Shown piece by piece: positions 1 to 64,000 of a stretch of 64,000 nt of DNA (the first letter of the stretch is position 1; the number at the start of each line of letters is the position of its first letter). The notes below the pieces were generated by a model that did not search any database, was not told the origin of the DNA, and saw only the letters and a list, made by a program, of their open reading frames with translations. The DNA lies in contig JAMPAG010000003.1 of the NCBI GenBank assembly GCA_023667365.1, forward strand, positions 16,384 through 80,383. The letters are read 5' to 3'. A program made the translations under genes and the position numbers. The stretch is from a bacterium. GTDB taxonomy: Bacteria > Bacillota > Clostridia > Lachnospirales > Lachnospiraceae.

Positions 1-531
1 TTCCGCGATGCCGATCGACTCCCGGATCGTGTATTTATCCTTGCGCGACTGAAACTTCGCCGTAATATCCTTAACGTCCCGCTCCCCGTACACGAGCAGC
101 AGCTTTCTCGGCGGGTACAGCCTGTGATAGAGGCGGTTACTGAGAAACGTCCAAATTCCTGCGATGACAAGCTGCAGCAGCGTCATTTCAATCATGGGCG
201 GTACGGCGACGATCCAGTTTGCCATCAGCGAGATCTGAAAATACGAAATGACATTGACGGCAATCAAGGAAAAAATCTGGGAAAAGAAAACGTCCGTCCC
301 CTTGAGATACCCCACCCTTGTTCCGCCGTAGGTCGTGCTGAAAAATAAAAGCAGCACAAAGTAGATGAGCAGTACGAGCACATGCCCCCGGAAATAAAAT
401 TTCAGGCGCAGACGCACGGGCGTATAGTACACATAAAACCAGGTATACGCATACACCGCCGTCATCAGCGCAAGTCCGACCAAAGATAGTCCCGATATGA
501 TTAACCGTTTTGCCGATTCAAATTTTTTCAC
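1..531 (-). CDS. Polyprenyl-phosphate sugar-1-phosphate (priming) transferase, WbaP/EpsE-like, N-terminal part; the 3' end lies outside the window
   Basis: Not in the ORF track because there is no stop inside the window. Manual translation from GTG 531-529 (GGGAG 5 nt upstream) gives VKKFESAKRLIISGLSLVGLALMTAVYAYTWFYVYYTPVRLRLKFYFRGHVLVLLIYFVLLLFFSTTYGG...PPRKLLLVYGERDVKDITAKFQSRKDKYTIRESIGIAE. Several TM helices are followed by an LLLVYG Rossmann-type linker, the usual N-terminal layout of EPS priming transferases. Confidence 0.6.
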   Translation of the reverse strand, partial: MKKFESAKRLIISGLSLVGLALMTAVYAYTWFYVYYTPVRLRLKFYFRGHVLVLLIYFVLLLFFSTTYGGTRVGYLKGTDVFFSQIFSLIAVNVISYFQISLMANWIVAVPPMIEMTLLQLVIAGIWTFLSNRLYHRLYPPRKLLLVYGERDVKDITAKFQSRKDKYTIRESIGIAE

Positions 532-653
532 GAAGCTCCCGGACCTTTCCGTCACACCCCCGCAGTGCAGGAGCGCTGACTCACAGGTTTTGTCTTCTGC
601 AACGACCGTCGGCTGCAGATTTTGTGATCAAAAAAGAACGATTCCTTTATTCT

Positions 654-1430
654 TTATATGCGCCGCAGCGTTGCACGGACTGCCCACCCGCAAAAATAAC
701 GTGCGCTATCAAATATGGAAAGCCCTTCCTGTTTTCGATAAAGCGCCCAAATACGCTTTATTGCTTCCCATTTATTGGAAGAGAGCGACTTTGCCGGTCT
801 GCGGTAAATCGTTGTCACCACATCCATTCCGTATGCGGTGTGTCCCGCCTTCAGGATACGCCACCACGCAGCGGTATCCTCACTCTTTACCTCCGGCATT
901 TTCACGAGTTCTCTGGGGATCCGCGCAAGATCAAACAGCACCGTGGATGTAAAAATGACCGTGCGCGACAACGCCTGCCGGTAGCGCAGCTCCTCCGGCA
1001 CATGCACGATCTTCCCCGTCCCGTTCGCATCGGCATCCCCAAACTCATAGGCGGTAAACACAAAGCCCGCCTGTTTTTCCTTTAAGAACGCGAGCTCGCG
1101 CGAAAGCTTGTCCGCGGACCAGACATCATCCGCATCCAGATACGCGAGATACCTGCCTGTTGCCGCATCCACGCCGGTATTTCTCGCCCGCGCGGCGCCG
1201 CCGTTTTCTTTTTGGCTGATCAGACGGATACGCGGATCGTCATGAACACGCAGATAATCCTCGATCACCCCGGCGCTTCCGTCCCCGGAGGCATCGTCCA
1301 CCAGAATCAGCTCCCAGTCCGTATAAGTCTGCGCCTGCACCATGGCAAGCGTCTGCGCGATATAACCCGCCGCCTGATATACCGGGACCACAATGCTGAT
1401 CCGTTCTCTTTTATCCTGTAACGGTTCCAT
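654..1430 (-). CDS. Family 2 glycosyltransferase
   Basis: 258 aa. ISIVVPVYQAAGYIAQTLAMVQAQTYTDWELILVDDASGDGS and YLDADDVW (DxD) are canonical GT2 motifs. GGAGGA RBS. Confidence 0.85.
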   Translation of the reverse strand: MEPLQDKRERISIVVPVYQAAGYIAQTLAMVQAQTYTDWELILVDDASGDGSAGVIEDYLRVHDDPRIRLISQKENGGAARARNTGVDAATGRYLAYLDADDVWSADKLSRELAFLKEKQAGFVFTAYEFGDADANGTGKIVHVPEELRYRQALSRTVIFTSTVLFDLARIPRELVKMPEVKSEDTAAWWRILKAGHTAYGMDVVTTIYRRPAKSLSSNKWEAIKRIWALYRKQEGLSIFDSARYFCGWAVRATLRRI

Positions 1431-1457
1431 TCCGTGCCATCCTCCGCCGCCTTCGTC

Positions 1458-2387
1458 CTAGAGTTCCTCTTTGATCAGATAGATCGGGCGTCTCTTGACT
1501 TCCATATAAGTTTTGCTCAAATATTGCCCCACAATACCGATGCATAAAAGCTGCACGCCGCCGAGCAGCGACATGATGCAGACCATGGACGGCCAGCCCG
1601 ACGTCGGGTCGCCGAAAATGAGCGTCCGCACCACGATCACAAGGATCAGAATCAGCGCCAGGAAACAGAACAGCACGCCCAATATTGATGCAATGGCAAG
1701 CGGCGCCGTGGAAAACGCCATGATCCCCTCAAGCGAGTAGGCGAACAACTTCCAGAACGACCATTTTGTCTCCCCCTTCACGCGCTCGATATTCTCATAT
1801 TCCAGCCATTTCGTCTGAAATCCTACCCAGCCGAATATCCCCTTGGTAAACCGATTATATTCCTGCATGGACAAAATCGCGTCCACGACCTGCCTCGTCA
1901 TCAGGCGGTAATCCCTTGCGCCGTCCACGATCTCCGTCCTGCTGATCTTACGCATCAGGCGGTAAAACATTCTTGCAAAAAAAGAACGGATCGGCGGCTC
2001 GCCCTTTCTGCTGACTCTCCTCGTCGCCACCGCGTCATATCCCTGCTCAATGTAGGAATACATTTCCGGCAGAAGCGCGGGCGGATCCTGTAAATCCGCA
2101 TCCATCAAAACCGCGAAATCCCCTTTTGCCTTGGACAGTCCCGCATAGATTGCCGCCTCTTTGCCAAAATTGCGCGAAAAAGAAACCAGACGCACCCGTT
2201 CATCCTTCTCATGCAGCCTGCGCACCTCCGCTGCCGTATGATCCTTAGAACCGTCGTCCACATAAAGAACTTCCAATTCCACATCCTTTTCACGAAAAAG
2301 CGCTTCCTGCTTCATCAATTCTTCATAAAAATAGGGAACATTCTCCTCTTCGTTGTAACAAGGAACGATCACGCTTAACAGCTTCAT
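1458..2387 (-). CDS. Polyprenyl-phosphate glycosyltransferase (GtrB/CsbB/ArnC-like GT2)
   Basis: Start placed at MKLLSVIVPCYNEEENVPYFYEE (ATG 2387, GGGAGG RBS); the upstream part of the track ORF lacks an RBS. Contains VDDGSKD and MDADLQDPP motifs plus two C-terminal TM helices (LAIASILGVLFCFLALILILVIVV, MVCIMSLLGGVQLLCIGIVGQYL), the hallmark architecture of lipid-carrier-charging GT2 enzymes. Confidence 0.8.
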   Translation of the reverse strand: MKLLSVIVPCYNEEENVPYFYEELMKQEALFREKDVELEVLYVDDGSKDHTAAEVRRLHEKDERVRLVSFSRNFGKEAAIYAGLSKAKGDFAVLMDADLQDPPALLPEMYSYIEQGYDAVATRRVSRKGEPPIRSFFARMFYRLMRKISRTEIVDGARDYRLMTRQVVDAILSMQEYNRFTKGIFGWVGFQTKWLEYENIERVKGETKWSFWKLFAYSLEGIMAFSTAPLAIASILGVLFCFLALILILVIVVRTLIFGDPTSGWPSMVCIMSLLGGVQLLCIGIVGQYLSKTYMEVKRRPIYLIKEEL

Positions 2388-2505
2388 TATCCGCCTCCCA
2401 CCATAAAAACCAATTGCCCGCGCAAAGCAGTAGGCCCGCTTTGCGGCCGCCCGGTTTTCCTTTGCGCCTATTATCTTACCACATTTTTCCATTATCGTAA
2501 ACCGC

Positions 2506-3477
2506 TTAGCGCGTGTAAACAAAAAACCGTCCCGATTCATAGACGCAGGAAAGTCCCCAATCGTCTAAAAATTCTGCCTCAAGCGGCTCTTTTAAGACAA
2601 TCAGATTACATCCATACGTAAGCGCAAGTTCCGCCGTCGGGACCGTCAGGGGCGGCTCCGCCTCCATCGCCTGACAAAGAAGCACCTGCTCCCCCGTGTA
2701 GATGTCGTTCACACCGGCAAGCGCGTCCGTCTGCCACAGATCTCTGCCGTAGACAAGCATGATGCCGGCGTCATATCGTCTGACCGCATCCATCATGTGT
2801 TTGGGCGCAGCCATGAGCGGCACCTGACCGTTTTCCCGCATCTGCGCAGCCTGCGACAGCACCGTTTCCATTGCGCCCGCCTCCTCCTCATCCCACTCCG
2901 CGCTGCGCCTTTTTACAGCGTCCGACTCCCCATACGGAACTACCGTCCCCGCACACGCCAATGAAACGACAAGCAGCAGCGCGGCCGGAAGCGTCCGCCT
3001 TTTCCGGCGCTTCAGAATATCCGCCGCTGCATACGCGATCAACGGCAGAACCGGAACAGCCAGCGCCGCATAGACATAACGGTAAACACGCCCCGTTATT
3101 TTTTCAAACAGCAATGCCGTCAGCGGATTGAGCAGCAAGACCAGCCATACAGCCAAAGCAAGAAAGTTTCCCCCGCTCCCGCCGCTGCGTCCATCCCCTG
3201 TCACGGCGCCCGGCAATGCGGTTTCCTCCGCCGGAAACTCCTTCGTTTGCGGTGCGCCGTCACACTCCGCATCTGCGTTCCCTTCGCGCGCACCGTCACA
3301 CTCCGCACCGGCGTCTCCTTCGCGCGCGCCCTCACACTCCGCATCGGCGTTCCCGCCCCGCGCGGCAATTCTCGTCCCCGCCCAGTAAAGCGCCGCCGCA
3401 AACGCGAGCGCAAGATATGCGCCGCCCCGCGCTTCTATCCGAAAAAAGGTAAGCAGACCTTCCCAATACTCACGCAT
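2506..3477 (-). CDS. Membrane protein with an in-frame 12-aa tandem repeat and a ~190-aa C-terminal soluble domain; function unknown
   Basis: Start taken at MREYWEGLL (ATG 3477), overlapping the stop of the upstream gene by 8 nt (ATGCGTGA). About 4 TM segments. Repeat ADAECEGAREGD/AGAECDGAREGN/ADAECDGA. I recognise no family motif. Confidence 0.55.
   Translation of the reverse strand: MREYWEGLLTFFRIEARGGAYLALAFAAALYWAGTRIAARGGNADAECEGAREGDAGAECDGAREGNADAECDGAPQTKEFPAEETALPGAVTGDGRSGGSGGNFLALAVWLVLLLNPLTALLFEKITGRVYRYVYAALAVPVLPLIAYAAADILKRRKRRTLPAALLLVVSLACAGTVVPYGESDAVKRRSAEWDEEEAGAMETVLSQAAQMRENGQVPLMAAPKHMMDAVRRYDAGIMLVYGRDLWQTDALAGVNDIYTGEQVLLCQAMEAEPPLTVPTAELALTYGCNLIVLKEPLEAEFLDDWGLSCVYESGRFFVYTR
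3255..3362 (-). repeat. 3 x 36-bp in-frame tandem repeat inside CDS 2506-3477
   Basis: Plus-strand units are cgccgtcacactccgcatctgcgttcccttcgcgcg / caccgtcacactccgcaccggcgtctccttcgcgcg / cgccctcacactccgcatcggcgttcccgccccgcg. They encode ADAECEGAREGD-type 12-mers. Confidence 0.9.
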
Positions 3478-4333
3478 CCGCACCGCCTCCTTTCCCTCCG
3501 GACATCCGTTTTCGGATAACCGAAACCAGCAGCGCAAGCAACGCCATGCCCCCCGTTGCGAGAAAGATCGTCTGTAAGGAAAAGCCCTGATGCAGCAGCC
3601 GGAACGCATACGCCCCGCTGTCATAGCTTCCAAACAGCACTAAAAGCAGATAGAACAGCAGCATATGCCGGCGCGTCCTGCCCGTCAATCCCAATGCCCC
3701 CGCTAACACGCTGCACGCCGATACATTCAAAAGCAACCCCCATACAGGAACCAGACTGCATATGAACGGATACGCCCGCGCGCCCGCATAGATACACAGG
3801 ACCGCATAGAATTGCGGCAGCGCATTACATTTGGCGAGCGGCGTCATGCCAAACATAAACTCCGCGCCCGTTGCGGGGTGATACTGATACAGCGTGCGCG
3901 TCTCAAGCGTCGTCGCCGCCTGCTCCACAGTCATATCATTGCCAAAATACGGCATGTCTATTTCGATCGCAATCACATTCAGTACAAAGACGAGCGCGGT
4001 CAGAACCCATAAAATCATCCGCTCTCTTCCGGCTGCAGCCGCCTTCACTTCCCGCACCGGCGCAGACCACAGCCCGCTGCGGACGATCAGTACGGCGCTT
4101 ATAAACAAGACTGCGCAGGCGCACAGATACCCCCACTGCAAAACGAAAAAAGGAAGGGACAGACCGACGACTGCGATCTGCAAAATAAAAAACAAAATCA
4201 GCAACGAAAAGGAACCGGTCACAAATGCGTGCGCCGCTCCTTTCCCCTGCTGATGTAATAGTTGTTGTATCATGCGTCCGACCGCATAGCATACGACCGA
4301 AAACACAAGCAATATGACGATACCGGAAATCAC
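3470..4333 (-). CDS. Polytopic membrane protein (about 8 TM), unknown family; translationally coupled to 2506-3477
   Basis: GTG start at 4333 with GGAGAA RBS. Hydrophobic throughout (MISGIVILLVFSVVCYAVG...). Position in a glycan locus suggests a polymerase/ligase-like or GT-C-like role, but no motif was seen. Confidence 0.55.
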   Translation of the reverse strand: MISGIVILLVFSVVCYAVGRMIQQLLHQQGKGAAHAFVTGSFSLLILFFILQIAVVGLSLPFFVLQWGYLCACAVLFISAVLIVRSGLWSAPVREVKAAAAGRERMILWVLTALVFVLNVIAIEIDMPYFGNDMTVEQAATTLETRTLYQYHPATGAEFMFGMTPLAKCNALPQFYAVLCIYAGARAYPFICSLVPVWGLLLNVSACSVLAGALGLTGRTRRHMLLFYLLLVLFGSYDSGAYAFRLLHQGFSLQTIFLATGGMALLALLVSVIRKRMSGGKGGGADA

Positions 4334-4371
4334 AGACTTTTCTCCATTCGTTTCAGAATCATTCTGTTTCC

Positions 4372-4400
4372 AGTATATCCCATCTTGGAATCAAGTGCAA
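4372..4400 (-). promoter_or_regulatory. Sigma-A-type promoter for the 4333-2506 membrane-protein pair
   Basis: Minus strand TTGCAC-17 nt-TATACT, about 35 nt upstream of the GTG at 4333. Confidence 0.45.
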
Positions 4401-4402
4401 CT

Positions 4403-4804
4403 TTAACCCTGCTCCTCCCGCAGTTCTAATTGAATCGCATCTGCGATCCTTGCAATGTATTCGCTATTCGTCGGTCGGTTCTTGCCGTCGGCACAGGTAT
4501 AGCCGAACAATTCCTCGAACGTCTCCTCATTGCCGCGCTCCCACGAAACCTCGATCGCATTGCGCACCGCACGCTCCACTTTCTGATCGGTCGTCCTGAA
4601 TTTCTTGGCAAGCTCCGGATACAAAAGCTTTGTAACACTGCTGACGACCTCCATATCCTCAAGGCACATCATCACCGCTTCCCGCAGATACCGGAATCCG
4701 TTCAAATGCGCGGGTACGCCGATGTCAAGCATCATCTTTGTCACCCTGCGCTCTAAACGTATTCTTGTCTGCTCGTCCTCTACAAACATATGCATTGTCG
4801 TCAT
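4403..4804 (-). CDS. Stand-alone Spo0A C-terminal (DNA-binding/activation) domain protein with no receiver domain
   Basis: IGVPAHLNGFRYLREAVMMCLEDMEVVSSVTKLLYPELAKKFRTTDQKVERAVRNAIEVSWERGN...FGYT...RPTNSEYIARIADAIQLE aligns by eye along the whole Spo0A effector domain of Bacillus (IGVPAHIKGYLYLREAI...[32 protein letters not shown]...KPTNSEFIAMVADKLRL). Start chosen at ATG 4804 (AAAGGAG 7 nt upstream); ATG 4828 is possible. Confidence 0.85.
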   Translation of the reverse strand: MTTMHMFVEDEQTRIRLERRVTKMMLDIGVPAHLNGFRYLREAVMMCLEDMEVVSSVTKLLYPELAKKFRTTDQKVERAVRNAIEVSWERGNEETFEELFGYTCADGKNRPTNSEYIARIADAIQLELREEQG

Positions 4805-4859
4805 TTTTGTACTCCTTTCGGCAGTCATCCCGCTAAATGCTCATTTTCCTACAACTGAC

Positions 4860-4889
4860 ATTTTAGCATGTTCAACGACAATTTGTAAA
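4860..4889 (-). promoter_or_regulatory. Extended -10 promoter for the orphan Spo0A-C gene
   Basis: Minus strand TTTACA-18 nt-(TGC)TAAAAT, about 30 nt upstream of the AAAGGAG RBS. Confidence 0.5.
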
Positions 4890-4921
4890 CGGTAATCCAT
4901 CGCGTAATGGATGCTAAGGCG

Positions 4922-6301
4922 TTAAAACATCACATGCATCATCCCATCCATCTCATCACGTCCCGCCTGAAAATAGGATTCCTGCTGTTCCTCCTTTGTT
5001 TTCAGATGCGGCACATAGGTATTCCAACTCCCGCCCCCGGTTCTATTGATGGAGATACTGACGGGATTTCCATCCTCATTCAACTGTGTCCGAAAGCAAA
5101 ATGCATACTCCCGTTCCTCAGTCAGCCACTTGGCGCAACCGGAATAATACCTCATCAGGGTGGTTGCAATGCGGTCCGCCTCCTCGGACGTATAGCCCTT
5201 CTCCGTAAGCATCCCGCTCAATTCCTCTATGACCGCCGCCATCCGCGGACTCGGCTCCGATGTGTACGGGATGCTGCCCCCGTCTGCCGCAAGTTCCGGA
5301 TGTGCGACCATTCTCCACTCGTCCTCTCCCGGCACTTCCAGATCCGCCAGTATCTCTTTGATCCTCTCCATATCTGTCAGCCAGATGCGCGCAAGGATGC
5401 CTTGAAAATATTCCAAATCCTCCACCCGTTCCGCTTTCGGCACAACATGAAATACGATGTCCGTACCGATCACCTCATCCGTCCAGTAACGGTTCGTGAC
5501 CGAGTAATCAAGGATTCTGTACTCGCCCCTGCATTCTCCCGCATTCTGATCGTTCAATTCGATAAACAGGCGTTCCAACAGGTACCGGTTCAGATCGCGC
5601 AGCGTCATTGCAGAACCTTGTGCGGCATCCTCCCCGTCAGTACTCTCCCAAAAACTGTTGTCATAGGTATACGGTGCCTCAATCCCTCCGTCGCCCGGAT
5701 ACAGGTAAGAAGTAAACCCATCGTCTTCCTCATCCCACACTACAAGGAAATCCAGCTCACCAAGCGGAACACCACCATTCAATCGCCAATACGCCCGCAT
5801 AAACTGTGCAGCTAATTCCTCTGCTTCTTCCTCTCCTATCCCCGTATTCTGTTCCATGATCGCATCTGCGAGCGACACTTCGTCCCATTCAAGGTCTTCC
5901 GTATCTGTAATTCCTACCTTATCCAACATATTTTGAAAAACAGCCAATTCCTCAATTGGTGCTCTGCGTCGCCCTGCGCGATAATCAATATACAGCATCT
6001 GCCCGTTTCGACCCTCTCCGTAATCAGCTAATCCCTCCGACCAGGTCACGGAATAGCCAAGCAGATCGTAGTTACAGGCAGGAAACATCCCCTCCAGAAA
6101 ATATGCCTCTGCCTCCCGTTCTTTATCGAAAACCATTCCGGTCTCTTCATAGATGTTGATTACCTCTCCGGCGGCATTTGAATCTGTCTCTATTCCATAT
6201 CCTGCTATGTCATCCGTAACTAGTGACCGGCACTCGCCCTGCAATGTCAAAGTTCCTAACACCATAACCACAGCGATTGCCATAGCGTTCTCGATTCCCA
6301 T
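4922..6301 (-). CDS. Acidic signal-anchored/exported protein, unknown function; paralogous domain shared with 6334-7527
   Basis: Start chosen at ATG 6301 (AGGGGGA RBS); the track ORF starts at TTG 6337. N-terminal hydrophobic segment MAIAVVMVLGTLTLQG. Shares blocks YRILDYSVTNRY, KAERVEDLEYFQGILARIWLT and AFCFRTQLNEDGNP with the next gene. Confidence 0.6.
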   Translation of the reverse strand: MGIENAMAIAVVMVLGTLTLQGECRSLVTDDIAGYGIETDSNAAGEVINIYEETGMVFDKEREAEAYFLEGMFPACNYDLLGYSVTWSEGLADYGEGRNGQMLYIDYRAGRRRAPIEELAVFQNMLDKVGITDTEDLEWDEVSLADAIMEQNTGIGEEEAEELAAQFMRAYWRLNGGVPLGELDFLVVWDEEDDGFTSYLYPGDGGIEAPYTYDNSFWESTDGEDAAQGSAMTLRDLNRYLLERLFIELNDQNAGECRGEYRILDYSVTNRYWTDEVIGTDIVFHVVPKAERVEDLEYFQGILARIWLTDMERIKEILADLEVPGEDEWRMVAHPELAADGGSIPYTSEPSPRMAAVIEELSGMLTEKGYTSEEADRIATTLMRYYSGCAKWLTEEREYAFCFRTQLNEDGNPVSISINRTGGGSWNTYVPHLKTKEEQQESYFQAGRDEMDGMMHVMF

Positions 6302-6333
6302 TGGCAGTCCCCCTAATACCCTTGGTTGTTCAA

Positions 6334-7527
6334 TCAATAATTCAGATAATTGACATGATAAAATTTATATCCCTGTGATTGTAAGTATTCCCGTGTAACA
6401 GCATGATTTTTCCTATCATTGGTATGCGCACAGACATAAATATTATTTCCATCCACACCGCAAACAAACATAACATGGTTGTTATTTGCTACAATATCTC
6501 CTCCTACCACTTCATTGCTTCCACATTCAGTCCAAAAACGTGATTGTGTCATTGTACCAACTAATCCAGATACATTTACCCAAGGAGTACTTGCCGGATA
6601 CCATGTACCAGTCGTTAGAAATTTCCCAGCATACATACACTGAGACACATAATTTGCACAGTCATTTTGATGATAATACTTATATACACTTGTATTATAG
6701 TATCCTAAAACGCTTTTCCCTCCACAAGAAGTGCTACCACAAATAGAGCATGCTGTAGATGCATTTGTTTCAGATGTATACCTTAACGCATACACAATTG
6801 CCGCCTGTCTATTATCACTTGCGCTCATTAACGACATTAATGCATCTTCTGCATTCGCGCTCTCTGCATATACGCTCGCAATACGTTGATACTGTGCCTG
6901 CATTAGTGCATATCCATTCGCATACTGCTCTTCCGCGGTCATAATCGGAAACGTATCCTCCACATATTCATTTCCCACCTCGCGATAAACCGTGAAACCT
7001 TGCTCTCCGTCGGTCCCTATTACCGTCTTAAAACACAATATATGAGATAATTCTACTCCTATATATGTATTCAGCTCCTGATAGGTCTGTTCCAAAAAAT
7101 AAGCAATTCCATCTGCATGAGAGACCATTTCCGGCTGGCATGAAAGCTGTTCGCTCATTGTTTCTTGCGTGTATGTGGAGAGCTCACACGCCTCAGAAAT
7201 ACCAACTGCAGCAAGCATACCTCGATAACTTTCCGACTCCTCTACCCTCTGCTCTTTTGAAATAACTTTTAACGCTATCTCAGTAAATATCTCATTTGCA
7301 TTATCACCGTACCAACTATTAATACAATAATCTGTAATATGATACCCCTGCTCATACTGCAGTTTTACATGATCTAACAGATAGTTTTCGATATCTTCTG
7401 TCGAAGTTGCGCCCTCTGCATTAACCCTAAATGTCATCTCCCTCCATACAATATTGCTCAACATTAATCCCAAAACCACTACCCACACAACACCACGATT
7501 CATCCTGCTCTTTGTCTTATTTCTCAT
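6334..7527 (-). CDS. Exported protein with a C-terminal Amidase_6 (NlpC/P60-like putative amidase) domain
   Basis: Signal peptide MRNKTKSRMNRGVVWVVVLGLMLSNIVW...VNA-EG. C-terminal AAIVYALRYTSETN...NDCANYVSQCMYAGKF...PWVNVSGLVGTM...GDIVANNNHVMFVCGVDGNNIYVCAHTNDRKN matches the Cys/His pattern of the putative amidase domain. Strong RBS AGAGGGGG. The gene is visibly AT-richer than its neighbours. Confidence 0.7.
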   Translation of the reverse strand: MRNKTKSRMNRGVVWVVVLGLMLSNIVWREMTFRVNAEGATSTEDIENYLLDHVKLQYEQGYHITDYCINSWYGDNANEIFTEIALKVISKEQRVEESESYRGMLAAVGISEACELSTYTQETMSEQLSCQPEMVSHADGIAYFLEQTYQELNTYIGVELSHILCFKTVIGTDGEQGFTVYREVGNEYVEDTFPIMTAEEQYANGYALMQAQYQRIASVYAESANAEDALMSLMSASDNRQAAIVYALRYTSETNASTACSICGSTSCGGKSVLGYYNTSVYKYYHQNDCANYVSQCMYAGKFLTTGTWYPASTPWVNVSGLVGTMTQSRFWTECGSNEVVGGDIVANNNHVMFVCGVDGNNIYVCAHTNDRKNHAVTREYLQSQGYKFYHVNYLNY

Positions 7528-7736
7528 TTTGTATACCCCCTCTTAATAAAATTTTATTTCAATTTCATTTGTAGTTTATCATATTTTTAGTTTGAAATCA
7601 ACATAAAATATATCACCCTCTTTTTTTCATCAGTTTGCATATTCTGTGCATTAAAATTTAGTATATTTGCACACACCTCTATAATTTAGAACACCTGCGC
7701 ATTGTCTCCTGCCGACACTCCATTCATTCTCCCAAG

Positions 7737-7852
7737 GGCAGACAAAATGTTTCGTATTTCCCGCTCGCGTTGCTCGCCACAAAGTGGTTCCTATACGTCT
7801 CCCCGTGCAAGCACGCCGCATGAAAATCACTTTGCTCCTCTGCTTATCGCAC
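7737..7852 (-). repeat. ~116-nt structured intergenic repeat, copy A (homologous to 32316-32442)
   Basis: gcagacaaaatgtttcgtatttcccgctcgcgttgctcgccacaaagtggttcc...gtgcaagcacgccgca...cactttgctcctctgcttatcgc aligns at roughly three-quarters identity with copy B. It lies immediately after the manC terminator. Confidence 0.8.
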
Positions 7853-7855
7853 GGA

Positions 7856-7894
7856 AAAAGAGCAATATTCTCCCCTTAGAGGTATTGCTCTTTT
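7856..7894 (-). terminator. Intrinsic terminator of manC (hairpin overlaps the stop codon)
   Basis: Sense strand AAAGAGCAATA cctctaaggggaga TATTGCTCTTT followed by TT. Confidence 0.6.
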
Positions 7895-8943
7895 CCTTCC
7901 GCCTTCAACTGCTCTACGATATTCTTTACTTCTTGTGCTTTATCTTTATGGCAGACCAGGATCGCGTCATCCGCCTCGACGATGATGAGGTCCTCCACGC
8001 CGAGCGCCGCGATCAGCTTGCTCTTTGCATAAGAGATACAATTCTTCGTATCCAGATGCACCTGTTCGCCGTAAATGATATTCCCGTCCTCGTCCGGCTC
8101 GTACAGCGCCTGCAGCGCATCCCAGCTTCCGACGTCATTCCACCCGAACTCACCGATCAGCACGAGCACCTTATCTGCACGCTCCATAATCCCGTAATCG
8201 ATGGAGATTTTCGGGATTGTCGGATAAACCGCCTCCAGCACCTCCCGCTCGCGCGGCGTATTCATCGCCCTGCCGATCTGCTCCAGCTTTTCATAAATAT
8301 CCGGCAGCAGCCGTTTGAAATAAGCAAGAATCGTCGATGCCTTCCACACGAACATGCCGCTGTTCCACAAAAAACTCCCGCTCTTCACATACGCCTTCGC
8401 CGTACGAATATCCGGCTTTTCCACGAAATCCACCACATCATAATACTCGCGGTGTTTTCCCGCCTTATATTGAATGTACCCGTATCCGGTCGAGGCAAAC
8501 GCCGGCTTAATGCCGATCGTCACAAGCCTGCCCGTTTTCTCCGCGGTTGCCACCGCCCGTTTCATGACTTTTGTATACGCCTGCGGCTGCTTGATATAAT
8601 GATCGGACGGCAGGATGCACATAATGCCGTCCCCATGCTTTTTCATGATCTGCATTGCCGCATAACCAATACATGCCGATGTATTGCGCGCCGCCGGTTC
8701 GGACAAAATATGCGTCTCATCCAGACGCCCCGCCGTCGCCTCCAGCATTTTCGGCGTCTGCGACACGTTCGTCACAACATAAATATTCTGTTTATCTACA
8801 AACTCCGCAAGCCTGTCCACGGTTTCGTTTACCATGAGATCCGAGCCTGTCAGGTTTAGGAACTGCTTCGGCAGATCCTGTCTTGAAAGCGGCCAGAACC
8901 GCGTACCGCCGCCGCCTGCAAGAATCACTCCGAACGTATTCAT
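7876..8943 (-). CDS. manC: Mannose-1-phosphate guanylyltransferase
   Basis: Start at MNTFGVILAGGGGTRFWPLSRQDLPKQFLNL (ATG 8943, AAGGAG RBS). Nucleotidyl-transferase G-rich loop. About 355 aa with no PMI domain. Confidence 0.9.
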   Translation of the reverse strand: MNTFGVILAGGGGTRFWPLSRQDLPKQFLNLTGSDLMVNETVDRLAEFVDKQNIYVVTNVSQTPKMLEATAGRLDETHILSEPAARNTSACIGYAAMQIMKKHGDGIMCILPSDHYIKQPQAYTKVMKRAVATAEKTGRLVTIGIKPAFASTGYGYIQYKAGKHREYYDVVDFVEKPDIRTAKAYVKSGSFLWNSGMFVWKASTILAYFKRLLPDIYEKLEQIGRAMNTPREREVLEAVYPTIPKISIDYGIMERADKVLVLIGEFGWNDVGSWDALQALYEPDEDGNIIYGEQVHLDTKNCISYAKSKLIAALGVEDLIIVEADDAILVCHKDKAQEVKNIVEQLKAEGKEQYL

Positions 8944-9050
8944 CCGATTCCTACTCCTTATTTTATCACATATTCCGCCCCCCTTCAAGAAGGGTGCCGC
9001 GAAACTTTACACGGAAAAAGCCTCCCGCGGCTTCTTCAAAGAATGGCTTA

Positions 9051-9089
9051 GTTTCTCTTAGACCGTGTATGTTACAGTCTTAGAGAACC
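9051..9089 (-). repeat. 39-nt palindromic element P2 (15-9-15) overlapping the fcl stop codon
   Basis: GTTTCTCTTAGACCG TGTATGTTA CAGTCTTAGAGAACC. Same architecture and the same conserved TCTTAG/CTTAGA cores as P1 and P3. Confidence 0.8.
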
Positions 9090-10022
9090 TCCATTCTCTA
9101 CATTCTCGCAAAACCACGCGTACGCTTTGGCGACGCCTTCCTCAAGTTCCACTTTATGCGTCCAGCCCAGGCCGTGCAGCTTCGTCACATCCGTCAGCTT
9201 TCTCGGCGTTCCGTCCGGCATTTCGGTATTCCAGACGATCTCGCCCTCAAAGCCCACTGTTTTTTTGACAAGCTCCGCAAGCGCCCGGATCGTCAGCTCC
9301 TTACCTGTTCCGATATTCACATGCTGCTCCCCGCTGTAATTTTCCAGCAGGAACACACAGGCATCCGCCATATCGTCCACATACAAAAACTCCCTGAGCG
9401 GCGTTCCCGTTCCCCACAGCTCTACGGTCGGTCTGCCCTCCGCTTTTGCCTCATGAAATTTGCGGATCATTGCCGGCATGACATGGGAACCTGAAAGATC
9501 GTAATTATCATACGGGCCGTACAGGTTTGTCGGCATACAGGAAATAAAGTCATCCCCATACTGCCGCTTATAAAATTTGCACATCTCAAGGCCGGCGATC
9601 TTTGCAACAGCATACGCCTCGTTTGTCTCCTCCAGCGGTCCGGTCAGCAGCGCGTCCTCCGGGATCGGCTGCGGCGCCATCCTCGGATAAATACAGGTAC
9701 TGCCAAGAAACAGCAGTTTCTTCACACGATACTCATGGGCGCTCTGAATGACATTGCACTGAATCTGCATGTTGCTATAGGCAAACTCCGCCGGTTTCGT
9801 ATTGTTGGCGTTGATGCCGCCGACCTTCGCCGCCGCCAGAACCACGATGTCCGGGCGTTCCTTTTCAAAGAACGCCCGCACTGCCGCCTGATCGCAGAGA
9901 TCAAGTTCTGCATGCGTCCTTCCGATCACGTTCGTATACCCTTTTCCCTGCAGGCTGCGCACGATCGCGCTCCCGACCAGACCGCGGTGTCCCGCCACAT
10001 AAATCTTATCCGTCTTTTCCAT
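9072..10022 (-). CDS. fcl: GDP-L-fucose synthase (GDP-4-keto-6-deoxymannose 3,5-epimerase/4-reductase)
   Basis: MEKTDKIYVAGHRGLVGSAIVRSL..., YAVAKIAG (YxxxK), GTPLREFLYVDD. GGAGG lies 6 nt upstream of ATG 10022. The last codons (GSLRL*) are encoded by palindrome 9051-9089. Confidence 0.9.
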   Translation of the reverse strand: MEKTDKIYVAGHRGLVGSAIVRSLQGKGYTNVIGRTHAELDLCDQAAVRAFFEKERPDIVVLAAAKVGGINANNTKPAEFAYSNMQIQCNVIQSAHEYRVKKLLFLGSTCIYPRMAPQPIPEDALLTGPLEETNEAYAVAKIAGLEMCKFYKRQYGDDFISCMPTNLYGPYDNYDLSGSHVMPAMIRKFHEAKAEGRPTVELWGTGTPLREFLYVDDMADACVFLLENYSGEQHVNIGTGKELTIRALAELVKKTVGFEGEIVWNTEMPDGTPRKLTDVTKLHGLGWTHKVELEEGVAKAYAWFCENVENGGSLRL

Positions 10023-10116
10023 TTTCATCCTCCATGCCCGCAAAAACCTGCGCACGATCTTTTCCTATCGTTCCGGTCAGCCTGCGCATTCGTACTTCCG
10101 CATATGCAAAATTTCA

Positions 10117-10155
10117 GAAATTCTTAGTCCGTGTTTTCTGCGGACTTAGAATTTC
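10117..10155 (-). repeat. 39-nt palindromic element P1 (15-9-15) overlapping the gmd stop codon
   Basis: GAAATTCTTAGTCCG TGTTTTCTG CGGACTTAGAATTTC. 14 of 15 positions pair, with one central T-T mismatch. Confidence 0.85.
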
Positions 10156-11209
10156 TCTTCACGCTTTCACAGCTCATACCCGCAATCGCTTTCATATCCG
10201 CGTCCATCATCATCTTGACAAGCGCTTTGAAATCCACTTTGCGTTTCCATCCGAGTTCTTTTTCCGCCTTCTCACAGTTCCCCCAAAGAAACTCCACTTC
10301 CGCCGGACGGTAAAATTCCGGATTCACATCCACATAGAGCCTGCCGGTCTCCGCGTCGTATCCCTTCTCGTTCACGCCCTCACCCTCCCAGCGGATTGTG
10401 ATACCGAGATTGGCAAACGCCTCCTCGACAAATTCCCGTACCGTATGCGTCTCATTCGTCGCCAGCACATAATCCCCGCATTTATCCTGCTGGAGCATGA
10501 GCCACATACCCTCGACGTAATCGCCTGCAAACCCCCAGTCGCGCTTGGCGTTCATATTGCCGAGAGACAGCTTTTCCTGTTTTCCCGCCATGATATTTGC
10601 CAGCGCGAGTGTGATCTTTCTCGTCACAAAATTCTCTCCGCGCCGCGGCGACTCATGATTGAAGAGGATCCCGTTGCAGGTAAACATATTGTAGGATTCC
10701 CGGTAATTAACCGTGATCCAGTACGAATACAGCTTTGCCACACCGTACGGGCTTTTCGGATAAAAAGGCGTTTTCTCACTCTGCGGCGCCGTCTCCGGAA
10801 TGCCGCCGAACAGCTCGGAGGTGGACGCCTGATAATAGCGGCAGTTGCCGCCGTTGACGCGAATCGCCTCCAACAGCTTTAACGTGCTTGTCCCCGTCGC
10901 GTCCGCCGTATATTCCGGCACCTCGAAGGACACGCCGACATGGGACTGCGCCGCGAGATTATATACCTCCGTCGGACGAATCTCACCGATCAGCCGCATC
11001 AGATTGCTGGAATCGGTCGTATCCGCAAAATGTAAGAAAAATTTGATCTTATAATATTGGGAATGAATCAGATGATCGATACGCGCCGTGTTGGAAATAC
11101 TGTGTCTGCGGATCAATCCGTGCACCTCGTAGCCTTTTCCTAACAGAAATTCCGCCAGATAAGAACCGTCCTGCCCCGTAATACCTGTGATCAATGCGAT
11201 ATTGCTCAT
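10124..11209 (-). CDS. gmd: GDP-mannose 4,6-dehydratase
   Basis: [35 protein letters not shown]..., [36 protein letters not shown]. The C-terminal tail (...[10 protein letters not shown]) is encoded by palindrome 10117-10155. Confidence 0.93.
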
Positions 11210-11422
11210 ACTGTGAGCCCTCCTCATTCTATTTATGTTGGATAAAAAAATAATCTGATTTTGCGATTTCTTTTCAGAGTATACTATTGTATAATAATGG
11301 TATCAACCTATATTATTGCGAAAAAATTGTATTTTATTGCTATTTATACAAAAAAAAACGCGCGTCTGCTTTCCAACACTGCGCAGAGCAGAGAGCGCCG
11401 CCCCCCGAAAGAAGGCTTTCCC

Positions 11423-12259
11423 ATGGCAAAAACACAGTCCGAACGCGTCCTCGTCACCCCCTCCGCCTATGCAAAAGAGCATTACCTCTATGTGCAGGAG
11501 GTCGGCTCCCTGCAAAGCTTAGAACCCCATATCAGCAGCCGCAAAAACTTAAATTCCTATCTTTTTTTTGTCGTTTTAAGCGGACGCGGCACGCTGACCT
11601 ACCGGAACCAGACACAGGACTTAAAAAGCGGCGACTGCGCTTTTTTGGACTGCCGCAGTCCTTACGCGCACGAAAGCTCCGAAACGGAGCCGTGGCGTTT
11701 AACGTGGGTGCATTTTAACGGCGCGGACGCCGCACATTTTTACGAATCCTACGAAGAACAGGGGCGCGCTTTTTATTTCCGCCCTGTTAGTATACTTCCG
11801 TTTGTGGAAACTATCAGTCAATTATATGAGATCAGCCGCGACCGCACGTTCCTGAACGAGCTGAACGCCCATTGTCTTTTGACGGAGCTGGTCGCGCAGA
11901 TTTATTCGTGGCAGAACGAAACATCCGACACCGTACCCGCCAAGCTGCAGCAGATCCATGAATATATCCGGCTTCATTATGCCGAAAAGATCACGCTCGA
12001 CCTGCTGTCAGATTTGTTTTTTATCAGCAAATACCATATGTCGCGCGAATACCGGCAGGCATACGGCACAACGCTCGTCAGCGACATTGCGCAGCGGCGC
12101 ATTGCGCACGCCAAATCCGCGCTCCGCTTTTCCGAGCTGCCCGTCGAATCCGTCGCCGAGGAATCCGGATTTCCCGACTGCGCCTACTTTATCCACGTTT
12201 TCAAACGCGCCGAGGGCATGACGCCCCTGCAATACCGCAAAAAGTGGAGAAGCCTGTGA
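11423..12259 (+). CDS. AraC-family transcriptional regulator (cupin sensor + HTH), divergent from gmd
   Basis: Start chosen at MAKTQSERV (ATG 11423). N-terminal AraC-binding-like cupin (YLYVQEVGSLQ...WRLTWVHFNG). C-terminal HTH_AraC (LDLLSDLFFISKYHMSREYRQAYGTTLVSDIAQRRIAHAKSAL...GFPDCAYFIHVFKRAEGMTPLQYRK). Confidence 0.85.
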   Translation: MAKTQSERVLVTPSAYAKEHYLYVQEVGSLQSLEPHISSRKNLNSYLFFVVLSGRGTLTYRNQTQDLKSGDCAFLDCRSPYAHESSETEPWRLTWVHFNGADAAHFYESYEEQGRAFYFRPVSILPFVETISQLYEISRDRTFLNELNAHCLLTELVAQIYSWQNETSDTVPAKLQQIHEYIRLHYAEKITLDLLSDLFFISKYHMSREYRQAYGTTLVSDIAQRRIAHAKSALRFSELPVESVAEESGFPDCAYFIHVFKRAEGMTPLQYRKKWRSL

Positions 12260-12309
12260 ATCTGTCCGCGGCAGGCGGCCGCACGCAATACCGCAGAAAG
12301 CGGAAGCGT

Positions 12310-13410
12310 CTATGAGCGCCCGCGCTTCCGCAGACGACCCGACAGTTTCCGCAGCAGACATCCCAGCAGCCGCTCCAGCATCTTCAGGAGGACAGCGGCT
12401 GCAGTCGAGACTGCAAGCGCCGCCAAATACCCCAACAAATCCAGTCCAACATAAGATTTGACAAAAAAACATGCTTTTTCATACACAAATCCGTGTACCA
12501 GCCAGATATAGGTTGACTGCCCGCCCCACCACGCAAAAAGCGTCTCTAACGGTCTCACATAAGAGCACACCGTCAACAACCCGTAAGTCAGAAGCGGCGT
12601 CCATAGAAAATCCGTTCTTCCATAGGCGGGATCTTCCGCCAGCGCAACCCGCAATGTGATGACGACCGCGATCAGCACGATGGACAGACCAAGCGGCGCC
12701 CAGCGGTTTACCCTTTTTAACAGGCGGTCCGCCCTCTGATACACGCGGTAACGCGCCGCCAGATACCCCACCACAAAGATCAGTAGAAAAGAAACTCTGA
12801 GGCCGCGCCGGATGGCGGACAGCCACTCCCACAACGCGGGCTGCCACAGCGCGCCTGCCAGAACAACGGCCGCTCCTGCTGCCGCAAGGGAAGCATAAAA
12901 CAGCCGTTTCTTTTTTGTCTCCTCCCGTTTCTCAAACCGTGTCAACAGCAAATCCAGAAGCGGCAGCACCAAAAGCATCTTGGCATATTGTTCCACATAC
13001 CACCACGCCGCGTTATAAGTCGGCTGAAACGCCGTAAAATTTCCCCAGAACAGCGCCGGTGTGAACGGTCTTTTCAAAATGCCGAAAAAGCATACCATGA
13101 AGATCGTAAGCACAAGCCATAATTTTCCGTACAGTTTCAGTATCCGGCGCAGCACACGGCGGTACTCGTTACCCATTCTTCCAAAGAAACGCTCCCGCGG
13201 CTGCCTCTCCATCTCATAATACAGCCCGTACCCGCTGACAAACGCAAAAATCCCCACGCAGATTTTGCAGAACCATGCAATCCGCCTCGCTGCATCCGGC
13301 TGCATGAACGGGAGATACGACGTATATTCCGCTGCATACGAATACAAATGATGATACAGCAGCATCCAGACCGCCACACCCTGCATGAACGCCGACTGCT
13401 TCTTTGTCAT
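12310..13410 (-). CDS. Membrane O-acyltransferase (acyltransferase family 3, OafA/WecH-like)
   Basis: MTKKQSAFMQGVAVWMLLYHHLY..., about 10 TM segments, typical family-3 N-terminal motif. GGAGAA RBS at ATG 13410. Confidence 0.75.
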   Translation of the reverse strand: MTKKQSAFMQGVAVWMLLYHHLYSYAAEYTSYLPFMQPDAARRIAWFCKICVGIFAFVSGYGLYYEMERQPRERFFGRMGNEYRRVLRRILKLYGKLWLVLTIFMVCFFGILKRPFTPALFWGNFTAFQPTYNAAWWYVEQYAKMLLVLPLLDLLLTRFEKREETKKKRLFYASLAAAGAAVVLAGALWQPALWEWLSAIRRGLRVSFLLIFVVGYLAARYRVYQRADRLLKRVNRWAPLGLSIVLIAVVITLRVALAEDPAYGRTDFLWTPLLTYGLLTVCSYVRPLETLFAWWGGQSTYIWLVHGFVYEKACFFVKSYVGLDLLGYLAALAVSTAAAVLLKMLERLLGCLLRKLSGRLRKRGRS

Positions 13411-13441
13411 TCCGTTCTCCACATACCGCTCCTTTCGATCA

Positions 13442-13516
13442 GATCAGACAGAGGCATTTGCGAAACGCATTCTATAGGCTGCGCGATTGTGTTCCGCAAA
13501 TGCCTAAGATCAGACA
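13442..13516. mobile_element. MITE-like unit: 11-bp perfect terminal inverted repeats flanked by 9-bp direct repeats
   Basis: GATCAGACA g AGGCATTTGCG (32 nt) CGCAAATGCCT aa GATCAGACA, in the gap between the GtrII-like gene and the acyltransferase gene. Confidence 0.4.
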
Positions 13517-13538
13517 CCCGAATCTCATCCTGCCAATT

Positions 13539-15110
13539 TCAAAATTCACTCAGCTTAACGACCACAAAATCCTCCGTCTCTACAACGGACGCCGCCGCCG
13601 GCCAGCAGTCTATACCCGCGCTGAGAACCTCCGCTTCCGCCGTCTGCTCCACGGTCGGCGTCTCATAAGAAAAACCAAGCGTCTCAAAATATCCCAAAAT
13701 TCTGCCGGTGTTATAATAATTCGGCGTCTCAATGGGAACACCGTCCACAAACGCATATTCAAAAAGTGAATAAGAAAGAAACGATGCGGCCTCCTCTTTC
13801 GTGTAACACGAGCCGTTTCCCTTCGCATCCAGATGCCCCGTAAAGACGACCGGTTTTGTGCGTGCGGTATCGCTTAACGTGTCGATCCGGTTCATGATCT
13901 GCTGCGCCGTGATCCGGTCGGCGTCCCGCACCACATCCTGCGTATAAAACATCCGCATCAGCACGGACGCTTGGAAAAAGAGCAGGACATAGCCGCAGAG
14001 TATCCACAACTGCCGGCATACTTTTCTGCCGGGCAGATGCATCTGCAAAAAGCGGACCACAAACAGCCACATCGAAGCGCATACGAACGGCAGCATACAC
14101 TGCGCGCGGTATATCGTCGGCGTTCCCGTCACAATCGCAAGAAAAAACGGGGACGCCAGAACCGCGCCGACGCCGCAGAGCGCCGGAACACGATACTGCT
14201 TTTTTATGAAGAAATAAATCAAAACGCCCAAGCCCGCCACAGCGCACACGGCATAGGTAAGCGGGTAGAAAACATCGGTCGCAAGAAGAACATGTTTCCC
14301 ATATGCGAGCAGATTGCGGATGGTGCGTGCAAGATCGCCCGAAAACCAGCCGATCTGATCCGACAGATATGTCGTATTATTAAAAAACAGATTGGCAATG
14401 AGCTCATAGACTGCAAAGCCGATGAAAAAATGAAGCATCGACCACAGCACCTGCTTTTTCCGCTCCGCCGCCGTCTTTTGTTCCATGCAAAACAGATAAA
14501 GCACCAGATAAAAGCAAATCTGGAGATTGACCATGGACTGATAAATGCCAAAGGAAAAAATATCCATAACGACCGCAAGCGCAAACACCGCGGGATCCTT
14601 CTTTTCCAAAAAAAGAAGAAAATACCCGGACGCCGCCACGATCAGCAAGATCGCAAGCACGATCTCAAACGACTGGAAGCGGAACATATACTGATCCGCA
14701 TAGGTGGGGAAGATCAAAAACAGGCAGACAAAAACGAGGCTCACGGCATCGCTTTTCCCGCAGCCAAGCCTGGAAAACAGGCAGCAGCAGCACATTCCCG
14801 CCATCCACATCGTGATCAGAAACAGCGCCGCCGCCAGATACGGATTATACCAATGCATCCCCGTCAGACATTTGACCGCGATCAATCCGAATCTGCCGAT
14901 TCCGCCCCAGTTATAAAACGTGCGCGGGTAGTTCAGAATGACTTCCGCATCCACATAGAAGTCATTCGAATATGCCGCTTTCCCATAAACAAGCAGCAGC
15001 AAGGCGAATACCGCCGCGCTCAAAATCCTGTGTTCCCTGATATATAACGCGAACGCTTGAAACGGTACTGCTAAATTCTGTAACATTTTTTTCGTTTGAT
15101 TTTTATTCAT
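13539..15110 (-). CDS. Large polytopic membrane protein, GtrII-type (Glucos_trans_II-like) glycosyltransferase candidate
   Basis: YSNDFYVDAEVILNYPRTFYNWGGIGRFGLIAVK near the N-terminus resembles the GtrII family signature. About 12 TM segments plus a C-terminal extracytoplasmic domain. Start set at MNKNQ (15110) because the upstream ATG at 15176 lies in the 3' arm of terminator hairpin 15168-15207. The start is uncertain. Confidence 0.55.
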   Translation of the reverse strand: MNKNQTKKMLQNLAVPFQAFALYIREHRILSAAVFALLLLVYGKAAYSNDFYVDAEVILNYPRTFYNWGGIGRFGLIAVKCLTGMHWYNPYLAAALFLITMWMAGMCCCCLFSRLGCGKSDAVSLVFVCLFLIFPTYADQYMFRFQSFEIVLAILLIVAASGYFLLFLEKKDPAVFALAVVMDIFSFGIYQSMVNLQICFYLVLYLFCMEQKTAAERKKQVLWSMLHFFIGFAVYELIANLFFNNTTYLSDQIGWFSGDLARTIRNLLAYGKHVLLATDVFYPLTYAVCAVAGLGVLIYFFIKKQYRVPALCGVGAVLASPFFLAIVTGTPTIYRAQCMLPFVCASMWLFVVRFLQMHLPGRKVCRQLWILCGYVLLFFQASVLMRMFYTQDVVRDADRITAQQIMNRIDTLSDTARTKPVVFTGHLDAKGNGSCYTKEEAASFLSYSLFEYAFVDGVPIETPNYYNTGRILGYFETLGFSYETPTVEQTAEAEVLSAGIDCWPAAASVVETEDFVVVKLSEF

Positions 15111-15167
15111 ATCCCTATCCCGGATTTTCTGAGGAAACGCTTTGATTGGCATTTCCTCTGATTCAAG

Positions 15168-15207
15168 AAAATCCATACCACCGCCCGAAAACGATGGTAT
15201 GGATTTT
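15168..15207 (-). terminator. Intrinsic terminator after the secreted GH-like gene
   Basis: 13-bp perfect stem AAAATCCATACCA / TGGTATGGATTTT with a 14-nt loop, followed by CTT. It contains the ATG at 15176. Confidence 0.55.
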
Positions 15208-15246
15208 GAAAGTTATGATTTAAGTTTGACAAATGATCACACCGGA

Positions 15247-16827
15247 TCACTGTAATCCCAGCTGTGACCAACTGGACACACCGACGAACGGCGCGTATTG
15301 ATTGAGGCTGTCGCGGTCTACCATTTTATATACGGTATAGGCAGGCTTCGGCGTACCGTCGCTGTTCATCAGACCGTTCGCAAGTCCCTGCGCCACCTCT
15401 TCCGGAATATCAAGCATTGCACTGTACAATACCATCTTAATATACGGATTTGCCGCGATCAGCTTATAGGAATAAGCAATTGCCGCCGCCTGGATGTTCG
15501 CATCGTTTCCCGCACCCGCAGAGCTGAAGCCCAGCTCGGAAATAATGATGTTTCTGACAGCGCCCGTACGCGTCAGATACTGCGGCTGCTGGAAGTAATC
15601 CGTTACCACATTCATATTGAGCGGTGTAATCATCCTGGTATTGACCGAATTCGTAGCCAGTCCGCTGTACGCACGCGAAGTCGTCCAGAAGCTCGAATCC
15701 GTCAGAGGAACCGAATAAGGATGGAAGGAAAGACCCCAGTCAATATTTCCCGTTCTTAAAATTTCTGCATTAAAATTGTCAATAACAGGCTTTCCGCCAT
15801 AGGAGCTTCCGCCGTCATTGTGCAGCCATCTCTGATCGGTACAGATATAAACGTTTGCCGCGCTGTTATGACTCTTGATCGCGTTATATGCCACACGGAA
15901 CTGTCTTGCATAGTCCGCCGCGAACACTTCCACCGGAACCTCGCCTGCATAATGCCAGGAGTCGCTGCTGTTGACCTCGTTGCCGATGACATAGCTCTGT
16001 ACGGAACCGAGCTTGCCGCCGCTGTAGCGGTTCGCAAGGAACGACATGAATGCCGCGAACTTCTCCTCGCCCGCCTGTGTCGTCACATTCACCGAATAAT
16101 AGTGCGGATTCTTGCCTGTCCCAACCGCACCGGGATGAACCATGTCCGCCGTTCCCGCAGAAAGGCTGTTGACAACCATCATGCATATATCCGCATTCTG
16201 CGCATTGTAAAGAGCGACGATCAAATCCAACTCCTGTACCGCCTGCGCATTAAAGGCATACGCCTTGCCGTTATAAACATAATTGATACCGCCGCCGTTA
16301 AAGAAGTTCGCCGTATCAACCGTCGTTCCCGCATATCCCACGCCGAGATCGGAAAGGGTATGCGCATACGGCCAGTATGCCGTAATTCCCTTCTTATTGC
16401 CGGTCGCCTCGGAAATGCTGACTGTCGCTTGGGTCGCTACAGCCTCCGGGTTAAGAATATACATCTCATTACTTACCTGAACAAAAGAGGCGCCGCTCTT
16501 AACGGTCACAACAAATCTGGAATACAGTTTCGATGCGGCCGTGTCCAGATTTAAGGGTGTGGTAAAGACCACTCCGCCCGTAACCGGCACGCCGACCGCG
16601 CAATAATCCTGTCTTGCGCCGACCCCGGTCTCGTAAGGCTGTAATGCAAATAAGTAATACTGTCCGTCATCACCTGCTGCACTTCCGGTCGCAGCCACCT
16701 TCACCTGATCGCCTTCGATATAGCACAGTTGGATCGAAACGGTCGCCGCAGCAGCAGATACCGGCAGATGCAGCATCATGACCGCGACAAGCGCAACGAG
16801 CAGGCTGAGTCCCCATTTCTTTTTCAT
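15247..16827 (-). CDS. Secreted TIM-barrel glycoside-hydrolase-like protein (DUF5722-like)
   Basis: Signal peptide MKKKWGLSLLVALVAVMMLHLPVSAAAA. IGNEVNSSDSWHY (NE acid/base-type motif) and WGLSFHPYS are typical of clan GH-A-like folds found in EPS loci. GGAGGG RBS. Confidence 0.5.
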   Translation of the reverse strand: MKKKWGLSLLVALVAVMMLHLPVSAAAATVSIQLCYIEGDQVKVAATGSAAGDDGQYYLFALQPYETGVGARQDYCAVGVPVTGGVVFTTPLNLDTAASKLYSRFVVTVKSGASFVQVSNEMYILNPEAVATQATVSISEATGNKKGITAYWPYAHTLSDLGVGYAGTTVDTANFFNGGGINYVYNGKAYAFNAQAVQELDLIVALYNAQNADICMMVVNSLSAGTADMVHPGAVGTGKNPHYYSVNVTTQAGEEKFAAFMSFLANRYSGGKLGSVQSYVIGNEVNSSDSWHYAGEVPVEVFAADYARQFRVAYNAIKSHNSAANVYICTDQRWLHNDGGSSYGGKPVIDNFNAEILRTGNIDWGLSFHPYSVPLTDSSFWTTSRAYSGLATNSVNTRMITPLNMNVVTDYFQQPQYLTRTGAVRNIIISELGFSSAGAGNDANIQAAAIAYSYKLIAANPYIKMVLYSAMLDIPEEVAQGLANGLMNSDGTPKPAYTVYKMVDRDSLNQYAPFVGVSSWSQLGLQ

Positions 16828-16893
16828 TCGCTTTCCCTCCATAGAAAATCATCATGTCACACTCCCGCTTTCCTTAGAAGCGAGAATATGAGA

Positions 16894-16922
16894 ATTATAG
16901 CAGATTCCTCTTTTATACGCAA
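16894..16922 (-). promoter_or_regulatory. Strong sigma-A-type promoter upstream of the secreted GH-like gene
   Basis: Minus strand TTGCGT-17 nt-(TGC)TATAAT. Confidence 0.55.
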
Positions 16923-16967
16923 TAGTTTTTTCCAAAACTTCCAGTTCTTTCCAGCGCTCTTTCCATG

Positions 16968-18368
16968 TTAATAGCTGAGCCACATACCGATCTCCCGGTA
17001 AGCGGGGAGCGCACGGATAAAGACCATGTAAAACGAACTTCCCGCCGCAATCAAAAACGCAAATGCGATCCCGATATTGACAAGCCCGGAGGGCAGACGT
17101 TTTCCGCGGACCTCCGCGCGGGAAAGGCGCCGTATGCCGCAGACCGTATAATACATGATGGGAATGAGCGCCGGCAGGATATAGCGTCCCTGATGCTGAT
17201 AATTCATCGTGTAGGCATAGCGGATCAGCACCACAAGGGGAAGCACCATGCACAATACCATATTCAAATGAAAAAACAACGTTTTTCCGTTTATGTGACG
17301 TTCCTTTTTCACAAGAAAGCACCCGAAACTCCACAGCCCGCCGATTATACCCGCGCCGAACAGCAGCTTGTAAGAAAGATACGTCCAGTAATTCCCGCGG
17401 ATGGACAGCGAGCCGAACGCAGCGATAAAGCTGTCATACAGACATTGAAAAAAATTGTTTTCCGACAGCATCTGAAAAAGACCGATCCCGCGCGCCTGAT
17501 AGGTATAGAGCGGACTCGTCTCCGGAAGCGCATACAGCAGCGCCAGCTGCTCCTTCGTCTTAAGTCCGAGAAAATCACCGTCCAGCACAATATACGCGCG
17601 CACGAACCACCAGCCCGCGCCGAGGATGACAAGGACGCTGACCAGCGCGCCGTAGGTAAACATCTTCTTGAAATCGCACCGCCATTTCCCTTGCTCTTTT
17701 CCCACATAATAAGCGGCAAAGAGCAGGACGGCGGACAAAATATAGCCGTAAGCATTATAATAAGAAAGCGCGCATAAAACGATCCCGACCGCAAGACAGA
17801 TACCGTTTTTGACCTGAAACCCTTCCTGATACCCCCACACCAAGGCATAAAGGATCATCGCCGTCGCGAGCAGACAGCAGGAATCCGTATTGACATAGGT
17901 GTGGACAAACAGGTTTTCCGGCAGATACATGACCGCCGCGCAGAAAAGCCATCGGAACCGCCGGTCCGCAAACAGGCGTTTTCCGAGCAGATACACAAAG
18001 ACCGCCATGATGCAGCCAAAAACGATGTTGACCGACCGCCCCGCATATAAAAGCGCAAGCTCCGAATCCGTAAACAGGCTGACAAAACGCATAAAATAGC
18101 CTTGAACAATATACGGCAGCGTGTTATACAGTCCGTACGAAAACCCGCATCCGGTAATCCGGACTTCTTCTTCCAGTCCGGTCGGCAGCGTGCCGTGATC
18201 GCAGATATACTTAGGAATCAGCATACGGAAATATTCATCGGGCGGGCTGACCGGAACTTCCGAGATCGTATCGACATGCGGCTGATAAACCGCCATCGGA
18301 ATTGCCAATAGCAGGAAACCTGCCAGATATAATAGAAAAAAAATACGTTCGGATTGCTTTTTTATCAT
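16968..18368 (-). CDS. GT-C-fold (ArnT/PMT-like) membrane glycosyltransferase candidate
   Basis: About 12 TM segments. The first extracytoplasmic loop carries PPDEYFRM (a DE-type motif as in GT-C enzymes). Start at MIKKQSERIFF (ATG 18368). Confidence 0.5.
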   Translation of the reverse strand: MIKKQSERIFFLLYLAGFLLLAIPMAVYQPHVDTISEVPVSPPDEYFRMLIPKYICDHGTLPTGLEEEVRITGCGFSYGLYNTLPYIVQGYFMRFVSLFTDSELALLYAGRSVNIVFGCIMAVFVYLLGKRLFADRRFRWLFCAAVMYLPENLFVHTYVNTDSCCLLATAMILYALVWGYQEGFQVKNGICLAVGIVLCALSYYNAYGYILSAVLLFAAYYVGKEQGKWRCDFKKMFTYGALVSVLVILGAGWWFVRAYIVLDGDFLGLKTKEQLALLYALPETSPLYTYQARGIGLFQMLSENNFFQCLYDSFIAAFGSLSIRGNYWTYLSYKLLFGAGIIGGLWSFGCFLVKKERHINGKTLFFHLNMVLCMVLPLVVLIRYAYTMNYQHQGRYILPALIPIMYYTVCGIRRLSRAEVRGKRLPSGLVNIGIAFAFLIAAGSSFYMVFIRALPAYREIGMWLSY

Positions 18369-18479
18369 GCCCGCTCTGTGCTCCATTCCTCTTTTTTCGT
18401 CTCACGCCGCTCCTTCGATCCGTCTGCGGCAACAATCTGATTATAACAATCCTTGTCCCACAATGCAATGCACAAAACA

Positions 18480-18508
18480 TTGACTGCAAAAATGAACTGC
18501 GTTATAAT
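18480..18508 (+). promoter_or_regulatory. Consensus-like sigma-A promoter for the DUF3048 lipoprotein gene
   Basis: TTGACT-17 nt-TATAAT, with a ~100-nt leader before ATG 18613. Confidence 0.6.
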
Positions 18509-18612
18509 AAGGCTGTGTGCGGTCAGGCTCTGCCAGCCCTTCATGGGTACGCTACAGATTTGGGCGGTTCCGCCGTACACGGCGGCTATGAACCAGGAAA
18601 AGAGGAGACATT

Positions 18613-19773
18613 ATGAGAAAACGGATCAGTAAAAAAACAACTGCCCTATTCCTTGCCATGACCATGGCGGCAGCCCTCATGACGGGATGCGGCAAAAAAG
18701 AGGACACGCCTCCGGAGGATTCGACTCCGAATATCGTCATTCCGTCCGATCCCGAACTTGATGACGAGCCGGCGCCGGACGACAATGACGTTTCGGATAC
18801 CGAGCCGGAAGAACCCGTGGAAGAAGAAGTCCGCGAGGGTATGTATCGCAGCGAGCTTACCAATGAATGGATCGATGAGGAGCTGAAAGATCAGCGTCCC
18901 GTGGCGATCATGGTGGATAACGAGTCCATTGCGCTTCCGCATTACGGTCTGACGGAAGCGGATATTGTATATGAGATCATGAACAGTACGGCAAACAACC
19001 GGGTTACCCGTTTGATGGCGGTTGTAAAGGACTGGGGCGCTATCGAACAGTTCGGCAGTATCCGCAGTACCAGACAGACAAACATCATGCTTGCCGCAGA
19101 GTGGAACGCCGTGCTCTGCCATGACGGCGGTCCTTTCTATATCGACGAGTGGATTGCCAGAAACTACTCCGCGAATTTCAGCGGCGGTTTCACGCGCGTA
19201 AACAACGGCAAGGCATATGAATTTACCGAATATATCTGTGCGGGCGATTTGGAAGAACGGTTCAGCAATTCGCGCTATACGACCGAATACAACGACTATT
19301 ATCCGGGACCGCATTATCAGTTTTCCAATACAGAACTGGATCTGTCCGGGAACGACGACGCTTTTGCCTGTACGGAGGTTGATCTCAGTTCCGTATTCCC
19401 GCACAACAGTTCCAAACTGGTGTATAACGAAGAAACCGGAACCTATGATTATTTTGAATACGGGGAACCGCACCTTGATCCGCAGCATGATGACGCACAG
19501 CTGACCTTCAAGAATCTGCTGCTGCAGGATACCACATTTTCACAGCTGGATCCGAACGGATACCTGATCTACAACGCGATCGATACCTCGAAGCGCTCCG
19601 CTTACTATATTACAAACGGACAGGCAGTCGAGGTTGTATGGACAAAAGAATCCGAGTCTGCCCCGACCAGATATTTTGATAAGCAGACCGGCGAAGAAAT
19701 CGAGCTCAACACCGGAAAAACCTATGTTGCGCTGGTTCCCAGCGATTCATGGAATAAGATTGATCTGCAATAA
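18613..19773 (+). CDS. DUF3048 (YerB-like) lipoprotein
   Basis: Lipobox LMTGC. RPVAIMVDNESIALPHYGLTEADIVYEIM matches the conserved DUF3048 core. GAGGAG RBS, own promoter (18480-18508) and terminator. Confidence 0.8.
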   Translation: MRKRISKKTTALFLAMTMAAALMTGCGKKEDTPPEDSTPNIVIPSDPELDDEPAPDDNDVSDTEPEEPVEEEVREGMYRSELTNEWIDEELKDQRPVAIMVDNESIALPHYGLTEADIVYEIMNSTANNRVTRLMAVVKDWGAIEQFGSIRSTRQTNIMLAAEWNAVLCHDGGPFYIDEWIARNYSANFSGGFTRVNNGKAYEFTEYICAGDLEERFSNSRYTTEYNDYYPGPHYQFSNTELDLSGNDDAFACTEVDLSSVFPHNSSKLVYNEETGTYDYFEYGEPHLDPQHDDAQLTFKNLLLQDTTFSQLDPNGYLIYNAIDTSKRSAYYITNGQAVEVVWTKESESAPTRYFDKQTGEEIELNTGKTYVALVPSDSWNKIDLQ

Positions 19774-19796
19774 AAAAGGACGCGAGGCGTCCTTTT
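19774..19796. terminator. Bidirectional terminator between the DUF3048 gene (+) and rfbD (-)
   Basis: AAAAGGACGC gag GCGTCCTTTT, flanked by an A-run and a T-run. Confidence 0.7.
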
Positions 19797-19819
19797 GGAC
19801 TACGAATTTCCCAAGACAG

Positions 19820-19863
19820 CAAGAGAGCCTGCGGTTTACACCGCAGGCTCTCTTGTTCTTTTT
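19820..19863 (+). terminator. Second strong hairpin terminator (15-bp perfect stem + T-run on the plus strand)
   Basis: CAAGAGAGCCTGCGG tttaca CCGCAGGCTCTCTTG TTCTTTTT. Confidence 0.65.
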
Positions 19864-19885
19864 ATCCCCGGTTCAAAGCAAGATG

Positions 19886-20734
19886 TCAGCACTTCCCGAT
19901 ATATGCCGCGATCGCGTCCTTCCAATGGGCAAACCGGAAATCGGTCGTCATGCGCAGCATATAGTTATCAAGCATCGAATAGGCGGGACGCTTCGCGGGC
20001 GACGGATATTCCGCCGTCGTGATATACTCCACCTGCGTACTCTTTCCCGCAAGCCGGAAGATCTCCGACGTGAATTCCGCCCAGGAACAGCTTCCCTCGC
20101 AGGTGCCGTGGAACAGCCCATAATTGTCCGTCGGCAAAAGATAGGCGATCGCCGCCGCCAGTTCGTCGGCGCTGGTCGGATTTCCGATCTGATCCTTTAC
20201 CACATGCACCTTCTCATTCGTCTCGGAAAGTTTCAGCATTGTGCGGACAAAATTTTTCCCCTCCCCATACAGCCACGCCGTACGGATGATAAAATAACGG
20301 TCCGCGAAATCACGCACAAACTGTTCTCCCGCAAGCTTGCCGCTTCCGTAGGCGCTCACCGGTCCCACCGCGTCAAACTCGTTCAGCTCCCGGTTCTCCG
20401 TACCCGGAAACACATAATCCGTCGATACCTGGACAAGCTTTGCCCCCGTCTGTGACGCTGCGATCGCTAAGTTGCGCGGACCGATCGCGTTGATGCGGAA
20501 TGCCAGATCTTTTTCGGACTCGCACTTATTGACGTCCGTATACGCCGCGCAGTTTATGATCGCATAGGGTTTCACCTCACGCGCAAACCGCATGACTGCA
20601 TCCACATCCGTAATGTCCAGTTCCCCCACATCCGTGTTCACACATTCATATTCCGCGCTCGTCTCATACAGCCGGTTCATCGCATGTCCAAGCTGCCCGT
20701 TACAGCCCGTGATAATGATCTTTTTCATTTTCAT
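19886..20734 (-). CDS. rfbD: dTDP-4-dehydrorhamnose reductase
   Basis: MKMKKIIITGCNGQLGHAM..., VSTDYVF, YGSGKLAGE (YxxxK), PAKRPAYSMLD. No rmlA/B/C in the window. Confidence 0.88.
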   Translation of the reverse strand: MKMKKIIITGCNGQLGHAMNRLYETSAEYECVNTDVGELDITDVDAVMRFAREVKPYAIINCAAYTDVNKCESEKDLAFRINAIGPRNLAIAASQTGAKLVQVSTDYVFPGTENRELNEFDAVGPVSAYGSGKLAGEQFVRDFADRYFIIRTAWLYGEGKNFVRTMLKLSETNEKVHVVKDQIGNPTSADELAAAIAYLLPTDNYGLFHGTCEGSCSWAEFTSEIFRLAGKSTQVEYITTAEYPSPAKRPAYSMLDNYMLRMTTDFRFAHWKDAIAAYIGKC

Positions 20735-20763
20735 TTCATTCCTTTCTTACTTTTATGATACCC

Positions 20764-20821
20764 ATAGGCGATTGCGAAAAGCAGTCAATTGCGTTCACGA
20801 TTGCTTTTCGCAATCGCCTAT
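20764..20821. repeat. 20-bp perfect inverted repeat with an 18-nt spacer, overlapping the wzx stop codon
   Basis: ATAGGCGATTGCGAAAAGCA gtcaattgcgttcacgat TGCTTTTCGCAATCGCCTAT. No U-tract on either strand. Confidence 0.8.
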
Positions 20822-22347
20822 TTCTTACTTCTAAGCTGCCCGATCATGGCAAATCCAAGCTTTTTTAAGTAAGCAAATTCCTCGCTGTTCCTATATGCAA
20901 GATAATACCCCACATTCGGGATGCTCATGCAAAAAAGCACTTTCACCGCCAATGCGCCGATACCGCCGAAGGGCAGCAGACCGGATAACCATACGATCAG
21001 CGCGAACAACGCCGCCGTTAAGAGCGCCGCCTTTGCATATCCCAGAAAATAACGGCGCACCGGCATGGAAAACGCCTGCCTGTATATGAGACAGGGATCG
21101 TACCACCATGTCGTCAGAAGCCAGCTTATGATCGTGCCTGCGATCACGCCTGCAAGCCCGATATACCGCACAAGCACGATCGAGATCACAATATTGAGAA
21201 CCGCGGTCGCCACAGGGCGCGCCTTCCCTTTCCAAAACAGCCCGCAGGCATCGCGATAAATAAAGGACGTCCGCTGAAACCCGTTGATCATAAAATAGAG
21301 TACCTGCAAAAACACAAGCTCCCACGAGAACACACGGGATGTGCCAAAGCAGAGACGGATGAGGGGATTCAGGCAGACGAACATACCGATCCCCAGCAAT
21401 GTATACACCCAATAACAAAGCAATTGGATGCAGCGGAATACAAACTCGTTATGCTCTCTGGTATCCTCTGCATAATAGTTACCGACCGTCGCCGTCACCC
21501 CGCCGAACAACTGCATCGCCACCTGTGAGACGCCGGAAATGATCAACTGATAATTCCCGTATAACGCCACCGTCTTCACATTGATAAAGGCGGAAATGAC
21601 AAGGTTATCCGTGGAATTGACGACCGTCGTGTTCATCTTAAAAAGGGACATCCCCGATACGTCGCGGAACAGACTTTTCTTTTCTTCCTTTGTCAGCCTG
21701 CGGTACGTCCGCTCTTTCAGGTAAGGATACCGCCGGTCCACCTCCCGCGCCGAAAACAGATTCACAAGGACCGCGGCAAACAGCCCGATCACCGAGTAGA
21801 GCATAAAATTCCGGAACATTGCAAGCGTCACGAGCTGCAGCACGGTGACGATCACATTTGCGAGCACATGATAAAAGCGCACGATGTAAAGCTTCTGATC
21901 CGCCTGTAACAAAATCGCCTTATACGCCCAAAACCAATAGGACGCCGCCGATTGCAGCACATACAGCATATAGATTACGCGGACATCCACAAGCCCGGTC
22001 GTCCCCGTCATCAGCCATGGCAAAAAAGGAAGCAGCGCCGCGCCCAACACGACAACTACCCAGCCGATGACAAAATAGGCCCTGCGAAAATAGCGCATGA
22101 CCGATTTCACCGTTTCCCGGTCGCCCCCCGCGAGCGGCTGATACAGCCGGAAACAGACCGCCGTGGACAATCCTAATTCCGTCAGGCTCAAAATGGACAG
22201 AATATTCGTGAACAGACTGGAAATCCCCAGGTATTCGTCGCTTAAAAAACGAATGAATACGACACGCCCGATAAACTGCAGCAGACCGACGAGCAAAGTT
22301 CCCAAACCGCCCGCGAGCGTGTTCACGACCGCATTTCTACTCCTCAT
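20818..22347 (-). CDS. wzx: Oligosaccharide-unit flippase (Wzx, MOP superfamily)
   Basis: 509 aa, about 14 TM segments, N-terminal NTLAGGLGTLLVGLLQFIGRVVFIRFLSDEYLGISSLF typical of the Polysacc_synt family. Start overlaps the stop of the upstream gene. Confidence 0.8.
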   Translation of the reverse strand: MRSRNAVVNTLAGGLGTLLVGLLQFIGRVVFIRFLSDEYLGISSLFTNILSILSLTELGLSTAVCFRLYQPLAGGDRETVKSVMRYFRRAYFVIGWVVVVLGAALLPFLPWLMTGTTGLVDVRVIYMLYVLQSAASYWFWAYKAILLQADQKLYIVRFYHVLANVIVTVLQLVTLAMFRNFMLYSVIGLFAAVLVNLFSAREVDRRYPYLKERTYRRLTKEEKKSLFRDVSGMSLFKMNTTVVNSTDNLVISAFINVKTVALYGNYQLIISGVSQVAMQLFGGVTATVGNYYAEDTREHNEFVFRCIQLLCYWVYTLLGIGMFVCLNPLIRLCFGTSRVFSWELVFLQVLYFMINGFQRTSFIYRDACGLFWKGKARPVATAVLNIVISIVLVRYIGLAGVIAGTIISWLLTTWWYDPCLIYRQAFSMPVRRYFLGYAKAALLTAALFALIVWLSGLLPFGGIGALAVKVLFCMSIPNVGYYLAYRNSEEFAYLKKLGFAMIGQLRSKK

Positions 22348-24797
22348 AATCCTATTTTCTCCCGCAGCGCGTCCTGATACATCTGTTTCTTTTTTTCCTT
22401 ACTGTATTTCGGTATCATGTTGTAGAGTGCGAGCTCGCCAAGCGCATAATCCATCAGTGCGTATGAAAAATCCTTGTCGTTGACCACTTCGTCCGGCAGG
22501 TCCACCTTTTCTCCATCTTTCGTACAGGCGAACGCCTTTTCCCATTCGGCATGCTGCGACTCGCAGATTTCCTCCGCAGACGCCGGCGCCGTCACAAACG
22601 CATCCTCGCAGTGTTCCCACGCCGCCGTACCGCGGTCCGTATAGAGCAGTACGCTGCTCGTTCCCTTTTTGTCACTGTTTTTTCCTGTATAATTGTCGCC
22701 GACGGAAATATCCGCCTGCCGGTTGAATTTATCGTCGCATTCCACACAGCGGCGCAGCGTAAAGAAATCCTTGACACACATGCGCTCTTTCGCGCTGACG
22801 TCCATACTGCTCCCGTCCTCAAAGACAAAGCGCATATCTCCCGGCCAGCCGCCCGCGCGCTTATCCCTGAAATAAATATCCCTGATCTGCCCGGATTCCT
22901 TGATTCTTTTGGGATAACGCGTCCTGAAATAATCGTAAAAAGAATATGTCAGCGCGCGGTCGCAGAACAGCCCGATAATCAGCACATGCTCCCGGTCCGC
23001 GCCGGAAAGCTTCATCGCTTCCAAAAGCCCATAGACAGCGCAGGCGCAACCCACAAAAATACTGCGTTTTTCAGGGTGCGCAAGGATTCCGCTCACCGCG
23101 TTCTGATGTGACACCGGAACATAGCGCGATTTCTGTGTCGTGCTTAAGTCCTCACCCGGCAGAAATTCTCTTGTGCTGAGCTGGTACTCATCGTCAAAGC
23201 CCTCGACAAGATACGCATTGTCATACACGCCGTCCCGCAAAAGCCTGTCCACCATAGCCGTCACAACGCCGCCGCTCGTCGCCCGCATCAGAAGCTCCTC
23301 GTCCTTTGCCTGCGCAGTCAGCGCACGGTGCGGCATTGCGGCGGGGATTCTGTGCGTGCGTGCCAGACCGTAACATACGCGGACACACCTTCCGCAATGA
23401 ATGCACAATTTTCTGTCCACGATCGGCAGATAATATCCGGACCTCCGTTCAAAATGAATACACTCCGCCGGACAGACCACGGCACAGATCCTACAGCAGA
23501 CACACTCCCTTTCATCCTCGACATTGCACACGTCCTCGTCTTCATCCTTCCTGATTCCGCTCGATTTTTGGGACCGGTCGATAATATCAAATACATTCCC
23601 TCTTTGCAGCTTTACAAGCTTCTCCCCGATTTTGACCGCCTCGTCCGCATAACGCTCTTCCATGCGCGCGATCGGCTCATCTATCGCATCCGGCTGCTGC
23701 GTTCTGACATCAATTTCATATTTCTGTTGATCAAACAGCTTTAACAGCTCCTGATATTTGACCGCCCAGCCCGGTACGATGCAGGGCGTTCCTTCCTTAT
23801 AGGCATGAACGACCGCATGATAGCGGGAGGCTATCAGATAATCGAAGCGCGCCGCGAGTGCGCTATAGGCAAAACAGTCCATTTCCTCTTCCAGCAGCAC
23901 GACCCGCCGGTCTTTTTCATAAAATGATTTGATCCGTCGGCAGACGTCCCGGTCCTGCACCGCATGACGGATGATATACACCGTCCTTCCCATTTCCAAA
24001 AACTTCTCGATCGCCCTGCGGTACAACGCATCCATCTGCCCTGCCCCGCCATACCGGTCGTTGCGCACGTTCGGCACAATGCCGACACTGTGCGGCGCAA
24101 TCTCCGGGATTTCCGGCTCCTCCGCATACCAATTGCGCGCCAGAACGGTATCCGGCACCACTTCTTCCCCACGCGGACGCGGCGGACACCTGAAAAGCTC
24201 TCTTCGATCCACTCCGCGATTTGTCAGAACAATATCCGGCGCATACCGAACCAAGGGCATGTCATAATATCGCCTGAGCAGTTCACACCCCTGCTGCTCC
24301 CTGCCAAACAGCATTCTTGCCTTGAGAAGCCACGGCCGCATATAGCGGTCCGCTATTTTTTTCCGGATCCCCTTCCACTCAAACGGTCCGAAAGACTGCG
24401 GCATGAAATAGATCGGGCAACACATTCTTATCGCCATCGGAACACGGTACGCCGCGAGCAGATTTGCCAAAAGCCCCCAATTCGATCCAAACGTATATCC
24501 GCTGACGTCAATGATCATATCCGTATGTTTTCGGATATATGCCGCATCCCCGTGCCTGTCCAGCCTGCCGTAACGATGCTGCAGCAGCTTATATTTCCAC
24601 CCGTATATGCATACGCCGTCCCGAAACAAAAATTTATATTTTGCCAGCTCCCCGTCGCTTCTTGCGGCGTCCACATCGGAAATGACGACGACTTCCTTGT
24701 CCGGGAAACGCCGTTTCACTTCGTCTACCGCTACAAAGACCATCGCCTGTGCGCCTTTATTGATCAGGTTTCCCCCTGTGATCAGAACGTATCCCAT
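22344..24797 (-). CDS. Fusion protein: polysaccharide pyruvyl transferase (N) + 2x[4Fe-4S] ferredoxin + coenzyme F420 hydrogenase/dehydrogenase beta-subunit-like (FrhB) domains (C)
   Basis: N-terminal MGYVLITGGNLINKGAQAMVFVAVDEVKRRF...ASRYHAVVHA (PS_pyruv_trans-like). Middle CVCCRICAVVCPAEC...CIHCGRCVRVC. C-terminal ATSGGVVTAMVDRLLRDG...FVGCACAVYGL...GLFCDR...RCVECDDKFNRQADISVGD (FrhB_FdhB N and C domains). GGAGGG RBS. Confidence 0.8.
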   Translation of the reverse strand: MGYVLITGGNLINKGAQAMVFVAVDEVKRRFPDKEVVVISDVDAARSDGELAKYKFLFRDGVCIYGWKYKLLQHRYGRLDRHGDAAYIRKHTDMIIDVSGYTFGSNWGLLANLLAAYRVPMAIRMCCPIYFMPQSFGPFEWKGIRKKIADRYMRPWLLKARMLFGREQQGCELLRRYYDMPLVRYAPDIVLTNRGVDRRELFRCPPRPRGEEVVPDTVLARNWYAEEPEIPEIAPHSVGIVPNVRNDRYGGAGQMDALYRRAIEKFLEMGRTVYIIRHAVQDRDVCRRIKSFYEKDRRVVLLEEEMDCFAYSALAARFDYLIASRYHAVVHAYKEGTPCIVPGWAVKYQELLKLFDQQKYEIDVRTQQPDAIDEPIARMEERYADEAVKIGEKLVKLQRGNVFDIIDRSQKSSGIRKDEDEDVCNVEDERECVCCRICAVVCPAECIHFERRSGYYLPIVDRKLCIHCGRCVRVCYGLARTHRIPAAMPHRALTAQAKDEELLMRATSGGVVTAMVDRLLRDGVYDNAYLVEGFDDEYQLSTREFLPGEDLSTTQKSRYVPVSHQNAVSGILAHPEKRSIFVGCACAVYGLLEAMKLSGADREHVLIIGLFCDRALTYSFYDYFRTRYPKRIKESGQIRDIYFRDKRAGGWPGDMRFVFEDGSSMDVSAKERMCVKDFFTLRRCVECDDKFNRQADISVGDNYTGKNSDKKGTSSVLLYTDRGTAAWEHCEDAFVTAPASAEEICESQHAEWEKAFACTKDGEKVDLPDEVVNDKDFSYALMDYALGELALYNMIPKYSKEKKKQMYQDALREKIGL

Positions 24798-24812
24798 AAA
24801 CGCCCTCCATTC

Positions 24813-26081
24813 TTACTCCGCTTTGCCCGTCAGCGCGGTGTAAATCCGCTCAACTGCCACGGTATTGTGCTGTGCGGTAAAATATTCTTTTGCATAGCGG
24901 TATGCCTCTGCGCCCATGCGCGCGATCTCCTGCGGCTGTTCCAAAAAATAACGCATTTTCTCCGCCAGCGCCGCCGCATTCCCGCTCTCAAATAAAAGTC
25001 CGTTCTGCCCGTCACGAATCAGTTCGGGCGTTGCCCCGCTGTCCGCACCGATGACCGGATTGGAGGAAAGCATGGCTTCCGCCGTCACTCTCCCGAACGC
25101 CTCCATACCGGAACAGACAAGCTCCACATCTGTCTTTTTTCTGAGCGCCGCCATATCGGACACATGCCCCGCGAACGTAACGATCCCTTCCGGCAGCTTC
25201 CCTGCCTGCACTTTCAGGCGCTCCTCAAACGCCTTTGAGGAGCGCAGTGCGGACGCCGCCCCCGCGATCACGAGCCGCACACCGCAAAAACCCTGCGCAA
25301 GCAGAAGCCTGCACGCTTCCACTGCAAGCTCCTGATGCTTGCCTTCATGGAAATTGCCCGCAATGAGAAAGGTGATTATCGATGCCTCATCCGTCCGGCT
25401 CCGTCCGTCCATTCCCGATAAGCGCCGTATTCCTGTCCCGGACTGCATATCTGTCATCCGGCACGGTTTCCCGCTCTCTCCTTCGGGATACTTCTCATAT
25501 ATCCATTTTTCGGAAATGCCGTTATAGACCACCGTGCAGTGTGTATCCGGTATTTCCTGCTCATAATACCGGCGCAGACATTGCGAAATGAATACGATCT
25601 TCCCCGGAACCTGCACGGCGCGGCGCGCGCTTTCCTGTTTTCCCCGCAAATACATTAAATCGTAATCCAGATCGCCGAACTCGCGGAAGTGCCACACATG
25701 CGGCAGTCCGCACAGCTTTGCCGCGCGTGCGCCGACATCAATCGCGCTGGAGTTCGAATGAATCAACTGCGCATGTCTTTTCTCCGCCGTCAGCGCGATC
25801 CGCCGCACCGCACAGGGCTCCGTCAGATACAGCCCGCGAAACAGCAGTTTCATCAAGGGATTCCATGCCTTCGGCATCATCCACCAGCCGAAAAATATTT
25901 TTTTCACAGGAATGTCCTGTTCTTTCAGCGCGCGGTAAACCTGCCCCGACCGAAAAGGAACAATCACAGTCACCGTATGTCCGCGGCGCTTCATGTCCGC
26001 CGCCATCGTGACGAGTGATTTCGATGCGCCGCCCAGATTCCGTTCATGTGCCACATACAGGATATTCATTTCAGCCGTCAT
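24813..26081 (-). CDS. Family 4 (GT-B, Glycos_transf_1) glycosyltransferase
   Basis: Start at MTAEMNILYVAHERNLGGASKSL (ATG 26081). EAFGRVTAEAMLSSNPVIGADSGATPELIRDGQNGLLFE is the EX7E region. The 98 upstream codons of the track ORF overlap the DUF2304 gene. Confidence 0.85.
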   Translation of the reverse strand: MTAEMNILYVAHERNLGGASKSLVTMAADMKRRGHTVTVIVPFRSGQVYRALKEQDIPVKKIFFGWWMMPKAWNPLMKLLFRGLYLTEPCAVRRIALTAEKRHAQLIHSNSSAIDVGARAAKLCGLPHVWHFREFGDLDYDLMYLRGKQESARRAVQVPGKIVFISQCLRRYYEQEIPDTHCTVVYNGISEKWIYEKYPEGESGKPCRMTDMQSGTGIRRLSGMDGRSRTDEASIITFLIAGNFHEGKHQELAVEACRLLLAQGFCGVRLVIAGAASALRSSKAFEERLKVQAGKLPEGIVTFAGHVSDMAALRKKTDVELVCSGMEAFGRVTAEAMLSSNPVIGADSGATPELIRDGQNGLLFESGNAAALAEKMRYFLEQPQEIARMGAEAYRYAKEYFTAQHNTVAVERIYTALTGKAE

Positions 26082-26101
26082 GTCCTTTCCGTACGCTCTC
26101 T

Positions 26102-26479
26102 TTATGCTCCCTTTCCGCTTTCCCGGTCCCTGTCCCCGCCTTCCAGCCGACGGATCCGCTCCTCGCAGAGCGCCACGGCCTGCACAAGCTGTTTGATCCG
26201 TTCCGACTGCCGCGACACAATGACCGTCAGCGCAAAAATCAGGCAGACTGAAAATAAGAATGCCGCCAGATACAACGCGTTGACCGGCGTCGCAATGCCG
26301 AGCAGATCGGCAAGCACGGACAACAGCTTTGGAAAACAGTCCACGATCAGCGCCGCAAAGGACACCGCCAGCCACGGCAGCGCATATTTCAGTTCCATTC
26401 TTCTTTTACGGATCAGGCGGATGATATACAGCATCCCCAGCAGCAGAACCGCCGCGCCGATCAATTGCAATTTCACCAT
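26102..26479 (-). CDS. DUF2304 small membrane protein
   Basis: MVKLQLIGAAVLLLGMLYIIRLIRKRRMELKYALPWL...LLGIATPVNALYLAAFLF...SERIKQLVQAVALCEERIRRLE is the typical DUF2304 pattern. AAGGAG RBS. Lies directly downstream of a soluble GT2, as usual for this family. Confidence 0.8.
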   Translation of the reverse strand: MVKLQLIGAAVLLLGMLYIIRLIRKRRMELKYALPWLAVSFAALIVDCFPKLLSVLADLLGIATPVNALYLAAFLFSVCLIFALTVIVSRQSERIKQLVQAVALCEERIRRLEGGDRDRESGKGA

Positions 26480-26492
26480 GTCCAGCTTCTCC

Positions 26493-27185
26493 TTAGTATC
26501 GCCTCATGTCTTCTATCAATATGGCAAACGTCACCTTACACATATAGTAAATGCTTTTTGTAAAGGAGATCGAGGATTTCCCGTTCTCGCGCTCCCGCAT
26601 TTTTACAGGCGCTTCCTCCACCCGTTTTCCCTGCCGCAGCAGGCAGACGACGCTCTCCGGCTCAGGATAGTCCTTCGGATAATTCTCGGCAAACGTCTCT
26701 ATGACATCGCGGTTCGCCATCCGCATGCCCGATGTGGGGTCCGTGATCTTTTTTCCGGTTGAGATCCGGATGAGTTTCGCAAAATAACGGATTCCCAGCC
26801 GTCTCATTCCGGATGACTGGAAACCCTCATGCATGAGGAACCGGGAACCGATCACCATATCCAGCTTCTCCTGTATGAGTTTTTCGCGCATCTTTGCCAG
26901 ATAAGCGGCGTCATGCTGCCCGTCGCCGTCGAACTGCACCGCCACATCATATCCGTTCTGCTTTGCATAACGGTACCCCGTCTGCACTGCACCGCCAATC
27001 CCCAGATTCACGGGCAGATTTAAGACATGCAGTCCCTCTTCCCTGCACAGCGCGAGCGTACTGTCCCGGGAACAGTCGTTGATGATGATATAATCAAAAT
27101 CAGGCGCGTTCTTCTGAATATCCCGCACCGTCTTTACGATATTTTGTTCTTCATTATATGCCGGTATCATGACAAGACTTTTCAT
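26493..27185 (-). CDS. Family 2 glycosyltransferase (DPM1-like, DUF2304-associated)
   Basis: MKSLVMIPAYNEEQNIVKTVRDI...IIINDCSRDST...QFDGDGQHD. AGGAGAAGG RBS. Confidence 0.85.
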   Translation of the reverse strand: MKSLVMIPAYNEEQNIVKTVRDIQKNAPDFDYIIINDCSRDSTLALCREEGLHVLNLPVNLGIGGAVQTGYRYAKQNGYDVAVQFDGDGQHDAAYLAKMREKLIQEKLDMVIGSRFLMHEGFQSSGMRRLGIRYFAKLIRISTGKKITDPTSGMRMANRDVIETFAENYPKDYPEPESVVCLLRQGKRVEEAPVKMRERENGKSSISFTKSIYYMCKVTFAILIEDMRRY

Positions 27186-27212
27186 CTGCCTTCTCCTATG
27201 CGCCGGAATCGT

Positions 27213-27947
27213 TCACAAGAACTGCTTCAGCACCCTGAGCGTCCTGCACAGATCCGTAAACCAGGCAAAGCGGATCCCGTTCTCTTTGAGCGCGCGGTGC
27301 CCTTCTTTCAAAGATAACAGATATGCAGAAAGCCCCTGATTGCTTGTCCCGCCGTAATTCATGCGGATGAGTACCTCCGGGACATAGGCAAGGCGCACCT
27401 GCCCGTCCTTTAAGCAGCGCACCATAAATTCATAATCGGCGGAAATGCGGTAATCCGTCCGATAAAGACCGTAGCGTTCGTACACTTCACGACGCAGATA
27501 AAACGTCGGATGTCCCGGCATCCAGCCGAAACGCAGACGCCCCTGTCCCTGTCTCCATTTCCTCACAATCTTACCGTCCCTGCAATAATCAAGATCGGCA
27601 TGTACGCCGTCCGTATGCGCCTCCTCCATTGCAGAAACAAGCCTGCGCACCGCATAGGGTTCCGTCAGTTCGTCAAAGCAGCAGCCGATCACATCGCCAT
27701 GCGCCATGCGGATTCCTTTGTTGATCGCATCATAAATCCCCTCGTCCGGCTCGGAGCAGATCTTCATCCGCTCCCCAAACCATTCTTTTGCCGCCGCAAG
27801 AACCTGCGGTGTCCGATCCGTGGATGCGCCGTCCACTACAATGTATTCCAATTCCGCATAGTCCTGCCTCCTGACGCATTCAATGATCCGCTCTAAATGA
27901 TCCGCATCGTTATATGTAGCTGTAATGATCGAAACCTTAAGTCCCAT
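27213..27947 (-). CDS. Family 2 glycosyltransferase (WcaA-like)
   Basis: MGLKVSIITATYNDADHLERIIECVRRQDYAELEYIVVDGASTDRT. Start is either ATG 27947 or TTG 27953. Confidence 0.85.
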   Translation of the reverse strand: MGLKVSIITATYNDADHLERIIECVRRQDYAELEYIVVDGASTDRTPQVLAAAKEWFGERMKICSEPDEGIYDAINKGIRMAHGDVIGCCFDELTEPYAVRRLVSAMEEAHTDGVHADLDYCRDGKIVRKWRQGQGRLRFGWMPGHPTFYLRREVYERYGLYRTDYRISADYEFMVRCLKDGQVRLAYVPEVLIRMNYGGTSNQGLSAYLLSLKEGHRALKENGIRFAWFTDLCRTLRVLKQFL

Positions 27948-28006
27948 AACCAAAGTGCCCTCTTTGTTCTTCTCAAGTCAACGTTCGATCTTTTCCGAGT
28001 GTCTCC

Positions 28007-28035
28007 ATCATATCACAATCCACGTTTATTTTCAA
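28007..28035 (-). promoter_or_regulatory. Internal promoter in front of the GT2/GT2/DUF2304/GT4 block
   Basis: Minus strand TTGAAA-17 nt-TATGAT, in the 130-nt gap after the DUF2142 gene. Confidence 0.45.
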
Positions 28036-28078
28036 TGAGGGCGGAGTCGGAGAACCCCTCCGCCTCCCGATGTTCTCT

Positions 28079-29926
28079 TTACAAGTAATAGGGTACGATC
28101 CCCAGCCTCCAGTTACAATAAAGAAGCAGCGCCGCCATGATACCGAACAAAATCTGGCCATACCGCTCCTCGCCCCATTTCCACACAAACCTGCCGTTCA
28201 AGAAGCAGGCAAAAAACGGAAACAGCACCGGTGTGAAATACCGGTCCTGCACACCGACGATCGCATCGCTGCCAACCGCATTGAAAGACATATAAAGAAC
28301 CGTCCACACAACGGCGGACATGCCGAATACCATCACCGCAAAGCATACGATATGACCCGCCTTCATCCGGCTGCGCTGCTCCGACCTGCAGCCGACGAGC
28401 GCCGCAAACGCCGCCGTGCCAAAAAAGATCCATGTGCAAAGCGTGCCGGGCGTACTCATATACGCATACATCAAAAACTGGTCCTTCCCCGTAAACCAAT
28501 CCGCGACCCGCCCAAACATGGTGGTAAGCAGCAGCCGCGCATAAGAAAACGGCGCGCCGAAAATATGCTTTAACTGCCCAAGCATATTCGTTCCCTCCAT
28601 GCGCGTATCTCCCGCGTGAGAAAGCGTCTCCATCGCAGAACCGCCAGCCGCGGATTTGGCGAGGATCTCATACATCATGCATGCGCACAGCAGCGTCAAC
28701 ACCCCGCGGAACAGCCACGCGGCACGCTTTGACGGAAATTTCTCATTTCCCAAAAACAGCAATAAAAGCCCCATCAAAATATAAACCGGCTTCGCATAAC
28801 TGCCGATAATGAGGCAGATCAGGACCGCCGCCGCCCTGCGCGGACGCAGCCTCTCCTTCGGCGCAAAAAACTCATTTGCCGTCAGAACCATGCCCAGCAG
28901 CAAAAAGCTGTTCACACAGGCGTCATAGCAGAACTGCGATGCCGAAAAAATACTGTTCGGCAAAAGCGCAATCACTGCGACAAGTCCTTTTCCCTGCCTT
29001 GCTGTCCGGACTGCAAAAAAACACACGATCGTATACAAAAGCAGATTCCCGAACTTACCGAGCATCAGCATTGCCGCAAGCGGCAGTTTCAGCATTCTGC
29101 CGATCGCGATCATGAGCGCCATCGGCAGATAGGCGCGCCTGTCATAATAAACCATTTTGGTCTGCCGATAGACATCCGCGCTATCATAATCATGGATCCC
29201 CTGTAAATACTCCTCCACTGCCGTGCGCTCCCAACGATTTTGAAAATGCGGCGCGCGCAGTGACTTTAGCTCCAGAATCGCCTCCGTATCATAGACCGTT
29301 CCGACAAACGAAAGATTCCACGCCTTACTGATATGCGTCTGCTCGTCATAACTGATCTGATTCGTCCCCGTCATCAGGATCAGATGCATTCCCGCTGCCA
29401 GCGCGATCACCGCAAACGCATATTCCGGCCTCTTTGCCATAAACCGGCGCCCCAGCCATAAAAATGCCGCCAATCCGAATGCGGTGCAGAAAAATAACAT
29501 GCGATATGGACTCCACTCCACAAAATTGGCGGCTGTGAGCGTACCTTCTGAAGCCGGTGCGCATGAAAGCGTCAGCACAAGTCCTGCCGCCTGCGTGCGC
29601 AGATTGAGTACGCTTGCTTTCAGCTTCGGCGAAATCGTCCCCGTCCACGCAGAAAGCTCACCACCCTGCTCATCCAGCAATACCAGCTGATAGTCCACAT
29701 CCTCCTCAAACTCGGCTGCAATCCGCACGGTTTTCACATAACAGGTTTCCCCCAATTCCAGAACAGTACCGGTGCCGCCGGCTTCTATAGGACTCTGCGC
29801 CTCATAATTTTTTCCGAACAATGCGTGTGCGTTAAAAAAGAACAGCTCCGCCAGCACGGAAAGCAGAAGCACTGCCGCTGCGGCTGCAGAAACGTGTAAC
29901 GCCCGGATCCTCTGCGTTTTCTTCAT
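28079..29926 (-). CDS. DUF2142 polytopic membrane protein (GT-C-like glycosyltransferase candidate)
   Basis: 615 aa. N-terminal TM, then an extracytoplasmic domain, then more than 10 TM segments. ISYDEQTHISKAW motif. Genomic association with GT2 + DUF2304. ATGA overlap with the upstream gene. Confidence 0.6.
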   Translation of the reverse strand: MKKTQRIRALHVSAAAAAVLLLSVLAELFFFNAHALFGKNYEAQSPIEAGGTGTVLELGETCYVKTVRIAAEFEEDVDYQLVLLDEQGGELSAWTGTISPKLKASVLNLRTQAAGLVLTLSCAPASEGTLTAANFVEWSPYRMLFFCTAFGLAAFLWLGRRFMAKRPEYAFAVIALAAGMHLILMTGTNQISYDEQTHISKAWNLSFVGTVYDTEAILELKSLRAPHFQNRWERTAVEEYLQGIHDYDSADVYRQTKMVYYDRRAYLPMALMIAIGRMLKLPLAAMLMLGKFGNLLLYTIVCFFAVRTARQGKGLVAVIALLPNSIFSASQFCYDACVNSFLLLGMVLTANEFFAPKERLRPRRAAAVLICLIIGSYAKPVYILMGLLLLFLGNEKFPSKRAAWLFRGVLTLLCACMMYEILAKSAAGGSAMETLSHAGDTRMEGTNMLGQLKHIFGAPFSYARLLLTTMFGRVADWFTGKDQFLMYAYMSTPGTLCTWIFFGTAAFAALVGCRSEQRSRMKAGHIVCFAVMVFGMSAVVWTVLYMSFNAVGSDAIVGVQDRYFTPVLFPFFACFLNGRFVWKWGEERYGQILFGIMAALLLYCNWRLGIVPYYL

Positions 29927-30582
29927 CGCCGCACCTCTCTCTCCCCCGCATTCCCCATGGTCAGCGCAACGCAGACCAGCAACAGGCAGATCAGCTTCGC
30001 GTCAAACAGCAGCGGATAGGTATCCCGCTCGCAGGCATAATACAGTAACAGATCGCCCCCATAGGCCTCTCCGTTTACAACCGTAAGACACTCATCCAGA
30101 TCCCTGTCCGTCGCGATCAGCAGCGGATAGACCGGCTCTCCCTCCGCCGGTACATAGCGGATGGCAAAAACCAGTTCCCCGGCCAGCTCCTCCTCATGGG
30201 ACAGCGCCACATACGTGTGGCCTCTGCGCAATTCCGTATTCAGCGCCGCGGTTCCCTGCCCCGCATACACCTGCTCCCCGTTTTCCGTCATCTGCCAGAC
30301 ATCCACAACGATCACGCCCGCCGGGCAGCTCTCCGCCCCCCAGTCGAGACAGGGATGCACGCCGCTCAGACGGCCTCCCTCAACCGAAAAAGAAAAGAGC
30401 ACCGTCGTCTCCGGCGTCAGCAGGATCTCCGTTTCCCGTTCGTCCTCCTCCAAGGTCACATGGTACTCTACAATGTCATAGGCGGTCTTAGGAAACAGCG
30501 TGCTGCACACAAAGACAAGCGCCGCCAACGCCGCGCCTGTCCATGTCCATATTTTTTTCTTTTGCAGGATCCAGTCTCTCAT
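29923..30582 (-). CDS. Bitopic membrane protein of unknown function (N- and C-terminal TM segments, ~150-aa extracytoplasmic domain)
   Basis: AAGAGGA RBS. Starts 9 nt after the leuA stop. Translationally coupled (ATGA) to the DUF2142 gene. No motif recognised. Confidence 0.5.
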   Translation of the reverse strand: MRDWILQKKKIWTWTGAALAALVFVCSTLFPKTAYDIVEYHVTLEEDERETEILLTPETTVLFSFSVEGGRLSGVHPCLDWGAESCPAGVIVVDVWQMTENGEQVYAGQGTAALNTELRRGHTYVALSHEEELAGELVFAIRYVPAEGEPVYPLLIATDRDLDECLTVVNGEAYGGDLLLYYACERDTYPLLFDAKLICLLLVCVALTMGNAGEREVRR

Positions 30583-30590
30583 ACGTCCTC

Positions 30591-32270
30591 TTACTTCTTT
30601 CCCAGCTCCAGTCTGTTGACCGCCGAGAAGATCGCGCGTACCGATGCGCGGGTAATATTGGAGCTGACGCCGACGCCATATGTGACACGTCCGTCATCTG
30701 CGCTCAAGAGATGAATATATGCCGCCGCCTGAGAATTGGAACCGCTCTGTAATGCGTGCTCCTCATAATCAAGAATCTTGATCGAAACGCCAAGCTTCTC
30801 CTGCAAGCCGCGCTGTACCGCATCAAGCGGCCCGTTTCCGACCGCCGTATAGGTCTTTTCCTCCCCGTGATCCGTATAAATAACCGTCACCTGCGTGTCA
30901 AACTGCGACTCGGTCTCACCGCTCAGATCGTCCACTTTCAGCTTACGGAAATGAATCGGCTCCTTTTGGTTGAGATACTCCCTGCGAAAGTTCTCCATGA
31001 TCAGATCCGGCGATACCTCACCCTGTTTCTCCGAAATTTCCTGAATCACATTGGCAAATTCACGCTGCATCCCCTTCGGCAGCTTAAACCCAAAATAGGT
31101 ATCCATAACGAACGCAACGCCGCCCTTACCCGACTGCGAATTGATGCGCACGATCGGCTCGTATTCCCTGCCAATATCCGCCGGATCAATCGGCAGATAA
31201 GGAACTTCCCAATATTCATTTCCGCGTTCTTTCATCGCCTTGACGCCCTTGTTGATTGCATCCTGATGAGAACCGGAAAACGCCGTAAACACAAGTTTTC
31301 CTGCATAGGGATGACGCGGATGGATCGGGATCTTGCAGCAGCGCTCATAGATCTCGATACTTTCATTCACATGCTCGATCTGTAATTTGGGATCAATCCC
31401 CTGCGAAAACATATTATAGGCAAGATTCATCACATCCACATTTCCCGTGCGCTCGCCGTTTCCGAACAGCGTGCCCTCTACGCGCTCCGCACCCGCAAGC
31501 ATCGCAAGCTCCGCCGAGGCGACGCCGGTTCCCCTGTCGTTATGGGGATGCACGCTTAAAATAATACTCTCCCGGTCCTGAAAATGCTTATTCATCCACT
31601 CGATCCGGTCCGCAAACACATTCGGCGTCGTCATCTCCACCGTAGAGGGAAGATTGATGATCATGGGATTCTCTTTTGTCGCGCCCCACGTCTCCTGTAC
31701 CGCCGTGCAGATCTCAAGCGCATAATCCAGTTCCGTCCCTGTAAAGCTTTCCGGAGAATATTCTAAAATGATCTTTCCCGGGAAATCCGCCGCATGCTGT
31801 TTTACCCACTTGGTACCCTGCACCGCGATCTGTGTGATCTCATCGCGGTTCATGCCGAATACCACGTCCCGCTGCAAAGTGGATGTCGAATTGTAAATAT
31901 GCACAACCGCCTGCGAACATCCCTCAATGGACTCAAACGTGCGCGCGATCTGTTCCTCGCGGCACTGAGAGAGCACCTGTACCCTGACATCATCAGGAAT
32001 CAGCCTGCGTTCCACAAGCTGGCGTAAAAAATCATATTCGATCTGGCTTGCCGCCGGAAAACCGATCTCAATCTCCTTAAATCCCAGCTTCACAAGATAC
32101 TCAAACATTTCGATCTTCTCACCAACGACCATCGGATCGATGAGCGCCTGATTTCCGTCGCGCAGATCGACGCTGCACCAGATCGGCGCTTTCTCAATCT
32201 GCCGGTTCGGCCATTCTCTTTCCGGGTAATCGACCACCGGATTTCTCTTGTAACGCTGATAATGTAACAT
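30591..32270 (-). CDS. leuA: 2-isopropylmalate synthase (long, actinobacterial-type LeuA)
   Basis: PIWCSVDLRDGNQALIDPM, HPHNDRGTGVASAELAMLAGAERVEGTLFGNGERTGN, C-terminal LeuA dimerisation/regulatory domain. GGAGGT RBS. Confidence 0.93.
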   Translation of the reverse strand: MLHYQRYKRNPVVDYPEREWPNRQIEKAPIWCSVDLRDGNQALIDPMVVGEKIEMFEYLVKLGFKEIEIGFPAASQIEYDFLRQLVERRLIPDDVRVQVLSQCREEQIARTFESIEGCSQAVVHIYNSTSTLQRDVVFGMNRDEITQIAVQGTKWVKQHAADFPGKIILEYSPESFTGTELDYALEICTAVQETWGATKENPMIINLPSTVEMTTPNVFADRIEWMNKHFQDRESIILSVHPHNDRGTGVASAELAMLAGAERVEGTLFGNGERTGNVDVMNLAYNMFSQGIDPKLQIEHVNESIEIYERCCKIPIHPRHPYAGKLVFTAFSGSHQDAINKGVKAMKERGNEYWEVPYLPIDPADIGREYEPIVRINSQSGKGGVAFVMDTYFGFKLPKGMQREFANVIQEISEKQGEVSPDLIMENFRREYLNQKEPIHFRKLKVDDLSGETESQFDTQVTVIYTDHGEEKTYTAVGNGPLDAVQRGLQEKLGVSIKILDYEEHALQSGSNSQAAAYIHLLSADDGRVTYGVGVSSNITRASVRAIFSAVNRLELGKK

Positions 32271-32315
32271 GCTTTCTTACCTCCATTTTTGTTATTGTAA
32301 CCTTTGCTTCTCTAT

Positions 32316-32442
32316 GATAAGCAGACGTGAAATGCTTCGCATTCCACGCTCGCGTTGCTCGCCGCAAAGCATTTCCTGCGCCTCCGCTCGTGCAAGCACG
32401 GCAGACGCTCCGGAAACACTTTGCTTCTTAAGCTTATCGCGC
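32316..32442 (-). repeat. ~127-nt structured intergenic repeat, copy B (full length, imperfect terminal inverted repeats GATAAGC...GCTTATC)
   Basis: gataagcagacgtgaaatgcttcgcattccacgctcgcgttgctcgccgcaaagcatttcc...cgtgcaagcacg...ggaaacactttgcttcttaagcttatcgcgc. It fills the ptsH-terminator to leuA-RBS gap. Confidence 0.8.
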
Positions 32443-32474
32443 AAATAAAATCAGCCCGAAGCATTTCGGGCTGA
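32443..32474 (-). terminator. Intrinsic terminator of ptsH
   Basis: Sense strand CAGCCCGAA atgc TTCGGGCTG followed by ATTTTATTT. Confidence 0.7.
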
Positions 32475-32486
32475 CAGCATTGCGGT

Positions 32487-32750
32487 TTATTCTCCAAGAC
32501 CACTTTCGATCGCGTTCACAAGCGTCTTTAACGCCTCTTCTTCATCTTCACCCTCACAGGTGAACTCGATCTCATCACCACATTTTACACATGCGCCGAG
32601 CACGCTCAGCACACTTTTTGCATTCGCTGTATTTTCCCGAAAGGTAAATGTAATCAACGATTTGAACTGCATAGCTTCCTTGCATAGGATGCCGGCAGGT
32701 CTTAGGTGTAGTCCCGTCGGATTTTTAATAACTACCTTCTGGCTTACCAT
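32487..32750 (-). CDS. ptsH: Phosphocarrier protein HPr
   Basis: 87 aa. GLH(15)LRPA and AKS(46)VLSVLG are both present. Confidence 0.88.
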   Translation of the reverse strand: MVSQKVVIKNPTGLHLRPAGILCKEAMQFKSLITFTFRENTANAKSVLSVLGACVKCGDEIEFTCEGEDEEEALKTLVNAIESGLGE

Positions 32751-32825
32751 AATTGTTATACCTCCACTTCTGTCTTCTTCCGAGCCGAATCGACCATAAC
32801 CCCCACGATTACTGTCAATATGACT

Positions 32826-32854
32826 AGTATAGCATTTTCACAGAGCAATCACAA
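32826..32854 (-). promoter_or_regulatory. Sigma-A-type promoter for ptsH
   Basis: Minus strand TTGTGA-17 nt-(TGC)TATACT. Confidence 0.5.
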
Positions 32855-32906
32855 GCCTTTCTTTTGTCAATGCGGTCAACGCAGCATAAGCCCGCCATAA
32901 TCCGCC

Positions 32907-34256
32907 TTACAACATAATGTTCTGAATCAGATCGGCAAGCTTCTTCGCCTCCCTCTCGATCATCGCCTGATCCTTTCCCTCGATCATCACACGCACAAGC
33001 GGCTCCGTTCCGGACGGGCGGATCAACACCCTGCCCTCCCCCTCGAACGTCGCGTTCAGCTTTTCGATCGCCGCCGCGATTTCGGGATACTCCATATAGC
33101 TTTCTTTTTTGTGATTCGGAACCTTCGCATTGACCAGCGCCTGCGGAAGCACTTCCATGACCGACGCCAATTCGGACAGCGGCTTTCCTGTCTCCACGAG
33201 TACCTGCAGAAGATGCAGCGCGCTTAACAGACCGTCCCCTGTTGTATTTTCATCCAAAAAGATAATGTGCCCGGACTGCTCTCCGCCCAAATTCGCCCCG
33301 ATTTCCTTCATGCGTTCCAGCACATAGCGGTCGCCCACCTTCGTCTGCTCAAGCGCAATACCGCGTTCCTTCGCCATCAGGGTAAATCCGAGATTGCTCA
33401 TGACCGTCACCACGATCATGTTCTTTTTTAACGTCCCGGTATCCTTCATATGATTTCCGACGATCGCCATGATCTGATCTCCGTCCACCACTCTTCCGTT
33501 TTCATCCACTGCGAGCAGGCGGTCGGCATCACCGTCAAATGCAAGCCCCAGCGCCGCCTTTTCATAGACAACGCGCGCCTTCAGTTCCTCTAAATGCGTG
33601 GAACCGCAATTGGCATTGATATTTGTTCCGTCGGGATTGTTGTGGATCGCAACGATATTGCCGCCGAGCTCCTTCAACGCTTCCACGGACGTATAGAACG
33701 CAGCTCCCTCCGCGCAGTCCACGACAATCTTCATACCGTCCAGCTTTACCGGCACCGACTGAACCGCATGATTGATATACTCCTCGCGCGCATCCGTCCG
33801 GTATTTGATCTTTCCGACCGAAGAACCTGTCGGAAACTTCACGCCCCTCATATCGGAACGGATCAGATTCTCGATCTCGTCCTCCAGCGAATCCGGCAGC
33901 TTATAGCCGTTTCCGTCAAAAAATTTAATGCCGTTAAACTCCACCGGATTATGGGATGCGGAAATCACGACTCCTGCATCCACCTTATATTTTCTTGTCA
34001 GATATGCGATCGCCGGCGTCGGGATCACGCCGACATAAACCGCATTTGCCCCGACGGAACACGCGCCCGCCATCAGCGCGTTTGCAAGCATATCCCCCGA
34101 TATTCTCGTATCGCAGCCGACCATGATCGTCGGTTTGTGGTCACGCTCCTTTGTCAGTACATAGGCTCCCGCCTGCCCCAGCTGCATTGCCAAAAGCGGC
34201 GTCAACTCCTCATTTGCAACCCCTCTCACGCCATCCGTGCCAAACAATCTTGCCAT
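32907..34256 (-). CDS. glmM: Phosphoglucosamine mutase
   Basis: Start at MARLFGTDGVRGVANEELTP (ATG 34256). VISASHNP (active-site Ser), FDGDADR, GGEQSGH. Confidence 0.95.
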   Translation of the reverse strand: MARLFGTDGVRGVANEELTPLLAMQLGQAGAYVLTKERDHKPTIMVGCDTRISGDMLANALMAGACSVGANAVYVGVIPTPAIAYLTRKYKVDAGVVISASHNPVEFNGIKFFDGNGYKLPDSLEDEIENLIRSDMRGVKFPTGSSVGKIKYRTDAREEYINHAVQSVPVKLDGMKIVVDCAEGAAFYTSVEALKELGGNIVAIHNNPDGTNINANCGSTHLEELKARVVYEKAALGLAFDGDADRLLAVDENGRVVDGDQIMAIVGNHMKDTGTLKKNMIVVTVMSNLGFTLMAKERGIALEQTKVGDRYVLERMKEIGANLGGEQSGHIIFLDENTTGDGLLSALHLLQVLVETGKPLSELASVMEVLPQALVNAKVPNHKKESYMEYPEIAAAIEKLNATFEGEGRVLIRPSGTEPLVRVMIEGKDQAMIEREAKKLADLIQNIML

Positions 34257-34281
34257 GTTGATCCAAATCCTTTCCGCGTCT

Positions 34282-35571
34282 CTATTCCTCTTCTTCTTCC
34301 TCCACGATCTTTGTGAGCTCGATGGACACATATAACCGCTGTATCTGCGTCACACGCTCCGGCATCGTGAATATGGCTTCCATGGAATAAACGCCGTCCG
34401 CAGGTTCATATACGCCCTGCTGTTCAAAATAAGCCGTCAGATCAATCTCGCCGACAAAGCTTCCCTCGTCCACATCCGCCATCACCGTCGGTATCGCCCT
34501 GACGCCGATGGAAGCGCCGCTGTAATTCACCAGCGTATATTCATAGCCCTCAGGCACATTGAGAATGCGGACCCTTCCTTCCGGAATCGGGATATAAGTC
34601 GTCTCTAACGGCTCGATCTCCACCATGACGCCCAGCAGTCCCGTATGCTCTTCATCCGCGATCACAACGCCGGCGGGCAGATAATCCTCCACCGATATGA
34701 GCACATTTAAGGAATCCGTCTGTCCCGTCAGGTTGAGCTCCTCCGCTGGGATCTCAATACTTGAGATCGTATCAAGGACATTCTGCGCCCCCGCGATCCG
34801 GATTCTGTCATAGGTTCCTATAATCCTGCCTGTCGGTTCATATCCATCCGCAGGTACACCGGACGTACGATAGGTAAACGGCACGCTCTTTGTCGCCAGA
34901 ATCGAAACCTTCACCTCAACGGACGTGATATTCAGCTGGATACTGCTATCCTCCACCCGGTTGCCCGCGGCGTCATAAAGAACAAGGCTCGCCGTGGTGC
35001 TCACGTCGCTCGTCATATTTGTCACATCCACGACCGCCTGCACGGACTCAACCTTCTCGATCACGGACTCCGGTCCTCTGAGACGCACAACCGTCTGACC
35101 TGCCGTCACACTTCCCGTCAGATACCCCTCCTCAGGCGTACCGGTCGTAGAAATCTGGATCTGGAGCTGCTTTTGTCTGACATCCTCGATATTCAATTTC
35201 AAAAATTCCGTATTGGAACTGATGCTGTCAATCTGATTGCTGTAACGGTTGCTCGAAAGCTTGATCGTCACCATATTGGTCACGCTGACCTCGGAAAGAT
35301 CGGCGACCGCCTGGATATTATCGCGGTCAAGCTGGTCTAACACGGATCGCTTTGCCCGCACCGTCACATTGACCATGTTCGTATTGTCCAATATCTGGTA
35401 CACCTTTCCCTCATCGGTGATGGCGTCCGTATTGGTCAGTTCCACCGGAATCCCGATAAACCTCTGCTCATCAATCGGATCGTTGATGTTCATCACGATC
35501 AGCCATAGGATCGACGCACAAATGACTGACAGAAACTTCAATCCGAGATTTTGTGTTAGCCATTTTTTCAT
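34282..35571 (-). CDS. cdaR: YbbR-domain protein, CdaA regulator
   Basis: N-terminal TM (LKFLSVICASILWLIVMNINDPI) followed by repeated YbbR-like beta domains. Sits between cdaA and glmM as in Bacillus. Overlaps the cdaA stop. Confidence 0.85.
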   Translation of the reverse strand: MKKWLTQNLGLKFLSVICASILWLIVMNINDPIDEQRFIGIPVELTNTDAITDEGKVYQILDNTNMVNVTVRAKRSVLDQLDRDNIQAVADLSEVSVTNMVTIKLSSNRYSNQIDSISSNTEFLKLNIEDVRQKQLQIQISTTGTPEEGYLTGSVTAGQTVVRLRGPESVIEKVESVQAVVDVTNMTSDVSTTASLVLYDAAGNRVEDSSIQLNITSVEVKVSILATKSVPFTYRTSGVPADGYEPTGRIIGTYDRIRIAGAQNVLDTISSIEIPAEELNLTGQTDSLNVLISVEDYLPAGVVIADEEHTGLLGVMVEIEPLETTYIPIPEGRVRILNVPEGYEYTLVNYSGASIGVRAIPTVMADVDEGSFVGEIDLTAYFEQQGVYEPADGVYSMEAIFTMPERVTQIQRLYVSIELTKIVEEEEEE

Positions 35572-36437
35572 GCTTTGGATCTTCCCTTTCTCACACGGTG
35601 CTTCTTTTCATCAATGCCCGGCTTATCCTGTATCATTGCAATCTTTTCTTTTACGCCGTCCGCATCCAGATCCCGATACAGTTCTCCTTTATAGGCAACG
35701 CTGACATATCCCGTCTCCTCGGAGACGACCAGCGTCAGCGAATCCGTCGCTTCGGAAATACCGACCGCCGCGCGGTGGCGTGTTCCCAGCTCCTTACTTA
35801 AGTCGCGGTTATCCGATAACGGGAGATAGCAGGTCGCCGACGTAACGCGCTCCCCGCGCACGATCACCGCACCGTCATGGAGCGGGGTGTTGTGCTCAAA
35901 AATATTGATCAGAAGCTGGCTGGTGACAAGACCGTCCACCGTGATTCCCGTTCTCTCGTATTCCGAAAGGGAGTTGGTCTGCTCCATCACGATCAGGGCG
36001 CCGGTCCTCACCCTTCCCATCTCAAAACAGGCGCGCACGATCTCATTCACCGTGCGGTCCGAATATCTTCCGCCGTCCTTGCGCGCCGCTTCAAACGGAA
36101 GGACCGAGTTGAGAAAATTTTTACTGCCAAGCTGTTCCAGCGCTTTGCGCAGTTCCGGCTGCATAATGATCACAACCGCGATCGCCGCAACGCTGATGAC
36201 GTTCTCCGCGATCCACAAAATAGTTGACATATGGAAAAATGCCGCGACTCCGATAAAGGCAAGTATGACAAGAACTCCTTTTAGGAATGCCCATGCTCTG
36301 GTGTTCTTAATCCACACCATGATCTGGTAAACCAAAAAGGAGATAATCAGGATCTCAACAACATCCGTTACCTTCATGTAATTGGGTATGTGTACGGCAG
36401 ACAGGTATTTGTCCGCAAAAGCAGTAAATCTTTCCAT
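35568..36437 (-). CDS. cdaA: Diadenylate cyclase CdaA
   Basis: Three N-terminal TM segments. DAC domain motifs TGALIVMEQ, PLHDGAVIVRGERV, LGTRHRAAVGISE. Confidence 0.93.
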   Translation of the reverse strand: MERFTAFADKYLSAVHIPNYMKVTDVVEILIISFLVYQIMVWIKNTRAWAFLKGVLVILAFIGVAAFFHMSTILWIAENVISVAAIAVVIIMQPELRKALEQLGSKNFLNSVLPFEAARKDGGRYSDRTVNEIVRACFEMGRVRTGALIVMEQTNSLSEYERTGITVDGLVTSQLLINIFEHNTPLHDGAVIVRGERVTSATCYLPLSDNRDLSKELGTRHRAAVGISEATDSLTLVVSEETGYVSVAYKGELYRDLDADGVKEKIAMIQDKPGIDEKKHRVRKGRSKA

Positions 36438-36480
36438 GCCGATCCCATCTGTTCCTATCTTATTTTTGCGTCAGCGCCGC

Positions 36481-37797
36481 TTACGATGATCTATGCGTGC
36501 CGGCGCTTGCGCCGCTGTTTCTTGTCTGCTGCGTCCCCGATGTACTTTTCACCCCTGCCGGCCGCGTCTGCATGGCGCCGCTTCTCGCCGTCGTATACGG
36601 CGCTGCCGCGGATGACGGTTTATGGGAGGAACTGTCCGACGCCGCTTTTTCCAATGCCGCCCTTCCGGGCATTACCGTCGTCCGGTCAGAGACGCCGTAG
36701 TCCGAAGTACTCCTCTCCGTCGCCGCGCGGTCCGAAGTGCTCCTGCCCGTCGTCACACGCTCCGACATGCCTCTGCCCGATGCCGTCCGCTCTGACATTG
36801 TCCGATGCGATGACACATCCTGCGATGCCGTTCTGTGTGAGGCCGCCGCGCTCTCCGTATGCTGCACAGGCTTTCTCGTATCAAGCTTGGTCACGGTCTT
36901 ATCGGGAAGCGTCACAGACATCTTGGGAACTGCCTTAACATAATAATAATATTCATCATCTTCATATTGTATGTGTTCTGTCCTGCTGTAATCAACATTG
37001 AACACAAAAAACTGCAAAACCTTTACGATGCCGACCGCTGCAATACTTCCCACGATCGTTCCCATAATGGAAATGTTCGTATGATATTTCAGATCGCCGA
37101 ACATCAGAATGACCATGCTCATGAGCGCCCCTGTGATCATGGCGATCGTCCAGCAGTGATCCACCGGCATTCTGCGGATAATATAGACAACGATCACGGT
37201 TATCGCAAACGCCGCGACTGCCACGAGCATCGCACGGTCATGCATGATCCCGTCCAAAAAATAACGGAACCGCACAAGCGTACCGTCCGCATCCAGAGAG
37301 TTGATCGCCGGCGCATTCCGGTTGATAAAGCTCAACACATAATAAACAATGACGCCGCATCCGACGGACACGACGGACGCCGGACTTCCCACAAGCCCCA
37401 TGGAAAGCGGCATCACGACCGGTATCTTTAACGCGAAGCAGACCGGTGTCAGCAGCACCGCGATCGTATCCTTCGGTGAAAAACGGAAGTACAGCAAAAA
37501 CATCAACAGATAAAGCACCAGTAATACGATCACGCATTCCCATGACAGACTGTATACATGACCGAGCGAAAACGCAGCCGCCATCACGATCACCAGATTC
37601 AACGGCAAAAACGAACACAACAGCGATACGATCAGGACGACCGCCGTGCTGTTGAGCTGTGTCATATAGCCCAGACTCTTATTGACAAGGAGCAGCGAAA
37701 TAAACGCCGCCGCAAATTTCAGCACCGGAACAAGATATGCCTCATATTTGCTGTAAAAGCTTTTTAATTTTTCTTTTATGACAAGTAATGTAGCCAT
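36481..37797 (-). CDS. Polytopic membrane protein with a long Ser/Thr/Arg-rich repetitive C-terminal tail; unknown function
   Basis: Start at MATLLVIKEKLKSF (ATG 37797, GAGAGGA RBS). About 9 TM segments. The tail is built of degenerate 10-aa repeats (SERTASGRGM/SERVTTGRST/SDRAATERST/SDYGVSDRTT). Confidence 0.55.
   Translation of the reverse strand: MATLLVIKEKLKSFYSKYEAYLVPVLKFAAAFISLLLVNKSLGYMTQLNSTAVVLIVSLLCSFLPLNLVIVMAAAFSLGHVYSLSWECVIVLLVLYLLMFLLYFRFSPKDTIAVLLTPVCFALKIPVVMPLSMGLVGSPASVVSVGCGVIVYYVLSFINRNAPAINSLDADGTLVRFRYFLDGIMHDRAMLVAVAAFAITVIVVYIIRRMPVDHCWTIAMITGALMSMVILMFGDLKYHTNISIMGTIVGSIAAVGIVKVLQFFVFNVDYSRTEHIQYEDDEYYYYVKAVPKMSVTLPDKTVTKLDTRKPVQHTESAAASHRTASQDVSSHRTMSERTASGRGMSERVTTGRSTSDRAATERSTSDYGVSDRTTVMPGRAALEKAASDSSSHKPSSAAAPYTTARSGAMQTRPAGVKSTSGTQQTRNSGASAGTHRSS
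36680..36819 (-). repeat. Degenerate 30-bp in-frame tandem repeats (about 4.5 units) encoding the S/T/R-rich tail of CDS 36481-37797
   Basis: gtccgaagtactcctctccgtcgccgcgcg / gtccgaagtgctcctgcccgtcgtcacacg / ctccgacatgcctctgcccgatgccgtccg / ctctgacattgtccgatgcgatgacacatc. Confidence 0.75.
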
Positions 37798-37816
37798 AAC
37801 TATCCTCTCAATATGA

Positions 37817-38218
37817 CTATTTGTTTTTGGATTCAAGCTGATAAATCTGTGAAAGCTGGCGCAGTCTGCCCATATATGCCTTCTGTCTTTTTTTGGCTTT
37901 TCCGTATTTGAAAGAATAAACGACATAGGAAATGAGCGCATATACGACGATCGTCACAATGTACGCGATCGCCGCCTTGCGCGCAAGCCCCCATAAATCC
38001 ATCTCGTATATCCCGTCCAACAATGTTTCAAAATGATACAACAAATAAATGCCGCACACTAAAAAATAAGCGATGGTCGCACTGATAATGGATTTCAATA
38101 CCTGAAGTCCGATATAGTCGCCTCTGAAATAGCTTCCGATCGCGCCGTTCTTTTTTCCTTCGCCGCTTTCATAGGCTGCCATCCGCGTCATCATAATAAT
38201 CCGCTCTTCGTTTAACAT
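37817..38218 (-). CDS. Small membrane protein (3 TM), unknown function
   Basis: 133 aa, GGGAG RBS. Hydrophobic segments SIISATIAYFLVCGIYLLY and AAIAYIVTIVVYALISYVVY. Confidence 0.5.
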   Translation of the reverse strand: MLNEERIIMMTRMAAYESGEGKKNGAIGSYFRGDYIGLQVLKSIISATIAYFLVCGIYLLYHFETLLDGIYEMDLWGLARKAAIAYIVTIVVYALISYVVYSFKYGKAKKRQKAYMGRLRQLSQIYQLESKNK

Positions 38219-38234
38219 AATACTCCCACGCCGG

Positions 38235-38645
38235 TTATCTGTCCAAGAATCTCATCTTCGGATTCTCGCGATCCTGCTTCTTCGGTTCCGGCTTCGGCGC
38301 CACCGGTTTTCGGATCGCGCTGCTTAGGTCCATTGCCATTTCTTTTTTACATTTTTCGCAGAAACGTCCTGTTTTAATCATCGCTCCACAGTTTTCACAG
38401 CTCACGCCGATCGGGGAATCCTCCGAAAACGCAAGCCGCTCCTCACGGATCCACTGCTGGATCTGAGGAATCTCCACCTCGCACTCCTCAGAGACCATAT
38501 TGATCGTCGCGTCCTTATTGTCGCGGATGAAAGTCTTTACCTGCTGAAATTTCTCCTCCTGCTTTTCCCTGCAGGAAGGACAAATGTGAGGTCCCGCCAC
38601 ATAGTTAAAAATTCTTCCGCACTTTCTGCAATTTCTAACATTCAT
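38235..38645 (-). CDS. YvyF-like flagellar-operon zinc-ribbon protein (TIGR03826-type)
   Basis: MNVRNCRKCGRIFNY...ICPSCREKQEEKFQQVKTFIRDN...VSCENCGAMIKTGRFCEKC. Position directly after comFC as in B. subtilis comFC-yvyF. Confidence 0.7.
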   Translation of the reverse strand: MNVRNCRKCGRIFNYVAGPHICPSCREKQEEKFQQVKTFIRDNKDATINMVSEECEVEIPQIQQWIREERLAFSEDSPIGVSCENCGAMIKTGRFCEKCKKEMAMDLSSAIRKPVAPKPEPKKQDRENPKMRFLDR

Positions 38646-38661
38646 ACTTTCCGCTCCTTTT

Positions 38662-39486
38662 CTAAATTCCGTTGCCGGAAGCCAATGTGATCACATAAAT
38701 ATCCACGATCCCCGCCCGCTTTAGCAGCGCTCCCGCCGCATCCACGGTACTGCCCGTTGTGTAAATATCATCAATTAGTATAATCGTCTTTAATTTTACA
38801 TCATTTCGTATAAATTTGAAAGCCTTTTTCAGATTTTTTTGCCGTTCTTCCCGATTCAGCCCTTTTTGCGGCACCGTATTTTGTTCGCGCACGAGCGCTC
38901 CCTCCAAAACCGGGATACCGAGACGCGCAGAAAGCGCCTCGGCATACAGCGCCGCCTGATTATATCCCCGCTTTTTTTGTTTTGCTCTATGCAGCGGGAT
39001 CGGAATGAGCGCATCGGCATTCCATGAGCGGATGTCCGCCCCAAGCACCCGCACGGTCTCATCCGCGTAAAAAGAAGCATACTCCTGCCTTCCCTCGTAC
39101 TTGAACCGATAAACGGATTCACGGATGTCCTCATAATAAAATAAGGAACGCCCCCGCGTAAAGGCGTGTTCCGCCGCAGCGCAGTCGTGGCAGTAAACCG
39201 TCTGCCCGTCGTTCAATGGCTTCCCGCATTTCGCACAATACACATCCCCAACCGTTTTGACACGCGCGCGGCACGACGGACAGATTCCGCCTGACGTGCC
39301 GGACAAGGTGCCGTCGTCTGCCGTATCGGACAGGCGCTCTCCCGCCGTGCCGGACAGGCGCTCTCCCGCTGCGCCGGACAGGAATCCTCCCGCTGCGCCG
39401 CGCAGGAGTCTGTCGCAGATCGGACAATGCGCCGGATAGAGCAGCTCCGTGACGATCCCGCCGATCCGCCTGACCGCATTTTTCAT
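38662..39486 (-). CDS. comFC: ComF-family protein (ComFC, phosphoribosyltransferase-like) with a repeat insertion in the N-terminal zinc ribbon
   Basis: CPICDRLL...(39-aa G/A/S-rich insert)...CPSCRARV, CAKCGKPL...CHDC, C-terminal PRT motif IILIDDIYTTGSTV. Start at ATG 39486 (AAAGGAAA RBS). An alternative ATG at 39591 (ATGA overlap with the recD2 stop) would add a 35-aa Arg/Glu-rich extension. Confidence 0.8.
   Translation of the reverse strand: MKNAVRRIGGIVTELLYPAHCPICDRLLRGAAGGFLSGAAGERLSGTAGERLSDTADDGTLSGTSGGICPSCRARVKTVGDVYCAKCGKPLNDGQTVYCHDCAAAEHAFTRGRSLFYYEDIRESVYRFKYEGRQEYASFYADETVRVLGADIRSWNADALIPIPLHRAKQKKRGYNQAALYAEALSARLGIPVLEGALVREQNTVPQKGLNREERQKNLKKAFKFIRNDVKLKTIILIDDIYTTGSTVDAAGALLKRAGIVDIYVITLASGNGI
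39300..39398 (-). repeat. About 4 x 24-bp in-frame tandem repeat inside comFC
   Basis: cggacaggcgctctcccgccgtgc / cggacaggcgctctcccgctgcgc / cggacaggaatcctcccgctgcgc, plus a degenerate first unit. Encodes SGAAGERLSGTAGERLS-type sequence between the two CxxC pairs. Confidence 0.85.
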
Positions 39487-39499
39487 ACTGTTTCCTTTT

Positions 39500-39544
39500 C
39501 TCCTGCTTTCTTCTCTCCTGCTTTCTTCTCTCCTGCCTTCTTCT
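39500..39544 (-). repeat. 3 x 15-bp tandem repeat (purine-rich on the sense strand) between the recD2 stop and the comFC ATG at 39486
   Basis: ctcctgctttcttct / ctcctgctttcttct / ctcctgccttcttct. On the sense strand these are AGAAGAAAGCAGGAG units. Confidence 0.85.
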
Positions 39545-39587
39545 CTTTTGCTCCCCGTTCTTTCGTTTTCTCTTCTTTCACTCTGGT

Positions 39588-41825
39588 TCATTGATCCTCT
39601 TTCCGGATCAGCTCTCTCAATCGGTGCGTCAGTCCCGTGTGGCGCTTCTGCTCATCCACATTAGCGATCATCTGTGCGATCGTCTGACGGCTCCCTAATA
39701 TTGTTACGCAGCCACGCGCCCTCGTAATACCCGTATAGAGCAGATTTCGGTTTAAGAGCATACGCGGAGCCGATAAAAGCGGCATGATAATGCCCGGATA
39801 TTCGCTGCCCTGCGATTTATGGATCGTGATCGCATAGGCAAGCTCCAGTTCCTCCAGATGCGCAAATTCATACTCCACAGTCCGTCCCTCGTCAAACTGC
39901 ACCCGCAGAATGCGCGCCGCCTCGTCCACGGATAGGACGCGCCCCATATCCCCGTTAAAGATCCCCGTCCCCCTGTCTACGGGAATCTGATAAGCGCCGA
40001 GCACCTCCCACTCCAGCTGGTAATTATTCTTGATCTGCATGACTTTGTCGCCCTCCCGGAATACGTTCTCCCCAAAGACGTATTCTTTTTTATCAGCAGA
40101 AGGCGGATTTAAGTACTGCTGTAATATCCGGTTCAGGCTTTCCGCGCCGAGCGCCCCCTTCCGCATCGGCGTCAGCACCTGAATCTCAAACGGCTGCGCG
40201 TTCACATATGCAGGCATTTTTCCCGTGATGAGCTGAATCATATGCTTGTAAATCACATTCACATTATCCCGCTCCAAGAAGAAAAAATCCCTGCTCTTAT
40301 TGTCCAGCGCGATCTCCCTGCCCTCATGGATCCGGTGCGCGTTGACCACAATGTCGCTCTCCTCCGCCTGACGGAAGATCTTGTTTAAGACGACCATGGG
40401 AAAGCAGCCGCTCTCCATCAGATCGCGCAGGACCTGCCCCGGTCCGACACTCGGAAGCTGATTGGCGTCTCCCACCAAAATCAGTCTTGTTCCGACCGTA
40501 ACCGCCTTTAGCAGCGCATGAAACAAATAAATATCCACCATCGACATTTCATCAATGATTACTGCGTCCGCCTCCAGCGGATTTTCTTCATTGCGTTCAA
40601 ACCGCACGCGCCCTCCCCGTTCCGAGAGCGCTCCGTTCAGTTCCAGCAGGCGGTGGATCGTCCGCGCCTCATAGCCCGTCGTCTCCTGCATCCGCTTGGC
40701 GGCGCGCCCCGTCGGCGCGGCAAGGTGAAATTCCATTCCCTCCTTGTCAAGTAATTCGATGATTGCTTTTGTCGTCGTCGTCTTTCCCGTCCCCGGACCG
40801 CCGGAAAGAATAAAAACGCCGTTTTTCATCGCTTCTATGACCGCCCTGCGCTGCCGCTCATCCAAAGTCAGGCTCTGCTCCTCCTCGATCCGCCCGATCC
40901 TGCTTAAAAGCCTCTCGTCCTCTTTGGGATCTTCCTCCGCGGCAAGCATCAGATCATGCAGCATCCGCGCGCAGTCCAGTTCCGTATAATAGGCGCTGCT
41001 CCCATACACCGCCGCCATGCTGTCCTGATTTTTGATCACCAGTTTTTTGTCCATCGCCATATTGGGAATGACCGGATCGACCGCATCTTCCGAAAGCCCT
41101 AGCAGCTCTGCCGCGCGTGCGCGCAGGACGGGCAGCGGTAAAAAAAGATGCCCTTCCCCTCCCGCAAGCGAAAGCACATACAGAAGCCCGCTCCGGATCC
41201 GGTAATCCGAATCCACATGAATGCCGATCTTCGCCGCGATCTCATCCGCCGCCTTAAAGCCGATACCGTCAACCTCCTCGGCAAGCCGATACGGATTTTC
41301 CTGTAAAATACCATAGATTTCCGCGCCGTACTGTTGATAAATCTTAACTGCCATTGTATTGGTAATACCGTATTTCTGTAAGAACATCATGGCGTCCCGC
41401 GTGCCTTTTTTGTCCTCAAACTGCGCGGCGATCTCCCGCGCCTTGCGCTCGCTGATTCCCTTGATCTCCGCAAGGCGTTCCGGCTCGCTTTCGATAATGT
41501 GAAACGTTTCCTCCCCAAAACGCGCGACAATACGCGCCGCAAGCGATTCCCCGATGCCTTTGACCGCACCCGATCCGAGATAGCGCTCCATGGAGACCAC
41601 GTCGCTCGGCAGAGTGCTCCGATAACCGCTTGCCTTAAACTGCTTTCCGTAGATCGAATGTTTGACAAATTCGCCGTCCGCCTCGATCGTTTCCCCCTCG
41701 GAAGCGCTGTCAAACGTTCCCGTTACGGTCGTCGCCTTTCCTTCCACGACAAGTTCCAACACGGTATAATGATTTTCTTCATTGCGATAAATCACATGCT
41801 CCACATATCCCCTGATCGTCTCCAA
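39588..41825 (-). CDS. recD2: RecD2-type SF1 ATP-dependent DNA helicase
   Basis: 745 aa. N-terminal OB-like METIRGYVEHVIYRNEENHYTVLEL, HhH region, Walker A ILSGGPGTGKTT, IIDEMSMVD, C-terminal YAITIHKSQGSE. TTG start with GGGAGGA RBS. Confidence 0.9.
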   Translation of the reverse strand: METIRGYVEHVIYRNEENHYTVLELVVEGKATTVTGTFDSASEGETIEADGEFVKHSIYGKQFKASGYRSTLPSDVVSMERYLGSGAVKGIGESLAARIVARFGEETFHIIESEPERLAEIKGISERKAREIAAQFEDKKGTRDAMMFLQKYGITNTMAVKIYQQYGAEIYGILQENPYRLAEEVDGIGFKAADEIAAKIGIHVDSDYRIRSGLLYVLSLAGGEGHLFLPLPVLRARAAELLGLSEDAVDPVIPNMAMDKKLVIKNQDSMAAVYGSSAYYTELDCARMLHDLMLAAEEDPKEDERLLSRIGRIEEEQSLTLDERQRRAVIEAMKNGVFILSGGPGTGKTTTTKAIIELLDKEGMEFHLAAPTGRAAKRMQETTGYEARTIHRLLELNGALSERGGRVRFERNEENPLEADAVIIDEMSMVDIYLFHALLKAVTVGTRLILVGDANQLPSVGPGQVLRDLMESGCFPMVVLNKIFRQAEESDIVVNAHRIHEGREIALDNKSRDFFFLERDNVNVIYKHMIQLITGKMPAYVNAQPFEIQVLTPMRKGALGAESLNRILQQYLNPPSADKKEYVFGENVFREGDKVMQIKNNYQLEWEVLGAYQIPVDRGTGIFNGDMGRVLSVDEAARILRVQFDEGRTVEYEFAHLEELELAYAITIHKSQGSEYPGIIMPLLSAPRMLLNRNLLYTGITRARGCVTILGSRQTIAQMIANVDEQKRHTGLTHRLRELIRKEDQ

Positions 41826-41842
41826 TCTGTTCCTCCCGCCTT

Positions 41843-41867
41843 GCTTTGCCTCTTAAGCTTATCGCGC
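41843..41867 (-). repeat. Partial copy D of the intergenic repeat (terminator-proximal end only)
   Basis: gctttgcctcttaagcttatcgcgc compares with copy B ctttgcttcttaagcttatcgcgc. As in copies A and B, it directly follows an intrinsic terminator. Confidence 0.6.
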
Positions 41868-41873
41868 AAAAAG

Positions 41874-41901
41874 GCTGCTTGGGTAAGCAGCCTTTCTCTA
41901 T
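41874..41901 (-). terminator. Intrinsic terminator of the mbl-rod-gene operon
   Basis: Sense strand AAAGGCTGCTT accc AAGCAGCCTTT followed by TT. Confidence 0.75.
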
Positions 41902-41926
41902 CCGGTTGTTCGTTTTTATCCGCAGA

Positions 41927-42295
41927 TTACTGTCCGCGCTTCATCGCCTCATAGAGCATCTGCGCGATACCCAGTCCGCCCTGCTCCGTGGAAGTGGACG
42001 CGATGGACGCGATCGCCTGCTCCTTAAAGTATGCCGTCAGGCTGTCATCCCCTTTGGTCGAAAAGCCCAGCGAAGACGACGCGCTGTCATCGTCATCAAA
42101 GGAGACGGTCTTCTGCATTTCCTTAAATACCTGCTCCAACAGATAGGACTCAAACTGTTTGCAGGCATTCATCAACTCCTCGTCCGTTGATTCCTTGCTG
42201 ATGGCATTTGCCGCATTCTCCGTCTTCGTCGCCGAAGCGCTCTTCGCCATTTCCAGATAGTCGTTATAACCCAGTGTCAGTCCGCTCATGTCCAT
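41927..42295 (-). CDS. Rod-binding (FlgJ N-terminal-like) flagellar protein
   Basis: ACKQFESYLLEQVFKEMQKT is the rod-binding domain signature. Follows flgG. Strong terminator downstream. Confidence 0.7.
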   Translation of the reverse strand: MDMSGLTLGYNDYLEMAKSASATKTENAANAISKESTDEELMNACKQFESYLLEQVFKEMQKTVSFDDDDSASSSLGFSTKGDDSLTAYFKEQAIASIASTSTEQGGLGIAQMLYEAMKRGQ

Positions 42296-42328
42296 ATAGA
42301 TACCCTCACATTCTACAACTTCACGTTA

Positions 42329-43144
42329 TCAGCTCTTTAGCTGGTTCGCTGTCTGCATCATTTCATCCGTTGTCGTGATCGCCTTGGAATTCATTTCATA
42401 GGCACGCTGCGCGATGATCAGATTGACCATTTCATCCACAACCTTGACGTTGGACGCCTCCAGATAGCCCTGAACAATCTTGCTCTTTTTGAGCGCATCG
42501 TTCTCCGCTTCATTCATCGCTTCTCCGCTCGCGGGCGTCTCCTGATAATATCCACCGTCCGTCTTATACAGACCGGTCGGATTATTGAACTGGTACACGC
42601 CGATCGTCATGCCGAGCTCCTGCGGATTGTTCGTTTCATCGGGATAGCAGAAGCTTCCCTGATCCGTGATCGTGATCTTGCTCACAATCATATCCGGATC
42701 AAACACGATCTCATCGCCCTCCGTATCCAATACCGGATACCCTTCCGCCGTGCAGAGCGTCAGCCCGTCGTTTCCTTCCGAAATAAAGAAGTTACCGTTC
42801 CGCGTATAGTAAGTGCCGCCGTCCAGTCCGCGGATCGAGAAGAATCCTTCGCCTTCAATCGCAAATGCAGTCGGACTCGTTGATTCCCTCATCTCACCCT
42901 GCGTGAAAATGGAACTGATCGACGAATTGCGTACGCCCAGACCTACCTGCGCGCTTCCCGGCTTCTCCTCGCCGTTCGCAGAAGTCGTCCGCGTCTGAAG
43001 CGTCTGGTAGAGCAGCGACTGAAATTCCGCCACATCCGTTTTATATCCCGTCGTATTGACATTGGAAAGATTATGCGCGATCGTATCCACATTAAGCTGC
43101 TGGGCGATCATGCCCGTCGCCGCCGACCATAAAGAACGTACCAT
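42329..43144 (-). CDS. flgG: Flagellar basal-body rod protein FlgG
   Basis: MVRSLWSAATGMIAQQLNVDTIAHNLSNVNTTGYK... and C-terminal GYLEASNVKVVDEMVNLIIAQRAYEMNSK. Confidence 0.92.
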   Translation of the reverse strand: MVRSLWSAATGMIAQQLNVDTIAHNLSNVNTTGYKTDVAEFQSLLYQTLQTRTTSANGEEKPGSAQVGLGVRNSSISSIFTQGEMRESTSPTAFAIEGEGFFSIRGLDGGTYYTRNGNFFISEGNDGLTLCTAEGYPVLDTEGDEIVFDPDMIVSKITITDQGSFCYPDETNNPQELGMTIGVYQFNNPTGLYKTDGGYYQETPASGEAMNEAENDALKKSKIVQGYLEASNVKVVDEMVNLIIAQRAYEMNSKAITTTDEMMQTANQLKS

Positions 43145-43211
43145 TCTGATTTCCTCCTATACTGCCATGACCCTTATCTGATCACTGCAAAGTGCCCGCT
43201 ATGCGGATTGC

Positions 43212-43997
43212 TTATACCTTGCCGATCTGATTGACTGCAATGTCAAGCGACCGGTCAAGCGTTGTGATGACCTTCTGATTCGCCTCATAATTGCGCTGGA
43301 TCGTGATCATATTGACCATTTCCTGAACGCTTTCCACATTAGACTGCTCTAAATACCCCGAATGAACGCGTGCTGTCGAATCCTGCAGCTGCGCACCCTC
43401 GATCGCACGGTAGTAATTCTCACCGTATTTTGCGAGATAATCATAATCTTCAAATTCCGTGATCTGAAGCGTTGCCATCAGTTCATCATTCTGATAAATG
43501 CCGCCGGTCTGATCGATATAGGTGTCCGCCGTCGGATCAAGCTGAATACGCTCTAAACCGCCGCCCGCCGACCTTCCGAGCACATAATCGCCATTGTCAT
43601 TGACAAGATACCCCGCCGTATTCACGGTAAACCCGCCGTCACGCGTATACAGCGTCATCGTCTCATCATTTTTGTTTGTGAACTCAATGTTAAAAAATCC
43701 GCTGCCGCTCAACGCCAGATCGTATGTATTGTCGGTATTGCGGAACGCCCCCTGCGTCCAATCCGTATAATTCTCTCCGATCTTTACGCCGAGATTCATC
43801 TGTCCGATGTAACTGCCGTATCCCGGCGTCGTCACATCCTTGAGACGGTACGCGAGCACGTCGGAAAACGCTTCGTTTGTCGCGCCCTCTTTCTTAAACC
43901 CGACCGTATTGACATTCGCAAGATTATTCGTCATCGTATCCATGCGTTTCTGCTGATTTACCATTCCGGTATACGCCGTATATAATCCTCTGAGCAT
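43212..43997 (-). CDS. Flagellar basal-body rod protein (FlgF/FlhO-like)
   Basis: MLRGLYTAYTGMVNQQKRMDTMTNNLANVNTVGFK... and C-terminal GYLEQSNVESVQEMVNMITIQRNYEANQK. Confidence 0.88.
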   Translation of the reverse strand: MLRGLYTAYTGMVNQQKRMDTMTNNLANVNTVGFKKEGATNEAFSDVLAYRLKDVTTPGYGSYIGQMNLGVKIGENYTDWTQGAFRNTDNTYDLALSGSGFFNIEFTNKNDETMTLYTRDGGFTVNTAGYLVNDNGDYVLGRSAGGGLERIQLDPTADTYIDQTGGIYQNDELMATLQITEFEDYDYLAKYGENYYRAIEGAQLQDSTARVHSGYLEQSNVESVQEMVNMITIQRNYEANQKVITTLDRSLDIAVNQIGKV

Positions 43998-44102
43998 GTC
44001 TGCCTCCTCACCCGTTCCTTTATTGTCTTTTATCTGAAACAGATCGCGTCCGGGTTACGATTTCCTAATCAGTCAAAAAGAAACCGCCTCCTGCGCGCCG
44101 CT

Positions 44103-45098
44103 TTAACTCTCCTCGTGATACCCCGCAAGGAACTCCACATAGCGGCCGGTTCCGATCGCAACCGCCGTCATCGGCTCCTCCGCCGTCATCGTATTGATTC
44201 CCGTCTTGCTCGCGATCAGATCCTCCAATCCGCGCAGCAGGCTTCCGCCTCCGGTCAATACGATACCGCGGTCCGCAATATCCGCCGCAAGCTCAGGCGG
44301 CGTTTTCTCCAGCACGCTGTGTATGATCTCTATGATCTGCGAAGTCGTCTCTCTGAGCGCTTCCTCCGTCTCTTCCGAGGAAACCTTCACGGTGCGCGGC
44401 AGACCTGTTACCAGATTCCGCCCGCGGACCTCCATATAATCCACTTCCGACCGCTTAAACGCCGTACCGATCTTGATCTTAATGTCTTCCGCCGTTCTCT
44501 CACCGATCAAAAGATTATGCTTTTTACGCATATAGCGCACGATCGCCTCGTCAAAATCATCCCCCGCGACCTTAATGGAAGCGCTGACTACCGTGCCTCC
44601 AAGGGAAATGACCGCAATATCTGATGTACCGCCGCCAATATCGACGATCATGTTGCCGCACGGCTTGCTGATGTCAATGCCAGCTCCGATCGCCGCCGCG
44701 ATGGGCTCCTCAATGATGGAAACCTCTCTCGCGCCCGCCTGATACGTCGCATCCTCGACCGCCTTTTTTTCTACCTCCGTCACGCCGCTCGGCACGCACA
44801 CCGCAATGCGCGGCTTGCGGAACGTTCTTCTTCCGAGCGCCTTCTGGATAAAATATTTCATCATTTTCTCTGTGACGGTATAATCAGAAATAACGCCCTG
44901 ACGCAGCGGTCTGACCGCAACAATATTGCCCGGCGTCCTTCCCAACATCAGACGCGCATCCTCGCCGATCGCCTTTATCTTATTCGTATCCCTGTCAAAC
45001 GCAACGACGGACGGCTCCTTTAAGACAACGCCTTTCCCTCTGATGTAAACAAGAATACTCGCAGTTCCCAAATCAATTCCAATATCCGTGTACTGCAT
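44103..45098 (-). CDS. mbl: MreB-family actin-like protein (Mbl-like by synteny with the rod genes)
   Basis: IGIDLGTASILVY, DIGGGTSDIAV, VLTGGGSLLRGL. The order mbl then two rod genes mirrors B. subtilis mbl-flhO-flhP. Confidence 0.9.
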   Translation of the reverse strand: MQYTDIGIDLGTASILVYIRGKGVVLKEPSVVAFDRDTNKIKAIGEDARLMLGRTPGNIVAVRPLRQGVISDYTVTEKMMKYFIQKALGRRTFRKPRIAVCVPSGVTEVEKKAVEDATYQAGAREVSIIEEPIAAAIGAGIDISKPCGNMIVDIGGGTSDIAVISLGGTVVSASIKVAGDDFDEAIVRYMRKKHNLLIGERTAEDIKIKIGTAFKRSEVDYMEVRGRNLVTGLPRTVKVSSEETEEALRETTSQIIEIIHSVLEKTPPELAADIADRGIVLTGGGSLLRGLEDLIASKTGINTMTAEEPMTAVAIGTGRYVEFLAGYHEES

Positions 45099-45224
45099 GT
45101 TCCAAACCCCTCTTTCTCAATGCTCTCCTCTATTCCTATCAAGAATGATTCTTATGTTCATGACCAAATGGCAAAACCTGTTTTCAGCATTGCCACCTAC
45201 CGTAAAAATTAAACACACGAAGCC

Positions 45225-45252
45225 ATTATAACCCATAAGAACGCATTTTCAA
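45225..45252 (-). promoter_or_regulatory. Sigma-A-type promoter for mbl
   Basis: Minus strand TTGAAA-16 nt-TATAAT, about 125 nt upstream of ATG 45098. Confidence 0.5.
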
Positions 45253-45311
45253 AGGGGTTTCCGAAAACTTCACAAATTTTTTTGAAACGGTTTCCTTTTC
45301 TTAATTTGCAA

Positions 45312-45346
45312 ACGCAGACGCAAAATGCTTCTTTCGCTTATCGCGA
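45312..45346 (-). repeat. Short or rearranged copy C of the intergenic repeat
   Basis: acgcagacgcaaaatgcttctttcgcttatcgcg joins the two ends of copy B (gcagacgtgaaatgcttcgc ... gcttatcgcg). Confidence 0.5.
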
Positions 45347-45416
45347 AAAAAGAAAGCACGCCGCAAAAAGCGGTTCCGTCCGCCCTGCGTTTCGTGCTTC
45401 CATGCATCTAGGTAAT

Positions 45417-45443
45417 TTATCGGCTGTTTTCCGGCAAAATTAA
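45417..45443 (-). promoter_or_regulatory. Sigma-28 (SigD/FliA)-type promoter upstream of mbl and the rod genes
   Basis: Minus strand TTAA-15 nt-GCCGATAA compared with the Bacillus SigD consensus TAAA-N15-GCCGATAT. It starts 4 nt after the uvrA stop. Confidence 0.5.
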
Positions 45444-45446
45444 AGG

Positions 45447-48329
45447 TCATTTTGTGCTTTTTTGCGTTTTTCTATGATTTTCCCTTTCCAACATTTTCCG
45501 GATATAAACGCCTGTATAGGAATTCTCCGTCCGCGCAACCTCCTCCGGCGTTCCCCGTGCGATCACACGGCCGCCGCCGTCTCCTCCTTCCGGTCCCATA
45601 TCAATGATATAATCCGCCGTCTTGATCACGTCTAAATTGTGCTCGATCACGACCACGGTGTTCCCGCCGTCTGCAAGACGGTGCAGAATGTCCACCAGTT
45701 TATGCACGTCCGCAAAGTGAAGTCCGGTCGTCGGCTCGTCCATAATATAGATCGTCTTACCCGTATCCCGCCTGGACAGCTCTGTCGCAAGCTTGATCCG
45801 CTGCGCCTCGCCGCCCGACAAGGTCGTTGAAGGCTGTCCTAAACGGATATAGGAAAGCCCGACGTCGTAAAGCGTCTCGATTTTTCTTCGGATGGACGGG
45901 ACATTCTCAAAGAAATGTACGGCTTCCTCCACCGTCATATCCAACACGTCATAAATGCTCTTTCCCTTATATTTGACTTCCAGTGTTTCCCGGTTGTAAC
46001 GTTTACCGCCGCACACCTCACACGGGACATACACATCGGGCAAAAAGTGCATCTCGATCTTAACGATACCGTCCCCGCTGCACGCCTCGCATCGTCCGCC
46101 CTTTACGTTAAAGCTGAATCTGCCCTTGCCGTATCCGCGCGCTTTGGCGTCCGTTGTCCCTGCAAAAAGATCCCTGATCTGATCGAACACGCCCGTATAG
46201 GTCGCCGGATTGGAACGCGGCGTTCTTCCGATCGGAGACTGGTCGATATTGATGACTTTATCCAGCTTATCCACATGAAGGATCGTGTCATGATCCCCCG
46301 CAATGGTACGCGCCCGGTTCAGCTTCTTTGCCAGATATTTGTATACGATCTCATTGACCAGCGAGCTCTTTCCCGATCCGGAGACGCCTGTGACACAGGT
46401 AAATACGCCGAGCGGAATGTCCACGTCAATATTTTTCAGATTATGCTCCCGTGCGCCTTTCACGGTCAGAAAGCCGGTCGGTTTTCTCCTTGTTTCCGGT
46501 ACAGGGATCCGCTTCACGCCGCTTAAATACTGACCGGTAACAGACTCCTTCACTTTCATGATCTGCTCCGCCGTTCCCTGCGCTATGACCTCGCCCCCGT
46601 GCTCCCCGGCTCCGGGACCGATGTCCACAATATAGTCCGCCGCCAGCATCGTGTCCTCGTCATGCTCCACAACGAGAACCGAATTGCCGAGATCGCGCAG
46701 CCGCCTCAGTGTCGCGAGCAGTTTGTCATTGTCGCGCTGATGCAGTCCGATACTCGGTTCATCCAGAATGTAGCATACGCCGACAAGCCCCGATCCGATC
46801 TGCGTCGCCAGACGGATCCGCTGCGCCTCACCGCCCGATAAGCTCGCCGTCGCTCTGGAAAGGCTCAGATATTCCAATCCGACATCAACCAGAAACCGCA
46901 CGCGCGCACGGATCTCTTTTAGGATCTGATCTCCGATCAGCTTCTGCTGCTTCGTCAGCTCCATCGTCTCTAAAAATTCCGCGAGCGACTTGATGGAAAG
47001 CGACGTGATCTCATAGATATTCTTATCGCTGACCGTCACGGCAAGCGACGTTTTCTTTAAGCGCCTGCCCTTGCAGAGACTGCAGGGCGTGATCTTCATA
47101 AACGTCTCATATTCCTGTTTCATCATATCCGAGGCGGTCTCGCGGTAACGCTTCTGCATATTCCGGATCAGCCCTTCAAACGCAACGGGATAAACGCCCT
47201 CGCCGCGCTGTCCCTTATAATGCACCTTGACCTGCCGCCCGTTCGTGCCGGAAATGATGACCTCCCGCACCTCGTCGGACAGCTCTTCAAACGGCGTGTC
47301 CAGAGAAAAATGATACTCCTTTGCCAGGGCTTTGAGCAGCGCATGGGTAAAGCTCCCCTCATCCCCGCTCGACTGCCAGCCCATCGCCACGATCGCCCCC
47401 TGATTCAGACTTAAAGAACGATCCGGTATCATCAGCTCCTCGTCAAATTCCATCTTATAGCCGAGTCCGAAGCAGTCGGGACACGCGCCGAACGGATTGT
47501 TAAAAGAAAAACTTCTCGGCTCGATCTCCTCAATGCTGATCCCGCACTCCGGACACGCAAAGCTCTGACTGAACTGTAACGGCTCTCCGTCGATCACATC
47601 CACCACCATCAGTCCCTCCGCCAGTTCAAGCGTGTTTTCGATCGAGCTTGTCAGCCGGCTCTCAATGCCCGGCTTCACAACAAGACGATCCACAACGATC
47701 TCGATCGTGTGCTTGATATTCTTGTCCAGCTTGATCTCCTCGGAAAGCTCATACATGCTGCCATCCACGATCACGCGCACATAGCCGCTCCGCGCCGCGC
47801 GCGTGAGCACCTTGACGTGCTCTCCCTTTTTTCCGCGGACAACGGGCGCGAGCAGCTGGAGCTTTGTCCCCTCCGCAAGCGCCATGATCTGATCGCACAT
47901 CTCGTCAACCGTCTGCTTCCGGATCTCCCTGCCGCATTCCGGGCAGTGCGGTATTCCGATCCGCGCATAGAGCAGGCGGAAATAATCATAGATTTCCGTC
48001 ACGGTCCCCACCGTAGAACGCGGATTGCGGTTTGTCGATTTCTGATCGATGGAAATCGCAGGGGAAAGCCCCTCGATTTTCTCCACGCTCGGCTTTTCCA
48101 TTTGTCCCAGAAATTGTCTTGCGTAAGAAGACAGCGACTCCATATAACGTCTCTGTCCTTCCGCGTAGATCGTATCAAATGCCAGTGATGATTTGCCCGA
48201 ACCGGAAAGTCCCGTCAATACCACTAACTGATTTCTCGGAATATCAATATCAATGTGCTTCAGATTATGCTCATTTGCCCCGCGGATCCGAATACATTCC
48301 GTCGGTGCCAGCATTTTTTTTGCTGCCAT
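45447..48329 (-). CDS. uvrA: Excinuclease ABC subunit A
   Basis: 960 aa. Two ABC modules ([26 protein letters not shown] twice) and zinc-finger cysteines. Confidence 0.97.
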
Positions 48330-48344
48330 GTTGTGTATACTCCT

Positions 48345-50321
48345 TTATTCTATCCGTTTCTTTAATTCCAGCATCTTATCACGCAGCTCTGCCGCCGTCT
48401 CGAAATCCAGCTCTGCCGCCGCTTTCTTCATCTTCTTCTGGATCGCCGCGATCAGCTTCTCCAGCTCTTCTTTTGACATGGATTCGGGATCTTTCTCGAA
48501 GCGGACTTCCTCTTTTGCGATCTTCTTGCTGATACTGATCAGATCCCTTACCGCCTTGCGGATCGTCTGCGGCGTGATCCCGTGCTCCTCGTTATACTGC
48601 TGCTGAATCCTGCGCCTGCGTTCCGTCTCCTCGATCGCCACGCGCATGGAGTCCGTAACCTGATCCGCATACATAATGACATGTCCGTCAGAATTACGCG
48701 CTGCGCGTCCGATCGTCTGGATCAGCGAAGTCTCGGAACGGAGAAATCCCTCCTTGTCCGCATCCAAAATCGCCACCAATGAGATTTCGGGAATGTCCAG
48801 TCCCTCGCGCAGCAGGTTGATGCCGACGAGCACGTCAAACACATCCAGCCGCATATCGCGTATGATCTCGGCGCGCTCCAGCGTGTCAATATCCGAATGC
48901 AGGTATTTGACACGGATACCGACGTCCTTCATATAGTCTGTCAGGTCTTCCGCCATCCGTTTGGTGAGCGTTGTCACAAGCACTTTATTTTTGCGTTCGG
49001 TCTCCCTGCGGATCTCTCCGATCAGATCGTCGATCTGCCCCTCGATCGGGCGGACAAACACTTCGGGGTCAAGCAGCCCGGTCGGGCGGATGATCTGCTC
49101 CGTCCGCAGCAGCTCATGCTCCTGCTCATAATCGTTCGGCGTTGCGGATACGAACAGCATCTGATCGATATGCTGCTCAAACTCCGTAAAGTTTAACGGC
49201 CGGTTATCCAGCGCCGACGGCAGGCGGAAACCGTAATCCACAAGCGTCGTCTTGCGCGAGCGGTCGCCCGCGTACATTCCCCTGATCTGCGGAATCGTCA
49301 TATGGGACTCGTCAATGATGATCAGGTAATCGTCCTGAAAATAGTCCATCAGACATTTCGGCGGCTCCCCTGCCTTCGTGCCGCTCAAATGTCTGGAATA
49401 ATTCTCAATGCCGGAACAAAAGCCGGTCTCGCGCAGCATCTCCACATCGAAGTTCGTGCGTTCGGCGATGCGCTGCGCCTCTAACAGCTTGTCCTCCTGC
49501 TTAAAAAAAACAACCCGTTCCTTTAACTCCTCCTCGATTGCGTCACAGGCGCGCCGGATCTTTTCCTGTGCGACCACATAATGGGACGCCGGGAAGATCA
49601 TCACATGCTCCAATACGGCAAGCGCTTTTCCTGTCAGCGGCTCCACCTCCGTGATGCGGTCGATCTCGTCGCCGAAAAACTCCACCCGGATCAACGCGTC
49701 GCCGCCCTGCGCGGGATTGATCTCCAACACATCCCCATGAACGCGGAAACAGCTCCGGTCGAGATCCAAGTCGTTCCTCTCATACTGCATGTCGATCAGC
49801 TCATGGATGACCTGATCCCGATCCTTTGTCATACCCGGCCGCAGGGAAACCACCATGCCCATATAGTCGTCCGGACTTCCCAGACCGTAAATACACGATA
49901 CGCTCGCAACTACGATCACATCCTTCCGCTCCGTCAACGACGCCGTCGCGGACAGGCGCAGTCTGTCGATCTCCTCATTGACGGCGGAATCTTTCGCAAT
50001 ATAGGTATCCGACGACGGCACATACGCCTCCGGCTGATAATAGTCATAATAAGACACAAAGTATTCCACCGCATTATTCGGAAAAAATTCCTTGAACTCA
50101 CCGTAAAGCTGTGCCGCCAGCGTCTTATTATGCGCGATGATCAGCGTCGGCTTATTCAACGCCTGTATGACATTCGCCATCGTAAAGGTCTTGCCGGAAC
50201 CGGTCACGCCGAGAAGCGTCTGAAACTGGTTTCCCTCTTTGAAGCCCTTTACCAGATCGGCGATCGCCTGCGGCTGGTCGCCGGTCGGCGCATATTCTGA
50301 TACCAATTCGAAATGATCCAT
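48345..50321 (-). CDS. uvrB: Excinuclease ABC subunit B
   Basis: Start at [20 protein letters not shown] (ATG 50321, AAGGAAGGGA RBS). [13 protein letters not shown]-terminal UVR domain. Confidence 0.97.
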
Positions 50322-50428
50322 ATGAAATCCCTTCCTTATGACTACGATCAAAGCGAACCTGTCTGTCATCCTTCTGCATTCACATTGCCATGCTACCATA
50401 AAACAGACCATAATTCAATAGTCTTTTT

Positions 50429-50440
50429 GAACATATGTTC
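50429..50440. promoter_or_regulatory. LexA (Cheo/SOS) box upstream of uvrBA
   Basis: aGAACATATGTTCa compared with the Firmicute consensus CGAACnnnnGTTCG. It lies about 110 nt upstream of the uvrB ATG, just upstream of a candidate promoter TTGAAT-17-TAGCAT (50390-50418). Confidence 0.65.
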
Positions 50441-50454
50441 TATTTTTGTTCACA

Positions 50455-50494
50455 AAAAAATACAGACATAAATTTTTCATTTATGCCTGTATTT
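50455..50494 (-). terminator. Intrinsic terminator of glnN
   Basis: Sense strand ATACAGGCATAAAT gaaaa ATTTATGTCTGTAT followed by TTTTTTT. Confidence 0.75.
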
Positions 50495-50511
50495 CTCTGT
50501 TGATCCCCTTT

Positions 50512-52623
50512 TTATACTTCAAACATCAGCTCGCCGTATGTCGGGAACGGCCACAGCTCCTTATCCACGATCATTTCCAGTTTATCCGCCGGTGTGCGAA
50601 GCTCCTGCATGATCTTCATGACCGTATCTTTGTAGAAGAATGCCTGCGCCTTTACATCCGCCATCGCCGAGGCGTCCGCCTCCGCCTTCTTTAAGTCGGA
50701 AAGCGCATTCTTCATATCGCTGAGCAGCGCGGTCGTCTCCTTTAACAGATCAACCTGAACGGATGCGTCGCCGCCCGCCGCTTTTACGGCGTTGATCGTA
50801 TCCGCAAGGCTCTTTGTATAACTCATGACTGCCGGAATGATCTGCTTGCCCGCCATATCAATCATCGTCAGCGCCTCGATGTTGATCGTCTTCGCATACG
50901 TCTCGTAGATGATCTCCTCGCGCGACTCCAACTCTTTCTCCGTAAAGATGCCGAACTTCTCAAACAGCTTGACCGCCTTCTCCGTCGTCAGGGAGCCCGC
51001 CGCTTCAATCATGGACTTGATGTTCGGAAGTCCTCTCTTCTCCGCTTCCGTCACCCACTCGTCGGAATAGCCGTCGCCGTTAAACACGATCCTCTGGTGC
51101 TTTGTCATATACTCTTTGATCAGATCGTGTACCTCGTTTTCAAAATCCTCCGCCTTTTCCAGACGATCGGCCGCCTCGCAGAATGCCTCCGCCACGATCG
51201 CGTTTAAGATCGTGTTCGGACTCGCGATGGAATCCGCAGAACCAACCATACGGAACTCAAATTTATTTCCCGTGAACGCAAACGGGGAAGTCCGGTTTCT
51301 GTCCGTTGCATCTTTATCCAAATCGGGCAGCGTCTTTACGCCTGTCAGCAGCTTCCCGCCCTCTTTTAAGCTCTTCGCCATGCCCGTCGCAACAAGCTGC
51401 GTCACCACGTCGTCCAGCTGCTCGCCAAGGAACATGGAAATAATCGCGGGCGGCGCCTCGTTCGCACCGAGACGGTGATCGTTTCCAACATCGGACGCGC
51501 TCTGTCTGAGCAGATCCGCATGGGTATCGACCGCCTTCATGATGCAGGCAAGCACTAACAGGAACTGCACGTTCTCGTTCGGCGTATCGCCCGGATCTAA
51601 CAGATTCACGCCGTTGTCCGTCGTGATCGACCAGTTGTTATGCTTACCGGATCCGTTCACGCCCGCGTAAGGCTTCTCGTGAAGCAGACACCGCATATCA
51701 TGCTTATATGCCACCCGCTTCATCGCTTCCATGACAAGCTGGTTGTGATCGACCGCGATATTTGCCGTCTCGTAGATCGGCGCCAGCTCGTGCTGCGCGG
51801 GCGCGACTTCATTGTGCTGTGTCTTTGCCGTCACGCCGAGTTTCCACAGCTCGATATTTAAGTCCTTCATATATGCGCCGACGCGCTCCTTGATGACGCC
51901 GAAATAATGATCTTCCATTTCCTGTCCCTTCGGAGCCGGCGCGCCGAACAACGTTCTTCCCGCAAACATTAAGTCGGGGCGCTGCATATATAAATCTTTA
52001 TCCACCAGAAAATATTCCTGCTCCGGTCCGACGGACGCCGTCACCTTCGTCGCGCCCTGATTGCCGAACAGTCTCACGATACGGAGCGCCTGCTCGGACA
52101 ATGCCTCCATGGAGCGCAGAAGCGGCGTTTTTTTATCGAGCGCCTCACCCGTATAAGAGCAGAACGCCGTCGGAATACAAAGGATCGTCCCGCATCCCGA
52201 CTCCTTTAAGAATGCCGGCGACGTAATATCCCAGGCCGTGTACCCCCTCGCCTCAAACGTTGCGCGCAAGCCTCCCGACGGAAAAGAAGAAGCGTCCGGT
52301 TCGCCCTTAATCAGCTCTTTCCCCGAAAACTCCGTCAGCATTTTGCCGCTCTCGTCCGGATGCGCGACAAACGCGTCGTGCTTTTCCGCCGTGATGCCGG
52401 TCAGCGGCTGGAACCAGTGCGTAAAGTGGGTCGCGCCGTTCTCGACCGCCCAATCCTTCATTGCCTTGGCAACCACGTTCGCCGCCGACATGGACAGCTC
52501 TCCGCCCTCATTCATGACTTTTTTGACTTCCCTATAGACGTCCTTCGGCAGCACCTCTTTCATCTTGCCGAGTGTAAAGACGTCCGATGCAAAAATCTCT
52601 TCCACATTCATTACTTCGCTCAT
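50512..52623 (-). CDS. glnN: Type III glutamine synthetase
   Basis: About 700 aa. Start at [11 protein letters not shown] (ATG 52623, GGGAGGAG RBS). The [10 protein letters not shown] and [10 protein letters not shown] blocks are characteristic of GSIII. Confidence 0.9.
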
Positions 52624-52646
52624 AATGCTCCTCCCTTTCCTCTCCA

Positions 52647-52681
52647 AAACAAAAAATGCCCCAAAATCGCTTTTGGAACAT
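52647..52681 (-). promoter_or_regulatory. Terminator-like hairpin inside the glnN 5' leader (candidate attenuator)
   Basis: Sense strand AUGUUCCAAAA gcga UUUUGGGGCAU (11 bp including two G-U pairs) followed by UUUUUUGUUUU, ending about 25 nt before the glnN start codon. An alternative small hairpin GAACAaugaUGUUC overlaps its 5' arm. Confidence 0.4.
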
Positions 52682-52808
52682 CATTGTTCAGGTTACCGTA
52701 TGTACGAACGTGCTTCGTTTTTATAACAATAACCCAAAACAAAGAAAAATGCAAGCCCAAAGACAAAATTTTTTCGTTCTTGATTGTACTATGACTCCGC
52801 GGCGGCGG

Positions 52809-54152
52809 TCAACCGTTTTTTGTCCCGTCCTTTTTTACCCGCAGAAGATCGTACTGCGAAGCCGGCGCGGACAACGTAAGAAACAGCGTCTGCTGCGGAT
52901 GCGGACAGCTTGACACGCTCTCCCCGTCCGCCGTTTTCATGCCGAGTACCCGCACCGTGACATTTCCCGCGAAAAAATCCCCGCCGTCTTTCCTATCCGG
53001 CTCTCCGCCGCGGCTTTCATCGGACGTCCCGCGGCAGTCCGCCTCATTTCCGCCGACAGGACGCATCAGCTCGATCTCGTCCCCGACCGCAAACTTGTTG
53101 CGCTGCGTGATCCGGCAGCTTCCGTCGGCAAGCACCTCCTCGATCATCCCCAGATACACGTACTCATTGAGATAGGTATTGTCGTCATAGACCTGCGCGT
53201 CTCGCTCCGGCTTTCCGTAAAAAAATCCGGTCGTAAACTTCCGGTGCGTGCATTTGGCGATCTCTTCGCGGTACAGGGGAAGATGCTCCCGGTAACGATC
53301 GGGCGACGCGGTATAATCGTCGATCGCCATGCGGTAGGTCCGCGCGACCGCCGCCACATAGAGCGCCGTCTTCATGCGCCCTTCCACCTTAAAACTGTCG
53401 ATCCCCGCCGCAATCAGATCGGGAATGTGTTCCACCATGCACAGATCTTTGGAGCTAAACAAAAACGTGCCGCGCTCGTTCTCATAAACCGGAAGGTATT
53501 CGCCCGGTCTCGTCTCCTCCACCACCGCATATTTCCACCGGCACGGATGCGTGCACGCGCCCTGATTCGCGTCCCGTCCCGTAAAATAATGACTGAGCAG
53601 GCATCTGCCGGAATAAGAAATACACATCGCGCCGTGCACAAAAGTTTCGATCTCCATCTCCTGCGGGATATGCTCACGGATCTCTTTGATCTCCGCAAGT
53701 GAAAGCTCTCTGGCGGACACGACTCTGCGCGCGCCTAAATCCCACCAGAACCGATACGTTCCGTAATTCGTATTGTTCGCCTGCGTGGAAATATGAAGTT
53801 CGATCTCCGGACAATGCTCTTTCGCGAGCCGGAACATCCCCGGATCGGATACAATCAGCGCATCCGGTTTCGTTTCTTTTAATTCCCGGAAATACTCCGC
53901 CGCCGCGGTCAGATCGCTGTTATGCGCTAAGATATTGGCGGTCACATACACCCGCACGCCGTGTTCATGCGCGAACGCGATGCCCTGCGCCATTTCCTCC
54001 ATTGAAAAGTTTTTTGCCTTCGCGCGCAGCCCAAACTCCTCTCCGCCGATATACACCGCATCCGCGCCGAACCGCACGGCGGTTTTTAATACCTCAAGAC
54101 TCCCCGCCGGAATCAGCAGCTCCGGCTTCCCCTTCCGTTTCTCGTTTCTCAT
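52809..54152 (-). CDS. Peptidase U32 family protein (YrrO/TrhP-like)
   Basis: KPELLIPAGSLEVLKTAVRFGADAVYIGG...FVHGAMCISYSGRCLLS. Lies next to an O-methyltransferase as in B. subtilis yrrM-yrrN-yrrO. Confidence 0.88.
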   Translation of the reverse strand: MRNEKRKGKPELLIPAGSLEVLKTAVRFGADAVYIGGEEFGLRAKAKNFSMEEMAQGIAFAHEHGVRVYVTANILAHNSDLTAAAEYFRELKETKPDALIVSDPGMFRLAKEHCPEIELHISTQANNTNYGTYRFWWDLGARRVVSARELSLAEIKEIREHIPQEMEIETFVHGAMCISYSGRCLLSHYFTGRDANQGACTHPCRWKYAVVEETRPGEYLPVYENERGTFLFSSKDLCMVEHIPDLIAAGIDSFKVEGRMKTALYVAAVARTYRMAIDDYTASPDRYREHLPLYREEIAKCTHRKFTTGFFYGKPERDAQVYDDNTYLNEYVYLGMIEEVLADGSCRITQRNKFAVGDEIELMRPVGGNEADCRGTSDESRGGEPDRKDGGDFFAGNVTVRVLGMKTADGESVSSCPHPQQTLFLTLSAPASQYDLLRVKKDGTKNG

Positions 54153-54177
54153 ATCCGTCCTCGCTTCATTCGCTTTT

Positions 54178-54205
54178 GGAAAGAATGTCCGCAGGACATT
54201 CTTTG
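54178..54205 (-). repeat. Hairpin S1 (AAAGAATGTCC gca GGACATTCTTT + GAAA), adjacent to P3
   Basis: 11-bp perfect stem. Shares the frame GAAT-N4-C/loop/G-N4-ATTCTTTGAAA with S2. Confidence 0.6.
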
Positions 54206-54214
54206 AAAAATGAT

Positions 54215-54895
54215 TTAGAAGTTCTTAGGCTGCGTATTTTCCAGCCTTAGAACTTCTTCATTTTTTGTACTGAGCGCCACGCCGTCCCCGACCGGCAGGA
54301 TCACCGTATCAAGCTCCTCGTGATGCGTTAATGTATACAGGTACTCGCGCATTCTCGCATGGATCGTCCGGTTCCGCCTCGTGACCGCATAGCGCGACTC
54401 GATAACGTCCCCGTCCTGAAGCACATTGTCGGACACAAGCAGTCCGCCCTGCGCAAGCAGCCGGAACACATCGGGAAAAAAATGAGCATACTGCCCCTTC
54501 GCCGCATCCATAAAAATAAAATCATAGCTTCCGTTCAGCTCTTTCAAAAGATCCGCCGCGTCGCCCTCTAAGAGCGTGATCCGATCTTCTTTTCCCGCTC
54601 TTCGGAAATTCTCTTTCGCAAGCGGAATTCTTTTTTCATATTTCTCGATCGTCGTGATCTTCGCCTGCGGCGCCGCATCGCTCATGAGCAGCGCGGAAAA
54701 TCCGATTGCCGTGCCGACCTCCAAAATATCCGCCGGTTTCGTCAATGCAAGCAGAAACCGCAGAAGCGCCTGCGTCTGCGCCTGCACAACCGGCACCGCC
54801 GTCTCACGCGCGGTCTTTTCCAATTCGTATAAAAACGCCGAATTGCCTTTATCAAGAGAATTGATAAAGGCAATCATTCTTTCATCCACAACCAC
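54215..54895 (-). CDS. Class I SAM-dependent O-methyltransferase (YrrM/TrmR-like)
   Basis: ILEVGTAIGFSALLM (SAM motif I), FIFMDAAKGQY. GTG 54895 or ATG 54877 as start. The last 15 codons (EEVLRLENTQPKNF*) run through palindrome 54218-54256. Confidence 0.85.
   Translation of the reverse strand: MVVDERMIAFINSLDKGNSAFLYELEKTARETAVPVVQAQTQALLRFLLALTKPADILEVGTAIGFSALLMSDAAPQAKITTIEKYEKRIPLAKENFRRAGKEDRITLLEGDAADLLKELNGSYDFIFMDAAKGQYAHFFPDVFRLLAQGGLLVSDNVLQDGDVIESRYAVTRRNRTIHARMREYLYTLTHHEELDTVILPVGDGVALSTKNEEVLRLENTQPKNF
54218..54256 (-). repeat. 39-nt palindromic element P3 (15-9-15) forming the last codons of the O-methyltransferase gene
   Basis: GAAGTTCTTAGGCTG CGTATTTTC CAGCCTTAGAACTTC. 14 of 15 positions pair, with the same central mismatch. 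Confidence 0.85.
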
Positions 54896-54897
54896 AG

Positions 54898-55275
54898 CTA
54901 TTCCCTTTCCGGCATCCCCTCGGAAATTTTCTCCAGCATCTCCTCGACCGTCATCCCCGTGCTCAACTCGTACACGCCCGGCTGCTCGATCCCATGATAA
55001 TTGGACAACAGTTCCTGAAAATAAAATAACCTTGTACTGCGGATGAGACCCTTGTCATACAACTTCTGTCCGAGCGACCTCACGTCGTCCTCCTCCGTTA
55101 CCGCCACGGATACCGTGACGCCCTCGCCCTCCGCCATCGGCTCCTCCGCAAAAATGCGGTAGCCGAACGTATACGCCGACAAAGCGAGACGATAAATCAG
55201 AAATACGACAAGAACCGCCACCGCCACCTTGATGACAAGCGCCGCGATCCCCCTGATGATCTGTTTTACATCCAT
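54898..55275 (-). CDS. MltG/YceG N-terminal-domain-only protein (TM + LysM-like module, no lytic transglycosylase domain)
   Basis: 125 aa. TM segment AALVIKVAVAVLVVFLIY, then VTVSVAVTEEDDVRSLGQKLYDKGLIRSTRLFYF...PGVYELSTGMTVEEMLEKI, which resembles the MltG N-terminal module. It occupies the yrrL (mltG) slot of the Bacillus yrr cluster. Confidence 0.55.
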   Translation of the reverse strand: MDVKQIIRGIAALVIKVAVAVLVVFLIYRLALSAYTFGYRIFAEEPMAEGEGVTVSVAVTEEDDVRSLGQKLYDKGLIRSTRLFYFQELLSNYHGIEQPGVYELSTGMTVEEMLEKISEGMPERE

Positions 55276-55317
55276 TTGAATAACCTGTTCCTTTCAGCCT
55301 TAGGACATTTTTATTTT

Positions 55318-55695
55318 TTATAGTTCCGGTCCGCCGAACGTCATGTCAAACTCCAGCTCCGCCGTAATCATGGTATAAACGTCCTGCATCATCCTGCAAA
55401 AAGCAAGCTCCGCCGCCAGAAAATCACTGACGAGCCGGTTATCCCGCAGGCTTGCGCCCTCCGCCTCAAGCTGCTCCACTTCGTCAAACAGCTTGTCGCC
55501 GTCCTCCGTGTTTTGCAACTGATATAAGTTTTTGCGGTACTCATCGATCCGCTGTTTCAGTTCCGGGAACATCATCAGCCGGTCTCTTTCCTGTATATAT
55601 TTCCGATATGTTTCCGTTTCCTTTACCCAGCCGACAAACCCGCTCACTGCCTGCTCCATATCTTCCATGTCTTCTTCAGTCCTTCTCTCATTCAC
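55318..55695 (-). CDS. YlbF/YmcA-family (Com_YlbF-like) regulatory protein
   Basis: Helical ~120-aa protein. YRKYIQERDRLMMFPELKQRIDEYRK...FLAAELAFCRMMQDVYTMI fits the YlbF/YheA pattern. The start is uncertain (GTG 55695 or an internal ATG). Confidence 0.5.
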   Translation of the reverse strand: MNERRTEEDMEDMEQAVSGFVGWVKETETYRKYIQERDRLMMFPELKQRIDEYRKNLYQLQNTEDGDKLFDEVEQLEAEGASLRDNRLVSDFLAAELAFCRMMQDVYTMITAELEFDMTFGGPEL

Positions 55696-55718
55696 TTAAC
55701 TCTATCCGCAAACGTTCC

Positions 55719-55773
55719 CAGAAGAATCGCAAAGCGATTCTTTGAAAGAGTTTCGCGTCAGCGGAACTCTTTT
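55719..55773 (-). repeat. Hairpin S2 (GAAGAATCGC aaa GCGATTCTT + TGAAAG) followed by a second hairpin (AAAGAGTTTCGC gtca GCGGAACTCTTT), just downstream of rnj
   Basis: Two tandem stem-loops between the rnj stop (55774) and the YlbF-like gene. Neither has a clear U-tract. Confidence 0.55.
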
Positions 55774-57471
55774 CTAGTCCACATCCATAATGATCGGTAA
55801 GATCATCGGTCTGCGCTTTGTTTTTTTCCAGACAAAATCACTTAAGCTGTCCTTGATCGTCGCCTTGATCTTGCCCCAGTCCGTCACATTGCGCTCAAGA
55901 CACCGCAGCACCTGCGTCGATACAAGTTCCCTTGCCTCCGCCATGAGCTCGTCGGACTCCCGCACGTACACAAACCCGCGCGAAACAATCTCCGGTCCCG
56001 ATGCGAGCTGTCCCGATTCGGAATCCAGCGCCATCACGACAATAATGATGCCGTCCTCCGCCAGATGCTGCCGGTCGCGCAGTACGACATTGCCGACATC
56101 CCCGACGCCGAGTCCGTCCACAAACACCTCGCCCACGGGGACTTTGCCCGTAATGCCTGCCTTTTCTTCGGAAAGCTCCAGCACGTCGCCCGATGAAATG
56201 ATGAAAATGTGATCCTTGGGTATGCCAAGCTCCCCCGCGATCTTCGCCTGCGCTTTTAAGTGCTTATATTCCCCGTGTACCGGGATCGCATACTGCGGTC
56301 TTGTCAGCGTGTAGATCAGCTTGATCTCCTCCTGACAGGCATGTCCCGACACGTGCACATCCTGAAAGATCACGTCCGCCCCCTTCATCAACAGCTCATT
56401 GATGACGTTCGTGACCGCTTTCTCATTCCCCGGAATCGGATTGGACGAAAAAATAATCGTATCATTCGGCTTGATCGAGATTTTTCTGTGCGTACTGTTC
56501 GCCATACGGCTCAATGCCGCCATGCTCTCTCCCTGAGAACCGGTTGTGATGATTACCGTCTGCTCGTCGGGGTAATTCTTAAGCTGTTCAATGTCGATCA
56601 GCGTATTTTCCGGAATGTTGAGACATTCCAGCGCGGACGCCGTCTCTATGATATTCACCATACTGCGCCCTTCCACGACGACCTTGCGCCCGAAGCGGTA
56701 GGCGGAATTGATGATCTGCTGCACACGGTCCACATTCGAGGCAAACGTCGCAATGATGATCCGCGTATCCTTATGCTCCTGAAAGATCGTGTCGATCGTC
56801 TTTCCGACCGTTCTCTCCGACAGCGTATAACCCGGACGCTCCGCGTTTGTGGAATCGCACATCAGCGCCAGCACGCCCTTTTTCCCGATCTCGGCAAATC
56901 TGCCCAGGTCGATCGCGTCGCCGAACACCGGCGTGTAATCCACCTTAAAATCTCCCGTATGGACGATCGTTCCGGCGGGCGAATAGATCGCGAGCGCCGC
57001 CGCATCCACGATACTATGGTTTGTCTTGATATACTCTACACGGAATTGTCCCAAATTGATGGACTGCCCGAATTTCACGACTTTGCGCTTTGTCACCTTC
57101 ATCAATTCATGCTCGCGCAGTTTATTCTCAATGATCCCCATGGTCAGCCGCGTCGCGTACACCGGCACGTTGATCTCTTTTAATACATAGGGCAGCGCGC
57201 CGATATGATCCTCATGCCCGTGCGTAATGACAAACCCTTTCACCTTGTCAAGATGTTCCTTTAAGTACGTTACATCGGGGATGACCAGATCAATCCCCAG
57301 CATATCGTCTGCGGGAAAGCTCAATCCGCAGTCCACTACAATAATACTGTCTTCATATTCGAAGGCAGTAATGTTCATACCGATCTGCTCCAGCCCTCCG
57401 AGCGGAATGATCCGCAGGCTGGAAGCCCGGCTTCCTTCTTTTTCCTTTCTTTTCAAAAAAATTTCCTCCAC
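55774..57471 (-). CDS. rnj: Ribonuclease J
   Basis: LRIIPLGGLEQIGMNITAFEY, ITHGHEDHIG (metallo-beta-lactamase HxHxDH), beta-CASP and C-terminal domain. The track start is GTG 57471; TTG 57456, just after GGAGGAA, is equally plausible. Confidence 0.93.
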   Translation of the reverse strand: MEEIFLKRKEKEGSRASSLRIIPLGGLEQIGMNITAFEYEDSIIVVDCGLSFPADDMLGIDLVIPDVTYLKEHLDKVKGFVITHGHEDHIGALPYVLKEINVPVYATRLTMGIIENKLREHELMKVTKRKVVKFGQSINLGQFRVEYIKTNHSIVDAAALAIYSPAGTIVHTGDFKVDYTPVFGDAIDLGRFAEIGKKGVLALMCDSTNAERPGYTLSERTVGKTIDTIFQEHKDTRIIIATFASNVDRVQQIINSAYRFGRKVVVEGRSMVNIIETASALECLNIPENTLIDIEQLKNYPDEQTVIITTGSQGESMAALSRMANSTHRKISIKPNDTIIFSSNPIPGNEKAVTNVINELLMKGADVIFQDVHVSGHACQEEIKLIYTLTRPQYAIPVHGEYKHLKAQAKIAGELGIPKDHIFIISSGDVLELSEEKAGITGKVPVGEVFVDGLGVGDVGNVVLRDRQHLAEDGIIIVVMALDSESGQLASGPEIVSRGFVYVRESDELMAEARELVSTQVLRCLERNVTDWGKIKATIKDSLSDFVWKKTKRRPMILPIIMDVD

Positions 57472-57529
57472 ATTTCTGCTTACTCATTCCGATCACAATT
57501 TTGTTTATTATAACCGGAAAACAACGTCT

Positions 57530-57778
57530 TTACTCATCCAGCATTCCCTCGAAAATACCTGCGACTGCCTCAAACTCCGCGTCGTCCTCCACAAACACAT
57601 ACACGCTCTCTTTGTCCGTGTCCTCGGAATCATCACGCAGAATGACCGCCTCCGCATCCTCGTCTTTGCTGTCCGTCACAAGCAGATAGCTCCTGCCCGC
57701 TATCCGCGTCTGCTCTAACACATAAAATACCAGCTTTTCGCCGTTCTCGCCCTCTAAAACGATCTGATCCTGTTCCAT
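57530..57778 (-). CDS. DUF1292 (YrzB-like) protein
   Basis: Start at MEQDQIVLEGENGEKLVFYVLEQTRIAGRSYLLV (ATG 57778, GGAGAGAG RBS). Acidic C-terminus. Sits after ruvX as in Bacillus. Confidence 0.8.
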   Translation of the reverse strand: MEQDQIVLEGENGEKLVFYVLEQTRIAGRSYLLVTDSKDEDAEAVILRDDSEDTDKESVYVFVEDDAEFEAVAGIFEGMLDE

Positions 57779-57825
57779 ACTCTCTCCGCTCTGTTTCTGC
57801 TGTGCTTCCCGGCATGTCCTGTGGT

Positions 57826-58269
57826 TCATCCGCCGCTCCGCTTCTCCTCCATGGCGCGCCGGTCAAGGTATCCCTGCAAAATAAGAACTGCCGCGATCAT
57901 GTCCACATAGTCGCGCCGGTGCTCCCTGCGGATCCCCGCTTCCATCATCGCCTTATCCGCCGCCACCGTCGTGAGGCGTTCATCCCAATATGCCACGGGA
58001 AGCCCCGTGCGCCGCTCAAGCATCTCCCCGAACTCCCGCGTCTTTTCCACGCGGACGCCCTGCGTATCGTTCATATTCTTTGGCAGTCCGAGTACGATCT
58101 GTTCTACCCCATACTCTTCGATTAGTTCTTCGATCCGCGCGCATGTCCTGCGCAGCTGATTCTCTTTTTCCCTGCGAATGATCTCCCTGCCCTGCGCCGT
58201 GATGAGCAGCTCGTCGCTTAATGCCACCCCCACCGTCCTGGAGCCGAAATCCAAGCCCATGATCCGCAT
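57826..58269 (-). CDS. ruvX: Holliday-junction-resolvase-like nuclease RuvX (YqgF)
   Basis: Start at [19 protein letters not shown] (ATG 58269). [16 protein letters not shown]. Confidence 0.9.
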
Positions 58270-58341
58270 ACAAATCCCCATTTCTGCACAACAGCAGCCC
58301 CTGCGCGCCATCCGCTCACGGAGAACTCACGCTTTCCGTCC

Positions 58342-58611
58342 TTACCTCTCGTCCCATCCGTTAAAGCGGATGTACTGCGTCAGCATTTCCTCCACCAGCT
58401 CGTCGCGCTCCACTTTCATGATCTTCGTTCTGGCGTTCTTATGGCTCGTAATATAAGTCGGATCTCCGGACATGATATACCCCACGATCTGGTTGACCGG
58501 ATTATAGCCTTTTTCTGTCAGCGCCTCATACACCTCACGAAGCACCTCCTGCACCTGAATCTCCGGTTCTGTCTCTACCTTAAAAAATTGTGTGTTCCCC
58601 AAATCCGCCAT
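58342..58611 (-). CDS. ireB: IreB-family regulatory phosphoprotein (UPF0297/YrzL)
   Basis: Start at MADLGNTQFFKVE (ATG 58611, AAAGGAAG RBS). EKGYNPVNQIVGYIMSGDPTYITSHKNAR is the family core. Confidence 0.85.
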   Translation of the reverse strand: MADLGNTQFFKVETEPEIQVQEVLREVYEALTEKGYNPVNQIVGYIMSGDPTYITSHKNARTKIMKVERDELVEEMLTQYIRFNGWDER

Positions 58612-58728
58612 TCTGTCACTTCCTTTATCCGAGCCGGTCGATGCCTGTCCACACACCGACACTCCCACACGTACCATACTTTTATTATTTTACTCTACTT
58701 CCCCGAATTTTGCAATGAGACTTATTTT

Positions 58729-60150
58729 CTATAATAAAATAACCCGCAGGTCCCCGTCCGCGACCTGCTCTTTTCCGATCCCCCGCACGATCTGATTCGG
58801 CTCGGCGGCCCCCTCCGGTACAGCCGCAAGCACATAATCCTTCGTGTGCCCGACGAGATAACGCACACCCCCGATCCTGCGATGCTCCTCCGTGAGGATT
58901 TCCATCTGCTGTCCGATATACTGCGCGCGGTATGCATCGGAAAGCCGCCCGGCGGCCGCGATCAGTTCCTCGCTCCGCTCCGCTTTCACGTTGTCGGGAA
59001 CCTGATTCTTCATGACGGCAGCCGGCGTTCCTGCCCGTCTGGAATACTTGAATACATGCATTTCATAAAAACCGATACGCTCCACATATGCCTTCGTCGC
59101 GGCAAACTCCGCTTCGGTCTCGCCCGGAAAACCGACGATCACATCCGTTGTGACCGCCACGCGCGCAAATGCCGCCCGCAGAATCCCGACGCTCTGCGCA
59201 AAACGTTCCGTATCATAATGCCGGTTCATCCTTTTTAGAACCGTATCGCATCCGCTCTGCAGGGATAAATGAAAATGCGGGCAAAGCTTATCGCATGCCG
59301 CCAGACGCCCGGCAAACTCTTCCGTCACGATCTGCGGTTCCAAGGAGCCGAGCCGGATCCGGCATACGCCCGGAATCGCGGCAAGCCGCTCGATCAGTTC
59401 CGCAAGAAATCCCGCCCTGGCGGCGTCGCGGTAATCCGCGGAACGGACGCCGAGAAAATCCAATCCGTACGAGCTTAAATGAATCCCCGTGAGCACAAGT
59501 TCTTTACAGCCTGCCTCCGCCAGCGCGCGCGCTTCCATAAGAACGCTCTCTATCTTCCTGCTCCTGACACGCCCGCGCGCATACGGAATCGCGCAATAGG
59601 TACAAAACTGATTGCACCCGTCCTGAATCTTTAAGAACGCGCGCACATGTTCCTGCGGCTTTGTCAATACCAGTTCCTCATATTCGTCCGTGTGCGCAAT
59701 GTCGATCACGGTATCGCGCGCCTCACGCTGCGCAAAATACTCCTCCAGGATGCGGACGATCTGCCCCTTGCGGTTATTCCCTATGATAATATCGGCACCA
59801 AGGTCCTCCGGTTGAAGACCTGCTTCCGTTTTGTCCGCGGTCGGGGGCGCGCCGTCCGCATCGTGCGCCCGTCCGGCTTTTTGTGCCGCTCGGTTCTCCG
59901 CCTCATGCTGTACATAGCAGCCGACTGCGACGATCACGGCATCCGGATTCTGCTTTCTGGCACGATGCAGCATTTGTCTGCTCTTTCGATCCGCAATATT
60001 TGTCACGGTACAGGTATTGATAATGTAAATGTCCGCTTTTTGAACAAATGGCACAATCAAAAAGCCATTTTCTTGTAACATTTGCCGCATAACGTCCATT
60101 TCATAGGCGTTCACCTTGCAGCCGAGATTATGTAATGCTACACTTTTCAT
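58729..60150 (-). CDS. mtaB: Radical-SAM methylthiotransferase MtaB (MiaB-like) with a ~33-aa low-complexity insertion
   Basis: MKSVALHNLGCKVNAYEMD, IINTCTVT, CNQFCTYCAIPYARG (CxxxCxxC), C-terminal TRAM domain. Insert AENRAAQKAGRAHDADGAPPTADKTEAGLQPEDLG lies between VAVGCY and IIIGN. Confidence 0.88.
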   Translation of the reverse strand: MKSVALHNLGCKVNAYEMDVMRQMLQENGFLIVPFVQKADIYIINTCTVTNIADRKSRQMLHRARKQNPDAVIVAVGCYVQHEAENRAAQKAGRAHDADGAPPTADKTEAGLQPEDLGADIIIGNNRKGQIVRILEEYFAQREARDTVIDIAHTDEYEELVLTKPQEHVRAFLKIQDGCNQFCTYCAIPYARGRVRSRKIESVLMEARALAEAGCKELVLTGIHLSSYGLDFLGVRSADYRDAARAGFLAELIERLAAIPGVCRIRLGSLEPQIVTEEFAGRLAACDKLCPHFHLSLQSGCDTVLKRMNRHYDTERFAQSVGILRAAFARVAVTTDVIVGFPGETEAEFAATKAYVERIGFYEMHVFKYSRRAGTPAAVMKNQVPDNVKAERSEELIAAAGRLSDAYRAQYIGQQMEILTEEHRRIGGVRYLVGHTKDYVLAAVPEGAAEPNQIVRGIGKEQVADGDLRVILL

Positions 60151-60184
60151 AGGAAACCCCGTTTTTTTTGTATTGTTTTATATA

Positions 60185-60213
60185 TTGACTTTTCCTTTTT
60201 TTGCAATTAAGAT
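60185..60213 (+). promoter_or_regulatory. Sigma-A-type promoter for the HPr-like gene
   Basis: TTGACT-17 nt-TAAGAT. Confidence 0.5.
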
Positions 60214-60266
60214 GAGTGTGTGGTTCAAAAGACCGCACAACCAAATAATATAAGGAGGTAAGGTCA

Positions 60267-60497
60267 ATGAAAACCGTAAAGATTTCTTTGAATTCCATTG
60301 ACAAGGTAAAATCGTTTGTAAACGATATTACAAAATTCGATTATGATTTCGATTTAGTTTCCGGCAGATATGTTATCGACGCAAAGTCCATCATGGGTAT
60401 TTTCAGCTTAGACTTATCCAAGCCGATCGACTTAAATATCCATGCGGAAGATAACATTGACGACGTTCTTGACGTCTTAAAGCCGTACATGATCTAA
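60267..60497 (+). CDS. Short HPr-like protein lacking the His15 phosphorylation site
   Basis: 76 aa. DAKSIMGIFSLDL resembles the HPr Ser46 region (NAKSIMGVMSL), but no G-x-H-x-RPA motif is present. Own promoter (60185-60213), AAGGAGG RBS and terminator. Visibly AT-rich. Confidence 0.65.
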   Translation: MKTVKISLNSIDKVKSFVNDITKFDYDFDLVSGRYVIDAKSIMGIFSLDLSKPIDLNIHAEDNIDDVLDVLKPYMI

Positions 60498-60524
60498 TCG
60501 CAATGGAACACATATGCATGTGGT

Positions 60525-60555
60525 AAAAAAGCAGGGCGGGCGCCTTGCTTTTTTT
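60525..60555. terminator. Bidirectional terminator between the HPr-like gene (+) and thiI (-)
   Basis: AAAAAAGCAGGGCGGGCGCCTTGCTTTTTTT. Confidence 0.65.
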
Positions 60556-60559
60556 GCGT

Positions 60560-61741
60560 TCATGCCTCAACGTGAATGATTTCATCCGTCTCAAGCGCCG
60601 TCTGCACAAGCGCGTCGATCTTCTCTTTTAAGTTGGTCTCATGGTCCCGGATGACTTTGACATTCGGTTTCGTCACGGGATGCTTCGCCACAAAGATCGT
60701 GCAGCAGTCCTCAAACGGCAGAATGGACGTCTCGTAGGTATTGATCTTTTCCGCGATGTCCACGATGTCGTTCTTGTCAAAACCGATGAGCGGCCGGTAG
60801 ACCGGCATACTGCATACGTCGTCCGTGCAGGCAAGGCTCGCCATCGTCTGGGACGCCACCTGCCCGATGCTCTCCCCCGTCACCAGCCCCAGACAGTTGT
60901 TTTCCCCCGCAAGCGTCTCGGCAATGCGCATCATGAAGCGGCGCATGATGATCGTCAGCTCGTCGTGCGGACATTTTTCATAAATATAAAGCTGAATGTC
61001 CGTAAAATTGATGACATGCAGGTCGATCGGACCCGTATAGCGTGAAATCAGCTTCGCCAGATCCACGACTTTCTGCTTTGCACGCTCGGATGTGTAGGGC
61101 GGCGCATGAAAATAAACCGCGTCGATATGCACGCCGCGTTTTGCGATCATATAGCCCGCAACCGGGGAGTCAATGCCGCCGGAAAGCAAGAGCATCGCCT
61201 TTCCGTTTGTTCCGAGCGGAAGCCCGCCCGGTCCCGGTATCACCTCGGAATAAAGATAGATTTTTTCCCGGACCTCCACATTGAGCTGAATGTCGGGATG
61301 ATGCACGTCCACACGGAAGTCGGGAAACGCCTCCAGAATCGCCGCCCCCAGTTCCTCGTTCATCTGCGGTGAGAGCATCGGATAATTTTTTCTCGCGCGT
61401 CTGGCGAATACCTTAAACGTCTTATGCTTATCCGCATATACGGTATCCATGTAAGAAAGCACATCCTTGGTAAGCTGCTCAAAACCCTGATCCTCCACAT
61501 GGACGACCGGGCAGATGCCGGATACGCCGAACACCGTCTTTAAGTTGTCCACCGTCTCGTCATAGTCAAATTCCGACAGCGCATCGACATAAATGCGTCC
61601 GTCCGCCTTATGCACATGAAAACTCCCCTCACAGCGGCGCAGCGCATACTTAATATCGCTCACCAGCGCATCCTCAAAAAGATAACGGTTCTTTCCCTTG
61701 ATGCCGATCTCCGCATATTTAATCAAAAAAGCTGAAAACAT
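60560..61741 (-). CDS. thiI: tRNA 4-thiouridine(8) synthase ThiI
   Basis: Start at MFSAFLIKYAEIGIKGKNR (ATG 61741, AAAGGAGAA RBS). THUMP domain, PP-loop LLLSGGIDSPVA. No C-terminal rhodanese domain. Confidence 0.92.
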   Translation of the reverse strand: MFSAFLIKYAEIGIKGKNRYLFEDALVSDIKYALRRCEGSFHVHKADGRIYVDALSEFDYDETVDNLKTVFGVSGICPVVHVEDQGFEQLTKDVLSYMDTVYADKHKTFKVFARRARKNYPMLSPQMNEELGAAILEAFPDFRVDVHHPDIQLNVEVREKIYLYSEVIPGPGGLPLGTNGKAMLLLSGGIDSPVAGYMIAKRGVHIDAVYFHAPPYTSERAKQKVVDLAKLISRYTGPIDLHVINFTDIQLYIYEKCPHDELTIIMRRFMMRIAETLAGENNCLGLVTGESIGQVASQTMASLACTDDVCSMPVYRPLIGFDKNDIVDIAEKINTYETSILPFEDCCTIFVAKHPVTKPNVKVIRDHETNLKEKIDALVQTALETDEIIHVEA

Positions 61742-61787
61742 GATTTTTTCTCCTTTGAACCTATCTGATAAGATTCCTTTTTCCAAA

Positions 61788-61888
61788 GTCTGCGCCAGTC
61801 TGTACAATGCACCGGTCTGCATCGGCGCACCGGTTTGCACAACACACCAATCTGCGCCAACGTGCCCGCCCGTCGGCGCAGACCGGTG
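61788..61888 (-). promoter_or_regulatory. Cluster of ACCGGT-centred 12-mers and GGCGCAGA motifs in the desulfurase-thiI intergenic leader
   Basis: Plus strand GCACCGGTCTGC (61809-61820), GCACCGGTTTGC (61827-61838), inverse GCAGACCGGTGt (61877-61888), and TCTGCGCC at 61789-61796 and 61851-61858. On the sense strand, 61875-61888 pairs with 61845-61858 as a 14-bp helix with two G-U pairs. Confidence 0.5.
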
Positions 61889-61894
61889 TTCCCC

Positions 61895-63049
61895 TTATCT
61901 TCTTGTATAACGCCGCAGCTTCGGAATCTGTTTCTCCAGCACCGCAAGCGCATAGTCAAGCTGCTCCTTTGTGGTCTCTAATGAAAAACTGAAACGCACG
62001 GTCGATTCCAGCAGCTCCCGCCCGATACCGATCGCCTGCAGCGTCGCGGACGGCGTGGGTTTGTGGGACGAGCAGGCGCTTCCCGCTGAAATACAGATCC
62101 CCTCTGCATCCAGACTGTGCAGCAGCACTTCGGCGCGGATTCCTTTCACGGACAGACTCACGATATGGGGCGCGCCTTCCCTGCCGCGCGGACCGTTTAC
62201 GGTCACATCCGGTATGGCAAGCGCACGCTCCGTAAAATATTCTTTGTAATCATACAGGCGGTCCACATCCTTGTCCAGATGGGCAAAAATCTCCTCAACC
62301 GCCTTTCCGATGCCGGCGATCCCCGGTACATTCTCCGTCCCGGAACGCATACCGCCCTGCTGCCCGCCGCCGAACAGGATCGGCTTGATCTTTGCTTTTT
62401 CGCCGACATAAAGAAAACCGATCCCTTTCGGCGCATGAATCTTATGTCCGCTCACCGACAGCAGGTCAATGCCTTCTTTTTTCGGATAAATATGACATTT
62501 CCCGTATCCCTGCACCGCGTCCACATGAAAGAGCGTCTGCGGATTCTTCTGCTTGATCACTCTGCCCGCCTCCGCGATCGGCATGACGCTTCCGATCTCA
62601 TTGTTCGTGTGCATGATGGAAACAAGGATGGTCTGCGGTGTGACCGCCGCCTCAAGGTCTTCGATACGAATGCATCCGCGCGCGTCAACGGGCAGATAGG
62701 TAACGCCGTAGCCAAGACTCTCCAGATAGCTCATTGCCTGTAAAACAGCGGGGTGCTCGATCTTCGTTGTGATCAGATGCCTGCCCCTGCGGTAGTTCGC
62801 CATGGCAGCCCCGATGATCGCCAGATTATCCGCTTCCGTCCCTCCCGATGTAAATAAAATTTCCTTCTCCTGTACTTTTAAGCTTTTCGCGATCTGTTCT
62901 TTTGCGTAGCGGACATACTGTTCCGCATCCACGCCTTTCGTATGCAGGCTCGACGGATTTCCATAATCCACGCGCATGACATGATCTACGATTTCAGCAA
63001 CGCTGTCAAAGCATCTTGTCGTCGCCGAATTATCAAAATAACATTTCAT
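61895..63049 (-). CDS. Class V aminotransferase, cysteine desulfurase (NifS/NifZ-like, ThiI partner)
   Basis: Start at MKCYFDNSATT (ATG 63049). SGHKIHAPKGIG (PLP Lys), GSACSS (active-site Cys). Confidence 0.9.
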   Translation of the reverse strand: MKCYFDNSATTRCFDSVAEIVDHVMRVDYGNPSSLHTKGVDAEQYVRYAKEQIAKSLKVQEKEILFTSGGTEADNLAIIGAAMANYRRGRHLITTKIEHPAVLQAMSYLESLGYGVTYLPVDARGCIRIEDLEAAVTPQTILVSIMHTNNEIGSVMPIAEAGRVIKQKNPQTLFHVDAVQGYGKCHIYPKKEGIDLLSVSGHKIHAPKGIGFLYVGEKAKIKPILFGGGQQGGMRSGTENVPGIAGIGKAVEEIFAHLDKDVDRLYDYKEYFTERALAIPDVTVNGPRGREGAPHIVSLSVKGIRAEVLLHSLDAEGICISAGSACSSHKPTPSATLQAIGIGRELLESTVRFSFSLETTKEQLDYALAVLEKQIPKLRRYTRR

Positions 63050-63165
63050 TTTTATCTTCTCTTTCCGGCTGATTTCCTTCTTGATGACTCTCCATCGCAA
63101 TTCGCCGCTCCGCAAAACCTCTTCTGTTTTGGAGAATCCATGCATATTCTATAGATTACTATATT

Positions 63166-63915
63166 CTACATCGTCTCCAAATGATACATGATCCATGCCA
63201 GCACGGCAAGTCCCGCCGTCTCCGTGCGCAGGATCCGCCTGCCCAATGTCACAGGCACAATGCCCGCCGCTTCCGCCGCCTCAATCTCCGCCTCCGCGAA
63301 GCCGCCTTCCGGTCCGATCATGACCGCCGCCTGCATGCCGGGACGGATGCTGCCAATCAGTTCCTTTGTGCGCCCCATGCCTTCCGCAAGCTCATAAGGA
63401 ATCATTTTTATATCCGCCTTTGCCGCCATCTGCACCGCCTCGGCAAAGCGGACAACGGGCGCGACCTTCGGGATCAGCGCACGCCTGCTCTGCTTTGCCG
63501 CCGCCTCCGCGATCGCGTTCCAGCGCGCAAGCTTTGACGCTTCTTTTTTGGCGTCCAGTTTCACGACGCAGCGCGCCGATGCAACGGGAACGATTTCGGA
63601 AACGCCGAGCTCCACTGCTTTTTGAATGATAAGTTCCATTTTATCCGCTTTCGGCAGCGCCTGAAACAGACAAATCTTTGCGGAGAGTTCCACGCCGTCC
63701 TCCTTGATAAAACGAAGCACGCATTCCACACGATCTTTCGTAAACGCATGCACTTCACAGCGGTATTCCTTCCCGTCCGCGCCGTTGCTGACGGCAAGTT
63801 CTTCCCCCGGCTTCATGCGCAGCACGTTCACAATATGGTTCACATCTTCTCCCGTGATCAGGACGCGCCGATTCTCCACATCAATCTGTGACGGTTCTAC
63901 AAAAAAATGATACAT
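63166..63915 (-). CDS. rsmE: 16S rRNA (uracil1498-N3)-methyltransferase
   Basis: MYHFFVEPSQIDVENRRVLITGEDVNHIVNVLRMKPGE..., IGPEGGF, LGRRILRTETA. AAAGGAG RBS. Confidence 0.92.
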   Translation of the reverse strand: MYHFFVEPSQIDVENRRVLITGEDVNHIVNVLRMKPGEELAVSNGADGKEYRCEVHAFTKDRVECVLRFIKEDGVELSAKICLFQALPKADKMELIIQKAVELGVSEIVPVASARCVVKLDAKKEASKLARWNAIAEAAAKQSRRALIPKVAPVVRFAEAVQMAAKADIKMIPYELAEGMGRTKELIGSIRPGMQAAVMIGPEGGFAEAEIEAAEAAGIVPVTLGRRILRTETAGLAVLAWIMYHLETM

Positions 63916-63961
63916 CGGGATCTCCTTTCGCGCATCCGTACTACGGAACCAGACGGATTCC

Positions 63962-64000
63962 TCATTTTTTTCTTCCGGTCACGCTCACCCATTCTCCCTG
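63962..64000 (-). CDS. prmA: 3' end of a gene, probably ribosomal protein L11 methyltransferase PrmA (partial; the rest is off-window)
   Basis: Manual translation gives ...QGEWVSVTGRKKK* (TGA at 63964-63962), like the usual PrmA C-terminus (..GWV.l..kK). prmA precedes rsmE in Bacillus. Only 12 codons are visible. Confidence 0.35.
   Translation of the reverse strand, partial: QGEWVSVTGRKK

Follow-up and report, generated by a model that had tools for sequence, protein, structure and literature searches.

The window analyzed here is a 64,000-nt stretch of a Lachnospiraceae genome, and its glycan locus raises the question of whether three adjacent genes with no evident role in sugar metabolism share one history. 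Upstream they are bordered by the mannose-1-phosphate guanylyltransferase gene manC (7876-8988; PF00483 and PF22640). Downstream are the genes for a DUF6077 polytopic membrane protein (3470-4333; PF19554, E=8e-15), its membrane partner (2506-3633), which overlaps the DUF6077 gene, and a GtrB-type polyprenyl-phosphate glycosyltransferase of the GT2 type (1458-2387). All of these genes and the three between them lie on the minus strand. The first-pass annotation read the three open reading frames, all of which we found to be present, as a single horizontally acquired module in which a phosphorelay-independent Spo0A-type regulator and a pair of cell-wall proteins had been inserted into an exopolysaccharide locus. 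The genes are adjacent and on one strand, no terminator-like site was called between them, and one gene with its leader is strongly AT-rich, all of which would fit such a module. In addition, an enrichment of PF08769, the family of the regulator, has been reported for the mobile elements of Firmicutes living in the gut (PMC6907783), and we counted this in favor of the module. The comparisons below led us to a different reading, which we regard as probable: the region would combine an old resident gene, Spo0A_C, with a young variable island (4922-7875).

Spo0A_C is a complete effector domain without a receiver

Spo0A_C (4403-4804) encodes a stand-alone Spo0A C-terminal effector/DNA-binding domain of 133 aa. 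The protein matched PF08769 over 104/104 profile positions (E=8e-40) and aligned with the Bacillus Spo0A C-domain structures 1FC3 and 1LQ1 with an E-value of 4e-38, in agreement with the earlier assignment. The Spo0A equivalog model TIGR02875 was matched at positions 134-259 only, and the score of 151 bits stays below its cut-off of 200. We detected no receiver remnant near the gene; tblastn with the Bacillus receiver against the window gave a best E-value of 4, and the DNA upstream is taken up by prot2. The gene has an AAAGGAG ribosome-binding site (RBS) at 4818-4812, 7 nt ahead of the ATG at 4804. An alternative ATG at 4828 would give a 141-aa protein but has a poor RBS.

A match to just the C-terminal half of the equivalog model could also be expected if a full-length spo0A had been disrupted and this gene were what is left of it in decay, a possibility that the first-pass annotation had raised itself. 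Conservation contradicts it, as do the missing receiver remnant and the gene's own predicted promoter and RBS. Among 73 unique orthologues (123-146 aa), 74 of the 113 aligned positions were at least 90% conserved, and Spo0A_C was 97-99% identical between species in which its neighbor genes were 51-94% identical. We therefore give the remnant reading practically no weight. At the same loci DUF6077 was 71-94% and prot3 64-74% identical, and by these comparisons Spo0A_C ranks among the best conserved genes of its locus.

Residues E213, R214, R217, G227, F236, A257 and D258 (B. subtilis numbering) were invariant across the 73 orthologues, and the recognition helix TTdQKVERAiRNAIEVSW was kept, with key residues as in canonical Spo0A. 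The helix through which B. subtilis Spo0A contacts sigma-A is partly altered; S233, for example, was replaced by E in 90% of the orthologues. Of 10 sampled relatives with 254-275 aa, 7 consisted of a receiver plus the effector domain, and their C-domains were 47-55% identical to the window protein. We found no paper describing the short Spo0A_C family.

Spo0A_C thus resembles B. subtilis Spo0A (1FC3, 1LQ1) in its complete effector domain and its recognition-helix residues, and differs in lacking a receiver, in its length of 125-133 aa, in falling below the TIGR02875 cut-off, in its partly substituted sigma-A-contacting helix and in its place within a polysaccharide locus. Since it has no receiver domain, it would have no phosphorelay input. 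The isolated C-domain of Spo0A binds DNA and activates transcription, and Spo0A_C is like this construct and the engineered allele sad67 in being an effector freed from receiver inhibition. Those two are laboratory versions of the master regulator, whereas the Spo0A_C family occurs naturally, evolves separately and has a promoter architecture and a genomic niche of its own. Induction of sad67, a constitutively active spo0A allele, switches on early sporulation genes (PMC4689505).

Spo0A_C belongs to a cell-surface glycan locus

A scan of one genome per species identified 80 loci with stand-alone proteins 67-99% identical to Spo0A_C. These brought the orthologous loci to 86 in total, from about 80 gut Lachnospiraceae species; the species are related, and the locus counts given here and below are not independent observations. 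The neighbors across loci were a GtrB-type transferase, DUF6077, GT2 and/or GDP-fucose/mannose genes. A GtrB homologue lay within 2.5 kb in 66/86 loci and was the immediate upstream neighbor in most relatives; GT2a was present in 68/86, and at least one of GtrB, GT2a, fcl, gmd and manC in 83/86. DUF6077 was directly downstream in all 31 sampled loci. The annotated gene tables of six loci (L001-L004, L090 and L091) displayed the same glycan locus type as the window, and in L088 Spo0A_C was found in a different polysaccharide locus (NeuB, TagF-like, ABC2).

Most of the 86 loci contained neither prot2 nor prot3. In the nearest sister clade (L001-L004) manC abuts Spo0A_C directly, and in L005, L008 and L090 other genes occupy the junction. 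The first-pass annotation had proposed that manC might adjoin the DUF6077 homologue where the block is absent; we observed the order manC-Spo0A_C-DUF6077 instead. The composition of Spo0A_C was host-like (GC3 z = -0.1 relative to 50 window genes). Because of this composition and the same locus in 86 relatives, Spo0A_C is best described from the sequence comparisons as a conserved resident of the glycan locus and not as part of an insertion. The single acquired module is further weakened by the restriction of the prot2 and prot3 families to the window's clade. Integrase and transposase genes were not seen, nor were direct repeats at the flanks, and the best "phage" match was a mislabelled copy of the same bacterial locus. 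We consider such a module very improbable.

The surrounding genes are reminiscent of Gtr-type extracytoplasmic glycosylation, in which GtrB acts with a GT-C partner (in Firmicutes, CsbB/YfhO and GtlA/GtlB). The protein at 1458-2387 is closely homologous to GtrB (5EKP, Synechocystis sll0501, E=3e-76; undecaprenyl-phosphate Ara4FN transferase, E=9e-41), and here too the transferase is accompanied by polytopic membrane proteins, namely DUF6077 and its partner; in L063 these two are fused into one protein of 565 aa. DUF6077 had no detectable sequence similarity to solved GT-C enzymes, we found no literature on it, and no GtrA-type flippase was identified. To our knowledge, a Spo0A-type regulator has not been reported for any Gtr system.

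An oriented 0A box in the promoters of Spo0A_C orthologues

The best promoter-like site between 2400 and 9100 was the predicted sigma-A-type promoter of Spo0A_C (4860-4889, minus strand), and the extended -10 promoter proposed earlier was thus recovered. It consists of TTTACA (-35, 4889-4884), an 18-nt spacer with TG at 4868-4867, and TAAAAT (-10, 4865-4860). The promoter core (4846-4905) aligned at 85% with those of L009 and L011.

We found a 0A box, [A/C/T]TCGAC[A/G], in the -35/-10 spacer of the gene's own promoter in 47/86 orthologous loci, and its register was fixed (-35, 3 nt, box, 4 nt, TGnTAnnnT). The 250 nt upstream of Spo0A_C held 26 exact copies of TGTCGAA/TTCGACA, 24 of them in the same orientation, compared with 0-3 per 250-nt bin elsewhere. 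TCGACA occurred 61 times in the -200 to -1 bin and 0-5 times in each other 200-nt bin within 5 kb. At 19 orthologous loci a second box was present, 49-50 nt downstream of the first. On the other hand, none of the other genes within 5 kb of Spo0A_C, DUF6077 and GtrB included, had an enrichment of 0A boxes in front of it. The oriented 0A box inside the gene's own promoter is a new observation.

The window's own promoter region contains no good 0A box. The spacer holds the degenerate heptamer TGTCGTT (4874-4880, minus strand), which is in the same register as the orthologue boxes and is an oppositely oriented 5/7 match to TGTCGAA. A second heptamer, TGCCGAA (4817-4823, minus strand), lies in the 5' leader overlapping the RBS and fits the relaxed consensus TGNCGAA, but it may be a chance occurrence since L007 is the only other locus in which it was seen. 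It is therefore the orthologues that carry the operator model. A further motif, CGCGATG (4898-4904, minus strand), precedes the -35 element by 8 nt; it was found exactly in 25/86 Spo0A_C upstream regions where 0.44 were expected, and CGCGAT[G/A] variants were visible in many further loci, including those of the window's clade.

The 0A box in the promoter spacer suggests repression by Spo0A_C itself and/or by Spo0A~P. A 0A-box heptamer in the gene's own promoter region, seen for Spo0A_C in the orthologues, is a feature shared with B. subtilis spo0A, and canonical spo0A is controlled, mostly repressively, via promoter-region 0A boxes (bioRxiv 10.1101/2025.01.21.634141).

The transcription unit and the reach of Spo0A_C

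In the window DUF6077 starts 69 nt past the Spo0A_C stop codon with no terminator-like hairpin between the two genes, and such a hairpin was also missing after Spo0A_C in L001-L004 and the window's clade. Across the orthologues, 54/78 loci had a predicted terminator-like hairpin 3' of Spo0A_C and 34/63 downstream gaps held their own predicted promoter-like site. Spo0A_C is thus predicted to be monocistronic in most species. Given this and the lack of 0A boxes before the glycan genes, direct control of these genes is a proposal only.

The same two observations could instead point to a short Spo0A that modulates the sporulation 0A-box network genome-wide in vegetative cells, either by mimicking Spo0A~P constitutively or by competing with it, with its place in the glycan locus being historical rather than functional. 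The promoter box would then let Spo0A~P switch Spo0A_C off or on at sporulation onset. The recognition-helix residues identical to those of canonical Spo0A and the partly changed sigma-A-contacting helix (S233 to E) would both suit this role. However, the linkage to glycan genes outlasts many rearrangements, in which GtrB is found on either side of Spo0A_C, CotH or NeuB lies next to it and the insertions at the junction vary, and Spo0A_C appears to head a glycan operon in two clades. We consider network-wide modulation unlikely, albeit the strongest of the alternatives.

A predicted exported-protein island at the manC-Spo0A_C junction

NCBI gene calls for identical proteins back the starts of prot2 at 6301 and prot3 at 7527. 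Judged by eye, prot2 (4922-6301; 459 aa) has an N-terminal hydrophobic segment and prot3 (6334-7527; 397 aa) a signal-peptide-like start. The two were reported to share a domain of ~130 aa; we confirmed the paralogy (BLASTP E=4e-7; hhalign 97.9% probability, E=5e-13 over 170 columns), but the domain measured ~170 aa (prot2 residues 231-452, prot3 residues 40-210). A second BLAST segment and a repeated secondary-structure pattern indicate that prot2 probably carries a second, more diverged copy N-terminally. No match to prot2 was found in Pfam, NCBIfam, PHROG or PADLOC. The structural models of prot2 and prot3 were poor (pLDDT 52-54; AF2 mean 54 for prot2), and Foldseek with the prot2 model gave no match below E=0.2.

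The C-terminal Amidase_6 assignment of prot3 was upheld (PF12671, residues 238-381, E=2e-11, 44.9 bits with the cut-off at 23.2). C290, H351, H368 and D371 were invariant in the family alignment, and prot3 weakly resembled NlpC/P60 enzymes in Foldseek. It is therefore like Amidase_6/NlpC-P60-like cell-wall hydrolases (MepS, C. difficile Acd24020) in its PF12671 domain with invariant Cys and His, and unlike them in its new ~170-aa N-terminal domain, common only to prot2, and its tiny family. We propose that prot3 is probably a secreted cysteine amidase/peptidase acting on the cell envelope and that prot2 is a non-catalytic paralogue of its N-terminal domain.

A search of 5.8 billion proteins gave 19 clusters for prot2, all hypothetical, and 7 for prot3, and both families were confined to the window's genus/clade. 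The prot2 family occurred in L007-L012 and prot3 in L007, L009 and L010. L008-L010 carried a 515-552-aa lipoprotein family at the junction and L008 a C39-like peptidase gene, and L013 had no island genes, with ~80 nt of the prot2 3' end remaining. Taken together, the junction in this genus is predicted to be a changing array of exported-protein genes.

The block had been described as AT-richer, with 6334-7740 standing out. This holds for prot3 (GC 0.396, z -4.3; GC3 0.337, z -5.1, relative to 50 window genes) and for the leader at 7528-7736 (GC 0.31), but not for Spo0A_C or prot2 (GC 0.51, GC3 z -1.4), which are host-like; within the block, foreign composition is limited to prot3 and its upstream spacer. 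Besides the leader, that spacer (7528-7875, minus strand) contains a degenerate Clostridiales-1-like RNA element (~7730-7860), the repeat already noted at the manC border. Its 71-nt core (7745-7815) was 79% identical to 32330-32400, with ~115 nt alignable, and the segment 7487-7854 had no counterpart in the closest relative, L007. The other copy, at 32318-32430, resembles the Clostridiales-1 RNA motif (RF01699) in aligning over the full model (1-166) and in folding very stably (z = -5.6), but differs in scoring 28.8 bits where the gathering score is 48. The border copy (7730-7860) gave no match to RF01699 in an E-value-threshold scan and folded no better than shuffled sequence.

The Amidase_6 cysteine-hydrolase domain of prot3 with its invariant Cys and His, the foreign composition of prot3 and its divergence far faster than that of the flanks (64-75% identity to orthologues, against 95-99% for manC) could also mean that the pair are not housekeeping envelope proteins. 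In that case prot3 would be an amidase toxin secreted against other bacteria and prot2 its paralogous partner, serving as immunity protein or chaperone, or the two genes would be a lysin cassette derived from a phage. Presence/absence variation and the peptidase-like exported proteins of neighboring islands would agree with this. However, no phage, secretion-system or toxin-delivery genes were found nearby, PADLOC gave no match and the PHROG match was marginal (E=7e-4). The hydrophobic N-terminal segment of prot2 would be unusual for a cytoplasmic immunity protein, and both families have too few members for statistics on co-occurrence. A toxin or lysin cassette thus appears rather doubtful.

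Proposed model

We propose that Spo0A_C is a vertically inherited, receiver-less Spo0A paralogue that belongs to the core of a cell-surface glycan locus in Lachnospiraceae. The usual order of this locus is GDP-mannose/fucose genes, GtrB-type transferase, Spo0A_C, DUF6077 and partner, GT2, priming transferase and polymerase. The 4922-7875 segment would be the local version of a genus-restricted, fast-changing exported-protein island at the manC-Spo0A_C junction, with prot2 as the older member and prot3 and its leader as compositionally foreign. We found no functional link of prot2 or prot3 to Spo0A_C beyond adjacency and possible read-through transcription. Spo0A_C would bind 0A-box DNA without phosphorylation, and its activity would therefore be set by the amount made. 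Binding at the boxes would repress the promoter; the outcome would be negative autoregulation, a shut-off imposed by canonical Spo0A~P, or both. For L001-L004 and the window's clade, gene spacing indicates that transcription from the Spo0A_C promoter probably extends to DUF6077, its partner, GtrB and GT2. If this shared promoter is real, the short Spo0A would stand at the head of the glycosylation operon and set its expression.

A receiver-less Spo0A paralogue in a surface-glycan locus

Three ORFs lie on the minus strand between the DUF6077 gene (3470-4333) and manC (7876-8988): a short gene at 4403-4804, here called Spo0A_C, and two genes for predicted exported proteins, prot2 (4922-6301) and prot3 (6334-7527). 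A profile search with the 133-aa product of 4403-4804 matched Pfam PF08769 (Spo0A_C) over profile positions 1-104 of 104 (135.6 bits against a gathering score of 25, E=8e-40), and the product aligned with 1FC3 and 1LQ1, two structures of the effector domain of Bacillus Spo0A (E=4e-38), which upholds the domain assignment made in the first-pass annotation. The NCBIfam Spo0A equivalog TIGR02875 scored 151.5 bits, under its curated cut-off of 200, and was covered at model positions 134-259 only. PF08769 was the only Pfam domain in the gene, no receiver-like sequence was found anywhere within the 64-kb window, and the DNA directly upstream was the 3' end of the neighbouring gene; the absence of a receiver was thus borne out as well. 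At least 90% conservation was seen at 74 of the 113 positions aligned among 73 distinct orthologues. In the recognition helix (TTdQKVERAiRNAIEVSW; VERAVRNAIE in the window) E213, R214 and R217 (B. subtilis numbering) were invariant in all 73, and by its sequence Spo0A_C would recognise the 0A boxes (TGTCGAA/TTCGACA) that canonical Spo0A reads.

Among 5.8 billion proteins searched, 3223 relatives were found. The best 120 of these 3223 were without exception short proteins of 116-200 aa that had no Pfam domain other than Spo0A_C, and the few named ones among them were from Lachnospiraceae or Clostridiales. Seven of 10 sampled relatives of 254-275 aa consisted of a receiver plus Spo0A_C, with a C-domain identity to the window protein of 47-55%. 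Metagenomic proteins of the P0147, P0149, P0179 and P0194 set carried three to four (also two) tandem Spo0A_C copies per polypeptide, and other fusions in the same set joined the domain to an AraC-type cupin ligand-binding domain or to an unrelated N-terminal domain.

We then compared the gene order among relatives. Contigs of the sister clade (L001-L004), with 78%-identical proteins, had the order gmd, fcl, manC, Spo0A_C, DUF6077, the DUF6077 partner, GT2, GT2, priming transferase and onwards, such that manC directly adjoined Spo0A_C while prot2 and prot3 were absent. A wider scan with one genome per species added 80 further loci (67-99% identical), giving 86 in total, and every genome in it was Lachnospiraceae-type except one bin labelled Odoribacter. 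This bin (L078, titled Odoribacter splanchnicus, Bacteroidota) held a Lachnospiraceae-type locus in which Spo0A_C and GtrB were each 73% identical, and its assignment is probably a binning error. A GtrB homologue lay within 2.5 kb of Spo0A_C in 66 of the 86 loci, a homologue of the glycosyltransferase gene GT2a (654-1430) was present in 68, and at least one of GtrB, GT2a, fcl, gmd and manC in 83. The immediate downstream gene was DUF6077 in all 31 loci sampled. DUF6077 was absent from the most distant subgroup, where Spo0A_C was still found in a polysaccharide locus (fcl, manC, Spo0A_C and NeuB, with TagF-like, ABC2 and Stealth genes later). Relative to L007 and L009, two loci of the window's own clade, identity was 99% and 97% for Spo0A_C, 94% and 71% for DUF6077, 84% and 51% for its partner, and 64% and 74% for prot3, respectively, placing Spo0A_C among the best conserved genes of the locus. 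We conclude that Spo0A_C, a conserved Spo0A paralogue that lacks a receiver, is a resident gene of a surface-glycan locus. DUF6077 is replaced directly after Spo0A_C in one subclade by a gene of the CotH kinase family (PF08757, E=2e-23; L052 10369-12072, also in L043, L047, L053 and L058), and a 520-550-aa polytopic membrane protein without a Pfam match is encoded nearby.

Foreign composition is limited to the prot3 end

The first-pass annotation had read the three genes as a compositionally distinct block acquired between the membrane-protein pair and manC. Composition was measured against 50 window genes (GC 0.530, sd 0.031; GC3 0.638, sd 0.059). The difference held for prot3 (GC 0.396, GC3 0.337, GC3 z -5.1) and for 7528-7736 (GC 0.31), but not for prot2 (GC 0.510, GC3 0.553, z -1.4) or Spo0A_C (GC 0.512, GC3 0.634, z -0.1); foreign composition is therefore limited to the prot3 end of the block, that is, prot3 and its leader. 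Likewise, prot2 and prot3 varied in presence among close relatives whereas Spo0A_C did not, being found in all 86 loci. An ORF and Pfam survey of 4300-7900 found no integrase or transposase ORFs. Flanking direct repeats were not found either: the repeat bordering the block, which was absent from relatives, had its only partner 24.6 kb away. The earlier observation was largely right, but its interpretation as a three-gene insertion was not: Spo0A_C has host-like composition and occupies the same locus across the relatives, prot2 and prot3 are clade-restricted, and where these two are missing, in the sister clade, manC adjoins Spo0A_C and DUF6077 follows.

PF08769 has been described as enriched in mobile elements (PMC6907783). 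We considered a phage origin and rejected it, since the 14 matches in the phage collection were faecal contigs that carried no annotation, most of them less than 57% identical, and the top match was a mislabelled copy of this bacterial locus. One 7-kb record of that collection (L087, MT838085.1, 'UNVERIFIED: Bacteriophage sp.') carried GtrB, Spo0A_C, DUF6077, the partner and GT2 in bacterial order and is most likely a bacterial fragment, not phage.

The ~120-nt repeat that borders the block resembles, by sequence, the Clostridiales-1 RNA motif. The copy at 32318-32430 (minus strand), upstream of leuA (30591-32270), folded very stably (z = -5.6) and aligned with the full RF01699 model at 28.8 bits (E=3e-4), under the gathering score of 48. 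The copy after manC (7730-7860, minus strand) was degenerate (z = -0.6) and absent from all 86 related loci, and RF01699 had no match in 7500-7900. No Rfam family matched anywhere in the 64-kb window at gathering thresholds. A 22-nt fragment of the repeat was also present at 41844-41865.

The manC-Spo0A_C junction is a variable slot

The Amidase_6 domain that had been assigned to the second exported protein was recovered: residues 238-381 of prot3 matched PF12671 at 44.9 bits (cut-off 23.2), and the L007 orthologue likewise scored above gathering. C290 (in DCANYVSQC), H351, H368 and D371 were invariant in 7 homologues; these may include the catalytic Cys and His of a papain-like (clan CA) hydrolase, in a domain whose model was poor. 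A sequence search of the PDB with prot3 gave nothing meaningful. Searches of Pfam, NCBIfam, PHROGs and PADLOC returned nothing for prot2, and PADLOC as a whole gave no hits. The proposed paralogy of the two proteins was confirmed by BLASTP (E=4e-7) and by profile-profile comparison (97.9% probability, E=5e-13, 170 columns), which aligned prot3 residues 40-210 with prot2 residues 231-452. To judge by a second, weaker BLAST segment and by a helix-hairpin-helices-sheet pattern that recurs in the models, prot2 probably carries the shared domain twice. AlphaFold2 models had a mean pLDDT of 52 for the prot3 family (7 sequences) and 54 for the prot2 family (19 sequences), and Foldseek found no PDB match to them under E=0.2. 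Hints of NTF2-like and NlpC/P60 relationships for the shared domain were dropped as too weak.

Among the 86 loci, homologues of prot2 and prot3 occurred only in the window's clade (L007-L013), and they formed 19 and 7 clusters, respectively, in the 5.8 billion-protein search. The occupants of the junction differed even within this clade. It holds prot3 and prot2 in the window, two prot2 copies, one on each side of prot3, in L007, prot3, prot2 and a 552-aa lipoprotein in L009 and L010, and six exported or lipoprotein genes, one of them a C39-like peptidase, in L008. Only a short form of prot2 was found in L011 and L012, and the L013 junction was empty except for ~80 nt from the 3' end of prot2, a remnant that indicates a deletion there. 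Homology between the window and L007 was interrupted at 7487-7854. The junction is thus a slot whose exported and often hydrolase-like proteins vary, with prot2 its oldest occupant; the pair beside Spo0A_C in the window would, by sequence, be exported paralogues that are genus-specific and change fast, and prot3 would be a hydrolase of the Amidase_6 family. In another relative (L005, 3224-10911, and L006) the same junction contains a RiPP-like cassette with a radical SAM gene, two ABC transporters, an S8 peptidase fragment and an ECF sigma factor, and a second, truncated Spo0A_C ORF of 85 aa follows the first.

A putative 0A-box operator in the Spo0A_C promoter

The gene had been credited with its own extended -10 promoter and ribosome-binding site, and both were supported. 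The best promoter-like site of 2400-9100 was at 4889-4860 on the minus strand (TTTACA-18-TAAAAT with TG upstream), and AAAGGAG lies 7 nt before the ATG at 4804. Across the orthologous loci we counted exact 0A-box heptamers and found 26 in the 250 nt upstream of the Spo0A_C genes versus 0-3 in each other 250-nt bin, with 24 of the 26 in the same orientation. Similarly, TCGACA occurred 61 times in the -200 to -1 bin of the orthologous loci as compared to 0-5 times in other bins within +/-5 kb. The box has a fixed register, in which a -35 element (TTTnCA) is followed by 3 nt, [T/A]TCGACA, 4 nt and TGnTAnnnT, such that the 17-nt spacer holds the box. At least one 0A box was present in 47 of the 86 loci, a variant box, TCGCGACA, in 11 additional loci, and a second 0A box 49-50 nt further downstream, in the leader, in 19. 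The window has TGTCGTT at the spacer register and TGCCGAA in the leader, both weak matches in opposite orientation. The position of the box inside the -35/-10 spacer predicts repression, a parallel to canonical spo0A, where the gene's own 0A boxes act mainly as sites of repression (bioRxiv 10.1101/2025.01.21.634141). The putative box could be bound by the short Spo0A_C protein, by Spo0A~P, or by both.

Two further elements were noted near the promoter. A CGCGAT[G/A] motif lies ~8-10 nt upstream of the -35 element (4898-4904, minus strand, in the window; same position in L001-L086). Exact CGCGATG occurred in 25 of the 86 loci against 0.44 expected, with variants in many others, including the window's clade, where the 0A box is absent. 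We rejected it as a second 0A box because no more than 3-4 of its 7 positions agreed with the consensus TTCGNCA. A conserved 5'-leader element, GTCGCAGTAAGGnGCAATACTCGACA, which holds a second 0A-like box, lies ~30-60 nt upstream of the Spo0A_C start in L024, L045, L068 and other Acetatifactor-type loci.

A terminator-like hairpin followed Spo0A_C in 54 of 78 loci, and 34 of 63 gaps downstream of the gene had their own promoter-like site versus 8 of 63 coding controls, suggesting that Spo0A_C is a self-contained unit in most species. For most species we therefore rejected co-transcription of Spo0A_C with DUF6077 as a general arrangement. No terminator-like site was found in the 64-69-nt Spo0A_C-DUF6077 gap in the window's clade and L001-L004, and there Spo0A_C probably heads an operon. 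A motif search before the DUF6077 and GtrB genes found no 0A boxes or shared motif, only terminator T-runs and -10-like words.

Glycan neighbours

The gene at 1458-2387 encodes a close, full-length GtrB homologue (5EKP, E=3e-76) that is also homologous to undecaprenyl-phosphate Ara4FN transferase, which indicates a polyprenyl-phosphate sugar synthase. The GtrB-type polyprenyl-phosphate glycosyltransferase of the Gtr-type three-component system is thus present here, and no GtrA-type flippase was noticed among the neighbours that carry annotation. A D133...E137 motif is nearly invariant in DUF6077 and its overlapping partner (2506-3633), both of them polytopic membrane proteins, and in L063 the two form a single fused protein. 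A DUF6077 profile gave nothing meaningful against solved structures, and we found no paper mentioning DUF6077. The two may form the matching membrane glycosyltransferase for GtrB, possibly with a GT-C fold. Inside the partner gene, a GC-rich stretch (GC about 0.63) contains a tandem repeat with a unit of 36 nt at 3254-3354 (2.8 copies, 84% matches), which encodes GNADAECEGARE-like peptide repeats. The glycan locus continues over 12310-29926 with an acyltransferase_3 gene, DUF5722, two DUF2142 membrane proteins, a GtrII-type glucosyltransferase (13539-15176) and a pyruvyl-transferase/FrhB fusion (22344-24797). A divergent AraC-type regulator gene (11261-12259) adjoins gmd and is kept in relatives.

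Discussion

Spo0A, which is controlled by a phosphorelay, is the textbook master switch of Firmicutes, and to our knowledge very little is known about the control of surface glycans in Lachnospiraceae. Literature searches on Spo0A paralogues in Lachnospiraceae and on Spo0A_C/PF08769 returned no functional study of receiver-less Spo0A proteins; spo0A paralogues in Clostridiales have been noted in one paper. As a tentative and rather doubtful reading, a natural phosphorelay-independent Spo0A paralogue may serve as a dedicated, self-limiting node of this gut Lachnospiraceae glycan locus, reading the sporulation 0A boxes and so coupling, or insulating, surface glycans and the sporulation decision, with the manC-Spo0A_C junction just upstream of its promoter as a plug-in hot spot for lineage-specific exported envelope enzymes. 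The part of this work that concerns prot2 and prot3 is of lesser weight; it shows a junction whose exported, hydrolase-like proteins vary and have a new domain in common.

For annotation, genes with Spo0A_C only should be kept apart from spo0A in genome-based estimates of the capacity to sporulate, and at least one database record labelled 'phage' is in fact this bacterial locus. The candidate operator TTCGACA in the promoter spacer, a protein of 125-133 aa and a defined set of neighbours offer a directly testable entry. A widespread, strongly conserved Spo0A without a phosphorylation domain, tied to a surface-polysaccharide locus of gut commensals that are abundant, would mean that the 0A DNA-reading module has found a second use beyond the decision to sporulate.

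Follow-up and report, generated by a model that had tools for sequence, protein, structure and literature searches.

A pyruvyl transferase fused to an iron–sulfur FrhB-like flavoprotein in a Lachnospiraceae surface-glycan locus, and its probable role in lactyl-ether formation

The stretch of Lachnospiraceae DNA analysed here (64 000 nt, hereafter the window) harbours on its minus strand, at positions 22344..24797, an ORF of 817 codons, P0001, in which a polysaccharide pyruvyl transferase, two [4Fe-4S] ferredoxin-type motifs and an FrhB-like flavoprotein are fused (ORF list, translation and Pfam). The gene is embedded in a glycan locus. Upstream on the same strand lie, by Pfam, a GT4 glycosyltransferase of 520 aa (24813..26375; Glycos_transf_1 and Glyco_transf_4), two GT2 glycosyltransferases of 230 and 246 aa (26493..27953; Glycos_transf_2) and a DUF2142 membrane protein of 615 aa (28079..29926). 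Downstream, again on the minus strand, follow a translationally coupled Wzx-type flippase of 509 aa (20818..22347; Polysacc_synt/MatE-like, 26.1 bits and thus below the Pfam cut-off of 28.2), the dTDP-4-dehydrorhamnose reductase RmlD (19886..20734; RmlD_sub_bind, 310 bits) and a distal part (7876..16842) encoding ManC, an SDR epimerase/reductase, a GDP-mannose 4,6-dehydratase, an Acyl_transf_3 protein, a GtrII-like GT-C protein and a DUF5722 protein. A second DUF2142 gene was found at 16968–18386.

An initial annotation of this DNA, which did not give the strand, had described P0001 as a single 817-aa polypeptide and named a frameshift between two separate genes as one possible objection. The frame is free of internal stops, a Shine-Dalgarno sequence (GGAGG, 24804..24808) lies 6 nt 5′ of the ATG at 24797, and the stop codon shares the sequence ATGA (22344–22347) with the start of the flippase gene, i.e. 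the two genes overlap by 4 nt. In addition, an independent metagenome-assembled genome (MAG) carries a 95 % identical copy spanning residues 1–817, and 90 of the 172 relatives collected are likewise fused, in one domain order or the other. Therefore, the fusion is genuine. That an assembly or sequencing artefact joined two genes has a practically negligible chance: we found no support for it, poor conservation of the linker aside, and it would have to account for the full-length copy in the MAG, for the fusions present in public data, 27 with the domain order of P0001 and 63 with the opposite one, and for an alignment of relatives that is unbroken across the junction. Of the other relatives, 43 carry the pyruvyl transferase alone and 38 the FrhB-like part alone, and close split relatives of P0001 exist. 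In the tree of the transferase domain, fused and split forms are intermingled, and well-supported branches require at least five changes of state.

The Pfam scan placed three main domains, at residues 13–341, 493–564 and 578–733. The first is PS_pyruv_trans (PF04230; 66.3 bits, gathering cut-off 25.3), so that the N-terminal half, which the initial annotation had read as about 400 aa of pyruvyl transferase, was indeed recognized as such by the HMM. We assign it to residues 1–405 (23583..24797, minus strand). Its residues N13-K14-G15, D97/S99/G100, Q134-S135, R166-E167, S324-R325-x-H327, H331 and K347 are among those invariant in 23 same-order homologues, and the N-terminal half of the AlphaFold2 (AF2) model matched GT-B enzymes in Foldseek with E-values of about 1e-7 to 1e-8; a solved pyruvyltransferase was absent among the top matches listed. 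In CsaB, phosphoenolpyruvate (PEP) is bound by R148, H308 and K328 (PMC10435577). The residues R166, H327 and K347 of P0001, spaced by 161 and 20 positions compared with 160 and 20 in CsaB, may correspond to this triad, judging by spacing rather than by alignment.

The transferase is followed by an acidic linker (residues 406–424; 23526..23582, minus strand) of low conservation and varying length, in which residues 408–420 have a pLDDT below 50 in the full-length AF2 model (overall pLDDT 87.2, pTM 0.77). Because the linker is disordered, an interdomain channel cannot be claimed from this model.

Next comes a ferredoxin-like domain (residues 425–480; 23358..23525, minus strand) with two CxxCxxCxxxC(P) motifs, both of which had been quoted correctly in the initial annotation, i.e. 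CVCCRICAVVCPAEC (C432, C435, C438 and C442, followed by P443) and CIHCGRCVRVC (C465, C468, C471 and C475). The Fer4 Pfam matches are near threshold, at or below their cut-offs; across 24 relatives, each of the eight cysteines is strictly or almost strictly conserved, and the domain aligns to the ferredoxin part of the F420-dependent sulfite reductase Fsr (7np8). The FrhB/FdhB-like flavoprotein domain (residues 491–745; 22563..23327, minus strand) comprises FrhB_FdhB_N (PF04422, 36.4 bits, cut-off 22) and FrhB_FdhB_C (PF04432, 70.6 bits, cut-off 23.3), both as originally proposed. When the C-terminal half was modelled by itself with AF2 (pLDDT 90.6, pTM 0.91), Foldseek recognized the FrhB fold, with matches to 8riu_B (E 6e-18), Fsr 7np8_A (2e-15), FrhB 6qgr_B (7e-15), HCAR 5dqr_B (9e-15) and FrhB 4ci0. 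Within this domain S508-G509-G510 is invariant, as are C586, C612, C684 and C687, the latter four both in 24 relatives and in three Escherichia coli homologues. Considering that C586 and C684/C687 align with cysteines in the N-terminal half of Fsr, the four cysteines suggest a candidate third [4Fe-4S] site. Therefore, the two clusters of the initial annotation hold for the ferredoxin part, and the whole protein probably carries three. A helical, lysine-rich tail (residues 746–817 plus stop; 22344..22562, minus strand), with modelled helices at 774–788 and 795–814, completes the protein.

The Pfam name of the C-terminal module, and the fact that its closest solved structures are F420-reducing or F420-oxidizing, could point to a genuine F420-dependent oxidoreductase, which we regard as very improbable. 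Neither CofD (TIGR01819) nor CofG (TIGR03550) was matched in the 91 % complete genome, in line with the earlier doubt about F420, and the same module occurs in O-antigen clusters of E. coli. E. coli is not known to produce F420. Moreover, the FrhB family includes a ferredoxin-dependent member, BciB, and the structural search also matched HCAR. BciB is an FAD/Fe-S protein that reduces a vinyl to an ethyl group with electrons from ferredoxin (PMC4836224). Both BciB and HCAR share the FrhB fold with P0001 and combine Fe-S clusters with FAD and ferredoxin as electron source, a donor and flavin that are presumptive for P0001; they differ from it in acting on tetrapyrroles, in having no fused transferase and in the arrangement of their N-terminal clusters. 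Thus, P0001 belongs to the FrhB fold family but is probably not an F420-dependent enzyme.

A comparable pairing is found in enterobacteria. The E. coli O-antigen clusters named ‘O124/O164 family’ and ‘O69 family’ by PGAP each encode a protein with FrhB_N and FrhB_C and a PS_pyruv_trans protein, their genes being adjacent in O124/O164 and in IAI1 and separated by wzx in O69. Lactyl groups are carried by Glc in O124 and by GlcNAc in O69, while O164 is devoid of lactyl, which has been put down to a frameshift in wfeP (review PMC7685785); in strain TUM18780 (O124/O164 family), the transferase is likewise broken into two CDS. For Shigella boydii 17, the title of Senchenkova et al. (2006) refers to two genes for glucolactilic acid. 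The earlier statement that the role of the redox partner is not established was therefore too strong, judging by this title and by the link between wfeP and O164. In the literature we found no enzyme assay for any member, nor in vitro formation of a lactyl ether by such enzymes.

Like the enterobacterial pair, P0001 combines PS_pyruv_trans with an Fe-S protein of the FrhB_N/FrhB_C type and is encoded in a glycan cluster of the Wzx/Wzy kind, and it is the fused form of a module already known from genetics. It differs in being one polypeptide instead of two, in having both ferredoxin-type clusters where the E. coli partners retain only one, which counts against the lactyl reading, and in its host, an uncultured Gram-positive-type anaerobe. 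The enterobacterial antigens bear lactyl ethers, and lactyl loss goes along with a broken transferase. The FrhB-like half of P0001 is 24 % identical to the O124/O164 partner (BLAST E 1e-9), with eight cysteines common to both, and its transferase domain has no significant BLAST similarity to that of O69 (E 0.39), both being PF04230. Given these values, the tie to the E. coli pair is one of family and pairing, not of orthology.

Further evidence comes from a published survey of Klebsiella capsule loci (PMC4616057), in which the pyruvyl transferase WclZ accompanies a nitroreductase in K22 and K37, and WcqF accompanies a ‘coenzyme F420 hydrogenase’ in K66, with all three capsules listed as non-pyruvylated. 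K22 and K37 carry lactyl-GlcA without a ketal, the K22 residue being 4-O-[(S)-1-carboxyethyl]-GlcA according to a cited title. As in P0001, a pyruvyl-transferase-family gene is thus accompanied by a flavoreductase, but the Klebsiella genes are separate, and the K22/K37 reductase has a fold unrelated to the FrhB-like domain. The same swap is seen among stand-alone relatives of the P0001 transferase, i.e. a PF00881 nitroreductase is encoded in the locus of P0088 (39 % identity), a Fer4/FrhB_C protein in that of P0082 (42 %) and an FrhB N+C protein in that of P0089 (41 %). Against the lactyl reading, a reductase is absent from the visible 9.7 kb around a fourth stand-alone relative, P0095.

By analogy, the E. 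coli and Klebsiella antigens suggest lactyl ethers rather than pyruvate ketals as the product of P0001. The opposite reading, that the transferase makes an ordinary ketal and the Fe-S flavoprotein serves elsewhere in the pathway, e.g. as a redox sensor gating pyruvylation or as the reductase of a keto-sugar or of some other unsaturated substituent, seems unlikely to us. All biochemically characterized PF04230 enzymes form ketals (CsaB; review PMC6801904), P0001 keeps the residues apparently matching the PEP-binding triad, and its transferase lacks detectable orthology to the lactyl-associated one of E. coli. However, ketal formers manage without such a partner: E. coli genomes without any PF04432 match still encode WcaK, the ketal-forming enzyme for colanic acid, and CsaB, WcaK and Pvg1p, which share PF04230, the GT-B fold and, apparently, the PEP-binding Arg/His/Lys with P0001, are stand-alone enzymes that need no redox partner and make cyclic ketals, as opposed to the attached reductase and predicted open lactyl ether here. 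The pair also tracks lactyl-bearing antigens, non-pyruvylated in the Klebsiella survey, an exchange for an unrelated flavoreductase suits a simple reduction better than a specialized second function, and the existence of fusions in either order speaks for a direct coupling of the two activities.

We therefore favour, with moderate confidence, a bifunctional enzyme that makes a lactyl ether by enolpyruvyl transfer and reduction, probably on a lipid-linked acceptor. P0001 would be a soluble, cytoplasmic enzyme of a Wzx-type surface-glycan pathway. Its PF04230 domain would transfer an enolpyruvyl (1-carboxyvinyl) group from PEP to one sugar hydroxyl, most likely on an undecaprenyl-diphosphate-linked repeat unit before flipping. 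Instead of ketal closure by a second hydroxyl, the C-terminal module would reduce the C=C bond of this putative enol ether to give a 1-carboxyethyl (lactyl) ether, with electrons passing, presumably from reduced ferredoxin and not from F420, through the two ferredoxin-type [4Fe-4S] clusters and the third cluster in the FrhB-like domain to a hydride-delivering flavin; any assignment of acceptor sugar or stereochemistry would be equally conditional. The coupled reaction put forward in the initial annotation thus fits the lactyl-bearing O124/O164, O69, K22 and K37 antigens, its chemistry still being a matter of inference.

The same chemistry could instead act on a nucleotide sugar (UDP-Glc or dTDP-Rha), a glycosyltransferase then incorporating the lactyl sugar. 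This matches the MurA/MurB logic, and the review speaks of UDP-GlcLA synthesis (PMC7685785), i.e. of modification at the nucleotide-sugar level, which counts against a lipid-linked acceptor. We nevertheless consider it quite improbable, as that wording is an assignment and not an assay, as characterized PF04230 enzymes such as CsaB use lipid-diphosphate-linked oligosaccharides, and as the gene is coupled translationally to the flippase and positioned after the glycosyltransferases.

The proposed lactyl-ether synthesis by P0001 resembles that of MurA and MurB, in which a sugar hydroxyl receives the enolpyruvyl group of PEP and flavin-dependent reduction then gives a D-lactyl ether. The likeness is in logic only: MurA adopts the EPSP-synthase fold, MurB is an FAD_binding_4 enzyme using NADPH, and both folds are unrelated to P0001, with neither family among its Pfam and NCBIfam matches. 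Electrons would enter through Fe-S clusters rather than from NADPH as in MurB, and the substrate is probably lipid-linked. Besides BciB, a chemical precedent comes from F420 biosynthesis itself, where Bashiri and co-workers reportedly found in 2019 that FbiB, through its nitroreductase-type domain, converts the enolpyruvyl group of dehydro-F420-0 into a lactyl group by reduction.

P0001, the fusion protein under study, is encoded on the minus strand (window 22344-24797) by 817 uninterrupted codons, with a Shine-Dalgarno sequence (GGAGG) 6 nt upstream of its start codon (ATG, 24797) and an ATGA overlap between its stop and the start of the next gene. Its G+C content (0.536) is in line with that of the window (0.524). 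The initial annotation had described one polypeptide joining a polysaccharide pyruvyl transferase, a ferredoxin and an FrhB-like oxidoreductase, and the Pfam scan agrees, i.e. PS_pyruv_trans (PF04230; residues 13-341, 66.3 bits), FrhB_FdhB_N (493-564, 36.4 bits) and FrhB_FdhB_C (578-733, 70.6 bits) all score above the curated cut-offs, with weak matches to the Fer4 family at residues 421-476. Both cysteine motifs cited there are present as well. All eight ferredoxin-motif cysteines are invariant or nearly so among 24 relatives, and C586, C612, C684 and C687 in the FrhB part are also invariant. In an alignment with the N-terminal half of F420-dependent sulfite reductase, for which a structure has been solved and which has the same ferredoxin-plus-FrhB layout, C586 and C684/C687 match cysteines of that enzyme. 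P0001 probably binds three [4Fe-4S] clusters, predicted because of the cysteines in the ferredoxin motifs and the FrhB part, together with a flavin. None of its 19-residue windows reaches transmembrane hydrophobicity (maximum Kyte-Doolittle value 1.53).

An assembly artefact joining two genes can be rejected, since a 95 % identical copy spanning residues 1-817 is present in a MAG labelled Clostridium sp. and the fusion is recurrent. A related-locus search with P0001 alone gave a single close relative, a protein collection clustered at 90 % contains 28 clusters that combine these three families, and HMMER, run exhaustively against 1.84 billion representatives, returned 12,934 matches at E ≤1e-3 and 653 at E ≤1e-30. 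When 172 relatives were sorted by BLAST of each half of P0001, 27 had the domain order of P0001 (transferase, ferredoxin, FrhB) and 63 the reverse order with the transferase last, both typically of about 820 aa; a further 43 were stand-alone transferases (typically about 397 aa), 38 were stand-alone ferredoxin-FrhB proteins (about 420 aa), and neither half matched significantly in one (P0028, 765 aa). Fused proteins are frequent in databases, and their occurrence in both domain orders, together with the open frame and the MAG copy, upholds the single fused ORF. In a FastTree phylogeny of the transferase domains, fused and split states interleave, with at least five changes forced by well-supported branches, a number that is rough because the tree is a fast one with several long branches. 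The clade containing P0001 (22 members, 100 % support) is fused in 21 cases. Matches at E ≤1e-10 were present in 61 of 301 sampled Clostridia genomes; most were stand-alone ferredoxin-FrhB ORFs of 380-450 aa, and open frames of 770-818 aa occurred in about five genomes. Therefore, in answer to the earlier question of how often the domains are fused in Clostridia, the fusion is the minority form in this sample.

The model of the C-terminal half (AlphaFold2 from 24 sequences; pLDDT 90.6, pTM 0.91) retrieved with Foldseek the F420-reducing modules 8riu_B (6e-18) and 8rja_E, Fsr (7np8), FrhB (6qgr, 4ci0 and 9r51) and Arabidopsis HCAR (5dqr_B, 9e-15). The full-length model (pLDDT 87.2, pTM 0.77) has a disordered linker at residues 408-420 and a low-confidence loop at 211-221, and its N-terminal half matches GT-B enzymes structurally; a PDB sequence search with that half gave only chance matches to viral capsids (E ~0.04). 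R166, H327 and K347 are invariant in the transferase domain and are spaced like R148, H308 and K328 of Paenibacillus alvei CsaB, which are critical for PEP binding (PMC10435577). Judged from spacing rather than from an alignment, the three residues of P0001 may be the counterparts of those in CsaB.

Resemblance to F420-reducing modules does not imply use of F420. The FrhB family extends beyond F420 chemistry. BciB, an Fe-S protein with FAD that is annotated as frhB in cyanobacteria, uses reduced ferredoxin as electron donor to convert a vinyl to an ethyl group (PMC4836224). Considering that this family is not confined to F420 and that CofD (TIGR01819) and CofG (TIGR03550) gave no match in the source genome, which is 91 % complete and in which the controls responded, F420 dependence of the FrhB-like module is rejected, in keeping with the initial doubt about this cofactor.

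The closest functional parallels come from enterobacterial surface antigens. Among the 79 capsule loci of Klebsiella surveyed in PMC4616057, K66 alone has a ‘coenzyme F420 hydrogenase’ beside the pyruvyltransferase gene wcqF, and K22 and K37 alone combine a nitroreductase with the pyruvyl transferase gene wclZ; the capsules of K8, K22, K37 and K66 are non-pyruvylated despite their pyruvyl-transferase genes. For K22, a title cited in PMC3857182 names 4-O-[(S)-1-carboxyethyl]-D-glucuronic acid. An E. coli genome was reached via a gnd 33-mer, and a search of 401 Enterobacteriaceae genomes for PF04432 gave two matches; with these two loci, 5,426 complete E. coli genomes were then searched by blastn. 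Three cluster types with an FrhB-like and a PS_pyruv_trans gene were found, all located between galF and gnd. In the cluster named ‘O124/O164 family’ by PGAP, an FrhB_N+C protein gene is followed directly by the PS_pyruv_trans gene, and in the ‘O69 family’ cluster (also the PGAP name) the order is FrhB-like, wzx and PS_pyruv_trans. The third type, with an adjacent pair and no PGAP O-type name, was found in IAI1 and seven other complete genomes; in IAI1 (NC_011741.1, 2159297-2181333) it encodes a flippase, the FrhB-like protein, the PS_pyruv_trans protein, an EpsG-type polymerase, a GT2, GalE and a further glycosyltransferase. Lactyl groups are carried by Glc in O124 and by GlcNAc in O69, and the sole difference between O164 and O124, Glc instead of the lactyl sugar in O164, is due to a frameshift in wfeP (PMC7685785). 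Consistent with this account, the O124/O164-family cluster of strain TUM18780 (NZ_AP023197.1) has its pyruvyl-transferase gene (locus 11095-12230) annotated in two pieces, CDS of 411 and 702 nt.

The E. coli FrhB-like proteins share 24 % identity (E 1e-9) with the C-terminal half of P0001 and have eight cysteines in common with it, enough for one ferredoxin-type and one FrhB cluster. In the alignment to P0001 residues 415-817, they keep CxxCxxC and one distal Cys-Pro and lack the second ferredoxin motif, whereas the clostridial forms keep both. BLAST of the P0001 transferase domain against the O69 transferase gave no significant match, the two being too diverged. In the enterobacterial literature the pair is genetically tied to glycolactilic acids. 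The FrhB-like/transferase pair is associated with lactyl-bearing antigens, and P0001 is a fused variant of a module already genetically linked to lactyl groups in enterobacteria.

P0001 is best read as a bifunctional lactyl-ether synthase, for which we infer the chemical steps, electron donor, acceptor and stereochemistry alike. What the data show is the domain architecture and its recurrence, the fold, the residues for cofactor binding, no match to F420 biosynthesis genes, and the link of the gene pair to lactyl-bearing antigens. The transferase domain would place a PEP-derived enolpyruvyl group onto a hydroxyl of a sugar in the lipid-linked repeat unit, a flavin hydride would convert the enol ether to a 1-carboxyethyl ether, and the flavin would be re-reduced via the three Fe-S clusters, probably from ferredoxin. 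The same enolpyruvyl and reduction chemistry acting on nucleotide sugars seems rather improbable; it is a variant of the lactyl-ether reading in which the acceptor alone differs, and its likelihood is contained in that of the latter. Ordinary ketal formation by the transferase, with an unrelated role for the redox module, is unlikely. WcaK, the ketal former of colanic acid, is present in E. coli genomes without a PF04432 match, and therefore the FrhB-like protein is not required for ketal formation.

The surroundings of stand-alone transferase relatives bear on the same choice. Of six contexts, four contigs were informative; those of P0033, where the following gene is not FrhB-like, and P0093 were too short for partners. 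A Fer4/FrhB_C protein lies two genes from P0082, an FrhB N+C protein four genes from P0089, and in the P0088 contig a PF00881 nitroreductase comes after the flippase; for P0095, no reductase was seen in 9.7 kb of contig. Since an unrelated flavoreductase takes the same position, as in K22/K37, this argues that the transferase subfamily would need a simple reduction step. The nitroreductase-type domain of FbiB reportedly turns the enolpyruvyl of dehydro-F420-0 into a lactyl group (work of Bashiri et al. from 2019). The P0088 transferase, 39 % identical to the N-terminal domain of P0001, lies on a Logan contig (ERR10905743, genes 4909-8513), on which the flippase and the PF00881 nitroreductase follow it in place of an FrhB-like protein, the arrangement reported for Klebsiella K22/K37.

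It is tempting to generalize that the partner sets the outcome of PF04230 enzymes, i.e. a ketal would be formed by the transferase alone, and the enol ether would be trapped and reduced where a flavoreductase of either the FrhB-like or the nitroreductase-like kind is at hand, fused or as a separate protein. P0001 would then be a self-contained lactyl-ether synthase that is driven by ferredoxin, does not depend on F420 and acts on a lipid-linked glycan; we give this reading an even chance. Under this pairing rule, the IAI1 glycan should therefore carry a lactyl ether. Lactyl ethers have been known for decades on O antigens, capsules and exopolysaccharides, those of rumen Butyrivibrio included. 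In our literature search, we found no biochemical account of their formation, muramic acid aside, and no assay of such a transferase/FrhB-like pair; ‘lactyl ether’ combined with ‘pyruvyl’ gave only MurNAc recycling. If true, the proposal would add a second route to sugar lactyl ethers, evolutionarily unrelated to MurA/MurB and present in roughly one-fifth of the sampled Clostridia species. With both proposed activities in one polypeptide, P0001 is the easiest object for an in vitro test. The label ‘coenzyme F420 hydrogenase beta subunit’, which misleads in thousands of glycan loci of non-methanogens, could give way to a better one. With the pairing rule, sequence would suffice to predict acid-stable charged epitopes relevant to enterobacterial serotyping and, in gut bacteria, to recognition by phages and antibodies.

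The neighbours of the P0001 gene are co-stranded. On the upstream side are genes for a DUF2142 membrane protein and three glycosyltransferases (two GT2 and one GT4); downstream follow a Wzx-type flippase (Polysacc_synt match slightly under the gathering score), RmlD, a second DUF2142 protein and a DUF5722 protein, and farther on a GtrII-like GT-C, Acyl_transf_3, GDP-mannose 4,6-dehydratase, an SDR epimerase/reductase and ManC. These genes make up a locus for a surface or cell-wall glycan, probably built with rhamnose and a 6-deoxyhexose derived from GDP-mannose. Between about 7.8 and 30.6 kb of the window, neither an initiating phosphoglycosyl transferase nor Wzy nor a chain-length regulator was seen, and instead of a classical capsule the product may be a cell-wall polysaccharide that is decorated outside the cytoplasm. 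Three predicted GT-C-type or large membrane proteins (the GtrII-like and both DUF2142 proteins) and the DUF5722 protein are encoded at 13539-18386 and 28079-29926. The co-directional run is broken at 18613-19773 by a plus-strand gene for a DUF3048 protein, and at 30591-36437, directly upstream of the glycan locus, lie genes for a leuA-type 2-isopropylmalate synthase and cdaA, ybbR (cdaR) and a glmM-type phosphoglucosamine mutase.

The source genome contains only two PS_pyruv_trans domains, both fused to FrhB-like modules. The second belongs to a larger fusion of 1673 aa on another contig (C65; locus L005, 1817-6838, minus strand), with PS_pyruv_trans, Fer4, FrhB_N, FrhB_C, a hexapeptide acyltransferase repeat and two short-chain dehydrogenase domains. 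Its gene is preceded by a GT2/GlfT2-like gene and an ABC-2 transporter pair, in what is an ABC-transporter-dependent glycan locus.
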